This document shows, in pieces, positions 1 to 64,000 of a stretch of 64,000 nt of DNA. The stretch's first letter is position 1, and every line of letters starts with the position of its first letter. The notes beneath the pieces were generated by a model. It was not told where the DNA came from, ran no database searches, and saw nothing but the letters and a program-made list of their open reading frames with translations. A program made the translations under genes and the position numbers. The DNA is from Catajapyx aquilonaris. Its lineage: Eukaryota. The stretch lies in assembly GCA_000934665.2 (NCBI GenBank), contig KZ538183.1, forward strand, positions 1 through 64,000, in the 5' to 3' direction.

Positions 1-966
1 CTAATTCTTCCCAGCCCCAAAGCACGAATGTTTTGAATTAAATTTGATTATCACACATCCCTATGACACGAACCAACCCCCACCTATGGACTTGTTTCTT
101 ACTTTTAATCTCACCCAGAGAAAGAATAGTTTTCGGCAGTTTTACTGCCTATTTTTATTTAATTCTTTTCATCATCAGAATAAAGCAATGTAAATATATT
201 TTAGGTATTTTAATTATTATTAAGAGCCTCTCCGCATCGACTCTCAGACAAGTACATGGGTCATGGTGGGTTTTTCTGTGGTGCAGAAAGGGAGCGAGAG
301 TCACAAAACTGACACTATCGAAATCGCCACGTAACTCAAAAAGTAAAGGTTTTTCTCAAAAAAAAAGGTAGGCAGAAGGGCACCTCCTGGGAACATTGCG
401 GTTCTAATGACGCATTGTATGACCCTCTACGACGCACCGTTTAGGCTGTACCCTGGTCTAAGTAACGACACTTTTTTGAACTTTGACCCCGGCTAATGAC
501 CCCGGTAATGGCCCTAGTTGTTGTTTATCTATCTAAAGTTTGAAACTGTAGTGAACGGAGTGTAAATCTTGTTTCCGAGTTGAAATCGATTAACCCGATC
601 GCGAGTTATGAAGTTGGGAAATTAACATTGGGAGCGTAGCGATTCCTCACTATTCGTTTTTGGCGGGCCCCGCTTCGCGGGGCAACCGGCAGGTGGAGTT
701 GGCGGGCCCTGCATGCTGGTTGCGGCAGGGAGGAAGAATAGAAAAAAGGGTGACATAATGTCACAATATTAGCAACTAATACTTTGGATAACTACTAAAA
801 GTAACTGCTTCAAAATAAGCAGCTTAGTGTCAAAAATCTGTAACTGTATGATCATTTCAGCTAGAACAATCTGTGGCCTATAAAGAATGTGTGGCAATGT
901 CACAAGTACTAGCTTTAAAATAAAATGCCTTTATTAGTAAAACCTAAATAAAACTGCAACAATTAC

Positions 967-3900
967 CTCTGTGGCCTGCTGCTTCTCAGCAAATTCCTCA
1001 GCTGCCTGCTGAATTTCACTTGCCTGTAGTCCAACCAATACACCAACAGCACTGGCAGTCAGGCGGCCCTAAAATGTAAAATTCATAATCTGAACCCCAA
1101 TCCAAGTATTTTGTAGCAAATGCAAAAGTAAACAAACAAAAACACACCTCATGCTCTTCTTGAGTCATGGTCTGCAGCAGCTTCTGTATGCAAATAAAAA
1201 CACCAACTCAACACTCAACATGCAATACTAATGCAACAAAAAATGAATGTTAGCTAAAACGAGCATGCTGGAATAAGCACACATTTTTGCTGACCTCTTC
1301 AGCTCTTTGTGTCTCAGCAGGGTCAGAAACACTAGCCTCTTCTTCACTCTGTAAAAAATAAATAATGGTATGAATAGAATCCATCCCTATTCCTCATGTT
1401 TCATAATTAAGCTAACATTCATAATGGTAGAAATGTCCCATATGCACACAAGTTCTGTTGGGCCCCTCAGGGGGAGAAGAATGAGAGAGAGGAAAGAAAG
1501 TAAGTAGTAGAGTAAGCAATGCCCAGGGGGAAGTGCATGTCCGCTTCTTCTGACTAACTCAAATGGGTAGGATCAGGAAGACCAACTTGATGCAGGAGCA
1601 TCCACAACATATCCACTGATACGAATGTAAGCTTAATTATGAGACACGTAGTATAAATTAGGATCCATTTATATTTTAAATGCGTACTGGTGACTGAAAA
1701 GTCCCAGCAACGTGACCTCGATCACCATATTCCAGCAGTGTGGCCTGAATCCTCATGGACTCATCTGGCAACCTCTCTGTACCTTTCCGCCGTAGTATTC
1801 GATGAGGCCGGTAAGTCTCCTGCAAATTATGCAATGACAAACATATTGTTATACAGTAGGGGAGACAGGGGCTAGATGGCACACTTTTTACATTTCATTT
1901 TTTTCTGAGGCCAGTTAAGACTTATTCACTGTAATTTTTATACTGATAAATACTTTAGACATCTGAGCATATATGTGATATTTTCAAATGTTTGCATTTT
2001 AAATATGCTATCCACTAGAAATTATTTAAAAATCCTCTGCACGTGTGCCATCGTGCCCCTTGCCTGGGGCACGATGGCACAAGGCATGGGGCACGTTTGC
2101 ACAGTAATGTAAGACTAAGGTAGGGCTTATGAAATAATATGAAAATCACTTCCACACACATTATCGATTCCTACCCATATAGTTGCAAGTGATTACAAAG
2201 ATATTCAGAACTTTTTGCCTGCAGGATAACATAGCGTGCCCTCCAGCTAAGGAGCAAGTAGCCAGCAACTGGGAAGAGTGCATGGGCCCAGCTTAATAAG
2301 TGACAGGGGAGAGGCACTAGACTAACTAGAGGCTGCCATGATTTTCCATAGTCACCATGGTCCGCCAAGGTTGCTAGGGACAAGTGCCATCGTGCCCCTT
2401 AGGCATTTTTTTACCTTTCTTGTCCTCCTGCTCTGAAGTGACAAATATTAAATGGCCATGTATGCTGTCATTTTGTAGGCAGATATTCTGCCTTGCAAAC
2501 GCATTATTGGGCTCAGTGATCTAGCACTTCCATTGGAAGAAAAAAGAAAAATTAATGAGAAATTGAAATTTAATCAAATTGTCAAAAATCGAAAAAATCG
2601 GTACTGCCGCCGACAGTCTTTTGCGATTGAATTGAAAATACAATGTAATGTGGAGCATGTCTATCTGCACCGACTACATAAGCATTATGTCCGTGAACCT
2701 AATAGCCTCTTCAAAAATTTGACTGTGCCATCGTACCCCTGTAGCCATTGTGCCCCGGTCTCCCCTACTGGTATTAAAATGTTGTTTCAAGAATTGAAAG
2801 TCATGATTCACAACTTTTCAAGGGCTGTATTTCATAAAATATTGGATGATTGGAAAGTATTGGGAAAGAGAGCTGACACATTTATTCAAAATTAAATGGT
2901 TTTAAAACTGCAACTGAAATGAGTTTGGAATTACTTTCATTTAATTATTTTACTTAGGCCAGTAAGACTGTTTGCCTTCTCTATGATCATCAAAGTTCTG
3001 AACAAGTCTAAATGTGCATTCCCAAAGGGGGCCCAAAACTTTCCAACCACTCTCAAGCAATATTGGTTAGGAGCAAGCAAATGTGATACTTGCTCTCTAA
3101 TCATGATCATATGGCATTTTCAGTGTGACCAGTCTTCAGATATCATGTAAAAAGAGAGAAAAATTAACTGTCCTTACCTTAAGTGATTTGATACTGGAAT
3201 TCACACTTGGAATAGTCGTTGCCAACATTTGGTCCTCTGGCAACTGATGATCCTTATGGAACTTGAAGGCAGCATAAGAGCGGACTGAGTCACCAGTCTC
3301 TTCCCGGACTTCAATTGCTTTTTTCACCAACCACTGCAAAATTCGGACAGTATGTCATATACATATACAGAGTGTTCCAAGTATTCTTCTTCCCTGGTCC
3401 AAGGATTGGGATCAGGGAAGTTGAGAACATTACTGCTGATCTAGACCACGTAAGGACCTTGCACCAAGTGACCAAGAGGTAAAGTAACAGGCTTGGCAGC
3501 AAGTGTTCATTATTATCTTACAAAATCTGACCTCACAGTTTTAAAAATGACCCAATCAACATAATGGGCAGGTCCAGTATAATTCCTTTTTTATCATGTG
3601 GCTACATTGATGTCTGGGGAGAATGCTTCCAAAATTAAATTTCGATATTCCAATAATGCCGAAAATTGTCAAGATTTCCCAAACCCAAATTTTAGACAGT
3701 ATACATCTCTTTGTTACACTTTTAAAGGAAGGGTTCAGTGATTTTGCATGTTGGGTTTCAAAAGGTCAAGGAAGACTCGCTGATTCCAAAAATGTGGTCG
3801 TTTTTTTAAAATCTGACGCCACGTAAGCATATGCTGTCAGTGAAAGTAAAAAACGGCTACTGTATTTGATACGGTAATCGTACAGCTAGCGCCTCTCATG

Positions 3901-6049
3901 GAGATCCCGGTAATCTGCATGGGCGAGAGATTGGCTTAGCCGCGAAGACAATTTTTTAACTAGGAAGTGGATGGATCACTTGGCCCTTCCTCCGACACCG
4001 TCTCATGCGGCCAAGATGTGGGAAATGTGTATACCTCGTCTCTCTCCGGATTATACCTCGCGACACCCGTTCTTGGTAAGTCTAGAACTGGTATGGAAGC
4101 ATCCCACCTTGGGCATCACTTGCCCTCCCTCCGCCGTGCCCTTCTCATAATCCCCTGCCTTCCCATATGGCCCTTGGCACCCGGGGCAAGTTCCGCTCGG
4201 ATCGAAAACACAAAACCTGGCTTGCACGTGGTTTGTCGCTATAGGGGCAGCCACCTTTTCTCGTGCTTAGAGCTTCCATCCTTGCCGCTAGAGGAAACCT
4301 GTGTTCGGTGCTGATTTTTAAAAAATCGATTTTGACTTGAAATTTTACACTTATGGTGCATTTGCTACCAAAACTGACCGGATATTCAGAATCAGGGAGT
4401 CCTGCTTGATTTTTTAAGCCGAACATGCAAAATCACTGAACCCTTCCTTTAAGATTAATTTCAGTTCTTGCACAACTCTCTGGGTAAGGTTGTTTGAGAT
4501 ACCATGCAGCATTTTAATCAAATTCAGCCATTCTTGTAACTCCAATGAAAATTCTTTTTTTAGCCAAATGGCCATAGGCACATTTGTTTAGGGTGGAGTA
4601 CTTCCAGTTTAAAACATCTGAACAATATCTGAAATACCAAGGGATACTCTTGGTACAATCTGATGCAGAATGACCCATTAAAGGGACACTCCACTCAAAA
4701 TACAAGTTGGGTTCTAAAAATCGGGCAAAAAATCCTGATTCCGAGGGTATAAGCAGTTTTTCTTAGAGACGAACGGTAAGGCCAGTGTGAAAGCTGGAAG
4801 GGTGTCGTTCGAAAAGCGCGCGCGGGGCGGTGGGCGCAGGTGGCGACGCCACCAGAGTGGAACCGGGCGGAACTAGAGAAGGTGATCAACAAACAACTGC
4901 CGCGCCAGGCTGGCGCGGCTCTCCTCTTCTCTCCTTCTCTACTTCTCCGGTTTGCCGCGAGATGCTGTTGTATCGCCCTTCTTAGCAGACGATGCGAGAC
5001 AACGTGTGTAGATATATGATTTTCCGTGTTACCGTTGGGCGTAGAAAAAAAACGATTGCACATTCGGAATCAGGATTTTTTGCCCGATTTTTGGGGGCCA
5101 ACTTGTATTTTGAGTGGAGTGTCCCTTTAAGCATTTACTGGTTCAAATATCCTACCTGAAGCACAGGGTATATATTGATGCAGTCCAGACCCTGAACCTG
5201 ATGTGGTTCCAGGCGATGAGGACACTTCATTTGTGTCAACACAGCAACAATCTTCTCTGTTAAAGAACTGTGAATGGAAACAGAATAATGTGACATATAG
5301 CAAAATGAAAGCAGTAATTACGAATACTTTTACCTACATTTTTTGTCCTATAGTAAGATTTTCTTGGAACAGCAGGTCGACGTCAACATCAAAATTGCAC
5401 ACTTCCAGGCACCAGGTAAGGCCTCCCACTATCTGCAAAACAGATACCAACAGTCTTTAATAGTGCCAAAAAATGCCACAAAAATTATAGCCTAGGCCAG
5501 GGGTATTCAACTAGTTTATGACAAGGTCCAGTATTTACCTTTCCTGGGCCATTCAAGGTCCCCCCCCCCCCCCCNNNNNNNNNNNNNNNNNNNNNNNNNN
5601 NNNNNNNNNNNNNNNNNNNNNNNNNNNNNNNNNNNNNNNNNNNNNNNNNNNNNNNNNNNNNNNNNNNNNNNNNNNNNNNNNNNNNNNNNNNNNNNNNNNN
5701 NNNNNNNNNNNNNNNNNNNNNNNNNNNNNNNNNNNNNNNNNNNNNNNNNNNNNNNNNNNAAGGGGTTTTTTTTTTGGGGGGGGGGGGGGGTTGAAGGTCA
5801 CGTGAGCTTAGGTGAAAGTGGGAGATTTGAATGGGTGCGTATTATAAAATTGGTAGCACTTTTTCCAAGAAATCATGAATTAGTAATTTCTAATGCTATT
5901 TCAAACTGTCCTGTATATCGTCGCGGTCCGGACAAAATTATGTCGCGGTCCACCAGTTGAATATCCCTGGCCTAGGCTACAGTTGATGTGAAACAAAAAT
6001 TTTATTCAAGTGGGTTTGAATTTACTGAGTCTGCAAGCTAAAAGGTGGC

Positions 6050-6086
<37 letters not shown>

Positions 6087-7895
6087 TTCACCTTTTCAAA
6101 CAGTTCCTTCTAATTATTTACCATTAATTATATTAGTAGTCAGTAACTGTATTTCTAACCATGTTTCTACTTACGTAAGAGGGCATTCCACTATTATCAA
6201 CAAGGTACCCACATCTGTATATAAGAAAATTATGAGGTCTGTTTCCAAGCCTGGTAAGCCCTGGGGTTGGAACGCGGAGTTGACTCAACCCCGCGGATGT
6301 TCGACATTATGCATACGGATCGGGCTCAACCCCGGGGTTAACCCCAACCCGCTCTCAACCCGGGGTTCCTCAACCCCGGGTTGAGAATGTGCATTATGAA
6401 TACGGGCCTAAAACACTGTACTATGAGAAATTCCTAAGAGTCCAGACTTACAGGACACCCTGTTCTGACATCTCGGGAGGGGTTATTTTTAGCTCACACT
6501 GGAAGGCGGAAATACTTATTAGCATACGCCATGGTAGTTTAGCCCCTGTCCACAAGGTGGAAGGTGCAGTTTGAGCCTCAAACTGCGTCATTTCTGTCTA
6601 AACTCTAGCGTGCCCAGTTCAAAAACCAGCAGGACATCATATGATGTCCATAGTAAACCTCGCAGGGGGTGAGGGTAATAAACCATTATTATTATTATTA
6701 CTATCATATAGAATTATCAAGGATTTTTTACAGGGGTTGAAGCCGCAAAAAAAACGCGTAGATGTTGCAATAGGATGACGTCACCATCTTGTGCATAGTA
6801 TATGAGGCGGTTGATGGCCTCTCTCGATATGCAACGTAGGTTGGTATGTCTCGCAATGTTCAGCCCCCTCTTGTGCATGAATCGAGAGCAAAACCAATGG
6901 TGCCAGATCCAGTCATTTTCACCTAGGGTGCTCTTTTTAAACCCCCACCCTAAGAGTGCATTATCGAGCGGGAGACAAAGGGTTAACATGACCCAGTGGT
7001 AACTTGTAATAAACTCACTGTCAGCAATAAATTTTGGAAAATAAACCTGCATTGAAGTGCCTTATCATGTTATGGAAATTCCCACTCACTGCCTGGAAAT
7101 GGTTTAATGATCAAATGTTTCTTTACAAGTGATATTCTACCATAAACCCTGCATGATTAAAATACCCTCCAACCTTATCGAAGGCAGATAGCCCTTTGAT
7201 CCTGGCCCTGAAGTATCCTGCGGCCACCAGCAACTCCATAATCTCTTGCAGCTTGGCGCTTTGCTCTTCATCTTCCCTGACTTCAGCCTGAAAACCAAAA
7301 GAACTTAGAGCAACAAGTAATTAAAATGGACTACAATAGCAAAGGATGTTATTGATATCCAACAGCCTATGGCATCTTGATCAGGACGACAGCATCCATT
7401 AGTCACTTACTTTCAGGCAGTAATTTTTAGGGCTCATCAGACAGACCCAGGTGTATCAACTCATAACAGAGAAAACCTCTGGTAATATATTGTGAACACT
7501 TACGCATAATCATAAATTTTCTTACATACAAACGACCCTCATGCTCGAACTCCAATGACTTTCCACTGCAAGTGAACCATTTGGTACTTACTGGCATAAG
7601 CGCAATTGTTTTGACCTTCGATTTTTTCGACATTTTTAAAGAATATACACAAGGAATTTCCTGTGATTTTCCCAAGCAAGAGTGACACTCCAGCTTGAAA
7701 AACCCAACATTTTATTAATGAATGCTGCAGAGTAGAGTGGGTGGGTAAATTATCATCTGAATCACAGTGAAAAGACCGACAAAGCCTCACCTCTGCGTCT
7801 CCTTCAGCTTTGGCGGGTCTCCTGGACTTTAGAAGAAGCTTGCTTCGGCTGCTGGACCGGGAAAAGGGCGCTTCCAACCCCTCGTTGGATGCCAT
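967..7895 (-). CDS. CCDC93: Coiled-coil domain-containing protein 93 (CCC/Commander subunit), 5' part; remaining exons lie outside the window
   Basis: Exons 7895-7791, 7287-7174, 5432-5338, 5267-5156, 3333-3178, 1819-1688, 1348-1295, 1183-1148 and 1068-967 have GT-AG boundaries and join in phase. Translation includes [76 protein letters not shown]...[15 protein letters not shown]...QWLVKKAIE...[10 protein letters not shown]...RLTASAVG, which matches the CCDC93 N-terminus as I know it. Confidence 0.93.
1854..2770. mobile_element. Non-autonomous TIR DNA transposon (pogo/Tc1-like MITE) in a CCDC93 intron
   Basis: Ends CAGTAGGGGAGACAGGGGC ... GCCCCGGTCTCCCCTACTG, TA on the left flank, internal repeats of GTGCCATCGTGCCCC. 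Confidence 0.7.
3726..4448. mobile_element. Kolobok-like MITE
   Basis: TTAA on both sides (3722-3725, 4449-4452). TIRs AGGAAGGGTTCAGTGATTTTGCATGTT / AACATGCAAAATCACTGAACCCTTCCT with purine-purine 5' termini. Confidence 0.8.
4682..5126. mobile_element. Kolobok-like MITE
   Basis: TTAA TSD (4678-4681, 5127-5130) and TIRs of about 60 bp starting AGGGACACTCCACTCAAAATACAAGTTGG. Confidence 0.82.
5498..5969. mobile_element. hAT-type MITE (contains an assembly gap)
   Basis: 8-bp TSD GCCTAGGC (5490-5497, 5970-5977). TIRs CAGGGGTATTCAACT / AGTTGAATATCCCTG. Confidence 0.85.
6049..6085. repeat. (AAT)n microsatellite
   Basis: Direct reading of the sequence. Confidence 0.9.
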
Positions 7896-8244
7896 CTTTG
7901 TAGTCACCTGACTGCAGACATGTTGGAACTCTTGTCATGTGGCTTTGTCCCTGCAAGGCCATTGGTTAAGAGTCCACATATGACGCTCTTTTTGAGTACA
8001 TGGTTGGCCTGGTGTTACTGCTCGCACCCAGCGCCAACAGATGGCGCGCATGGCAGCGTCGCCCGTTTTTGCCCAGACCCACCCAGACCCCAGAGTTGCC
8101 CATACTGCCCTACATCGTGGTCTCATATTGACCAATTTCCAGATGCGCGCCTCTCGCGGCCACATTTGGCCTGCTCACCAAGATGGCGGTGAAATGCTAG
8201 CAGAGGCGGGACTTTCCTATCCCTGCCCATGTTAAATGCCTCTG

Positions 8245-8826
8245 CTTGCTCGCGTCTGGGGGTCTGGCCCCGGGAAAGATCTTGTTGACATATTTTTTTC
8301 TGGAGTGAGGAGGTCCCTGGCCTGCCCTCACCAGGTTCCAAACGTTAATTGGGCCCCGGGTGGACTGCCCCCGGAGTGATTTTGTTAGCGGTGATCGCGC
8401 TTTACTCATTGCTGTCCGGGCTCCGATTGTCCGCGTCTGGGGGTCTGGCCCCGGGGCAGATCTTGTTGACATTTTTTTGTGGAGTGAGGAGGTTCCTGGC
8501 CTGCCCTCACCGGGTTCCAAACGTTAATTGGCTCCCGGGCGGACTGCCCCCGGAGTGATTTCGTGAACGTGCGAGTTTCTCAATACTAATCCGGTCTCTT
8601 TATTGTCCGCGTCTTATGGCTTGGCCCCAGGGCAGATCTTGCTGGTAATTTTTTTTGGAGTGACCAGAGACCGGACCTTCCCTTACCCGGTGCCTGAGTG
8701 AATCGGCCCCGAGGCGAACTGCCCCCGGAGTTATTTTGTGAGCGGTGACCGCGCTTTTCTCATTATTATATCCGCCCTCTTACTGTCCGCGTTTGGTGGT
8801 TTGGCCCCGGGGCAGATGTTGTTGAG
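8245..8826. repeat. Tandem repeat, unit about 180 bp, about 3.3 diverged copies
   Basis: Motif GCGTCTGGGGGTCTGGCCCCGGGGCAGATCTTGTTG recurs near 8252, 8433, 8609 and 8789. Confidence 0.85.
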
Positions 8827-9173
8827 CATGAACCCTTTTGATAATGGACCTCACTTTTGACTATGTGTGTGTAAATTTGTAGCTTGCTCATAAATTTTTT
8901 TTATGTGTCATTTATTTTTTTTCTTCTAAAATCTAAATTGTGGCTATACGTATAGGCTACTATGGAAGAAAGTCGTGCTCATTGTAAAATCAGTTATTGC
9001 TTGAAGATTTGATTATTATCAAGAGTTGTTATTATTGGGAATTATTACGGGAATTCGTTATATGCAATTTAATATTATATTTAATATAATAATGCAATTG
9101 AATTCACTACCCTTGTCTCAAGGGATGCTTGTAAACCACGTTAACCTGAACTGACCTACCCAGGTACCACATA

Positions 9174-9597
9174 CAGGGTGTATCTGAACTCAGTGCCCCG
9201 ACGTATATGACTGCCTTCCTAGCCACCAGAGGATCGATTTAAGTATAGGAATCATATGTCTGGGCAGCCTCATTACTGAGATACACTCTTTAGCGATTTT
9301 TGCCTAATCGCTCCTTCTGACTTTTAAATAGAATTTTCTGGTGTAACTAGCCAAAGAGGCCTTACCACCTGTGGGCAACAAACCAACAAAGTCCCGCCCC
9401 CAGACCTTCCAGAGCCTTCTGACTGGGGGAGGGTTCGATGGGTGGCCTAACCGACAGGATATTTTGTACTACATGTTTGCGGCCAATTATCTCCGTAATG
9501 CGGCGGCCAAACATAATGACTCCTATACTTAAATCGATCCACTGGTGGCTAGGAAGGCAGTCATATACGTCGGGGCACTGAGTTCAGATACACCCTG
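9174..9597. mobile_element. Tc1/mariner-type MITE
   Basis: TA flanks and near-perfect TIRs of about 80 bp starting CAGGGTGTATCTGAACTCAGTGCCCCGACG. Confidence 0.85.
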
Positions 9598-10186
9598 TAT
9601 AGACCCCAAAAATATCCCCTGAAGCACCCAAAACAATAGGACATTATATAACCAGGGTCGTATAGTTCACATATAAGCCGCTTCAACTCCGCAATGTTGA
9701 CATATTTAGCACTTGGCAACAAGGCCCACCAACCTTACACTATCCCATGCACAATGGTCCCCATACATCCAAAGTACATGGAAAGTGTATTCCTTGTTAT
9801 TCATGGCTTGTTGTCAATTGCTCATCGCTCATCCCGGCTCGTCCCATACTGCGCCAGCCTGCTTTCGAGTACCCCACACCATTCCTCCGTGGGCACCGTC
9901 CGTCGCAGGTCTCAAGTCCTGCCAGGACTCAGTAAGCCTATATCAGCTCCGCAGACGAGTTCCTCCAACTTTGCCACATCACTTTCCCAACCAAATCTTA
10001 GCCGGCAGGGTGGACCTCAAGCCCTCAATCGCCCTCAATGTACACAAAATGCATCTTTTATATGTGGGATAAGTGTCTCTGGGAGCCAGGGGAATTGATG
10101 GGTATATGCCTGAAAGTGTTATAAGCGGAAAAATTTACCATTGGACCTTATGGGACGGATCAAAGTACCGGATAAAAGGGCATTAA

Positions 10187-10657
10187 CCCTTAACTACGTA
10201 GGTGGGTGAAACACCTTTAACTACGTAGGTGGAGCCTGAGAGGCTCCAACGGTATATTTAAATTTCTGCTTATCAACTAAATTGTTATATTGGACTTTTC
10301 ACATACAGAAAGGGCAGTTCAGATCATTAGGCTTCCGATAACGTAAAAATCACACGCTGAGTCTGCATATTCCGACAGGGAAAAATTCTTAATTAAAAGG
10401 TTACATCATGCTTGAGCCGCTCAGTCTTCACCTGCATAGGTAGAGCCAGTATAGAGTCCAGGAGGGACCTGTTCCTCGTTACGAATTTTTTTAAACCAAA
10501 CAATAGGGACTAAAAAAAATTTTCTTTCCTTTTCATGCTTAGGAAGGTTTGTCTGACAAAGTCACGGAAGGACAGGGGAAAATAAAATTCGCTGAAAAAG
10601 TTACATGCGTTTAAATAGTGCTTGGAGCCTCTCAGGCTCCACCTACGTAGTTAAGGG
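10187..10657. mobile_element. piggyBac-type MITE
   Basis: TTAA|CCCTTAACTACGTAGGTGG ... CCACCTACGTAGTTAAGGG|TTAA. Confidence 0.85.
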
Positions 10658-10854
10658 TTAAAAGCGGGAAAACGTTATAAAGGGTGTCTCAACTTTTTTG
10701 TCCTGGCACATCCCTCAACAGTTGAGGGATGTGCCAGGAATGTTGGGGCATATTCTGGCTACATATCTAGAAGATACATAGGCTTTTCCGATAACTGATG
10801 GGACAAAAAAGTTTAGACACCCTGTATATGCGGGAAAGCGTTATATGGAGATTT

Positions 10855-11276
10855 AAAAAAATATATATACCCCGTGCTAGAGCCATGGGCTCTCTTAGGG
10901 GAGTGGAATACCACTATGTGCAGGGACAGGGTAGAGATAGGAGGGTGGGGGGACACTGGTGCATGTGCAATGTCATCAAGTTGGGGGTCGTGTGCAGTCC
11001 CTCAGGGGGCCCCCCTGAGGGACTGCACACGACCCCCAACTTGATGACTCCCTAGATGCGAGTCAGAAATCCCCCCACTGACCCGCACCTCCTCCAGGAC
11101 AGGGAAAGGAAGGAAGCGGCTGTGGCCTATTTTACGGTACGATCCCGGAAATTTTCCTGGGGTGACCTTGGAAAACCACAGAAAACCAAGGTCAGGACCG
11201 CCGGCCTCCGGGACTCGAACCCAGGACCTCCCGATTAGCAGTCGGATACCATATCCACTCCACCACTACTGCTTCG
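10855..11276 (-). mobile_element. tRNA-derived SINE (family C)
   Basis: 15-bp TSD GTTATATGGAGATTT (10840-10854, 11277-11291). The minus-strand head has a B-box GGTTCGAGTCCC, and the 3' tail is shared with other SINEs in the window. Confidence 0.8.
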
Positions 11277-12811
11277 GTTATATGGAGATTTTATTGTATA
11301 TGTTTTCTGCGCGTGTTTAAAATTACCACCCTACATTACAGTCTCCATTATAAAGAGCTGTAATGTCAGATGTTTCACTCACATACTCATACTAAAATAT
11401 ACAGGGTGTTCCGCTCAGAGCTGAACCCTTTATCTACCGATATCCTGAAATTCAGGATAACGAAAAAATCGCTGTATCTCGAGTGTCCAGATCACGGTGT
11501 TAGTGCTTGAGATGTCGTCGGAATCGTCTACAATATAAGATTAATCTGACAAATATTTGATATTTTAAAGTCAATACTTTGGTCATCAATTGTTGATGCG
11601 AAGATATGCAAAAAAAAAATTAATTTCGCGCCATTATCTATAGCTCTTAGAAGTGCAATAATGCTTGTATGGAGTGAAAAACTGTTCGCGTGCATGACTA
11701 TAAGGTCCTCTTCTATACAACGCATAAGTTTGACATGTTCAGGTCCAGCGATAAGGCGGTAAAAAAAGAGGCTGAGGATCGGGTTACGGTTGCCTGTAGT
11801 CGTGACCGATTCACTCCAGCCTTGCCTTATATTTCCTTCCTTACGCTAAAATAACCCATGCAAAAGTATTGGAGTTGAAGCTAGTAATTATTTAGTTATA
11901 CTATGGCTATGGGGGAAAACAAGGCACAACAAAGTACGTAGACTAATTAGTAAAACGCCAATGACATGGTAGCCATCTTTGATATAGATAACCATTAAGT
12001 TAATGGCGTTTCTAAATTTCGCGATTTACTTCCTAAACTGTAATGAATAGTCATGAATTTCTTTTCGCTCATTGGGCCGATAGGCGATAGTGAACGACTA
12101 TGAAACACGGATGTCTCCCTGATCAGAAGCGAAATTTTGCATCATCACCCCTGCCCTACCTGGAATGATGCTTTAGGCTACAACTCCACTGACAGGAGAT
12201 GGAAATTTTGAAGGGACTCCGTCAGCACATGATTGTGGTTCATACATAATTTGTTTTTATCATTTTAATTAATATATTTATCTCGAGGAACTTTTATGAT
12301 GCACAAGCAGAAGTACAACAATTTTACTATTTTAAACGAACAGGACTGCCTCGAAAACTGTTCCCATTTTATTACTCGAGACATATTTTAACAATATTTT
12401 TCCTCAAATAATATATTACAAACCAATAACATCTATTCTGCTATTCATTCTTTTACTCATCAATAAGGCACTCACCTTCAACCGGCTTCTAGTTTTCATC
12501 CAGGAGATGCTTGTTACGCCTGCGGATTCTGCAATGCGTGTAACAAGGGTGCGGTAGCGGGGAAGTCAGGATAATATGTCCAGAATCAGCAAGAGCACGT
12601 CCATATATTTATTATGCGTAACATAAGTTTTATTGTTCTTAACAGCTGGCTGGCATTACCCTTTGCATCAAAATAATCTGAAACTAGAGCATGATATGCT
12701 TGTCATTCCATACACTTCCGTGCTGCCAAGAAGATGAAATTTATTGCGATGTCCGTAATGGAACACAAGTCGGAATATTAGGTAGAAAGTTGTTAATGAA
12801 AATGAAGATGA

Positions 12812-15800
12812 TCAGGTGTTGATCCGTGTGAACATCTTGTTGATGACTTCGATGACTTGCTTGGCTGAACTTCGCCGTCTTCGAACCCAGCGACGCCTGA
12901 CGATCTCCCGATGGAGCTCGTGAAAGGCGTCACCGATGGCGGTACCACCGTCGCATGCTGATGTCACGAACAATGCACCGCCTAGCTCTGCAGCGTGAGT
13001 TTCAGCTTCTTCTACGCTCACCTGAGCCATGTGCTCTGTGAAATATCAGCAATTAATATAATTACGGATATTTTAACCCGGGAAGCACTTACGAAGATCA
13101 CTCTTGTTGGCCACAATTACGAATGCATAATTGGACCCATTACGTAAAGACGAGATGTGGTCGTAGACACGTGTGACATGTTCCATGCTCTGCCTGTCCG
13201 TCAGGCTGTAAACCAAGATGAATCCATCTCCCCAACGAATGTTTCCCTCTTGGTGACAATCGTCTCCCTGAAACACAACCACACCATAACGACACGTTTA
13301 CCTAATGAGAACGTTAACACATGGTATTTTTTTATGCAAAACATTACAAGTCCAGCGGTGTCCAGGATATCCATGCACACTTCTTCGTCATCGACGACAG
13401 TGTGATGGCGATAGGTGCACTCCAAAGTCGGGTCATATTCCCAGATAAAGCGATTGGTCAGAAAACGCACAACTAGTGCTGGAAAGAAAAAGTCACAATC
13501 TTATTATGAGCTATAACTCATTTTTTGTTGCAGGATTGAATTTTTACTGTATGTAGAGCGTGATTAGCACTAACTAGCACTACTTCCCTACCGTTACCAG
13601 AAAAATGAGCCTATGTTATGTTGAGTAAAATCACTCATGCCTTAATTGCAATTAATTTGAGTTAAGTGGATGAACCAGCTTTTAGCACCCAGTAATTTCT
13701 CAAGAGCCTGCGCAAATTGCTAACTGAAACAGACACCTCAATTGGCACGAGGCAGAATACAGTATAGGAAGAATCCATTCGTCCGCCCCTGACCTCATGC
13801 AATTCCGACCAAGTATTTTCATTTCGGTCGCTCCCTCCGTTCCACCTCTTCAGAGTGCGTACACGTCCTTTGGGTCCGTTCCAGTACCACCTGCTTTTTA
13901 CCGGTTTCGAGTCACACATCACTAGAATTAATAGCAAAGAGCGAATCCCCGGTAAATGTTAACCCAGATTGGCAATGCTCAAGTGCTATGGATGAAGGAT
14001 AGCCTACCATCCACTTGAAGGATGATGGACCTATCCTTGGATATGTCACAGATTTCAGGACCTGAATTTGTACATCGTCTGGGCGATACCGGGGTTTCCG
14101 TTTTCCGCCACATGGGCCCATTTTGACAGCTACAGGGTGGGGAAGTTGCGCAGTCATGTTGGTGCACTAGTTTCATCATAATATTCTGGCTCTGCTTCAT
14201 CCGGATCTTCAAGAATGGTGTAAGTATAGCTAAGATTTTGTCATTGAACGGGGCGAAAGGTCGAGGCGTGGGATTTATTTTCACATGAAAGTGTGAACTT
14301 CCGGCAAGGTGGGGCCATAAACGTTTCTCCCTCAGGAGACAAAATTCTTCGGCAGAGCCCAAGTTCCCTTTCTTAAACATTTACCAGCTGAGTCGCCCAT
14401 ATGTCGTAAACAGCCCACGACTCATTCGTCACTACCCACTACATGCGAACACTCATCACGCGTTTGGAACGTGTCAAATGTGCCGCACCCGAATATCTTG
14501 ACCTACAAACCGCCTAATTAAAAGCGCAATTATGCCAACACGACGCTCTCATTAGTTGGCATATTTCTATCCAGCTGGCTTTAAAAAATTACATTAAAAA
14601 AGATGAAAGGAAAGAGTTCCACCTTCTCGTGTATCAAACGTGACCCCAACATATGGAGACCTAAATGCAGAAGTTCCATCCCCTCCGAATGAACTTGGAC
14701 CTCCTTCTGCCTTGCTACTACTTGGAACATGTCCATCTCGTCATGTTAGGCACTCCGCAATATATAACAGGTGGGTTATTGGCGTCTTGGGAGGGTCAAA
14801 CTCGCAATTTTAATTCTGGATATAAATGAGACCTGTTGATTAGAAATGGCAGCGGCAGTTGCACATTCCGTGGAGCGGTGGAGGAAGGAAATAATAAAGA
14901 CGGTATTGTTTGTCACGCCACGTGTCAGGGCGTCACGGGATTTGCGAGCTGCGAAATCACTAACGAAAGAGAACCGACAGTAAATGATTATCATAATGGG
15001 CGCCGACTTGTCCGCGTATTTCTGTCGAGGTGCGAAGCCAAATGTTAACTTCACGGCCACTAACTTCCTAGGAAAGTTAAGTACCGGTACACAAGCATAA
15101 ATTTCAGAATGCACATGTTATAGTTTGGCAGGCTCCATTTTCTGCGGCCAAATTATTGGGGCAGAATCAAAGCCTCGTGTTTTAAAATACTACGGCTAGG
15201 ACGGAGTTCGTTCTAATGGAAGCCACTAATTTCAAAAGTTCGCAAAGACCTCACAATTACCTGGAAATTGATGAGTGGTGGTAAAATGAAGAACGTCAAG
15301 GAAGTCGCGTAGGATGGCCAGGTTATTTAAAAAAAGACCGGCCTCAAGTCAGTGTCATTCAAGGACTTCTCGGCGATTCCATTCCAACCGTTAGCCATTT
15401 TTATTTGCGCCATTTGCGCATTTCAGGAAAAGCCACGTGGCGGCTCGCACACAAGCGGTGAAAAACATCAACATTTTGTAGGCTGCAAAGTCGTTATGAA
15501 TCAGATTGCCATATTGCTAATAATAGCGTAGGCTAGGAGGCAAGCACGGACTCATTTCACACTACATTCGACAAAAAAAAAGGGGGGGGGGGGGTGCGCA
15601 GGGTATTTATAACCGCTTCACTAGATACTTAAGGCACATATACTCTTTTGTTTCAATGTGTGGAATGGTAGCGGAAGTGTGGTAGCCAAGTTTATTCTAT
15701 ATGAAAAATTGCTAACGCAGCAGAGAAATGTGAATTGAGGTGTAGTGGACAGCTAACTGGCCAATGAATGAGAATTAATGGCCTGGCATTACGCAGATTG

Positions 15801-17942
15801 TTTACTCTTTCCCATCATTTCATAGCACCTGTGCCTTTTCCGTAGATTTACACAGGGTGGTGCACTGCCCAAGTCTACTGTTCAAGAAAGGGGTAGGGGA
15901 TGAAATTTCGGAATAATCACCCCCAGAAATCAGTGTAAGGGGAAGCAACAATTGCTATGAGTGTGGCTGATTGTTGCTTCCAAGAGTTTTGTCTTTGGCA
16001 GCTGTGGTAACAATATTCATTTCTCCCTGTACCACCCTCTCAAATTGGGGGCTTGGGCAGAGAGTAAGGGACCCTTGATTATTGTCATTGGAATAAAAGA
16101 ACTACCATATAGCCTATACATTAATATCATATTAGTGGCTTACAAGAAATACACAATGAACATGCTTTTTTTTTACACCACATTCCGTTGTCGGCCTTCG
16201 CTATACCAGATATACCCGCCGTCGCCTAGTTTTTTATTTATGAATACTCTGAAGATACGGACAACATATTTTACACAAAATAACAGCTATACTTACACGT
16301 CCATGGAAAATACTTTGAATGTGTTTGGAACCAATTTCATTGTCCCTAAATTAATTTCCAAAAAGATCGCCGTAAAACTCGAAATTCGAGTCCTTCCTGC
16401 CAACTACTTGGCTGATTTAATTATGAAATACGTTAAAATACACGGAATAATAAACCCTGAGAATAGTGCCAGACGAATTTGCTGGAATCGTCGTACTTTG
16501 TGAGAAATAAATTATTTCTTATCTGCAGCTTTCCAGTTACTTCGGTAATCTCCTAAATTAATTTATTTCTCGCAAATTTCAGCAACTTCGTGTGGCACGG
16601 TTCTCAAGGTTAATATTCAGTACGTTTTAACATGGTTTTAACGCATTTCATAATTAAATCAGCATAGCAGTTGGCCGGCAGTTCTCGAATTTCGAGATTT
16701 TTTACAGTGATCTTTTTGGAAATTAATTCAGGGACTTCTAGACAAGGAAAATTGTTCCAAACACAACATAGCGTAGAGCATGAACGTGTAAGTATAGCTA
16801 TTATTATTGGGAAAATATATTATTTTTGAGCTTCAGAGTACATGTAAGTTTAACAGAAACGAAAATCTAGGCGATGGTGGTATAGCTGGTAGCGAAGGGG
16901 TTAAACAAACACATTGCCAGTAGTTTATAGCTATTTATAAAATTCACATATCAAAATATAAAGAAACATTAACTACAATTTCAATGCAGAGGTAATGTGT
17001 GAAATAAAACTTTGTAATACAGAGGCACGTGTATGCGATGCCAAAGGTCCTACAGAAGGCCACAGAAAATTCCAGCTAGCCAAGTTCTGCTGGTACTGTC
17101 GAGTATGTACACTGGCAAGTATAATGATGGAGAGGACTTGGAGAGGCGCTCCAACCAGTTCACTATAAAACAGGTGATATCTTTGCCCCAAAGCAAACAT
17201 GACGCAGTGGATGTCATAATTATTATGACACACTATAATTATCATACAGTAGTTTATTTTCTCATTGGGGCTAAGATATCACCAGCTTTACAGTGATATC
17301 TATGGAACTCCTGAGCAAGTCAGACTCCATCATTATGCTCACAGCTGTATTTTGATAAATGTACACCCAGTGTGGACTTCCAACCTCAAAGCTCCTGAAC
17401 TGGATGCTTTACATACTGGATACTGTGTGCGGAATGATTCAAGTGGCATGCACTTGGGCATGATATGGGCATGACTGCAATCTTAGTACCAGCAGTCATT
17501 TCACACTTGGTGGGCCAATACTCATTGCTGACAGTGCACCTGGTTAATAATGTCAGTGTCTAAAGTACTGAAAGAAAACCTTGTATCTGTCAGGTATTAT
17601 AAATGAGTGTATTGGACAAAATGCTTGTTCTGTTTTTATTCCTATTACCAAAATAAGTGTTTTATTGATATCCAAAACTCAGGAAAGGCAATATGGCACT
17701 TAACATTCACAACTCAACTGACCTGACTTTCCCACTGCAGGGGATCCCAAGACAACTACTTTGCTCTCGTGATTGCTGCTACTGTTGGTCCTTTCTCTGG
17801 TGTTGCTTCTGGCCCCTGCTCCATTCCCTGGCCCAAGCACATGGGGCAAATGGAGATGATTCACATTGGCTCTTGAGGTTGGTGCCACTGGGGGTAGAAC
17901 GAGAGTAGGGCTGTCCCCATGTTGATGTCTCTTCTGGTCCAT
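12812..17942 (-). CDS. RERG: Ras-related and estrogen-regulated growth inhibitor-like small GTPase, about 249 aa (start codon tentative)
   Basis: Exons 17942-17723, 13478-13348, 13267-13093 and 13035-12812 are in phase with GT-AG. Translation [28 protein letters not shown]...DTAG...[11 protein letters not shown]...NKSDL...SAC...RRRSS...[10 protein letters not shown] is diagnostic of RERG. There is no CAAX box. Confidence 0.92.
16195..16900. mobile_element. Older piggyBac-like long-TIR MITE, related to the element at 21939-23092
   Basis: Right end GAAGGGG|TTAA, diverged long inverted arms, and internal sequence (GAAGATACGGACAA..., GCCAGACGAATTTGCTG) shared with the 21939 element. Confidence 0.7.
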
Positions 17943-20900
17943 TCCAGCTGACACAGCCGGCAGCTTCAGTGTCTCGGAGACATGTGGGCTTTTCTTGCCA
18001 CTTTCGAGGATCTGATGAGTGTATGGAGCAGGGGAAGCAGGGGGTTTCCAAGCTAAATAAACATGTGCAGGGAACAAACGGTGCCAGACTTGGAACACTG
18101 CCAATGTGTGAGTGTGTGTGTATGCGTGTGCGTGTGTGAAAAGAGGGGGGAGGGAAGGTCTTGAAGAAAAAATGAAGCAATCGAGATGGCCCTCAGAGCA
18201 GCTGCTCAGCAGGTTAGGAGAGAACAAAAAAGGAAAAAAAAGGGCTACTCCATGGTATGAATTTCAATTTGAACCATGGAATCAGAAAACATGATATGTT
18301 ACTTGTAAAATGAGGCACTTATGCACTTCTTGGCAGTGAACATTGAATATCCACCAAAATGGGATGCCATTTTTCTCATGGCAAATGTAAACGAGGACCA
18401 GGTATCATGAAACCAATAGCAGTGACAGGTACAGAAAGGTACTTGTTTATTTAACTCCCCCCCCTGCCTCCCAATTCAGATAAGCTTATTACTTCATGCA
18501 GCTCTATAATTGTGATGTAGACCTCAGCGCCGGTTAACANNNNNNNNNNNCCCCACTCCCTGTATGGTGCTTAAAAATTCAATTTTTCTCTTGTGTTCTC
18601 TACTTTATTTTGTTATTTATTTTATTTAAAAAATTTATATTCCAGTGTATGGCTGACCCCAGAGGGCGGCCAGCCCTAGGCAATTGCCTTTTCTGCCTAT
18701 TGGTAAATCCGGCACTGGTAGACCTCATCCAGGCTTATGTAAATGGCTGGTTGACTACACACCTTAGCAATAAGTACATGTCACAGGTTGTAGGCATACA
18801 CATGCAGTAGGGGCAAATATTCTGCTGATGCAGCTTGTGGCTTACAGGGTGACCTGCACAATATGTACTTCAGTTACAGAGGGATGGGTACCATAAATAT
18901 TCAATAAGCAAGTAAAGAAAACTAAGGAAAAATACACTCAAACTAAATGAAAAGCTCAAGCTGACCAGGCTTATGGGTACTTCCAAAACATTAATTCCTA
19001 GCCAGGAATGATGAACACATGAAATCTGTCAGTCACACATTAATCGCTCCACCAGAAATATTTTCGGTGAGAAATTCGAATAACAACATGAATGAAAACA
19101 AGCGAAAGCTAGAACTGCAAAATGTGGCAGTAGACTAAGATACAGAGGTAAGCAATAGTTCATAAAAATTCACAATATTTTAACCCTTGCATCTCAAGTT
19201 GATTGTCACTCTTTTAAATTTTTTCCATCACATATGCACCTTTTCCATAAAAAATCATGTCTGGAGCAATGAAGGTGTGTCCTGCAAACTTCCTATCTCA
19301 TTTGTAAGCATTCTTTATGAATGTGGCAACTGACAAGATCCAGGGTACATTGTGAATTAATATGGTTTTACTGGCTACTTTCTGGTACTTGGGAGTTTGT
19401 TATCTTGAAGAAACAAAAAATAATCATGTGTTTTGATATCCACTTTATTTCCTGGTTCATTACACTGGTAAACTGGGAGTGCTCCTCTTCACTTTATACA
19501 TAAATTAGATCTTTTTGTGAGAAAAAACTAATTAACGATGTGAATGTGTAGGCCTACTCCCTCCTTTCGAAAAAAACTTGCCATTGCACTGCAATGTAGT
19601 GTTGTTCATGAATAACTGCATCTCATGCAATGCGAGCCATTTTTTGTACCATCAAGTGACGCTTACAAAATTGAAATTAAATACAAAAAGCACTACCTAT
19701 AAAAACAAAGAATCTCAAAATAACTTAAATCTGGTCTTATTTTTTCATTCATTGCAAGAAAAGGTTCCACAAAAATAACAGAGTTAAGCTACAATACAAA
19801 AGAAATGACAAAATTCCACTTGCATGTTAGTTAAGCTTAAGCAAAAAACGTTATATTTTTTTTCTGTAAAATAAACCTTGTGTATGTACAAGTTTCAGGG
19901 CAGCCATCCTGACTGCATTACACTCACATCTCCACTCAGTTGGCACCCCTTTTCATAACATCTAAATCTATCGAAGATAAATTCATTTCCTTGCTGCTTC
20001 TCCCTTGTTTAAAGATATATGCATTTATGATGCGATATGAAAAAGTAAAACTACATTACAAACATTAGTTCTCAGCTATATATATATATTTATTTGTTTA
20101 TAATTGTTGTCATATGTGTTTAAAAAATTCTGGGGATTAGTTGATTACTGGGAGAGCCCCCAGTAAGTCTTCAAATACAGGGTCTTTAACTGTTTCATTA
20201 AACCATTTGGGTAATTCAGCACTGTCGACTACACATTCAAGTAGCTAGTTCTTCATCACATAAACCTTTTATAATTTGTTATATCCTGTGCTTTTGTTAG
20301 CACATACATTCATTGCCTTAAATGTAAGAATAGTTAGATACATTGTCCAGGGCCATTAGTAGGCAAGTTGTGATTCACATTTGGGCACATGTCCTAATTC
20401 TCTTGCATAACGGGAATGGAGTGGCAGTCACTGTCATGTCACTTGGCACCACTAAAAACCTTTAATGATTGCATTGTCCCATGAGTTTCAAAATGGCTGC
20501 CTGACACTTCACAACCAAAGGGTCTATTCTCAACCAGATTCGCTGGGCCAAGGAATACACCATTGCACTAAATGGCTGAGAAATTACTTTGCCTCCATTT
20601 CTAGATGGCAAACACAAGTTTATTGGCAGTGATATGCAGCCAATTGGCATGGCACCAAGCTTTCCCTGCTGTCTTTTGCTTTCAACATAATTTGACATGC
20701 TGAAAACTACTCCCTAATAAATGAAGGCTACCATAAATCCACAAGAAATTGACATTGCTTGTAATTTGGGGTTAAAATTTAGAATTAGAACTGGTATTTT
20801 GATTCACGATCAGTTTTTTGTTTTTACATAGGCAGTAGAAAAAGTGAATCCCTTTTTAATGGTGTAAGTACAGGCCCTAATGGCAATGTGGTATGTTTCA

Positions 20901-21938
20901 ATCAGTACAATCACAATTAATAATCTATGGCTGTCTTCGAATGGGCTATGTTTTTCCCCATATCTGCCACCTTTGCACAACCCTTTTGCTTGCAAATTAT
21001 TGTACAACCAACAGGTTGCTGCTGCTGGTAAAATTGCATTGCATCACTTTGGACTTGGCTATTTCTTTGCCTCGAGTGGATATAGTCAGCATCAAGGAGA
21101 AAGGGTGAATATGTTTGTTTGTTTTAATACCCCGTGATAGGGCCAGGGGCCCTTTTAGAGAGGGAATGGAAGGTTCCAAAGGGAGGGCACTCTTAAATAG
21201 TTTCTAGTCATGGTTAGGGTGTTTTAGCTAAGTTGGGTGACCATAATGATTGCCCTTCACGTGCTTGTCTCCCATCAAGGCAGAAATACAGCTCCAATGC
21301 GATATAGGGCAATTTTATGGTGGGCCCCTGCATGTTGGTGGTACAGCAAAAACAATTGCCAAAGTGCCACCTAAATCCTAGCCAGCGGGATATGTGCTTG
21401 CAGAAGATTGAATTGGAATAGAGTTGGTGCGAAAGCAAAAATATAAATCTTTAAAAAAATCTATTTAGGGGTTTCCATAGTTTCAAAAAATAAAATATAC
21501 TTCATACTTCATCCCAGTTCAACAACAGTTTGTTATTTAATAACAAACTGTTGTTGAACTGGGATGAAGAAGCTGAGACCGAATGCTTAGAACTGCAGAG
21601 CTACACATTTCCTGCATGATCTCGAAAGCGTCAAATTCTTCCTTCCAATTACACCCATTTAAAGTCCACATAATATTCCGCCTGAAAGGAATAGGAAAGG
21701 AAGGGAATGGCTATTCTAGAAGAGGAAAAAAAAAAATCATTCCTGAACTGTCTGGAAGCAACTGCAGAAAACCACAGGAAATGAAAACAGGATAGTTGAC
21801 TTGGAATCAAACCCAGGATCTCCTGAATGACAGCAGGAGTGCTTATGCCTGACTTTCCATGCTACAGAACAAGTGCACAGTGTAGAAAGCCACTGCCATG
21901 AGTATGAAGTGGAACCCATGTACAGTGCTGGACATTAA

Positions 21939-23092
21939 CCCCTTCGGCCCCAGATCGGCCCGAACCACACAGTTTTTGGCTTACGCGTACTCCGAAGATA
22001 CGGACAAGATATTTTGCAAATAATAACAGCTATACTTACGAGATCTGGGAAAACCCTATGAATGTGTCTGGAACCATTTTACTCGTCTAGAAGTCCCTAA
22101 ATTAATTTCCAAAAAAGGGCTATAATAACTCGAAATTGGACTACTGCCGCCCAACTTTTACGCTGATTTGATTATGAAATGCGTGAAAATATGCGGAATA
22201 ACAACCATGAGAACCATGCCAGACGAATTTGCTGAAATCGTCGTACTTTGCGAGAAATAAATTAATATTTATTTGCGGCTTTCTAGCACTTAGGAAAACT
22301 CCTAAATGAGTATGAGATAAATTTTCTGAAATCGTCGTACTTTTTTTTTACGTTACCCCGTGCTAGGGCCATGGGCCCTTATAGGGGGGTGGATTACCAC
22401 CACTTTTCCTCAATTTTCTTGTTATTTTCTTCTGACACCGGTGCAAGGATGAAAGGACAAGAGGTAAGGATAGGGATTTTCGGGGAGGGAACATGGGTGC
22501 AAGTGCACGTCTGAAAACGGGTCATGTGCTGTTCCCCAGGAGGTTAGGTTGCCAGACACCTCCTTGGGGCAGGTCAGAGACCCTCCTGACGCAGGTGAAA
22601 GGAAAGTTCCCCAGGCGGGGATCGAACCTGGGGCCTTTCACACAGCAAGCCGAGACGTTACCATCACGGCCACCACACCTCCCCGAAATCGTCGTACTTC
22701 ATGAGAAACAAATAAATGGGAGTTTTCCGAAGTTTTCCGAAGAGCCAGAAAGCCGCAAATAAGTATTAATTTATTTCTCGCAAAGCACGACGATTTCAGC
22801 AAATTCGTCTGGCATGGTTCTCATGGTTGTTATTCCGCATATTTTCACGCATTTCATAATCAAATCAGCGTAAAAGTTGGGCGGCAGTAGTCCAATTTCG
22901 AGTTATTATAGCCCTTTTTTGGAAATTAATTTAGGGACTTCTAGACGAGTAAAATGGTTCCAGACACATTCATAGGGTTTTCCCAGATCTCGTAAGTATA
23001 GCTGTTATTATTTGCAAAATATCTTGTCCGTATCTTCGGAGTACGCGTAAGCCAAAAACTGTGTGGTTCGGGTCGATCTGGGGCCGAAGGGG
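21939..23092. mobile_element. piggyBac-like MITE with near-perfect TIRs of about 330 bp
   Basis: TTAA TSD (21935-21938, 23093-23096), CCCC/GGGG ends, long arms almost identical. Confidence 0.88.
22343..22684 (-). mobile_element. tRNA-derived SINE (family A)
   Basis: 15-bp TSD GAAATCGTCGTACTT, A-box TGGCCGTGATGG, B-box GGTTCGATCCC and a poly-A tail. Other copies at 40879 and 58760. Confidence 0.88.
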
Positions 23093-24708
23093 TTAATGGT
23101 CGAGTACTGACAGCAACATGAGCTGTAGCGGTGAAAGAGAGAACCTGATCGGACCGATAAATAAGATAGGTCCGATCAGGTTCACTCTTGCACCGCTATG
23201 GCTCATGTAACTGTCAGTAGCCTACTTGAGCATTAATGTCCAGCACTGTACAGTACTGGACATTATTATTTCGCAGCGATATTTTCCAATGCGGCAGAAG
23301 TGCAAAACGAATTGATGGGGTGAGTCATGCCAGTAAGAAATGGTAGGTCTTGGGTGACGTCACCGTCTGGGGTCACGCCTTTTTCCCTATTGCCCCCAGC
23401 TGGTCATCCAAGGCCTACCATTTCTTGCTTGTATGGCTCGCACTCCATCAATTAGCTTCGCACTTCTGCTGAAATGGAAAATGTCACTAGCAGTACAACA
23501 GAATTTATGTCCAGAACTGTACACCTCTTTGAAACTCTGCAAAGCTTCCCACAGCACTTAATGTTGTAATCCCAGAAATTGTGATCAAATGATGATTCCT
23601 TTTAAGATAAAAAATTGCAACATGAAACTGCCAAATTTTTGCCTTGGACAAACTTATCAACCAATCAACAGCATTAAACATGCAGGACACTTGCCACGAA
23701 ACATGGTCTCGGGTATCCACTATCGCATGGGATGGTCATGATGGTTACATTTACTGGCATCATGGGGTACATGACTCTAGGAAACCCATGTATACTTGGA
23801 ATGGAAATCAGGGGATCCCTTGGAAAATCTTGCTTGGGGAGAATAAAAATCTGATAGCCTGTCATGTTTGAAGTCATTGCTACAGAACTGGCCCCAGGTT
23901 AAGAGATAGCTTGTTCACAAACTGCAGCCATAATAAATGAGAAAGGCACTTGGAATCATTACTGGTAACAGATCTCAGGTTTCCATTTGGTCAAATTCAC
24001 TAAAATTAACATACAACATTAAGTGCAGGGTATGCAAAAATACATTTCATGTAAACAAGAGCAGTGCTGCAGATATCCATGACCTGAATCTCACAAATTC
24101 ATTTCATATATTTCGGTTTCATCCCAAGTGATTCAAAGAATCAGGTCATGTGTTCCCTCCTTGTCAATTGACTATCCATGGTGCAGGACCGGTATACGTC
24201 TTTCTTTTGCAGACACCTTCCATGCAGCCAGCCAAAGGAGATTCAAAACATCAAGTTTTGCAGCATTGTTTACTTCTGCAGGAAAGGCGGAGGCAGCTAA
24301 TATTGTTCCAATTCTTGTAGAAACTCTCCAAATGTGTGGCAGGAACTCTCAAGGGTATATTTGCTCAATGCCAATAAATGACACCACTGTCATAGTCTTA
24401 GTATGAGTCCTGCATGTTGGCTCATTGATCATTGCTAGTACTACATACTGCATCTTTCTTCAGGCCCATGCATATAGGCTTATTCCAATTTCTTGGATGA
24501 ATTGAAGAGTGGACTTGAAGAAGGTTCTAAGTGTCAACTGCATGGTGGCGATACAACATTGTCATCTATAAACAACTAGTAGTGAACTCATTGCCAAAAT
24601 TTGGCAACACCGCCCAGCGCTCCCCCAACTTGGAAGTGGTACGTTAGGCCACTACCAGTTGGCGCCTTCTCTGCACACTACCGCTGCTCTGAGCTGGGGC
24701 AAGTAGTA

Positions 24709-25896
24709 CAGTAAAATCTCGTTTTAGCGAATACCAATACAACGAAATTTCAATAGAACGCAATAAAAATAAAATTTTGGTTGGCCAGCCTTAAGAGCAA
24801 TGTACAGTAAAACTTCTATAAGTCGAATCTCCATGGGACCGGGAAAAAACTTCGAGTTATAGAAGATTCGAGTTAGAGAAGTTTGGATTTTTTAAGCACA
24901 GAACTCTATAAGGAAGCCTACCTTTATATCCAGCGACGAAAGGTGTTCAAAACATGAAAATAACTGTCACTATCACACTTACAATGTTCCTCATTGTTTT
25001 GTTGTAAAAGAAATCTCCGTGATGGACATTTGCCTACTCTTAGATTCAAGGAATCAATTGTCACAATCGAGTCAAACACTTCTTTCGGTACGTCTGGTAG
25101 ATGGAGATCAGGAAATTGAGCCTTTCTGTATACATGTGGCCTACTCTTGACCCTTCGGCTGGGAAACAAGAAAATTTTCCATACTCGCCAACATGAACTT
25201 CGACTTAGGGAGACTGAAAATGCATTGACATCCCATCGTAAGGCCCTGCCTGCACTTCGAGTTATGGAGATCTTCGAGTTATAGAAATTCGAGTTAGGGA
25301 AGTTTATTTCCTATTATTTTACATTGTGACCAACCAAGCTATCATTTTCTTTGACTTACAGAGAACTTCGACTTATAGAAGTTTTACTGTATATGTAATC
25401 CCGTTATTACGAAATGCGTTACTACGAAATTTTCAGTACAACGAATACGACAGGTGGTTCCCCGGCTAGTATTGACCCCGATATAACGAAATATGCAATA
25501 GTTCAATGCTCCGCCACATGTGCTCCAGCACTGTCTGGCGATAAGCAAGTGTGTGGTCATGCGTAACACCATCAACAATCGTGAAATGTTGGGGTAGAAG
25601 TTGCATTAAGGGGTCGGCAGTGTCTGTTTTGGGGAGTGACCAGGACGGTGAAGACTCAGATGACCCTGACGACCTGTCTGTGTAGAGGTCCGATGCTGAA
25701 AGCACCAGCGTTCCGGATGAAGTTACCTTTCACGATTTTGTAGCCGCAGATGACCACGTACAGGTGTGCCAGGAGTTGACAGATTCGGTCATACTTGCAG
25801 GGGAAATAAAAATAACCAATCTCGATTTAACGAAATTCCGTCATTACGAAAAGATTTGCCGGTCCCGCGGGCTTCGTTGTAACGAGATTTTACCTG
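24709..25896. mobile_element. Tigger/pogo-derived element with a nested Tigger-like MITE at 24805-25389
   Basis: TA|CAGTAAAA termini on both elements. A relic reading VTFHDFVAADDHVQVCQELTD near 25721-25783 resembles Tigger transposase C-termini. Confidence 0.75.
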
Positions 25897-27357
25897 TACT
25901 TCATGCACGTAGGTGAAGAGTCACAGAGCGGACAAAGTCCTAGGCGCTATAACCAGCCCGTGTCTCGCTATTCGGTGAAGTGTCCCAGCCTCTGACTGCT
26001 ATTGAGTGTGAACCTGTTGTGTCCTGTCATTACTGAACGAAGAAAGTGACAACTATGGTAACTGCATGCACCTAGGTGATGAGTGAATGTGTTTAGGGAC
26101 AGAGTCACACCTAAGAATTCTCAGTACATTGCTAAACTCCGAGGCAGCCACAGTGAAAGTAACCAAGTCGTTCCTAAACTCATTGCTAAGAAAGCTGCTG
26201 CCTCAGACGCTACTGCAGCAAGGGCAGTGGTGCTTGGGACCTCTGAGTATGGGTGGCCAGGAGAAGCGTGCTGTGAGTCAAAGAGGGTTGCCAGGCGAAG
26301 TGCCTTTAGCCTGGGCACAAGCCTGGGGCACCTTGTTTGAATATCTCCGAGGCGAATGGCAACCATCTTGGAAAAGCGGAACTAGGCAACGAAAACATTG
26401 TTAAACTCAGCCGAGATTGACTGTAGGCGAGCTCAGCAGTGATGACAGCGGCTAATTCCACTGCTGAATTTAGCAACGTACTCTCTCTATGATTTCTGCA
26501 GGTGACAGGGTCAGGCTAGGAGCTTGAAAGCATTTTTCACAGCATTAGCCATGGGACATTGGATAGTTTAACTTTAACATGATAAAGTCGATTTTCTCAT
26601 TTTTGGTGCTTGGAGCCTTGTGCATTTCCACTCTTCAATTGCTGTATGCCTCGACTTTCTGATTCAATACCTATGAGGCTAATAATTCCAGCCATATGAC
26701 AATACAACTGGCCACAAAACTTGCATGGATATACACCGTACTCCCGATTATCCGGGCGCAGATTATCCGGGCATCTCCCAAATAATGTTAGAAATGAAAC
26801 CCTGAAAAAATGACAATATGTCTTGCAAACAAGGAAATATAGCCGACTTTTTCCAGACGACAAACTACAAATCTATGGTAAGTTTCATTATTTTGATTAA
26901 ACCTTATTTAAAGCAGCATGCATTATGTACAGTATCATTTAAAACCACTGAATAGCTCATTTTTACGGTATCTAGGGGCACTTTCGGATTATCTGTGCTT
27001 TCCGATTATCCAGCAACACCTATGCATTCATTAGCGCAGATAATTGGGAGTACAGTGTACAATTTGTTTAAAAAAGGACCATATGAACCTGAATATTTTT
27101 TGCAGATTATACTGCGAACGTTTCCCCATGAAAATAAAAAATAAAACGTACAATCTATTTGGGATGTCCCGGTGCTGTAGTGCCACAGCCTTCCACCTCT
27201 GAGGACCCACGTTTGAATCCTGGATCAGATTGAGGAATATCTCATGTAGAAAGAGTTTCAATGAGCTACTTCCGTGCTCATATGGGTTTTCTCAATAGTG
27301 ATTTAGTGGTTATCTAAAGTATTAGGTTATGTGGACCCACTTTTTAAATGCCTGTAA

Positions 27358-27717
27358 GGGGTCGTCCATATACCACGTGACCGATTTTTGCCCACTTTTT
27401 GACCCCCCCCCCCTCCCCCCTCCCAGTGACCGACCGTGGTATCCATTGGAACCCCCCCCCCCCCTTTTTCACGTGTTTTTAAAAAAATGTCAATGTTATC
27501 AGAAAAAACTCGATCGAAATTGATAGCTCCTCAACTAAACTGTTTAAGCACGTAAAAAACATGTCTCCCCATGTTTTCGGGGTCGCTGACTTCGAATTTT
27601 AGGTTATTTTGAACCCATGTGCACCTGCAAAGGCTCCCATATGTGCCAATTCACTGTGTTCAGAGATCCCACGNCCCCCCTCCCCCCAAAACGGTCACGT
27701 GGTATATGGACGACCCC
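27358..27717. mobile_element. PIF/Harbinger (Tourist-like) MITE
   Basis: TAA TSD and perfect TIRs GGGGTCGTCCATATACCACGTGACC. Confidence 0.85.
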
Positions 27718-27919
27718 TAAGGGGTTTGACCTGCAAAAAATGGGTTCCATCTTTGACATTGAATGCCAATTGTTTCCTGGCAGGCATTTTCACCAAAAAA
27801 GCAGCGAGAATTCTCACCAGAAATTAGTAGGTGAATAATGTCAGAGTTTGCACTCCGCATTGACCAAAACAAAATCATAGCTCAGGACAGTCCAGGGTCA
27901 TCTCTATACTATGATAATA

Positions 27920-28359
27920 CAGGGTGAAGGGAAACTCGCGGACAATCGCCAGGTAAACTTATAGTACTCGAAAAACTAATATGTATAGGGATGTGCAATT
28001 TGTTTTTGGCTCTGTTACGCAGTTAATGCATACGGTGCCCTTAAAGTGTAGAGGGCAGGATGGTGGAATATGAGGCAAAAATGACAAAGTGCATGGGTGT
28101 CGTACCCAGATTCTTCCTCTGACGGGATTTGATCACCTATTGCACATGGACGATGTGTTAGAGGACCAAGGCAAGGGACAGGAGGCCCTCGAGCTGACTT
28201 TTGCATCTTAGAAGCTGGCGGAACGGATGTGACGTCACGAAATTTTGACGCCGCTGTACGCATTAACTATACAACAGAGCCCAAAACTTATTGCACATCC
28301 CTATATTAGTTTTACTATCAGTCTACCGGGCGATTGTCCGTGAGTTTCCCTTCACCCAG
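27920..28359. mobile_element. Tc1/mariner-type MITE
   Basis: TA|CAGGGTGAAGGGAAACTCGCGGACAATCGCC ... inverted copy|TA. Confidence 0.78.
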
Positions 28360-30600
28360 TATAGAGAAGGCCCTGGCCAGTTTAAAAAATTTCGCCACTG
28401 CATCCTGGTCATCCTGGCCTTGAGTGGACAAAAAATAAGGATGGGTCAAACTTACTAGTGAAAATTCTCACGGCACTGCAGCATCGGCCCCTGGACAGTG
28501 TTGCTCAATTAGGTGGAAAATGAGAGCAGTTTTTCCAAAGTCAGAATCAATGGCAGGTCACCTGCATGTCTTATGAACCTAATGATACCACACTCAGAAT
28601 GGAAATAGGAAGGCATAGCATAGCCTTTCCATCAAACTTCCCATGATAAGATCTCATACTAAAGGAATGTGCATTTTTGTGCAAATGCAGCATAAAAAAT
28701 GACAAAACTTTGCTCTCATCTCCCCTAATTAGGCTATGTTTCAGTCTCTAGGCTCAATGCTGACACATGCTGTACATGGCACACTACTAGAAAAACCTCC
28801 CTTGTACCCCCACAAGCTGCTCCATGGCGGACATTGGTGGAAGCATGTACGATGAGAGGGAGTTGATTAATGCTTCCACCAACACCATGTTTGCCTCGGT
28901 GCTGGTTCTGCTTGGAGGTAGAAGACAATTTTTTCCCTGTAGTGTCCTGTGTCCTGCCAGGATGTCATCACATTCCAAAAAATAATGTGCAACCACACTT
29001 TACTTGTGCCGTGGGTGGGCTGACTCCCAAGCTGAGGCGAGGAAAGGAGATAAAAGCACATGGTAGAGGAGTGCCTGTGAGGTTGAGGTGGACTGGTTTA
29101 TTGGGGTAGTCAAAGCAACTACAGGCTATCTGGCATAGGTTCAGGTGAGATAGGAAGAAGGGTTTTGGTCAGTGGGACAAAGTGGGAGAACCCTGCGGAG
29201 ACCCATACAAACACAGAGAACCTCTCGAAATTCCTGTCTTATAAGAAAACCCTTGTCCAAAGCATGGATTGAAAGCTGGACCTCAAGAGGCTGTGATGTG
29301 AACCACTCCTCCCCTGGTTGGGGTGGTGATGCCAGGGGTTGGTGATATAATGGGGCAACAGATTGGAGCATATTTTTCATGAACTATCTCCTCCCACCTG
29401 CCTACTGACTGCCTAGTTGGAAAGTAGCTCTGATTTCATTTCAGTACATTAAGAAACGCCATGATTCCATAAAATATTCCATTTATTCCTTATTTCGCTG
29501 CCCTTCACTTATCAACTACAACTAGACCATCTAGACCAATCCATCACCCCATTCAAACACATCATAAACAATCTCATTTCTGAGTAAATGAACTTATCAT
29601 AAGTTCATTTTGAAGCTAACAAAGTCCCAATATGGCTTCAACACATAGGAGGGTAGCAAGAATAAGGCCTACAGATGGGATTCTCATGGAATTTTTAGGG
29701 GTCCCATAGCAATGAACTTCTGTAAGAGTGATGTCCATACTCCAGAATTCACAAAGTGGAATTCTGGTGTTCTGAGCCCATGGAGTTAATAGCCCTGTAC
29801 TATAATAGCCTACTCCATAATGGGTAAAACCTTCCAAGGTGTACAAGATTTTTTAATTTTCTTGTGATTTCCTCGGGGGGGGGGGGGNGGATGGGACAGG
29901 CCTGACATTACACACCCTTCAAATAATTCATCTTAGCTGTTAATAAAACATTCCTTGCCCAAGTTAGAACTGTCTCATATCATGTAGTGCCACCCAACAA
30001 TGTAGCCAAGTTTTGAGTTGGGGATTGCTAGTCAACACACATACGATTGTTATGTGCCAAAATAATCTATCAGCCACTCGGATAACCAATCCCCTACTAC
30101 TTATGTTACTCTTAGTTAATATTGGAACTTTGAAAGCATGATTTTAAGAAATCCACAACACTTCAAGAGGGGAGGGGGTCCTGGGCCCTTGGGCTCCACA
30201 CTGGCTACATCAGTGGTGCCACCCACCCAATTGGTTGTCGCTTGTTTACGAAAAGTGCCAAGGCAGCCAACTGACGAGAACAAAACTTAAGCGTCCAAGA
30301 GTGATGACAGTAGGTACGAGACATGATTGTCCCTAATAACCTTAGGTTAACTTGTAAATCAGCTGGTAGTGGTGGGGTGAGGAGGGGAAGGGGGTTGCTT
30401 AACCCAAGAATGTCACATGGGGCAGGGTTATTTTCTTCAGATTTGCAAATATTTTTGTTACATGAAGGTGTTGTTGTAACATAAACTACACTTTCCATGG
30501 ACATTTGATGGAAAAACCATCCCCTATACCCCCTTCCTCTCCCCTTCTAACAATTCCAACCCAATGGTCTTGCCTACCGCCCTGATAGAAGCAACTGCGA

Positions 30601-31221
30601 TCAACTCAAGTTGAGCTTGACGGTGCTCCACGATAGACACTTGGGCGGCACCCCTGCAGCTGCTGCGACGACAGAGGCGACGGAGGCGGCGGTGGCAGAC
30701 GAGGAGGCGGAAATGGGTGCCCCCCCGTCCGACTCCGAGGAGGAGGTTGCCGCCCCGCCTGAGGATGCAGCAGAGAACCCAGTCTTAAGACGCTTGGCCA
30801 AATGGCACTGAGTGTGCTTGTTGAGGTGGTCCTTGCGGCTGAAGGCCTTCCCGCACTCTCCGCACTGGTACGTTTTCTCTCCACTGTGGATCACAAAGTG
30901 CCGAACCAAATGGTCATTGCGCTTGAATGTCTTGAGACACACGCTGCATACATGGCGCCTATCTTCATCAGGTGGCGCCACAGGAGCAGGCCGACGTGGC
31001 TTCTCTGGCTGGCGGCGAGGCTTCGGGATCAGCTGGTGATGAAGTGGGTGAGTTGGGGCATGGCTTGTGACGGGGGGCGGGGCTTGCTGGGCCGCGATCG
31101 GAGCTTGCTGAGCTGCAATCGAGGGGCACTCCACCACCAGATTGGTCATATGACCCAGGAAGGAGGCCTCGACTGTGGCGACAACCGCCGACTGGTGGAC
31201 GCCCCCGCCCCCCGGCACTAG
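30601..31221 (-). CDS. Putative stop-codon readthrough extension of the zinc-finger gene, 206 codons with two more C2H2 fingers
   Basis: Open and in frame with the upstream CDS across a single TGA (31224-31222) followed by CTAG. Encodes HVCSVCLKTFKRNDHLVRHFVIH-SGEKTY-QCGECGKAFSRKDHLNKHTQCH. Confidence 0.75.
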   Translation of the reverse strand, partial: LVPGGGGVHQSAVVATVEASFLGHMTNLVVECPSIAAQQAPIAAQQAPPPVTSHAPTHPLHHQLIPKPRRQPEKPRRPAPVAPPDEDRRHVCSVCLKTFKRNDHLVRHFVIHSGEKTYQCGECGKAFSRKDHLNKHTQCHLAKRLKTGFSAASSGGAATSSSESDGGAPISASSSATAASVASVVAAAAGVPPKCLSWSTVKLNLS

Positions 31222-31224
31222 TCA
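31067..31224 (-). promoter_or_regulatory. Candidate readthrough signal: UGA-CUAG plus a 3' long-range stem
   Basis: mRNA reads UCC UGA CUA GUGCCGGGGGGCGGGG. Bases 31218-31203 pair with 31082-31067 (CCCCGCCCCCCGUCAC) at 15 of 16 positions. Confidence 0.7.
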
Positions 31225-32415
31225 GGACATGACCGATGGTGATGCTGTCTCCGCCGCCGCCTCCGTCGTCGCAGCGCTGGCGCCGCCCCTCCGCCTGTGA
31301 CTCTGCGTGGAAAACTCGGCCTTAACCCTCTTGGCCAGGTGTGTGTGGGCGTGCTTCGCCAGGTGGTCCCTACGGCTAAAACCCTTCCCGCATTCGGTAC
31401 ATACGTGGCTCTTGTCCCCTGAGTGGATGACCCCATGGCGTGCTAGGTGCTCGTTGCGCTTGAACCCCTTCAGGCAAACGCTGCACACATAGGGACGCTC
31501 CCCGCTGTGCTCCTGCTTGTGCCGGTCCAGGTGCTCTTTCCGCTTCAGGCCGGTCCCACACAGGTCGCACACAAATGGACGTTCCAGCCGGTGACCCAAC
31601 ATGTGCTGCTCCAGCTGGTCCTTGTCAGTGTAGGCCACATGACATTGGGGGCAGCAGTACAAGGTAGATCCATCAAGCGCTGTGGTGATCTGTATCTCAC
31701 CCGGAGCTACCCCACGCTTCTTATCCTTGGCAGTAGCCTTCTTCTTCTTCTTTGATTTGACTGGCTTCAGAGGCTCAATACCAGCAGGTGGAGTGTAGCT
31801 GTTGACTCGAATCAGCTGACCCTCAGCCTTCTTCATTGACTCAGCTGAATACTTCAGAAACTGGTGCAGACTCAGTGGAATGGTAGATGGTGGAGGGAAA
31901 CGGGACAGGTAGTCATTGACACTGGTAGATGAACCAGGTGCACCAAACTCAGGCCAAGCACTACCCTTGCGCTCCTTGTCCTTATCATCCTTATCCTCCA
32001 TTCGTGCCACTGTTGCCACTGGTGGGATTAGAATGTTGGCCCCCTGTGTGTAGGTCACGTGGCGGATAGGTACTCCCTCCAGTGTGGTGCTCGCTGGGAT
32101 ATACTTTGCACTCAAGGTTGCCATTCCAATGTTTACCAGTGGTGGAGCTGGAGTAGGTGGGGCAGAGATTGACCCTGAGCGAGGGTATTTGATTACATTG
32201 GAGGTCAAGGTTGGGGAGGAGGTAGATACCTGGTGTGAAGGCTCAGCAGGGGCAGAAGTAGTAACCAAGGAAGGGGGTGGAGGAGGGGGAGGTGGCATGG
32301 AGTTGGTAACAGTAGTTGTAGTACTGGCAGGGTCGTGTGGAAACTTGGCAGTCAGCTGATGAATCGGAGGGAGTGGTGGAGGGGGAAAGTGATTCCCAAA
32401 AGGGGAGAAGTTCAT
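31222..32415 (-). CDS. C2H2 zinc-finger transcription factor, 397 aa, four fingers, intronless CDS
   Basis: ORF from MNFSPFGNHF with a Pro/Ser/Thr-rich N-terminus, a basic NLS-like tract (KSKKKKK), PGEIQITTALDGSTLYCCPQC and four C2H2 fingers with SGERPY-type linkers. From memory it resembles the insect CG12071-type family (unverified). Confidence 0.92.
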   Translation of the reverse strand: MNFSPFGNHFPPPPLPPIHQLTAKFPHDPASTTTTVTNSMPPPPPPPPSLVTTSAPAEPSHQVSTSSPTLTSNVIKYPRSGSISAPPTPAPPLVNIGMATLSAKYIPASTTLEGVPIRHVTYTQGANILIPPVATVARMEDKDDKDKERKGSAWPEFGAPGSSTSVNDYLSRFPPPSTIPLSLHQFLKYSAESMKKAEGQLIRVNSYTPPAGIEPLKPVKSKKKKKATAKDKKRGVAPGEIQITTALDGSTLYCCPQCHVAYTDKDQLEQHMLGHRLERPFVCDLCGTGLKRKEHLDRHKQEHSGERPYVCSVCLKGFKRNEHLARHGVIHSGDKSHVCTECGKGFSRRDHLAKHAHTHLAKRVKAEFSTQSHRRRGGASAATTEAAAETASPSVMS

Positions 32416-33880
32416 TGTCACCTTGGGGGGAGTGTGAGGAGGACACACTCAGGAAGCTGTTTGTAACCAAAGGCACTGTCACTAGTCACTCACTTCAGAA
32501 TCATTCTTGTGTGTTCCAGTAAGTATATTTTCCTGAGTGGCACAGTTGAGTCTGTTGAATGTAGCCAGCAGCTGCAGAAAAAAGAGCGAATAAGAGTTTT
32601 TTATTAATTGCAGGATAAAAGCATAACATTAGTAAACTCTCTGTATAACAAATGTAAAAAAAATACTTGAATAATATTGCATATCAATCCTAATATGTAA
32701 AAACTAATATTTTCAGCACATCACACAATGACTCAAAATAATTTCCTTTGATGTTGCATTGTAAAACTGAACGAACACTATCTGTCAATGCAATTCAAAA
32801 TAATTTAATTTCAATACTCCTCTACTCAAAACCGAAGCAGCACAATTAAGTAACTCACATCATCCTGTATGTGGACAGGAAATGTCTTTCAATAAAAACA
32901 CAAACTTCTTCCATGAATCTAAACATGGCACTAAAAAAACAAGTTGCATTAATTCATGAAAATGCTGACACAGAAATCAAACCAGTGGATATGTAAGAGT
33001 GGGTGTTATGACCTGCCTATTGACACCAGTAAATGATGACTGAAATGATATCTCTGGTTAGGAACAGAAAAAAAGCTACATATTAAATGCCAGGAGCCTA
33101 CCTCACTGTTGGAGACATGTTTTAACTCTTTTTCAGGGTTTTTCACCTTGTACTGTGGCCTAGTGTTTAGTTGAAGTAACATGCCAGGATATTCTCAATA
33201 GTGGGAGTGGAAGGGGACAGCTGGAGAGTCAGGTTTGGTTTGGTTTATTAAGAAGAAGCCAAAGCAACTATGACTATCTGGCTATGAGAAGACGCAAAGG
33301 TGGGACAGATGGAGAGAGAAACGAAGAAGAAAATAGAAGAGAGGAAAGATTGGTCAGGAGTCAGGAGTTGAGGCAAGTTGGGTATTGGATGTAGGGTAAG
33401 AACCCTAACTCTCACGTCTCTGGCCAATCTCTTCCTCCTCCAAAATTAAGAATATAATCAGCATATCACTTCAGCTATACACTGGGCCTCAAAATACACC
33501 CACTGCTGTGAACCCACAGAATAGGCAACACTTACCCTAAAGCCTCTGGATACTTCTTGCACGTTATTCACAACCAGCCCTTCATAACAGCATGTTACTA
33601 GCTTGCACCTTTCCCCATGTACTTTCCAAACCTAAGAAGACATGAAAATATTAGCCTGAAATAAAACTGTGGAAACCAGGGGCAACAACGTATTTCAGTT
33701 AAGCTGGGGCAAGCATTTTGGCGCCCCCTCCCCCCAGAGCTTATTCTAATGAATTTTTAGAACTGCACAAAAAAGACATGTCCAACTTGTAATAGGCAGA
33801 ATGAGAAAAGTGCCAATAAGCCCACCACAGGCGAAATTTTTGTTGTTCAAGGTCACACAAGCTTAGGTGAATGTAACAAA

Positions 33881-34597
33881 GTAAGACCTCGATATAATGC
33901 TCCCGCATATAACGCTTTGCCGCTTTTAACGCTCCTTTTTTCTGGTCCCCATAAAGCCCAGTGGTATTTTCCCACTTATAGCGCCTCCCGCTTTTAATGC
34001 TTTCCTGCATATAGTGTCACTTTCCTCCCCATAATCATGATTATGGGGAGTAAAGTGACTGAATTTTATTTAATTTCTAAATCAGTTACAGATTTTTTTT
34101 TTAAAAAAATCTTTGCGGATTTTCCCTTTGTTCAGCGTTTATTTCTTGCTATAAGAAAAATCCACGTGTCAATATGTGACGGTCACCTTTTTTTATTAAT
34201 ATTTTTGTAGTTGAAAATGTAGGTTTTTGTTGATATTTTAAAAAGACAAAACAAGTAAAATCTCCGCTTCCTTGTAACCTAGCATGGCCGTTCTCATTTG
34301 TTTTATAGCTCTTTTGAAGACGCTTTCAGTCGTACCTTACACTTTTAATTTCTTCCCCATAAGTTTAAGCTTGAGAAATGAAATACCTCTGGATGAGAGT
34401 GGTCCTAAACACTGTCGGGATAAACTATGTGGTACTTGGGCAGGTCAGTTCAGGTTAACATGGTTTATAGGCTTCAATCGACATAGCAACAGTGAAGAAA
34501 TTCCTTTACTGAGAAAAGCGTGAATTAAATCATATATCCCACATATAACGCTACTTTTGGGTGGTCCCTTGAAGAGCGTTATATCGAGGTTTTGCTG
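33881..34597. mobile_element. Tigger/pogo-like MITE (degenerate)
   Basis: GTAAGACCTCGATATAA ... TTATATCGAGGTTTTGCTG|TA. Internal sequence is related to the fragments at 8840-9170. Confidence 0.6.
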
Positions 34598-34943
34598 TAT
34601 ACTGAAGCACATCGGATATAAGCATGTAAAAAGGTCTGTCCCTTCATATTTCCAGCAGTGCCCAGGTACAAGTACAGTTGAATCCGGATGTTATTTTCCG
34701 CATGCCTTTTCCCGCTCCCCGCGTCAGGCGCCCCTTTCGTAATTTTAGGAGGGGGCAATGTATACCCAGCCTCCTGTAGTTGTTACGCCACTGGTGGAAA
34801 CTAATTTGCAATCATTCAGTCTTGGAAAATGTCACCTTTAACTCAATGCACATCTTCAGAGCATTTCCCCTCCTTTACAAGTGTAAGTTAGAGGTTTGAC
34901 GTAGTGAACTTGCACATACTCAATATGTTAATCATGCCGGAAT

Positions 34944-35590
34944 GGGGAACTAGCCTTGGTCTGGGATTTGGGATTTTTGTTCATAACTAGCTAGCCCATG
35001 CCTGTAAACATACATTCCATCACTCTGTTGCATCAAAATGACATTACTGGATAAATTACGGCACATTTAAAAGTGCCTTCAAAATTGGCGGGAAAAACGG
35101 GGCAGCCGGGTGGTGCCAATCGAAAGGGTACACTGAAATTCCTGGTTGACTGAGAGAGATGAGGAAGTTGATTTAGAATTTACCGCGGACGCGACGGAAA
35201 GCATTCGCAAGGTGGCTGTAGGCCATCGAGGTGGAGAAAGGGGGCCTTCATGTGCCGAATTAGGGTGACAGATAATTCCTACCAGTTGGCAGCACTGTCA
35301 GCCCCGAAGCGGTTTGAGCGGCCTGGAATAAATACGCGCCCCGGCCGCTATCTTGCTCACGGAATAGGACGGTTGCTAACAACAACGAAGCATTTTACGA
35401 CAATGACGGGGCGCGTTCTATAGCATCATTTTTGCATTCATTTCACTTCGCGTGACGTCACCATTTCCCTACGAAAAAACGCCAATATCTCCGGAACTGA
35501 AACTGATATCTTAAAACGGAATACGCCAAAAAAATCCAAAAATTATGGGCGAATTTATTATGTAGTTTCCAAAATGAAAGCTAGTTCCCC
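34944..35590. mobile_element. TIR MITE family with GGGGnnCTAGC termini; a relative lies at about 43032-43586
   Basis: GGGGAACTAGCC ... GCTAGTTCCCC. The sub-terminal sequence (CTGGGATTTGGG, AAATTGGCGGGAAAA) is shared with the 43032 copy, and internal segments are shared with 61640-62440. Confidence 0.6.
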
Positions 35591-35699
35591 GTTACTGCTA
35601 CTCGTGTTATTGTCAGGGCATGACATTTTCAGCAAGATGGGTCTTGAGCACCAGAAAGCATGCAAATGCTTCAAGGTATGTTCATTACTGTATGGGATA

Positions 35700-36046
35700 T
35701 ATATATTTTATTATTATTATTATTATTTTTGCATTACCCCATTGGGAGTTACATATCCTTTAGGGGGGTGGAATACCACCATCTCGGTGGAACCAGTATA
35801 CTAAGATAGTATTTAGTTTGTTCCAAGGGTAGGTAGGAGGGGATGTGCAAAGTGCATGTGCAATGTCTCTAACGGTCATTTTGTGAACTCACCCGAGTGG
35901 CTTAGTCTATTGGAAATTCCCACCCGAAGTGAAGCCAGAGATGGCCCAACTCTGCACGGATAAAGGTGGGAACCCCGGGAGGGGATTGAACCCGGGACCT
36001 TAATATCCGTGGGCGCACACGTTACCGCGGCGCCACTTCATCTCCC
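35700..36046 (-). mobile_element. tRNA-derived SINE (family B)
   Basis: TSD TGTATGGGATA, head with B-box GGTTCAATCCC, near-identical to the copy at 47214-47565. Confidence 0.85.
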
Positions 36047-37942
36047 TGTATGGGATAATTGAAAATGACATGCCTCCAATCTTTTTCCTATGATGTTTTT
36101 GTAACGACATCAAATTTCAAGACTCTCACTATGCCCACTGTTCTAAAATTTGAAAAGCTACTCCGGCGGTGTTCTCTAGGAGCATCATAAGTGGTCTCTC
36201 TAAATGTCAATGATATTAAGTAATCTACCATTGAAATATATAAGGTAACTCGCTTGGATCCCCACAAACAAATGGCCAGAAGTGAGCCGAGTGTACATGG
36301 AAACCTCCAAGCTCCAACATATTCAATCCGACACATTTTCGAGCAATTCAAGATATGCACAGAGCACCCCAGAGTAACTTTTCTTTCCACACCATATATT
36401 CACACACTCTTTCCACACAATTCAGACTTCTGTACTGTATGTGACATACGAATCTGCAAACTCCCAACAGTAACGGACTGACACTCATTACACCTTCAAT
36501 TGCGCAGTCCACCTCACAACCCACCACCAGTTCCAAAAAATCTCACCTCCAATCGAAACCATCCTACAAAATCGTTGGTTCAAACTTTACTAATTCTTGT
36601 CACTCTTGCCCCCCTGAGTTTACTAGGCCCTATTTCAGTCAACTCAAATGTTGCTCTCTTTATCCTCCCGTCCACCCATGTCCCAGTCCCTCCACCACGA
36701 CAGCACAGTCCCTTGCACACAACCACCACCCGCACGACCCGTCATTCTCAGTACTCCTCACACACAAAAAAAAACCACTGGTTTTTCTGGCGCGTTCCAA
36801 AAACTACGCTTTGATTTTTCCGGACGCCATGTTGAATCCGGGGGGGTTAGGAGGAGGAGAAAGGGGGTGAGAAAAAAGGGAGGGAGGGGATAACGAACTG
36901 AAATATTTACAGACCACTAATATACCGGGAAGCTGAGACGATATTATACTAGAGGTGACACTGGGATGGTAAAAATTCGAAGAGGTCAACTGGGAGGGGG
37001 GGAAGAAATGAGGGGGGACTTGTAAGGGGGGAGGACTAAATGCAGAATTTTACGGAACGCGTCGGTGACGCTTTCAAGTTGTGCTTGTGGGGTTGGATTT
37101 AATGTTGCTTTTTGTGGGGCGGTTTGGTGGTGTAAAAAATGGAGCGATATTTATAGCCTGTTAAATGTGGGGAGAATACGTTGGTGTAGGTGAGTTGAGA
37201 AGACGGGAGAGAATTGTATTTGAGTAAGTGAGTAACGGACATGGCGCCTTTTCAAATGCGAAACGTGATGCCCGAACTTAAAACGCGCACTTTTCATTGG
37301 GATTGGTAAGATGCGGAGTTGGCATGTGTCACCCCAGTTTTTTGGGAAAAGTCGTGATGAATATGCAGATAGGCTATGTCTAAACTGCATAAATGACGGT
37401 CAACTATCGCAACATTTTCATGGGCGTATAGCCAGGCAGGGGCGGGGGGGAAACGCGCAAAAACCCTGTAGAACAGTGCAAAATTGCACAGTTCTATGGG
37501 TTATTTTCCGTTTTGCCCCATTTTAGGTCGCGAGGAAGGGTTGTGAGCTTGAACCATGGTGGCCGAAAAAATTTCCCCCTCCCCCAGACACCATTTGCGT
37601 NCCCCCCCCCCCCCCCCAACCTAAATCCTGGCTACGCCCATGAACATTTTCAAGATTTTCTGAAACTTGGAAAAATTAATAGGTGTCTTCGCAGACGTTT
37701 TGGGCGTGTTCGTTAGCTCACCTGCTGTGGTTGTAGCTGGTTGTAGTACAAAATTCGTTCGTAAGGTGAGAGCTTCTGCTTTCGTCTGGTGAAGAGTCCT
37801 TCACTTCACAGCCTCACAGCTAGGGTCCTTCAGCATGCTTTTAACCCTAAGCACCTTAGTCAGGTGAGCAAAAATTGTTGAATATTTTTTGATGCTGGCA
37901 GACTTTATTTCCACATTGTTGTGTCCTCCCATAGACTGCAGG

Positions 37943-38639
37943 ATGGCCGAGGGCGGAAAGGTGACCAAGGTCAGTTATTGGCCTGGTGTGGCTGGAAAAT
38001 CCGAGGGCGAAGGAAGCAGCCAGGCCTCCTCTGGCAAGGATCATGCAACTCAGGTCTGGGCAAAAAACCAACAGACAGACAAACTTTGCCTTTTATTATA
38101 ATGACAGATTTTGTCCCCACAGGTGGACGAAAGCATGCATGGTCCTTGGCCAAGCGGCAGGCCAGGCGCAACACCAGGTTGACCCAGCTGATCAAGCTGA
38201 CCAACGAGTCGACCAACAATTAAGTTTCTGCAGAACTTTGACCCTGAGAAAAGCAACAGGGAGCGTAGGAAGCTGACACGGCAGATCTACACTGAGCTGT
38301 AAGTTCATGTCTGGTTAGGTTAGGTTATTATTTCTGCAAATAATTCCCCTGTTTTTTGTCTTCCCTGTTTTCTTTATACCCCAGTTCTACTTCTTTTTCC
38401 AGCAGTAAGCGTAGTCCGACTTTGACGAGCGCGGCCGGCTGACCATAGCTGGCGGGCGTGACCTCTGTGACTGCCTGGATCTGACCTGCCCCGGATGCTT
38501 CTTCCCATGCCCCAAGTGCCGCTCCAACAAGTGCAGCCGCGAGTGCAGGAATGGCCAGAAGTGGATCTATGAGCAGATCGAAATCGAAGGATAGGACAAG
38601 GTCATCAAGAATTCGTTCTTGGCTAAACGGCCAACTTAA
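37943..38639 (+). pseudogene. ARL14EP: ARL14 effector protein-like gene with several frame disruptions (unprocessed pseudogene, or assembly errors)
   Basis: KFLQNFDPEKSNRERRKLTRQIY (38222-38290) and DERGRL...[44 protein letters not shown] (38415-38591) are ARL14EP hallmarks. Introns at 38053-38122 and about 38299-38402 are present. The reading frames do not join, and there is an in-frame TAG at 38592. Confidence 0.8.
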
Positions 38640-40878
38640 ATGTGGTTGCCAGAATGGCAAACAACATGTATCATTCAGATGAAACTACGAACTGGCTGCC
38701 CAGCAGTGCCAGTATACTTTCTATGTATTCCAATTATGTAATAAAACCAGTTAAAAGGTACCCATGCCAGTCCCATTCTGTCAGTTTTTATCACGTGGTT
38801 TTTATTCAGGAATAACTTGTACTGATCTTGATACTGTTCAACTAAATGAAGTGTACCTCTAGTAAATTGATAATCAAATTAAATCAAATGTTCCAATTAC
38901 AGTACCCTTCTTCAACCCCTACACCACCCTACACAGTACACAGGGTTGATGGCATTGCCTAGACACACAGCGGCAAAATCTCACCTGGTTATCATTTTCC
39001 AACTTGTCAAATTATGTTTTAAGTCTTTCTTTCAATTCTTTAAAGCTTCTTGGCTCAGTTTTGTAAACTCCATCAATGGCCATCCCCAAAAGTACAAAGT
39101 CACAATAACTCACATTGTCATATTAGATAACGTCAATAGCTCTTGATAACGTTATTGGAGGTTGTGCTGGAGCCCAATCAGCAGTAGGCCTACCGGTAGG
39201 CTACCCCTTCCTCCTTAAGCCAAAAGTGTTAAGAGAAATTCTGCCTCATTCCGGCCACGAAATTTTTGAAATTAACAATTTAAAAATAAATTTTAAATGT
39301 ACAGTAATTTTAAAACTAGTGGCCTCCAATGAGGTAAGGAAAAAAATAAAAAAGAATATCTTTTTAAAACTAGTAACTTTTGGCTCACCCTGTATATTAC
39401 AGTTCAGTAACTTATTTTGCAAATCTAGCTCAGTCTACAGGCAGTATCACCCAAGCTGGCAAGGTATGGCTTGACGGCAGGTGTCATTGATGCAGACATA
39501 CAAAATCTTGTTCACCGTGGTAAGACTGTATGCAGTAGTCAAGGTCAGTTCCATCTTGTGCAATGTAGTTTCTGGGGAGGTACACACGCAGTTCTTACAC
39601 TGCTGCCCTGCTAATTGGATGCCAGCTCCAGTCAGAGCTGACACGCCTGTATCATAATAACAACACAATAATAATTGGGTTAGTGCACCTTCCATGTTGG
39701 GCATCTGGCATGGTACCTTTATTTGCTTTTTGAGGTGTACAAGCATGGTCCTTTTCCCTAACACCAGGGTACCAGGAAAGAGGGAGGGTTTACAGGGAGA
39801 GGTGATGTGCTAGGGCAATGTCATTTTGTGCAGTCCCCTGGGTAGTTAGTCTAGTGGAGATCCACCAGACACCCATAATATAGAGACGACACTCCACCCA
39901 AGTCTGAGATGGAAGTGATTCGTCCTGTCCCAATCTGGGCTTCCGTAAACTTGAAGGTTAGTAGAGGGAAGCACTTTCAACACTTTACTGTCCACTGGGT
40001 AGTGGTTGCAGAGTGCACTGTGTTGTCCTAACATACAGGTCTAATAGTATTGGTGTATGCAGTGCAGCTACTGGGCTGACCTGGCCACCTGTCAGTGGAA
40101 AGTGGGATAGACTGGGTAATGGAGTATGCAGCTGGCCCAGTATTAAGTCATGTTCAGATGATTGTGGAAGACAAGTGGCTAATGCCTGCAATAAGTACCA
40201 TCAGATAGTTCTGTTACAGGTAGGCCTATTGTGCAAAGCCAGCAGAGTTTGTGGGGGCTGCTCTTGAAATGAGGTTTTGCTTCCTTGGAAGCTCCAGAAC
40301 ATGACACACATCACACAGTCACTACACAACATCCGCTACCATCTCGCTCAATTACCCTGGTATTTATTTAAGAGCACATTGTGTTGCCAACTGAGTGCAG
40401 CTGAAGTGACTGATGAGTACTGTACATTGTCAAACATAGAGATGTGTTCCCAAGCTCACAAGAAGGAGAGTTTTGGAGTGTGAGTGAGAAGTCAATGGAC
40501 AAAATATTGGGATTCAAGAATTTGCTTCAAATTCTTAGCTCATGATTTTGCTACAGCCAATTCTCGTGAGCTTTGGTACACACCTTAGCTGATTTACATA
40601 ATGACGATTGTACAAACAAGGTGTGTGTATGTGCCCGTCTGACATTAGCTCTGGGGACGGAAATGGGTGTTTTTATGTAACTGTGGAGACATTTTCCAAA
40701 TAGAGGGGACATTTTCAGTCCCTACAGTTAAAACGCCTGATGTGGTACTACTTTAGTGGGGACATGTTCCCATAATTGGGTTTTTAAAAACTCCATTTAT
40801 CTCAGCCTAGGTATGGTTGGGTAGGTTAGGTTAGGTTATGTTAGGATAGGTTATGTTAGGATAAGCTAGGTTTGAACA

Positions 40879-41205
40879 GGGAAGGTGTGGTGGCCGAGAT
40901 GGTAACTTCTTGGCTTGCTGTGCGAAAGGTCCCAGGTTCTAATCCCCACCCGGGAGTTCCCTTTCACCTGCATCGGGAGGGTCTCTGACCTGCGCCATGG
41001 TCTGGCAACCTAACCTCCAGGGAGACTGCACATGACCCCGGTATAATGACATTGCATCTACACCCCTGTCTTCTCCCCAGAAATCCCCATCCCTACCTCA
41101 TGTCCTGTCTTCCCTGCACCAGTGATTCAAGAAAACATTAACAACAATCGATTGGAAAAAAATTGTGGTATTCCACCCCCCTAAAAGGGCCCCCAGGGCC
41201 CTATG
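40879..41205 (+). mobile_element. tRNA-derived SINE (family A, diverged)
   Basis: Head GGGAAGGTGTGGTGGCCGAGATGGTAAC, with body and tail homologous to 22343-22684. Confidence 0.8.
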
Positions 41206-41896
41206 ATGTCTTTTTAAAAATTATTTTAAACATGACTTAATAAGTTGTTAATATGCCTTAACTATGTAACACTACACTAATAAATCAACACTAGAAAAAT
41301 TCTATGCAAATGATGTGCCTGATGCAGCATTGGGTCAGCTTTCAATGAAGCAGAGGCAAATCAACATGTTCATCACATTTAAAGTCCAGGGGGGAGGGGA
41401 AATGGAGTACCATAGCAGTAATGTATGTACCCATTGATGGACACTTGGTTAAATCCTAAGCCCGGGTCTTTCCCCTTTTTAATAGCTTCGCCTCAGGTGA
41501 GATTTCTTGAGACGAATCACCCTGAGGAACACACAAAATGGCACTATCAATGTTGGACTAGCAACTTGCACTTCCCCTCCCACTCACCCCACCCACAGAC
41601 CCAGGTGTATCTTTCAAAGGTTCAATATTTCTTGGATACTGAAATAAAAGTCCATACTATCAGTTATCAGCTCTTGATACTATATACCTCAATTTAGGTC
41701 AAAGCACTACATAGATTATTATATGACATTGTTACAAGTCCAGGGGCAATGCTCCTTTGGAAATGTGGGGCCCTCTTTTGCAGGATTTCAAGCAAAAACA
41801 TATTTTTGATGAAAACCTCATTTGACATTACCATGGAAGAGCATTTTCAAGTGACGTGTAAGAACTGTTACAAATTGGTGTACAGATGAATGCATT

Positions 41897-44800
41897 TTAT
41901 GACAGGTCATTGATTTTTTTACACACTTCTTTGTATGACCAAGACCAACTTCCTCTGTGGAGTTCCAACAGTGTCTTGGCTCTCATTAGTGTACTTTTCA
42001 ATGTTTCAACTGCTTTTAGATTTTGCTTTTTGATATCTCCCTTTGATGCACATTGCTCTATATAAGCTTCTGCAACATCTGCCAGTTTCAGAAGTTCATG
42101 TGCAACTTCAACACTGTTACAACCAAACTTAGCAGAAGTTGAATTAATTGTTACGAGTAATTTTTTAATGGCTTCAGAATACCGTCCCTCATAAGATAAG
42201 TACATTGCCAATTTGTCTTGCACTTCAGTGAGTAAGGTATGGTTCCTGAATACAACCGGAACACACATTGATTCACATTCTGATAGTTTGACTGCACTAC
42301 CTTTCAGATCACCTTTATTCATAAGTTCAGTTGCATCCTTCAAATGATTTTGAGCACGTGCAATTGTGCCCAATTGGGCAGTGATATCCTTCATTGCTGC
42401 ACAGCTGCTACAGTAAGATGATGCGTCAACAGGTCCTGCACATGTTGGGCACATGACAGCATTGTACATATCAACTGATGTGTTGCTGCACTTATCACAA
42501 ATGCAAATAAAGAAGTACTGCTGCTTGAGGATGGATTGCCTTTCTTTGCGACTCATGCGTGCATGGTGGGGACCTGGAAGAAGATTAAAGTAATTGTTGT
42601 AAAATAATTTCTGAATTTTCTTGCACATTATAATGTTGGTACCTTCACATTATGGACGTAACATTTTTATAATGAAATACCAGGATCATTAAGATGAGCC
42701 AGTCAACCATAATTATGTGGACATGGTTATGAATAGAGCCAGGACCAAATGTGCTAAAAATTCCTTGAAATCTCACCTGCCAGTGGCCCCCAGAGTCTGT
42801 TCCTGGATCAGTTTCAGAGTGGATTGCAATAATTTTTCAGTTAGGTTTTTCCTAATGATGTTAGATGAAAAAAGTAAATGTCAATTTTTGCCAACTTAGT
42901 TTCCCAACTGATTTATTTGAATTTGAAAATCATGAATTTGAATGATTTCAAACTTCAGATGACAGTAGGTCCTTTGAGAATTTCTATTTCTTCAGCAATG
43001 TAATAAATGCTCAATTTTAAAAGCTGCTAATGGGGTCCTAGCCTTGGCCATGGCCTTGACCTGGGATTTGGGGTAATTTGTACACGAATAGCTCAACGAT
43101 ACATATAAACACGCATTCCACCACTTTTCGGCACCAAATTGTCATTCCTCAATAAAGTATCAGGGGTTTAAAAGTCACTCGCAAATTGGCGGGAAAACCG
43201 GGGGCATGGCCTCTGACCCAAGTGACATCAGCAGGCCATTGCCTCACGCTCGTTCGACTCGGCTTATTTACTGGCGGTCCCGTTCGATTAGGATTTACTT
43301 GCGATCATTCGATTCTGTAGTTAGGCAACAAACAAAGGAACAAAGCAACCCGGGTGCAATCCTGCCTCTGCATGTTGTTGTTTTTTTGACCTGAGTGAAA
43401 TCAGAGGGCAATATTTTTTGACCCGAGTGATGTCAGAGGGCAATACGATACCGTATAATTATTATGATCTTAGATCGATCATAGCTCGAAAACTAATATT
43501 TATTTCTTCAAACAAAAAACACCTAAATTAATTTAAAAATAAGGACGATTTTTTACATGGGTTTGCAAAATGTAGGCTAGGACCCCATTGTTCATTAAAA
43601 GGAACATTTCATGAAATTGATAGTTTCTCAGTCATGGATGCACAATATGGCAACCTTTAAGTGGGGTAATACAGTGGGAAATGAGTAATGCTCACACACT
43701 AACTCCATCAACATCTATTTGATGAACATTATGCAAATAATATAAAAACAGCCCATTTCCACTCATTTCCATAAAAAAATTTAACACAGTTTTTTCCTTG
43801 CGTCACCCACCCTTATATGATGGTTGTGCTACTTTGAGTGGAATTTTCGTCTCCCTGATAGTCACTGCTAACTTATCAGTACCATTGCCAACACTGGTAA
43901 GACTGCTAAGTTAGCAGTGACTATCAGTGGGACAAAAATTCCACCCTTTGCTTTTTGGAATACCTACACCCCTTCATTCTGATGTCTACAAATTGGTCCA
44001 CTTGTAGACGAGACTTGTATGGACTTTTAGGCATGTTTGGTCCTGGACTGACTCACAACAACGTACTTGTAGATATGGGTGGCTGGCTAACAATCTCCTC
44101 AATAAATGTTTAAGTACTGGCTCACATACTGGGATTAACTCGTGTTTGAAGGATGATGTATAATATTGTAGAATTTTCCTGCATGCTTCATGATATACAG
44201 TGAAACCTGCCCATTACGGACCCTGGGTATAGCGGAAACCTACAGTATCCATTGCAGAATAATTTCTGGGAGCGGGCATATGCACATGGCATACAATGTT
44301 TTTTTTTTACGGATATAACGGAACCTGCCCAACGTGGAAACGGAAGGGATTTTTGTCTCCCTCAAGAGAAAATCTCTGTTCATAACGGAAATCAAAAGGC
44401 TCACATTATCTCCTACGGGTAACAAAATAGAAACTACAGCTGAGTTCCCTATCGGGCCTCCCATGAGGCCTCTGAGTAACCCTTTTTGGACCGTGGGTGT
44501 GTCCCATAATTGCTGGAATTGCTACCAGCCCATGGCCTTGAAGATAAAGGGTGATGAAAGGGGACTATTTTTGGTTGGGGAACTCGAAAACCGGCTTGTG
44601 GGGCGGGTCAAAAAGATGTGATTCATGTGATTCGTAGGTGCCTTCAAATTTCGTTCACGGTTCAGCCCAGTTTTAAAATATCAGGGAAGAGGAAGAGGTT
44701 GGCTCAGGTTCAACATATTGCCCAAGTCCAGGCTGATGGTCCAATGGAGCAGGCAAAATTATAGCCCAAAATGTTGGTGTAGCAAAATTTATTGCTTCAA

Positions 44801-47800
44801 ATGGGTGCTGGAAAGTTTCCGCAATAAGCACATACAATAGGTCTACTGTATTGACTGATTTTGCACCATATTGAGGTAAGGTGCTTATTTCGGCTCTCCC
44901 CATTTTCCTCTCTTTCTCGCAAGCAAAAAAAATCAGTAATGTCCTTGATCTTAATAGAGCGGAAACCTATCAGTAACGAAAAAATTTTGGGGTCCTGTGC
45001 GATTTCACTATATACAGGTTTCCCTGTATTAAGTTACTTAATTCCTGAAAAACAAATATGTATTAAGCCCCATTGCTTTTTTAATACTTAATGTTAGTGT
45101 ACTCTTCAGTACCATCAGCAAGGATGCAAATACACACAGTTGTGTCCATCTTACCATAACAGTTGTAAACTTCTTGTCCTGCCTTGATATTACAAGCAGC
45201 CCTCACGATAAGAGTATCACCAAAAAAACAGTGGGTCACGTTAGGTTCACAAGCATGGTTCATCATGCTAGCTGATGGAAATATGGCTGTGGCAATCCTG
45301 ATCTGGCTCTCACTCTGAAACATATTTTGCAAGAGAGGATCATCCCTTTTTTCTAGTGTTGTCACAGCATGGGCATTGCAAACAAGTTGTGCCACATGGT
45401 GTAATAAAAGCACCGCCAGGTCTTCCTCACATGGCTTCAAGTCATCAGGTGAAAATGTTGTGTGACAGATCAAATACCGGCTCAGTAAACAAGCAGTCTG
45501 AAATTGAAAAGAAACTTTCACTAAAGACTACTCACTCATGGAAAGCATGGGAATAAGCAGGCTTTTACATAACTGGATTGTTACAAAAATTTTATGATTC
45601 CAACAAATGGGTTTTCTCCATTTCCCCCATGCAATCAAAATCCACTGGCAGCACAGTGATTGAACAGTCAGGTTTAGAAAAGTGCTTGATGTAATTGTGA
45701 GAGTAACTTAAACTGTAATTATCTGTAAGTTTATCAAGCACCAATGTAGGGTTCATTCATGTTGTTTGAAACTATAATTAAAACGTTGTTAGTTGAATCT
45801 TTCCCCCTGACTTTATTTCAAACCTGTCGTACTTAATTCAAACTAACTTAAATTCGAGCCACTACCTGCGGTGGTTTGGTACTGTACAAGTGCTTGAAGT
45901 TAACTTGTAGGAAGATAAATCGCACGGCAAAACCTTTCACAAAACCCCAGTTAGCAATCAGAGACAGTAAACTTACTCCACCTTACCCTACCTAAAATAT
46001 TGTCACATTCACAAAATAATGCTACTTATAAGTTATAACTAATAAGCGTCTATCATGCAGAGGTCCTTTTTTTGTAAAGTACAAAACAATACTACAAAAT
46101 TCTGCACCATGGCAGCTTCACATCAATCATGTCCTTGTATGGTCTAATTTATGAAAAGATGTGATAGAGATCTCTGCATCCATGACTGTTAATAGGGCGT
46201 CCACACTGCCACCAGTCAGCCATGTGATGCATAACTATAGCAATAAGTTGCACATGTGTGTTTCATACAAAGACAGCCTCGATATCACTGGGTGGGCTGT
46301 CGCACATGCTCTATATTCAAAAAACTAGTAACACAGATTCTGCAGGAATATAATATTTACATACTGCTGCATATTGAAGAACATCTTCTGGTTCCATCTC
46401 ATCTAGGTGAGTCATTAGGCTGAAGACAGCTGGATATCGATTGGATTTGTCACAAAACACAGATGATGTGTATGGTATTGCATTAGAAACTGAAGTCTTT
46501 TGTGCTAACAGAATCGTTCGAACAGCTAGATGTGCCACACCCACAGAATGAAGCAATGTGATTCCACAGCACTCCCAAAGGTGGTGTTGCTTCTGGGATT
46601 CATCACGACATAACTCAGAGCAGAACAGGGCCACAGTGCACGTTTCACACCTTCCAAAGGAGAATTCAAATTAGGGCCACATTATAACAAACTCTTCAAG
46701 CGATTGCATATGACCAACGAACAGATTTCTAGGTTTTTACCTATTTTTTATTTTGTAGGCAGAACACCGGAACCAAAATATCTATCCATTTCATAACACA
46801 AGGAACTCAAAAATTGTAGTTTTATAAAACCTAAAATTGACAATTTTGGACATTGGGACCTAAATGGCCTATTAGCGCCTATTATCACCTATTTATGCCT
46901 TTTCGTAATGTATTTTCGGCAGTTTTTACGTGTTTCCGTTCAAGTCATCCCTCCTGATTCAACCTGTGAATAGCGAAGAAGCTGTAGCCTATAGACATGC
47001 CAGATGAACTGGCTGTACAATACATTTAACTTTTCATGAATGATCCAGTTGGTTTGTGTGACGGCGAAAGGTCATTTTCAGCGTATCAAGTTGTACTGTC
47101 ACACAGGCATTGCCGATAAATAATAATAATAAATTAAAATATGGAACAACTGCTAATTTGTTACTGTGTTGCAAAATTATATGGGGCCCAAGTTGGGCCC
47201 CATGTAGGCTGTATTTTTTTAAATTTTTTTTTATTTTTGCATTACCCCACGGGGGGAGTTACGTACTCCTTAGGGGGGGTGGATTACCACCATTGGGGTT
47301 TTCGTTGGAGCCAGTTAAGATAGAATCTTATTAGTGTACTCCAAGGGTGGGTGGGAGGGGATGTGCAAAGTGCAAGTGCAATGTCTCTAATCGTCATTTT
47401 GTGAACTCCCCCGGGTGGCTTAGTCTGTCGAAAATTGCCACCCGAAACGAAGCCAGAGATGGCCCAACTCTGCACGAAAGAAGGTGGGAACCCCGGGTGG
47501 GGATTGAACCCGGGACCTTAACTTCCGTGGGCGCGCGCGTTACCGCGGCGCCACTCCGTCTCCCCTGTAGGCTGTAATATTGCATGGGACTGAAAATAAA
47601 TTATGACCTATTTGATTTTTAGTACCTATTTAAGAGCCTATTTTACCTGTTTTCAGGACCTAAATGCCTACCTATTGAGGTTTTTTTTTTTCGAACCTAG
47701 AAATCCATTCTTTGAATATCACACCACATACAGTAAACACATATAAAACCGCACTTTAAGCCTGCAAGTGTATCATCTGGCAGCAGGGGGAGACATACTG

Positions 47801-49858
47801 CATTTGTGACAACTGGCATTTTGTAATATGCCTGTTTGTAACTTTACTTAATTAATTTTGCAAATTACTGAATCCACAGCTAAGACATCCTGCACATTAT
47901 TTCCACCTTCCATCTTTTAAGCTCACATGGCAAGTCTGTTCGAGTTTGTCCAAAATTTCATGGCTATTGGGGATTACACCGCAATTCACAATTCACAAAG
48001 GTGGAGCTGCTGATGGCAGGCCTGAAATTATGGTGATGCATTCCAAATTTCCCTTGAAAAACATGCCATTGCACACTGCATTGGTTTCAAACTAATAGAA
48101 CTCTTGCTGCCTGCTAAATTTTGCATTTTTCCCGCCCAATCTTAATCACTAAAACCTTACGGAATGGGTGCTCTCATAATCTTGTAACACTGGTGGCACC
48201 GAGTTTCTTGATGCTCTGGCAACAATACTGAAGCATATGCCTCTTCCATAAACAACACATGCCCTGCCTGAATGTCATCTGCAGACACAATGTGGCGACC
48301 TTTCTGTGGGTCACACTTCAATGAAATCTCATTGGAAGCAAATGCGTATGTTGGATTTACACTCATTTTCAAGTCTATTTTAATTTCTTCACTTGCTTTC
48401 ACGTGCCTCTCACAAGCAGTACGTCTAGAAAGCAATTTATTTTTCAGGCTGTCTGGGCATTCACGTTGTTGCAAAGCCATGTTTATGTCAGCTATAGCAT
48501 ATTTATAATGTTGCATGTGGAACAATGCAGCTGAACGATTTCCCAGAGCGAGGGAGTATTCAGGCGAATTTACAGGAGCAAATATAAGGCTCTGAGTGTA
48601 TAAGGATAGGCTTCCACTATCATCGCTAACACGGAATTTATTGTTGCCCATGGCACGAAGCTCTGAAGACTTGGCAGCATCCTTGCACAGTTGAGTAGAC
48701 ACACAGTGATCCAGCCACAGCTGAAGCACTTCTCTGCAACACAGGAACACATAAAGTATGTGATATTTTTGTACTTGGAATAAGTTACAGTGTAACCATC
48801 AAGATATTGCTCTAATTATGAAATATAAACAATCCTTTGTTCAAAGTTGAGTCAAATGAAAATAAACCAGTCATGCTATACATACTCGTAGTCAATACAC
48901 AAATATAGTTGTGAATAAATTGAGGGACAATAATAATATTACTAAATCCTCTCCCTTACACATCCTGTCATGCCATAAAGGACGCCATGCTGGTAAGGAT
49001 CTCTTGCAATTTTCAGTTTGACCCCCATAAAAAGGGACTTTAACTGAACTGGCAAATTTTGATTTAAAAAGGGCCATGGGTGCTAAGAAAGGTAACAGCA
49101 AAAGCAAAGTTAACTGAGACAATGAGAAATTTGCAGTCTGGTGCAGTTCCAGGATTTGTTCATGATCATGTTTCAATAACTGCTGGCATTCTTCTATTTA
49201 AATACCTTTGCAATTAAGGCTGAAAATCTGTATCAGTACAGGGATAGGACACTGGTGATTGGGCAGGGAAAAGTTAAATCTGCTTAGAAAGGGTTCATAG
49301 ATCCATAAAGTAAATCAGGTCAGCATCTGTTCTCAAACGATGAAGCTCCTTTAACCCTGGAACCATGGCATGGGGTCTTTTAGGACCCCAAAGGAATTAA
49401 AATGCATTAAAATGATAATTACAATGAACTGTTGCCATTTAAAAAAGTATATAATAGAAAGTGCATGTTTATTTTGAATTGGCAATCATTTTAGGCATTG
49501 TTCAAAGAGTTATGGCATATAGTCAATACATTGAAAAGTATTACATAAAAATGAGGGGAGGCGCAGTGGCGCTGCGGGTCCCAGGTTCGATCCCAGCCCG
49601 GGGACACCCCCTTCATCTCGTGCAGAGTTTAGGTCGTCTCTGGCTTCGTCTCGGGGGGTATTTCCAATAGACTAAACCACCCGGGGAGTTCACAAAATGT
49701 ACCCATATCAGTCTGCGCACTGCACTTTGCACATCCCCTCCTGTCATCCTGCCCGTAGGCCCGGGCGCTTCAATGAATAGGCACCAGCTGTACCAATATC
49801 AAAATAAAGGTCTGTGTGATATACCCCCATTTGGGGGTGAGAGCTCTACCCCAGGATT

Positions 49859-49906
<48 letters not shown>

Positions 49907-50599
49907 ATTATATAAAAATGAATAAAAATTAAAATATGGATGGAGTTCTAAAAGACCCCACATCACGGTTCCATGGTTAACAAGTTGGGCTCTAAATATT
50001 GGGTGAAAAATCTTTATCTGTTTATTTCAGCACTGAACTGTAACCCCAGGACAAGATGTCAAAGCTGGACTGAAAGCCACTGTCATCCAGCTAGTGGTGC
50101 CACCATGCAGGTGGCGGCGAAAAACCACTACTCCAAAGTGATAATTTGTGACTCAATTGCCTCGGCACATTCAGTCCCATTATTTCCCTGGCATAAATGT
50201 CTGGTATGCAACTTTGCTCAGGAGGTGCTGGTGGTCCATTCGCCTGATCAACCCACAATGCATTTCTCCCCACTTGCGCTTCTTGCACTGGGCTTACATT
50301 TCAGTTCTGAGAAAAGTTTATTGCTTTCTCAGAAGCAGGATATTTTACTCCATTATCACAGCCACACTTGTCGAAGAAGTGCAGTGTCTCTTAAGATAAC
50401 GAGGTCAGCAGTTGTGATTTTAAATTTTATCCCATTTTAATTTCAACCCTTACTGTATTCCATCATCCTCCAGGCAAAACTGTACTCTTCCCTCTGTAGA
50501 CAACTTCTTGAAAGCCTTCACCCGGCCTCCTTCCTCCATTCGCTTCAATATGAAGCTCAAACAGCTCTGCCATGTGGTCCTCTTGCCTTCTGCTGTCAT
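41897..50599 (-). CDS. SMYD4: SET and MYND domain-containing protein 4 (lysine methyltransferase), about 674 aa
   Basis: Exons 50599-50454, 48733-48161, 46650-46365, 45497-45155 and 42573-41897 are in phase with GT-AG. Contains a TPR-like region (GNNKF...LGNRSAALF), split SET (KGRHIV; IFPSASMMNHACEPN; EVYNCYGP), MYND finger (CHQC...CETC...FCSELC...HLWEC) and post-SET (YFFICICDKC). Confidence 0.93.
44198..45026. mobile_element. Tigger/pogo-like MITE in a SMYD4 intron
   Basis: TA|CAGTGAAACCTG ... CAGGTTTCCCTG|TA, with repeated ACGGAAACC sub-terminal motifs. Confidence 0.65.
47214..47565 (-). mobile_element. tRNA-derived SINE (family B)
   Basis: TSD TGTAGGCTGTA (47203-47213, 47566-47576), A and B boxes, A-rich tail. 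Confidence 0.88.
49355..49976. mobile_element. piggyBac-type MITE containing a family-B SINE (49555-49911, plus strand, (GAT)n tail)
   Basis: TTAA|CCCTGGAACC ... GGTTCCATGG|TTAA. The SINE is flanked by TAAAAATGA duplications. Confidence 0.78.
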
Positions 50600-52667
50600 T
50601 AGTTTCTTGTACCTTCTGCTTTAAAGGTTTTGTGGTCATTAGGAGAGGTGCAGGGGGGGGGGGGGAANNNNNNNNNNNNNNNNNNNNNNNNNNNNNNNNN
50701 NNNGGGGGGGGGGGGGAATCAACCACAAATTAGATGAGATGTGCTGGTTATTACAATGCTAGGTAATTGTGCAAAAGACGCGACCAAAGAACAGAAAATC
50801 TATGCATTTTACTAGGGCAAACACTTAGGCCCATTCACACAGGCCGTCGACGAGAACTAAAACCAAAACCATCAACGGCCTGTGTGAATGGGACTTAATT
50901 CCCACTATATTAGGAGTACACCAAGACCATGTTAAAAAAACAACCAGAAGTGGTTCTTCAAGGTGGTTTTGATACTGCTATTTCTTTCTACAGCTGTAGG
51001 GACATGTTCTGGGTCTCAAGTCCCAGGTTCCAGAACCATTTATATTGGTGTATCCTTGTGGCTTTGCTCCCGGCTCAATATGCTTATGTCTAACTAAAAT
51101 CATTGGGAAGTGAGACGGACTGTGCCCAGCAGGGCCACAATAAGATGGACAGTAATAGTACGGTCACACCAAAGACTCCCCAGATACACCAACAAAACGG
51201 GCTCCAGGACCCTGAACCTGCAACCAGGAGCAAGGGTTGTGGTGTCTGAAAGGCAACTCAATCTCAAAACCTGCTTCAAAAACCACTTTTGCTTGTTTTT
51301 TTCTCCACGAATACGGTCCTGGTTACTCCTAATAGTGTGAAGTGGCCCATAATCGTTTGTTGTAGGTATAATTATTTTGTACCGTATTCGTTGGATCACT
51401 TCTGCATTTACCCAGTCCTGCAAATAAACCCCCCCAAAAATACCTACCAGCTGTAGTGTATGAAGTCCTAATAAAACCTGAGGGACCATGCAGTACAGGT
51501 AGTTATGAGCATCACAGTATGGAGCAGCATGAAGAATGGTATACAGATGGTATACAGAGTACAGTTGCAAGTTGGAGGTGACGAGGTTAGAGTTAGAGAA
51601 CCACTGTCAAACCTGTTATCAGACAAGTGCACAAGTCAATGAGACATGGGAACTCATGGCATGCTCATGGGAAGGTGGGTAAACGGTGCCCTACGGTGGT
51701 AAACACGAAAACCCTCCGATTGCTCCAATTTCCACCGCTGGTGCGTACAGCGCCACTGACATTTTCATGTAAAAGATATAAGACTTTAAAATATGATAAA
51801 AAGACAGCATATATTACATATTTTATATGAAGTATGATGCGTACTGTAGAGTAGTCGAGAGTAGTGATGTGTCGAAATTAGCTACGCTGCTATTACATAA
51901 CTGCTAGTCTAGAGTAGCTGATTAGTTTCACTAGCAGCTATAATGAAAAACTATTAAACTAAACTAGCAGGTGTGAGCGTGAGACCCTGAACACCCAGCG
52001 ACCTTCTGACCTTGTTCTCACCTTCAGTCTTCGCTTGTTGATGGTAGTAGTACCCGGTGAGGTTACACTGCGGTTTCATTGCCATTGATTGCATTTTATG
52101 CACGCAGTTACGGGCGTCTCAATCCCGGAAGTAGGATTTTGAAGGTGCCTGCTAAGGGGGCGAATTGGGAATCTCATTTTGCTGGCCAGGTTGTAGCATA
52201 GATTCTTCGTTGGTAATAGCAAAACTCATACTGTACTGTAAGTGATGTCGGATGTCACACAGGAGTTCATGGATTGAATGTAACAAAAGTATAGCAATAT
52301 AATAGGTTTTGCATAATATGGAGTGTTTGATTACGTAGGTCCACAGTTCAACGCTACTGTAGATTAAAAGCTAGTGACAACCTGGTGCATAGGCACGTGA
52401 TGTTGACGTTGCGATTGTTGTGGCCTGTGGTTAGGTCTTACCAACGAGTCCCACAGATACTCAGCTCCCCTAGGGTAAGCTGTATGCTAGTTTGATTTTC
52501 ATTTATCGAGTGAATCTGGGGCTCTAAAGTTGGGGATACTAAAAGCATTTTAGGTGCAGTGATTTAATAATAAATTTGTCAAAATTCGAGCTTACTGATT
52601 ATAATATTACCAGCTAAGCTGGTACCTATGATGTAACTATGCTCAAACCACATTTCTTTTCCAGGCC

Positions 52668-54534
<1,867 letters not shown>

Positions 54535-56403
54535 AGGATTCTGCTGTAAAACAAGTAATTGCGAGTTTTTGCAATAAACAGTTGGTAACCGAGTAACTAA
54601 CATTTATTTCAATCCTTTTTTTAAAAAATTACATGTCCCGAGTACAAAAACAACAGACTGAGACCTGACAGAACTGTGACTTCTAGTTCTACTCTGATTG
54701 TCGCCTGAGATTATCCAATGACTAAAAGGAGTAATAACTTTGCTTTCCTGTGAGACCAGAGTAAAACTTTTGGTGGGCCCAAAAATGAATCGCAGTAACA
54801 ACTACTCTAATATTAACATGTACCAGCCAGTAAAGCAATGGTAATTTCCAACTCAACCTTCCTGAAAAAAAGGCTATGTAACAGACTAAATCCTGGTTGT
54901 ATGAACACAAATTCAGGCAAGATCTCATAATGTGCATCCATATTCACAATACATCGTCAGATATCTTCCCTTGATTATAGCTGCTACAACCAGGTCCAAG
55001 GACCAGCCATATGAAATTAAGGCATCTCTCATTTGTGTCACATCTTCTGACAACATGTGAGACTTGCACCAAATTTATACAACTGTGCCTAAATGACAAC
55101 TTAGTGGTGCATTTCTCAAGTTGCTTGTTTTGTGCCTTTCAACTGCTTTTCATACACATTCCTCGCTATCCCATTTGAGAAATCTAGCATAAGTTGATTT
55201 TCCATATCACAGGACTTAAAATGATGCAAAAAAAATGATAACAGTCTGCCTTATCACACTATCACAAAGAGAAAGTGAGGTCTCTCTGGTGCCCCTTGAC
55301 ACGAGTTGGTACAGTACAATTCACAGAGGAAAATATTCAAAACCTATTCCGTATAACTTTCTACAAGAGATTTCCATTTCAATTTCCACGTGTACAAAAA
55401 TATCAATCCGTATGGCTAATAAAAGGCACCCACTATGGCATAAAACCCGACATATAATCCACATCCATCAGTTCATTAAAATCCTTTCATGTAAATAGGT
55501 TTGCAAAATAAATTAAATGCATGTGCAGATGGCTTGCTTTTTCACACATCTTTTGATAAAAATAAGTTTGCAGAATAAATAAATGCATGTGGAATTGGTT
55601 TGGTTTATCATCCAACATCCTTCCATATAAATAAGTGTGAAGAATAAATAAAATACATGTGCATTTGGCTGCGTTTCTCACAGAAAATTCCAGTACAAGA
55701 GGTAATACATAAGTTATAAGAACGGGTAGATCCATTTATAATGGAATTAGCAATATCACTTTACAAACACCAAAAGTAGCACCACATACACTTGATAGAT
55801 CTTGAAGCTTTTTTGACTTGCCAAAGATATCAACTGGTTTCATTAACAGTTATCCCAGTTGGATCTCTTGGCATGTTAAAGAAGCAATTCTTTTATCTAT
55901 CAAGTCATGCAGGATTGAATACTACCTGATAATGTTGGTCATAAATTTAATGTATAAAGATCACATACCATATGCTGACAAACCAGACACAGGATTTCAG
56001 TAAAAGTACTAGGGTTAAAATGACAAAGTACATCGAGTTGACGAAAAATCTGCAGGGGATGTTACAATAGTATTTTAAAAATAGTAAAAAAGTAAAAAAT
56101 AAATAATGATTTGACATTAATATGGGATCCTAACCAGACAAGTCATGGAAAAAAAAAGTGTTTCCTATCACTTATCAAAATCAACTTCCACTATTATACA
56201 ACCCTGTAATTGGTGTAAGAAAATGACATTATCAACAATTCTGTTAGTCTTCACGTGATAAGGCTGGCATTCAGGTTGACAGACAAATTATTGTGCAAAT
56301 TAAACACCTGGCTAATGTCAATCAGCCAGTTGCTTAAAAGTCAAATAATTAAGCTAATCACATGGTTTTCGCTGAATTATTGTCAGTATACCACAAAGCA
56401 AAT

Positions 56404-56629
56404 CTGCCATCCGAAGCAAGAAGGCCGTAACTCAATATCCAGTTTCCCCTTGTGGCGAGCAAATAAATCAAGTGTTACTGAAAGCATCCAAGAGGTGGAG
56501 TTGGGGTAGGTGGGTAAAAAGGACCGGGTACCCTAACTCCACCTCTTGGATGCTTTCAGTAACACTTGCTTTGCTCGCCGCAAGGGGAAAGAGAATATTG
56601 AGTTACGGCCTTCTTGCTTCGGATGGCAG
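56404..56629. mobile_element. Fold-back MITE, Sola-like
   Basis: Inverted arms of about 100 bp around a loop of about 20 nt, with a 4-bp AAAT duplication (56400-56403, 56630-56633). Confidence 0.75.
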
Positions 56630-57077
56630 AAATGCCATTGCCTAATCAGTCAATCATCAAGCCATATATCATGCCAATCAAGCCATGTGATCACAATGTA
56701 AGTCCAAATAACTAAAACCCATTAAGAAATCTCCCTTTACAAAACTTACACCAAGCCAATCACTTTAAAATCCTCTCAGGACATCTACCTTCATCCTACC
56801 TAATCTATTTGTATACAAAACATGTAAGTAGCACAGCCACTTCAGTTAAACATGCAGTCCACATAAAACTCTGAAATCAGTCCTCACATTAAAAAAAAAA
56901 AACTTACTTCCTCATACTTAATGAAATTATACATTGGTTCGTAATTGCAGCACCACTTTAACCTACACACCTTCTCTGGAACAGGAAAAGAATGATGCTG
57001 CACTTACGAATCAACCTTCCCAGTCTTTTTCCGAATATACCTGCTAGAAATTGCTGCAACCTTGGTTGGCACACGAC

Positions 57078-60000
57078 TTAGACATTAGATGCAAGGCTTC
57101 GATTGGCCTTGAGCTCACGAAGTCTCATGCTCCTTCTCTCTGGGACAGGAGCAGACTGTGCCTTTTTCCCTCCGCATGTTGGAGTAAGGGATCGAATGCA
57201 GTCAGCTGCCTCTGCCAAGCGTTTGGTTAGTATCTCGTTCTTATTCTTCTCTGCTTCCAGTTCCTTCCTAAGCTGTTCCCGGGACTTGTTGGCATATGGC
57301 CAGAGAGCATGGTGTTGCAGGACCTGCACAGCCGAGGGTCGGCATGCTGGAGATGGGTCTACCATAAGCTGGAACATCAAGAAAATTGTGTTGTTGTGGT
57401 TGATGGTGTATGTCTAGGCCTCCAGGGGATCTTTTCCCTGAACTTCCAATTGGCTACCATTAGGATCTGGTGTCACGTGTACTCAAAAGCCCTTATGGGG
57501 TGATAAGACATGGATGTCAAGAACTTGGGCATCTAATATATATTTCAAGACCTATGTCTGTCCTTTGTGACCTAAACAGATCCATATGGAGGCCTCCACA
57601 TATGCCCCAGGGGTATCACTAGGGGTAGTTTTTTACCAGGAAGGTTCTTAGCGCATTGGAATTGACCTCCGAGGTTATCCTTGGCCACAGGAGGCGGAAA
57701 GTACTTTGGAACAATCTTCTAATAATGAGCAATTGGCTGTAAACATCACCTGTCTTGGGTTACCGGGGCAACCACTGAATGCCCAAGGCCACATCGCCCC
57801 CTCCCCACTGCCCCCCTCCTCCTCCTGTCCCATGCACCCACCCTCCCACTCGCCCCCACCATCCCCGTTCCGTAAAAATCAACATTTAACTTTCCATATT
57901 TCATTATATTACAAACACAACAAAAAAACACGTTCCCACGGCAACGACGTTCCATCGCGGTCAACAAGCAGTTCCATAATCTACAGCGGCGCATTAGCAA
58001 AAAAAATACGGTAACAATGAAGCCCTTGGCGACGACCTTAACAAACTCGCTTATGCATGGGCAGCATATGGGGATTCGACATGTCCACGCTTCTGCGGCC
58101 GTACGGGAGCAAAAATGGTGCAATGGACACAGATATTACACCAAAAAATAGGACATGATCTGGCGCAGGGCACCTTCGCCGTCATTTTATAGCATTTCAT
58201 TGGTCACTTGCTCAGTCACATGCCCAAGAATATATTGTGACCTCAACAATTATTTATTAGTGATGTGTTTGCGTTACATCAGTCATATTTAGTGACACTA
58301 GTTGTGACTGACACAAGGTTCAGTATGTTAAGTTAGAGGCCTTTGTCATGTATGGTTGGTCAGAAAATACTAGATTATAATATACATTATAACATATATC
58401 AGAGGCCTGTGATGAAATTTTTTTTCTTCAAAGAGAGAGGTGTTTCTTATGTATTTTTTGATGCTGATTTCGGGAAAAATACGCAAAAACTTCCATTAGG
58501 TACAGTTTCGACACAAATCGAGAATTTGTCTGGATGCCTACATACTGGGCCCTGCTATAAAAATGTGTCAAACCAATATTTAGCTTAGAAAAATAGATAT
58601 TTCAGGTCAACGACGATAAATTGAAACATAGAAAGTAGAAAAAGGTTAAAATGTTAAAATTTAATTTATAACCTCTAATGTGGCAACACCTGAACCACGC
58701 GGTAGGGTGGGTGCATAGAAAACATTTTTTTCCATGAGTACTTGTAAGTACATACAAGTGGGGAGGTGTGGTGGCCGAGATGGTAACGTCTCGGCTTGCT
58801 GTGTGAAAGGCCGCAGGTTCGATCCCCGCCTGGGGAACTTTCCTTTCACCTGCGTCAGGAGGGTCTCTGACCTGCACCAAGGAGGTGTCTGGCAACCTAG
58901 CCTCCTGGGGGACTGCACATGACCCGTTTAACGACATTGCACTTGCACTCGTGTCCCCTCCCCGAAAATCCCTATTCTTACCCAATTTCCTTGATTCCTT
59001 GCACCGAAGTTGAGAAACTTGAACAAAAATAAATGAAGGTTCATGCGATATACTCCCGTTTGGGGGTGAAAGCATTACCCACAATTATTATTATTATTAT
59101 TATGTAAGTACCTACTCATGCCATCTATTTCATCTTGAAGGAGATGGCTGTGGCTTTGTAACCTATTTTTTTCTCAAACCTACTCATCCCCCACCTGGGC
59201 CTGAACCAAAGGTTTTTTTACTCTGCTATACTCTTCTCTGTGATTTTCCTGAATCTTTATCCTCACTTTGTGGAAAAACCTGATGTGATAGAGGAAAAAG
59301 CTCGGCATTTCTGAACTCAGCGTATCGAAATACATTAGAAACACACAAAATTGTGCAGAAAAAAATAATAAGTATTATTTCGCAGGCCTGTGTAGTTAGG
59401 CCACAGCCGCTTCCTTCCATCCCTATTCTATCCCAAAAAGCAAAGTAAAAATGAAAGCAAAGAGTTCCAGTCAAAACAAAATTGGGATGAACTCCCCCCC
59501 CCCCCCCNCCCCCCCTTAAAGAGCCGCCAGCTGATAACGGGGTATGAATTATTATTATTATTAATTATTATGATTATTACCTGTTCAAACTAGACCTTAA
59601 AATTGTTAAAAACTGACACTTAACGTTTTCATAATTTATCAGAGGGAGTGTGCAATAATGTGGAATTATCTAGGATGATTATGAGGGGTGGAAGTCGCCT
59701 ACAAAAAACCGTGTAGATGTCGCAATAGGATGACGTCACATTCTCGTGCATAGCGTATGAGGCGGTATATGGCTCTCTCAAGATGGAACTCAGGTTTGTA
59801 GGTCTCGGACGTTTCAGCCCCATCTTGCGCATGAATCGAGAGTGAAACCAATGGTGCCAGATCCAGGGATTTTTAAAACTCTTTTTAAACCCCCCACCCA
59901 AAGAGTGCAGAATCCAGTGGGAGACAAAGGGTTAATTATTTCAAATGGATACCCCGTGCCAGGCCTCCTTGGGCCACTTAAGGGATCATCTTTTATTTAA

Positions 60001-61307
60001 CCGACTTTAATCATTGCCTGCGCTGTGATGGATTTTGATAGTGGGAGGAAACGGGAGAACCCCGAGAAAACCCACGCGAACACGGAGAGGACCCATCGAA
60101 ACTCTATCCACATAAGAATCCTCCGTCCGACCCGGGGATCGAACTCGGGACCTTAGAGGTGGAAGGCTGCGGCGCTAACCATTCCGCCACCGTGTCGCCC
60201 CCAAATTATTTCAAATGCTCGGCATTTAAAACAGAAATATTAGTGCTGCATGTGGGACAATATTTTGGAACCTATCTCACTCACTTACATAATAATTTTG
60301 ACTTGTATTACTCTGATTCACTTTAACCCTTTGATGACTACGGACATCATATGATGTCTTGAGATTTGCCCTAAAAACTTGGGACATTTTTCAACTTGCA
60401 AAATTACAACCTCACCGATTTTCTTGAAATTCGGTGCAATGGTAGCTCACCCCAAGGGATGAAATACGCACCTATAGTTACCTGATCGAAATGACCCTAT
60501 GACCCATGTTGGAGGGGGGCATATGTCAATGCACCGAATTTCAAGAAAATCGGTGACATCGGAATTTTCTTGGGAATTTTATTTGGCCTCAGCCGCCCTC
60601 AAAAATGGGTCACATGGTCATTTTGATCAGGTAACTTTAGGTGCGTATTTCATTCCTTGGAGTGGGCTACCCTTGCACCGAATTTCAAGAAAATCGGCGA
60701 GGTTGAAATTTGACCTCTGCCCCCTCCAATATGGATCACAGGGTCATTTTGATCAGTTAACTATAGGTGCGTTTGTCATCCCTTGGGGTGGGCTACCAAT
60801 CCACCGAATTTCAAGAAAATCTGGGAGGTTGGATTTTTACTAGTTGACCTTTGCTCTCCTCAAAAATGGGCCATGAGGTCATTTTGATCAGGTAACTAGG
60901 TAATCCAGGTAAGCCGGGGGTAATCCGGGCAGTCCGGGGGTAATCCGGGCAGTATGCGGATTATTATTCATTAATATCACTCTTCATCAAATTTCCAGAA
61001 AAGGGGAAAAAGAACTCAGGCCATAGGGTAAGGCAAACGCTCAAAAACTCCATCATCAAAAGGTTAAGCCAGTGCTTCTGGAATCAATTACCAGAGTATA
61101 ACAGGTACTTCCTGTATAATTGTTGTTATTTTCCACCTGAAGGTATCATATTGACTAATAAGAAACAAAGGATCTGTACCCTGAGGAGATTGTTGAAATC
61201 CTTGGAGCACTGTGGTAGGTCCTTTAGTTTGCCATCCCGTATGTTATGCCATTCGTCGCCATTCTTGGGGAGTGGGCCTCCTCCACCAGCCTCATACACC
61301 GTCAATG
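57078..61307 (-). CDS. WEE1: Wee1-like kinase, last two coding exons; upstream exons lie outside the window
   Basis: Exons 61307-61180 (LTVYEAGGGGPLPKNGDEWHNIRDGKL...FNNLLR) and 57368-57078 (LMVDPSPACRPSA...KSREQLRKELEAEKNKNEILTKRL...NRSLA) match the Wee1 kinase C-lobe and C-terminal coiled coil. Confidence 0.92.
57532..58310 (+). mobile_element. Possible non-autonomous Helitron
   Basis: A|TCTAATATATAT start and CTAG|T end with no TSD. The sub-terminal hairpin is not clearly visible. Confidence 0.4.
58760..59102 (+). mobile_element. tRNA-derived SINE (family A) with an (ATT)n tail
   Basis: Head GGGGAGGTGTGGTGGCCGAGATGG...GGTTCGATCCCC, flanked by TGTAAGTAC duplications. Confidence 0.87.
59948..60203 (-). 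mobile_element. tRNA-derived SINE (family D) with a V-domain-like core
   Basis: 14-bp TSD AATTATTTCAAATG, A and B boxes, core GTGTTCGCGTGGGTTTTCTCGGGGTTCTCCCGTTTCCTCCCAC. Confidence 0.85.
60327..61063. mobile_element. piggyBac-type MITE with internal direct and inverted repeats of about 120 bp
   Basis: TTAA|CCCTTTGATGA ... TCATCAAAAGG|TTAA, with repeated CACCGAATTTCAAGAAAATCGG. Confidence 0.75.
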
Positions 61308-62614
61308 CTACAATAATAAAATTCACAAACATTAGTTACAACAACAAGGAGGAGGGAGGAGGAGGAGAACATACTGTGCAATGTGGCAACCACTTCTGGG
61401 ACAGGGGATAGGCCAGGGACATAGGCTTTGGCATATCAGAGTGTATCATAAGTGACTTTGCAGCATAGTTAGCCTATATGGGTCAATAGTGAAATACTGC
61501 ACAATTTCAGTTCCAAAATTTAAATATAAAAATATCCTCATAAAAATGCAGATTTTTTAAAAAAGTAGGTCTGACCTCTGGCGTTCCCGCAAAAATAGCA
61601 ACAGAGATCGTAGACTTAAATTTTTACATTTTTTAGTTAATGAGGTGTGACCTACATTTTGGAAACTACATCATAAATTGGCCCATATTTCTTGGATTTT
61701 TTTGGCGTATTAAGTTTTAAGAAATCAGTTTCAGTTCCGGGGCTATTAGTGTTTTTTCGGTAGGAAATGGTGACGTCACTGTTTCCTAAGAAAATGTTGA
61801 CATCACACCAATCACGCAAAGTGAAATGAAGGCAAGAATGATGTTATAGAACGCGCCCCGGCATGGTCGTAAAATGGTTCGTTGTTGTAAGCAGCCGTCC
61901 TATTCCTGATGCTGCGGTGCCTGCATGTGCATGTGAGTTCGTGGCCCAGACCCTCGCAGAGCTCAGTTCGGAGGGCGGGAAGGTCGCTCCGGGGTGAACC
62001 CACCCGCTGTGTGCCGGAGGGAGTGAAGAAGCACGAGAGGTTTAGCAGTAAGTGCATATGCGAATGGCAGCCAGGTATGCCGGAGGTACACAACTTACGG
62101 ACGGTACGGTACTGACAAAGCAGGGAGGAGCAGATGCACGTCCAGCAGCAACACGTGGAAGATTTGAAATTATGTAGTGGAAGCTACTATAAACAAGATG
62201 GCGGCAGGGCTCATTTTTACTCTAAGCTGCTCAAAGAGCTTCAAGCATATGATTCCCTGGCAGTGATGCCAGCAAATCGGAATGTTCTGTCTCCTGAATT
62301 CGGCACATAAAGGGCCCCTTTCTCCACTTCAATGGCCCACAGCCGCCTTGCGAATGTTTTCCGACGTGTCCACGGTAAATTCAAACGCAACTTCGAGCAG
62401 GTTCAACACGCAGTCTAAATCTGGCCCTGGTCGGGGGGGGGCGCGTAATATATGTCAAACAGCACAGGGCGTCATCTCACCTAACGACGGCCCTGCTGGG
62501 CCCCCCTCACCCCTGCATACGCCACTGCTGTCACGAGTGAAATTCGATTGTAATTAAAAATATTCGAGACTTGGGGTCGGGAAGAATTAGGCGACCCCAA
62601 GTCTCGAATATTTT

Positions 62615-62730
62615 AAATTACAATTGAATTTCACCCATCCCCATGAGACGGACTAACCCCAACCAATTGACTTGTTTCTTACAATATTGATCTCACCCAG
62701 AGAAAGAATAGTTTTCGGCAGTTTTACCTG
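62615..62730 (+). repeat. Dispersed repeat shared with positions 38-150
   Basis: Shared block GACTTGTTTCTTAC...ATCTCACCCAGAGAAAGAATAGTTTTCGGCAGTTTTAC. Confidence 0.7.
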
Positions 62731-64000
62731 CCTGTTTCACACTACCTATTACAGCACCCATCTTGGAAAAATGGCGGCAAAAACAGTTATTTTTGGTCTA
62801 TTTTTTCAACAATATATTAATATTATCAAAATTTAAAATGGCGACAAGTTAACCTTCGTATCATGCTGAACGACTTCCCACAACATATCAAAATTAACAC
62901 AGAATTTTAGCGAAACATTTTTTTGAACAATCCCGCCTGGGTTGCGACTGAGTTCCTGGGTTTTTCCGGGTTTTCCCTGTCTACCCCCCCCCCCCCCTCA
63001 GCCCCCATCCTGACCACCACCAAAATTCTTCATCCTCATAAGGGTTAGCTTCCAAACCCTTTTGAGGATTAAGCGTGTTGGGAAGTGGGGCATTTTGGTG
63101 GTGGTCGGGTGCACGGAGCCTTGAGTGAAGCTGGCATATGCCTGGGTCACTCAAGGCTCTGTGGTGGGGTGGTGATGGAAAATCCATGAAGTAGGTACCT
63201 ATACTGTCCATCTATTCTTGGGTTTTCCGAATATTTTTGCACTTTCCGGACATGTTACTGACATTTTGTCATTTTCCTTGAAATCCCGACTTTTTCAAGG
63301 TCGGGAACAAGCAAATACGAATTCCCGACATTCTGAAGAGTTCCCCGACAGCGTGGGAACCCTGAACATGGTATAGATGGTCCAAAACTTTCAGAAAGGT
63401 TATTAAAATCATGTCCTTAAACATCTGACCCCGCCTATGGGCACCTGTGGATGGGCAGTGTCCCCGGACATGAGGAATTACGTTAATTCCATGTAAAACA
63501 TGGGTTACAAACTTGTAATTTCAAAGAATAAGCTCTTTGTACCTAAAAAACAAGTATGGTATTTGAACTCCTTAGTTACATTTACCAGGTGCCACAGAAG
63601 TGATGCACTCATCTCAACACTTCAATTAATGACGTTTAGAGCAGAATAACATGCCTTCAAGCAACCAAACCAACAGGTTTTTGATTCAGCTTCTCAATAT
63701 GGCTGCATGAGCAAGTCAAGACAAAAATCCTGTACATTGCTGCTTCCGGGATGATTTTATAAGTTTTTGTTTTTATCTACGGTCATGACTAGAAACCTTG
63801 GGACAAAATTCATCTTGCAGTAAAATCATTGCAAATTGGAACTTCAGGACAAACAATGCACTAGTCTTTACCTTCAGTATTCCTTTCTCCATGACTAATA
63901 TAAAAAGTGAAATAACATCTTATGCCTTCCGTAAAATTGACAAAACTACAAAAGTGAAGGTTGGGACACGCCTCGGAATTGACTTTTCACGCTCTGTGGA

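Follow-up and report, generated by a model that had tools for sequence, protein, structure and literature searches.

The locus described here is probably best explained by programmed stop-codon readthrough, in which a single message from a four-finger C2H2 zinc-finger gene may yield both a four-finger and a six-finger protein. Readthrough at this stop, its rate and its effect on DNA binding are what we infer from sequence comparison. The mRNA of the apparently intronless gene would continue through an in-frame extension, and most ribosomes would terminate at the UGA (31224-31222) yielding a protein of 397 residues with four fingers. Some ribosomes, given the UGA-CUAG context, would decode the UGA with a near-cognate tRNA and go on for 206 codons. 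The resulting long form, of 604 residues, would consist of the main protein, an 89-residue low-complexity linker, a second finger pair of the F3-F4 type and a Ser/Ala-rich tail, and would thus hold a second, tethered module for reading the same half-site, allowing bivalent binding or higher avidity with no new specificity. The features on which this proposal rests are as follows, the window being the whole stretch of 64,000 nucleotides that was analysed.

31225..32415, minus strand: main coding sequence, 397 codons, apparently intronless (ORF scan, alignment A1, Pfam)
31699..31700, minus strand: GT of a rival splice donor, cgg/GTGAGA, in Gly239 just ahead of F1; phase 1, heuristic matrix
31339..31659, minus strand: fingers F1-F4, residues 253-359 (regular expression and Pfam)
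31224-31222, minus strand: first stop, TGA, after TCC (Ser), at the usual family C-terminus
31221-31218, minus strand: CTAG immediately 3' of the stop, which makes up the UGA-CUAG context for readthrough; the AG in it could also act as a phase 1 3' splice site, with the exon starting at 31217
30955..31221, minus strand: linker, 89 codons, Pro/Ala/Gln-rich with a basic patch, PKPRRQPEKPRRP; homologue not detected
30802..30954, minus strand: fingers F5-F6, derived from F3-F4 by an old duplication
30604..30801, minus strand: extension tail, LAKRLK followed by a Ser/Ala-rich stretch, ending NLS
30603-30601, minus strand: second stop, TGA
29097..29857, minus strand: first poly(A)-signal hexamers after the coding sequence, ATTAAA from 29857 and AATAAA from 29487 and 29102

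The four-finger gene and its terminus

The main frame, which occupies 32415-31225 of the minus strand, ends in ...GTC ATG TCC TGA CTA GTG CCG; a sequence-only reading of this DNA had correctly reported the ATG TCC TGA CTA GTG, though it named no strand. It encodes an N-terminal MNFSPFG motif, a DYLSR...LSLHQFLKYS motif, a Lys-rich stretch, four C2H2 fingers and a tail whose last residues are SVMS; Pfam zf-C2H2 (PF00096) matches it in three stretches (E 3.4e-15), and a regular expression finds six C2H2 fingers over the main frame and the extension together. The gene belongs to an arthropod four-finger family of the form MNFSPFG...[LIM][LM]S, to which NCBI's automatic names have been given inconsistently. 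In an alignment of the window gene with 16 family members (A1, 17 sequences), 70 columns are invariant, and the gene carries both the N-terminal family motif MNF.PFG.HF...HQF.AKF and the succession of DYLS.LP...LPLSLH.FLKYS, Lys-rich stretch, TALDGSTL and four fingers with invariant KRK.HL and KR.E.L cores. The family search gave 681 matches at E <= 0.001, and the named best matches of the gene are all from hexapods, except for two vertebrate poly-finger proteins. Finger number and gene copy number vary within the family: one member, L032, has six contiguous fingers through internal duplication, and paralogues occur in tandem.

Family proteins end 30-60 residues past F4 with two hydrophobic residues and a serine (among 120 matches, LLS in 28, ILS in 13, IMS and TMS in 5 each, and others), and the window gene conforms with SVMS. 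At the nucleotide level, TCC TGA was found in all 17 metagenome loci with an [LIM][LM]S-type end; these form five sequence groups, with the window gene as a sixth. Because the stop falls at the family's usual C-terminus and in its usual TCC TGA form, it is, by comparison with these relatives, the ancestral family terminus and not a fresh nonsense mutation. The TGA was also looked for in DNA reads, a check that had been proposed for it: contigs assembled from runs X1, X2 and X4 each cover 29889/29890-33261 with no differences, TGA included. Since the three runs come from one sample, possibly the source of the assembly, this rules out a consensus slip but does not give independent support. A further run, X5, whose type is not on record and which has 8% of the words, yielded pieces at 29093-29328, 29486-29773, 29889-30147, 30174-30430 and 32161-32317; none of these covers the stop, and we base no conclusion on them.

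The CTAG that follows the stop places it, as had been claimed, in the leaky class described by PMC4132726. According to that study, UGA-CUA alone gives 1.5% readthrough in human cells, and four UGA-CUAG genes show efficient readthrough, reaching about 31% (PMC4132726). By itself the heptamer TGACTAG is no rarity, with 5 occurrences in the window against 5.7 expected, and the base at +4 varies across the five paralogue groups (A, G, G, G, A). The region 3' of the stop showed nothing unusual in the way of a stimulatory RNA structure (z -0.29). That the UGA is read as selenocysteine is so improbable as to be negligible: the codon is the right one, but it lies in a disordered tail at the normal family terminus, and a search of 27500-33500 found no SECIS at E <= 1, the sole match being to snoZ206, at 28.7 bits and so below the gathering score of 50.

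Coding character of the extension

Beyond the first stop, the same frame remains open for 206 codons (31221-30604) up to the second TGA, giving 397 + 1 + 206 = 604, precisely the length that had been read from the sequence. Of dinucleotide shuffles, 3.2% have no in-frame stop over the 205 codons after the first, and 27% have none over the 87-codon linker by itself; the two remaining sense frames of the extension contain 4 and 5 stops. The two C2H2 fingers and LAKRLK reported after the stop are present with the quoted peptides exact (Pfam zf-C2H2, E 3.5e-9, 2 stretches). No AATAAA or ATTAAA lies between the two stops, and exactly past the second of them GC content drops, from about 0.65 to 0.44.

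The parallel drawn between the distal fingers and fingers 3-4 goes back to an old duplication. Over 63 codons, F5-F6 and F3-F4 are identical at codon positions 1, 2 and 3 in 46/63, 50/63 and 25/63 cases, and pS is saturated at 0.87 while pN is 0.22, which implies that the copy was kept as coding sequence; judged by these substitutions, F5-F6 is under long purifying selection. Identity to insect F3-F4 modules is 65-72%, with one at 61%. None of the eight zinc ligands or of the contact residues has been lost, and at helix positions -1, 2, 3 and 6, F5 equals F3 and F6 equals F4 (R-D/E-H-R and R-D-H-K). The earlier suggestion was that readthrough would set valency or specificity; given that the contact residues are the same in the two pairs, valency or avidity is the likelier variable, and the specificity half of that suggestion is weakened.

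These observations bear on whether the extension might be a silent relic, that is, a partial tandem copy in the 3' UTR that is never, or no longer, expressed as protein. Partial duplications are known in the family (the contiguous fingers of L032, the tandem paralogues), and a very recent loss of expression may be compatible with the selection signature of F5-F6. However, the saturated pS beside so low a pN, the intact ligands and contact residues, and the absence of any stop in 206 codons when the other frames have several all argue against a relic, and we regard it as highly improbable.

Codon usage extends the coding signature to the linker. In a test trained on the main frame, frame 0 of the linker scores +0.22 bits per codon, versus -0.41 and -0.21 in the other frames, a value reached by 6/5000 shuffles, and control regions past the second stop and upstream of the ATG score below zero in every frame. 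The signal is ambiguous over 31295-31115, which covers about the 35 first post-stop codons, and becomes clear only from about 31070. An AlphaFold2 model of the extension alone has a mean pLDDT of 46.8, with 55-73 in the finger region and less than 50 elsewhere, and is too weak for use.

Database searches placed the fingers and returned no relative of the linker. The 206-residue extension gave 22 matches, and all nine that were retrieved align to the F3-F4 region only; residues 366-490 of the 604-residue product had no match among 2192 candidates; and with the whole product, run against representatives, the best 150 matches were all giant poly-finger proteins, masking any relatives. No close orthologue was found in these searches, nor any orthologue with the extension, and the CTAG is known from one genome. 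Two candidate origins for the linker were rejected. It is not a condensed second copy of the gene, as hhalign to the family profile matches only F5-F6 and AKRLK. Nor is it a remnant of the paralogues' post-stop peptide, as the scores for L001 and L044 were equalled by 2291/3000 and 2361/3000 shuffles. Two weak matches to the post-stop peptide of L006 (211/5000 and 54/5000 shuffles) came from post hoc windows and were non-collinear.

A separate small protein could also keep F5-F6 under selection. An ATG at 31149 opens a frame of 182 codons (MTNLVVEC..., two fingers), which might be expressed from a promoter inside the gene or as a second cistron, its match to the frame of the main gene being coincidental. 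Its ATG context (cat/ATG/a) is poor, with C at -3, where arthropod start contexts favour A, and reinitiation past a 397-codon frame is not expected. No family member begins in this way, A1 having M at column 1 of MNF..., and the extension of another locus, L045, has no Met ahead of its fingers. A common frame and a stop-free gap would, moreover, come about by chance at roughly 1/3 times 0.27. Taken with the selected fingers and the ATG-started frame in its favour, this reading strikes us as very unlikely.

Paralogues and the splicing alternative

Several paralogues carry coding-like in-frame peptides after their own TCC-TGA, as substitution patterns and shuffled alignments indicate. Seven near-identical loci (L001-5, 8 and 9) and the distant L044 have a common in-frame post-TGA peptide ending AFVSAAK[DE]AF; the alignment score is 72, which 0/5000 shuffles reach, and the variable sites in the extension number 0, 0 and 2 by codon position. 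The loci L006, L007 and L033 have 64-66 open codons past TCC-TGA; they differ there by 4 synonymous changes, one nonsynonymous change and an indel of 6 nt. In L045, 79 in-frame codons come after TGA-C and encode two intact fingers, which compare with its own upstream pair at pS 0.70 and pN 0.29. No clear extension was seen in the Group-C loci, where the 15-18 post-stop codons show amino-acid changes between close relatives, or in L041, where the 30 post-stop codons have no common motif. The AFVSAAKDAF motif was found in none of the 293 proteins examined for it; since isoforms merge in 90% clusters, this absence is also compatible with a spliced isoform.

Splicing is indeed the alternative that deserves the fullest hearing. 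An in-frame internal intron ('exitron') or an alternative 3' exon might run from the donor at 31700 to 31217 or 31112, removing F1-F4 together with the stop, and the product would then be the N-terminal region, linker and F5-F6, a swap of finger modules and not an addition. In a heuristic scan with a generic splice-site matrix, untrained on this organism, no GT of the coding sequence other than that at 31700 exceeds 2 bits. The donor and both acceptors are all in phase 1, with introns of 483 nt and 588 nt, so that the introns are multiples of three and an open, stop-free frame follows automatically, accounted for no less well than by readthrough. Splicing would partly account for the CTAG as a YAG acceptor, and the codon-usage signal returns near 31100, not far from the acceptor at 31112. 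Insect transcription factors such as lola, fruitless, broad and tramtrack commonly have alternative 3' exons of two fingers. Readthrough extensions with Pfam domains go unreported for flies (PMC4999894).

Against splicing, GGT GAG coding for Gly-Glu yields a donor-like string by itself, and one in-frame pair of sites would be unsurprising by chance. The pyrimidine tracts at both acceptors are weak (Y fraction 0.5-0.6), and the CTGAC is too near the AG to be its branch point. The sequencing runs compared showed no joint in the gene, though none of them is on record as RNA. Splicing also leaves unexplained the conserved TCC-TGA with in-frame peptides in the paralogues, as well as L045, which has no usable acceptor past its stop. 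On balance we consider splicing, with the module swap that it entails, unlikely, though a good deal less so than the relic or the small protein; if it is right, the locus is one of ordinary alternative finger modules.

If readthrough is instead correct, it is tempting to speculate that TCC-UGA is an ancient readthrough site of the family, that in this lineage a finger pair was duplicated into an already-translated extension and kept, and that the context was later sharpened to UGA-CUAG, with L045 as a second case in another organism. We offer this history tentatively; taken as a whole, readthrough included, it has somewhat less than an even chance. The modules of L045 proved not to be orthologous to the two of the window gene: the window's F5-F6 is nearer to the upstream pair of L045 (pN 0.29) than to its distal pair (0.39), which leaves a common origin of the two architectures unsupported.

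Significance and comparison with known systems

Were readthrough to operate here, termination efficiency would set the number of DNA-binding modules in a transcription factor (four versus four plus two fingers), and recoding would alter transcription-factor valency, a role so far given to alternative splicing. No cellular readthrough extension with a folded DNA-binding domain would have been known before this one, those of animals being described as short or disordered. Perhaps readthrough could then serve as a nursery for new domains, in which a duplicated domain is tried in small amounts downstream of a leaky stop. The family-level pattern, of a conserved TCC-TGA with partly conserved in-frame peptides in several paralogues, may outreach this locus and could be tested in well-studied insects.

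Finger sets are varied by other means in well-known genes. Splicing changes the number of fingers in Drosophila CF2, and lola, fruitless, broad and tramtrack have alternative finger-pair exons. The likeness is that one gene provides several finger sets and that a C2H2 pair is exchanged, and these genes are the kind of system that the splicing alternative would make of our locus; the switch in them is splicing, whereas here both modules are contiguous in one frame and split by a single leaky stop. In Hunchback and Ikaros, four DNA-binding fingers are accompanied by two distal ones, a constitutive dimerisation pair unrelated in sequence to the proximal fingers. The window gene shares the four-plus-two arrangement and the long spacer, but its distal pair is a copy of F3-F4.

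The closest parallels in stop context are the vertebrate genes OPRL1, OPRK1, MAPK10, AQP4 and MDH1, which have the identical seven bases UGA CUAG and an in-frame open frame after them (Loughran et al. 2014, PMC4132726). As described there, UGA is the stop in every case and the sense codon before it is conserved, much as TCC TGA is kept across the paralogues here. The extensions in that account are short (13 residues in MAPK10, 28 in AQP4) and have no folded domain, whereas ours has 206 codons with two fingers, and their CUAG is conserved across vertebrates, whereas ours comes from one genome (PMC4132726).

Among arthropods, readthrough is described as abundant in insects and a crustacean but not in a centipede or an arachnid (Jungreis et al. 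2016, PMC5100048). The window gene resembles the insect and crustacean cases of that report in being a transcription factor with hexapod-like relatives, in its TGA-C and in its coding-like frame 0 after the stop; the basis there was multi-species codon-substitution signatures, and here it is paralogue comparisons and a single-sequence test (PMC5100048). The fly extensions surveyed in PMC4999894 are described as disordered and with no Pfam entity, which makes a folded two-finger extension exceptional: novel if true, and of lower prior probability.

Readthrough of a transcription-factor mRNA has a precedent in the Drosophila POU factor Vvl/Drifter, where the longer isoform that it yields differs in activity (Zhao et al. 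2021, PMC8417969). The Drifter extension is described as intrinsically disordered and implicated in transcriptional activation (PMC8417969), whereas the extension in the window is a predicted DNA-binding module. Finally, the readthrough domain of the ilarvirus CP-RT protein is described as having a putative zinc finger required for function (PMC11166343). By that account it belongs to a plant RNA virus, is of the CxxC type and acts in silencing suppression, and it differs in this from the C2H2 DNA-binding pair proposed here (PMC11166343).

Anatomy of the locus and the ancestral terminus of the family

The gene under study lies on the minus strand, and the sequence-only reading had described its open reading frame (ORF), its TGA-CTAG stop, the open frame beyond and the zinc fingers; all of these statements proved correct on reading the ORF and frame and on searching with Pfam and regular expressions.

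Features of the gene
from 32415, minus strand: main ORF, 397 codons with ATG start, ending TCG GTC ATG TCC TGA CTA GTG CCG
31224-31222, minus strand: first stop, TGA
31221-31218, minus strand: CTAG after the first stop
31221-30604, minus strand: extension, 206 codons in the same frame
30603-30601, minus strand: second stop, TGA

Pfam finds C2H2 fingers in both the main ORF and the extension, and regular expressions place four (F1-F4) at residues 253-359 and two (F5-F6) at extension residues 90-140. The TGA also stands in contigs of three DNA runs, which represent one sample and possibly the source of the assembly itself; the contigs span 29889/29890-33261 with zero differences from the window, and the TGA is therefore no consensus slip. 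Two further TGACTAG heptamers lie on the minus strand at 32482-32488 and 30028-30034, within what are presumably the 5' and 3' untranslated parts of this gene; the window holds 5, against 5.7 expected by chance. On the plus strand, across from where the extension ends, snoZ206 matches weakly at 30591-30696 (28.7 bits, E 0.04, against a gathering score of 50), probably by chance.

Elsewhere in the window, a very high-copy repeat, rich in variant letters and loose ends, occupies 33123-33323 and 33726-33926, where summed contig depth in one DNA run (X1) reaches ~25,000 and ~5,800 versus ~25 in the flanks. Three long pieces of ORF on the minus strand within 41897-48798, of 250, 148 and 213 residues, resemble, by eye only, exons from a gene of the SET-and-MYND type (NHACEPN and a stretch rich in Cys). 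Assembly gaps fall at 5575-5759, 18540-18550 and 50668-50703, and single Ns at 27674, 29888, 37601 and 59508; that at 29888, in the presumed 3' untranslated region, interrupts the run contigs.

With 681 matches at E <= 0.001, the main ORF is by homology a member of a well-conserved arthropod family, whose members carry inconsistent NCBI auto-names; the named best matches are hexapods, except for two vertebrate poly-finger proteins. Aligned, 17 members have in common the start MNFSPFG..HQF.AKF, the motif DYLS.LP..LPLSLHHFLKYS, a segment rich in Lys, TALDGSTL ahead of the four fingers, and a tail ending hydrophobic-hydrophobic-Ser. Among 120 matches listed, the final three residues are LLS (28), ILS (13), IMS (5), TMS (5) and others. 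Because the SVMS end of the window protein fits these termini, the first TGA is evidently the ancestral terminus of the family and did not arise recently as a nonsense mutation within an ORF of six fingers. The family comprises several paralogue groups, some in tandem in insects; two metagenome loci, L008 and L017, share one contig, and a 678-residue Timema californicum protein (P0001) is a gene model fusing two tandem paralogues. By its fingers (KRNEHL.RH, FSR.DHL.KH), the window gene is nearest to the group of the database proteins P0099 and P0120.

Coding character and origin of the extension

The 89 codons between the first stop and F5, hereafter the linker, are rich in Pro, Ala and Gln with a basic patch, and no relative was detected by sequence searches with the extension and linker region or by hhalign to the family profile. 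GC content by codon position is 0.79, 0.54 and 0.66 in the linker and 0.45, 0.48 and 0.40 directly past the second stop. Codon usage, scored in all three frames after training on the main ORF, favours frame 0 in the linker, at +0.22 bits per codon versus -0.41 and -0.21 in the other two. Cross-validated halves of the main ORF score similarly, only 6 of 5000 shuffles reach the linker's value, and controls on both flanks are negative in every frame. Resolved into windows of 30 codons, the signal is clear from ~31070 on and ambiguous between 31295 and 31115, a stretch covering the true C-terminal tail and the first ~35 codons past the stop. Shuffles lack a stop in 27% of cases for the linker alone and in 3.2% for the whole extension, the other two sense frames of which contain 4 and 5 stops. 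No poly(A) hexamer lies between the two stops; the first are at 29857, 29487 and 29102. A separate start at ATG 31149 is very improbable, given its poor context and the coincidence of frame (~1/3 times 0.27).

F5-F6 with LAKRLK is a copy of F3-F4 with LAKRVK (tblastn 66.7% over 63 residues; hhalign probability 99.9). Over these 63 codons, agreement is 46, 50 and 25 at codon positions 1, 2 and 3, with pS 0.87 (saturated) and pN 0.22, and F5-F6 are 70% identical to the window's F3-F4 and 61-72% identical to insect F3-F4 modules. By these measures the copy is old and retained: saturated pS, low pN and retained identity call for long purifying selection on the F5-F6 protein, and such conservation indicates that the pair is expressed by some route. 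That the extension is a silent relic is, given this divergence pattern, hard to believe.

At helix positions -1, 2, 3 and 6 in Zif268 numbering, F3 carries R-E-H-R and F5 R-D-H-R, and both F4 and F6 carry R-D-H-K. Since these contact residues match, the added pair should read the same half-site as F3-F4. Of the suggestion that valency or specificity would be set during translation, valency is thus likely to vary and specificity is not.

Coding-like in-frame sequence past TCC-TGA in paralogues

A metagenome scan yielded 51 family loci. From the regular-expression matches we kept 17 loci in which the match continues the family tail, and by our own judgement dropped 19 rows lying past further stops or in other frames. 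As in the window, all 17, in five sequence groups, end in TCC TGA, with a variable preceding codon (CTT, CTC, CTG, ATA) and A or G past the stop; members with other C-termini stop at TGA, TAA or TAG. Coding-like in-frame sequence follows the TGA in three groups.

Metagenome loci with in-frame sequence past the stop
L001-L005, L008, L009 (mutually near-identical; TGA at 1420, 3712, 3202, 5105, 3166, 6474, 2013): 29 codons, ending DL.AFVSAAK[DE]AF
L044 (distant; TGA at 469): 32 codons, ending DL.AFVSAAK[DE]AF
L006 (3900), L007 (3902), L033 (567): 64-66 open codons past GSLLS-TCC-TGA, His-rich, ending ELNFLGHVKDF
L045 (333-893): three fingers, GEG TGA CAC (TGA-C at 651), 79 in-frame codons with two fingers, second TGA at 891

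The L001 group and L044 extensions align with a score of 72 (0 of 5000 shuffles), and a second stop closes the AFVSAAK[DE]AF peptide in all eight loci. Among the seven close loci, variable sites by codon position number 0, 0, 2 in the extension, 0, 0, 9 in the last 30 codons of the coding sequence and 2, 1, 1 past the second stop. The motif, which occurs in none of 293 stored annotated proteins, likely marks a conserved readthrough extension in insects. L006, L007 and L033 offer weak evidence of a coding extension: of the changes between L006 and L033 past the stop, 4 are synonymous and 1 is nonsynonymous, next to one in-frame 6-nt indel, and the substitution rate is no lower than past the second stop. 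Five group-C loci, with only 15-18 codons past the stop and amino-acid differences between close relatives, and L041, with 30 codons and without the shared motif, speak against post-stop extension as a general rule of the family.

L045, alone among the 51 loci, has a single in-frame stop between fingers. Its distal pair is intact and F3-F4-like (pS 0.70, pN 0.29 versus the upstream pair), and neither a Met nor a plausible acceptor precedes it. This single metagenome contig could represent the window's architecture in another organism or, alternatively, a pseudogene or assembly error. Six-finger forms also arise by contiguous internal duplication with no stop involved, as family member L032 (1100-2220) shows: it has six contiguous fingers, of which the fourth combines F4 with F2 as a hybrid and the fifth is split by an intron after VCMK.

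Probable readthrough and a possible splicing alternative

The main competitor, possible but doubtful, is an in-frame intron from 31700 to 31217 or 31112 that would remove F1-F4 with the stop and fuse the N-terminal half to the extension. In a heuristic splice scan, the coding sequence has one donor-like site (cgg/GTGAGA at 31700, phase 1, at Gly239 just ahead of F1) and there are two acceptors of phase 1, one being the AG of CTAG (exon start 31217) and the other at 31112. Both candidate intron lengths, 483 and 588 nt, are divisible by 3, and the model predicts an open frame in common as well as readthrough does. It also explains the CTAG in part and fits the alternative two-finger exons habitual in insects. 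However, both acceptors are weak, the donor string amounts to plain Gly-Glu coding, one such GT..AG pair is unsurprising by chance, and the conserved TCC-TGA, the paralogues' in-frame peptides and L045 are all left unexplained. Selenocysteine at the UGA is scarcely credible, as a search of 27500-33500 at E up to 1 found no SECIS.

We regard programmed readthrough at the window's TGA as the more probable route, on a fair balance of the sequence evidence. The readthrough claim of the sequence-only reading stands as plausible; its anatomy held, and the gene family lent it unexpected support. Readthrough and splicing may also both operate, a case within the remaining probability. UGA-CUAG is, according to PMC4132726, the context common to efficiently read-through vertebrate genes, with 1.5% readthrough in human cells for UGA-CUA alone and ~31% for OPRL1. 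From this context and the open frame, an unspliced mRNA would be expected to yield some 604-residue protein, if Catajapyx ribosomes behave alike.

Hundreds of functional readthrough stops have been inferred in insects and a crustacean, and not in a centipede or arachnid (PMC5100048). The splice model gains from the report, in PMC4999894, of no Pfam entity in fly readthrough extensions; if it is true, the locus is an ordinary case. If readthrough is confirmed, the locus would provide the first folded DNA-binding module in a cellular readthrough extension.
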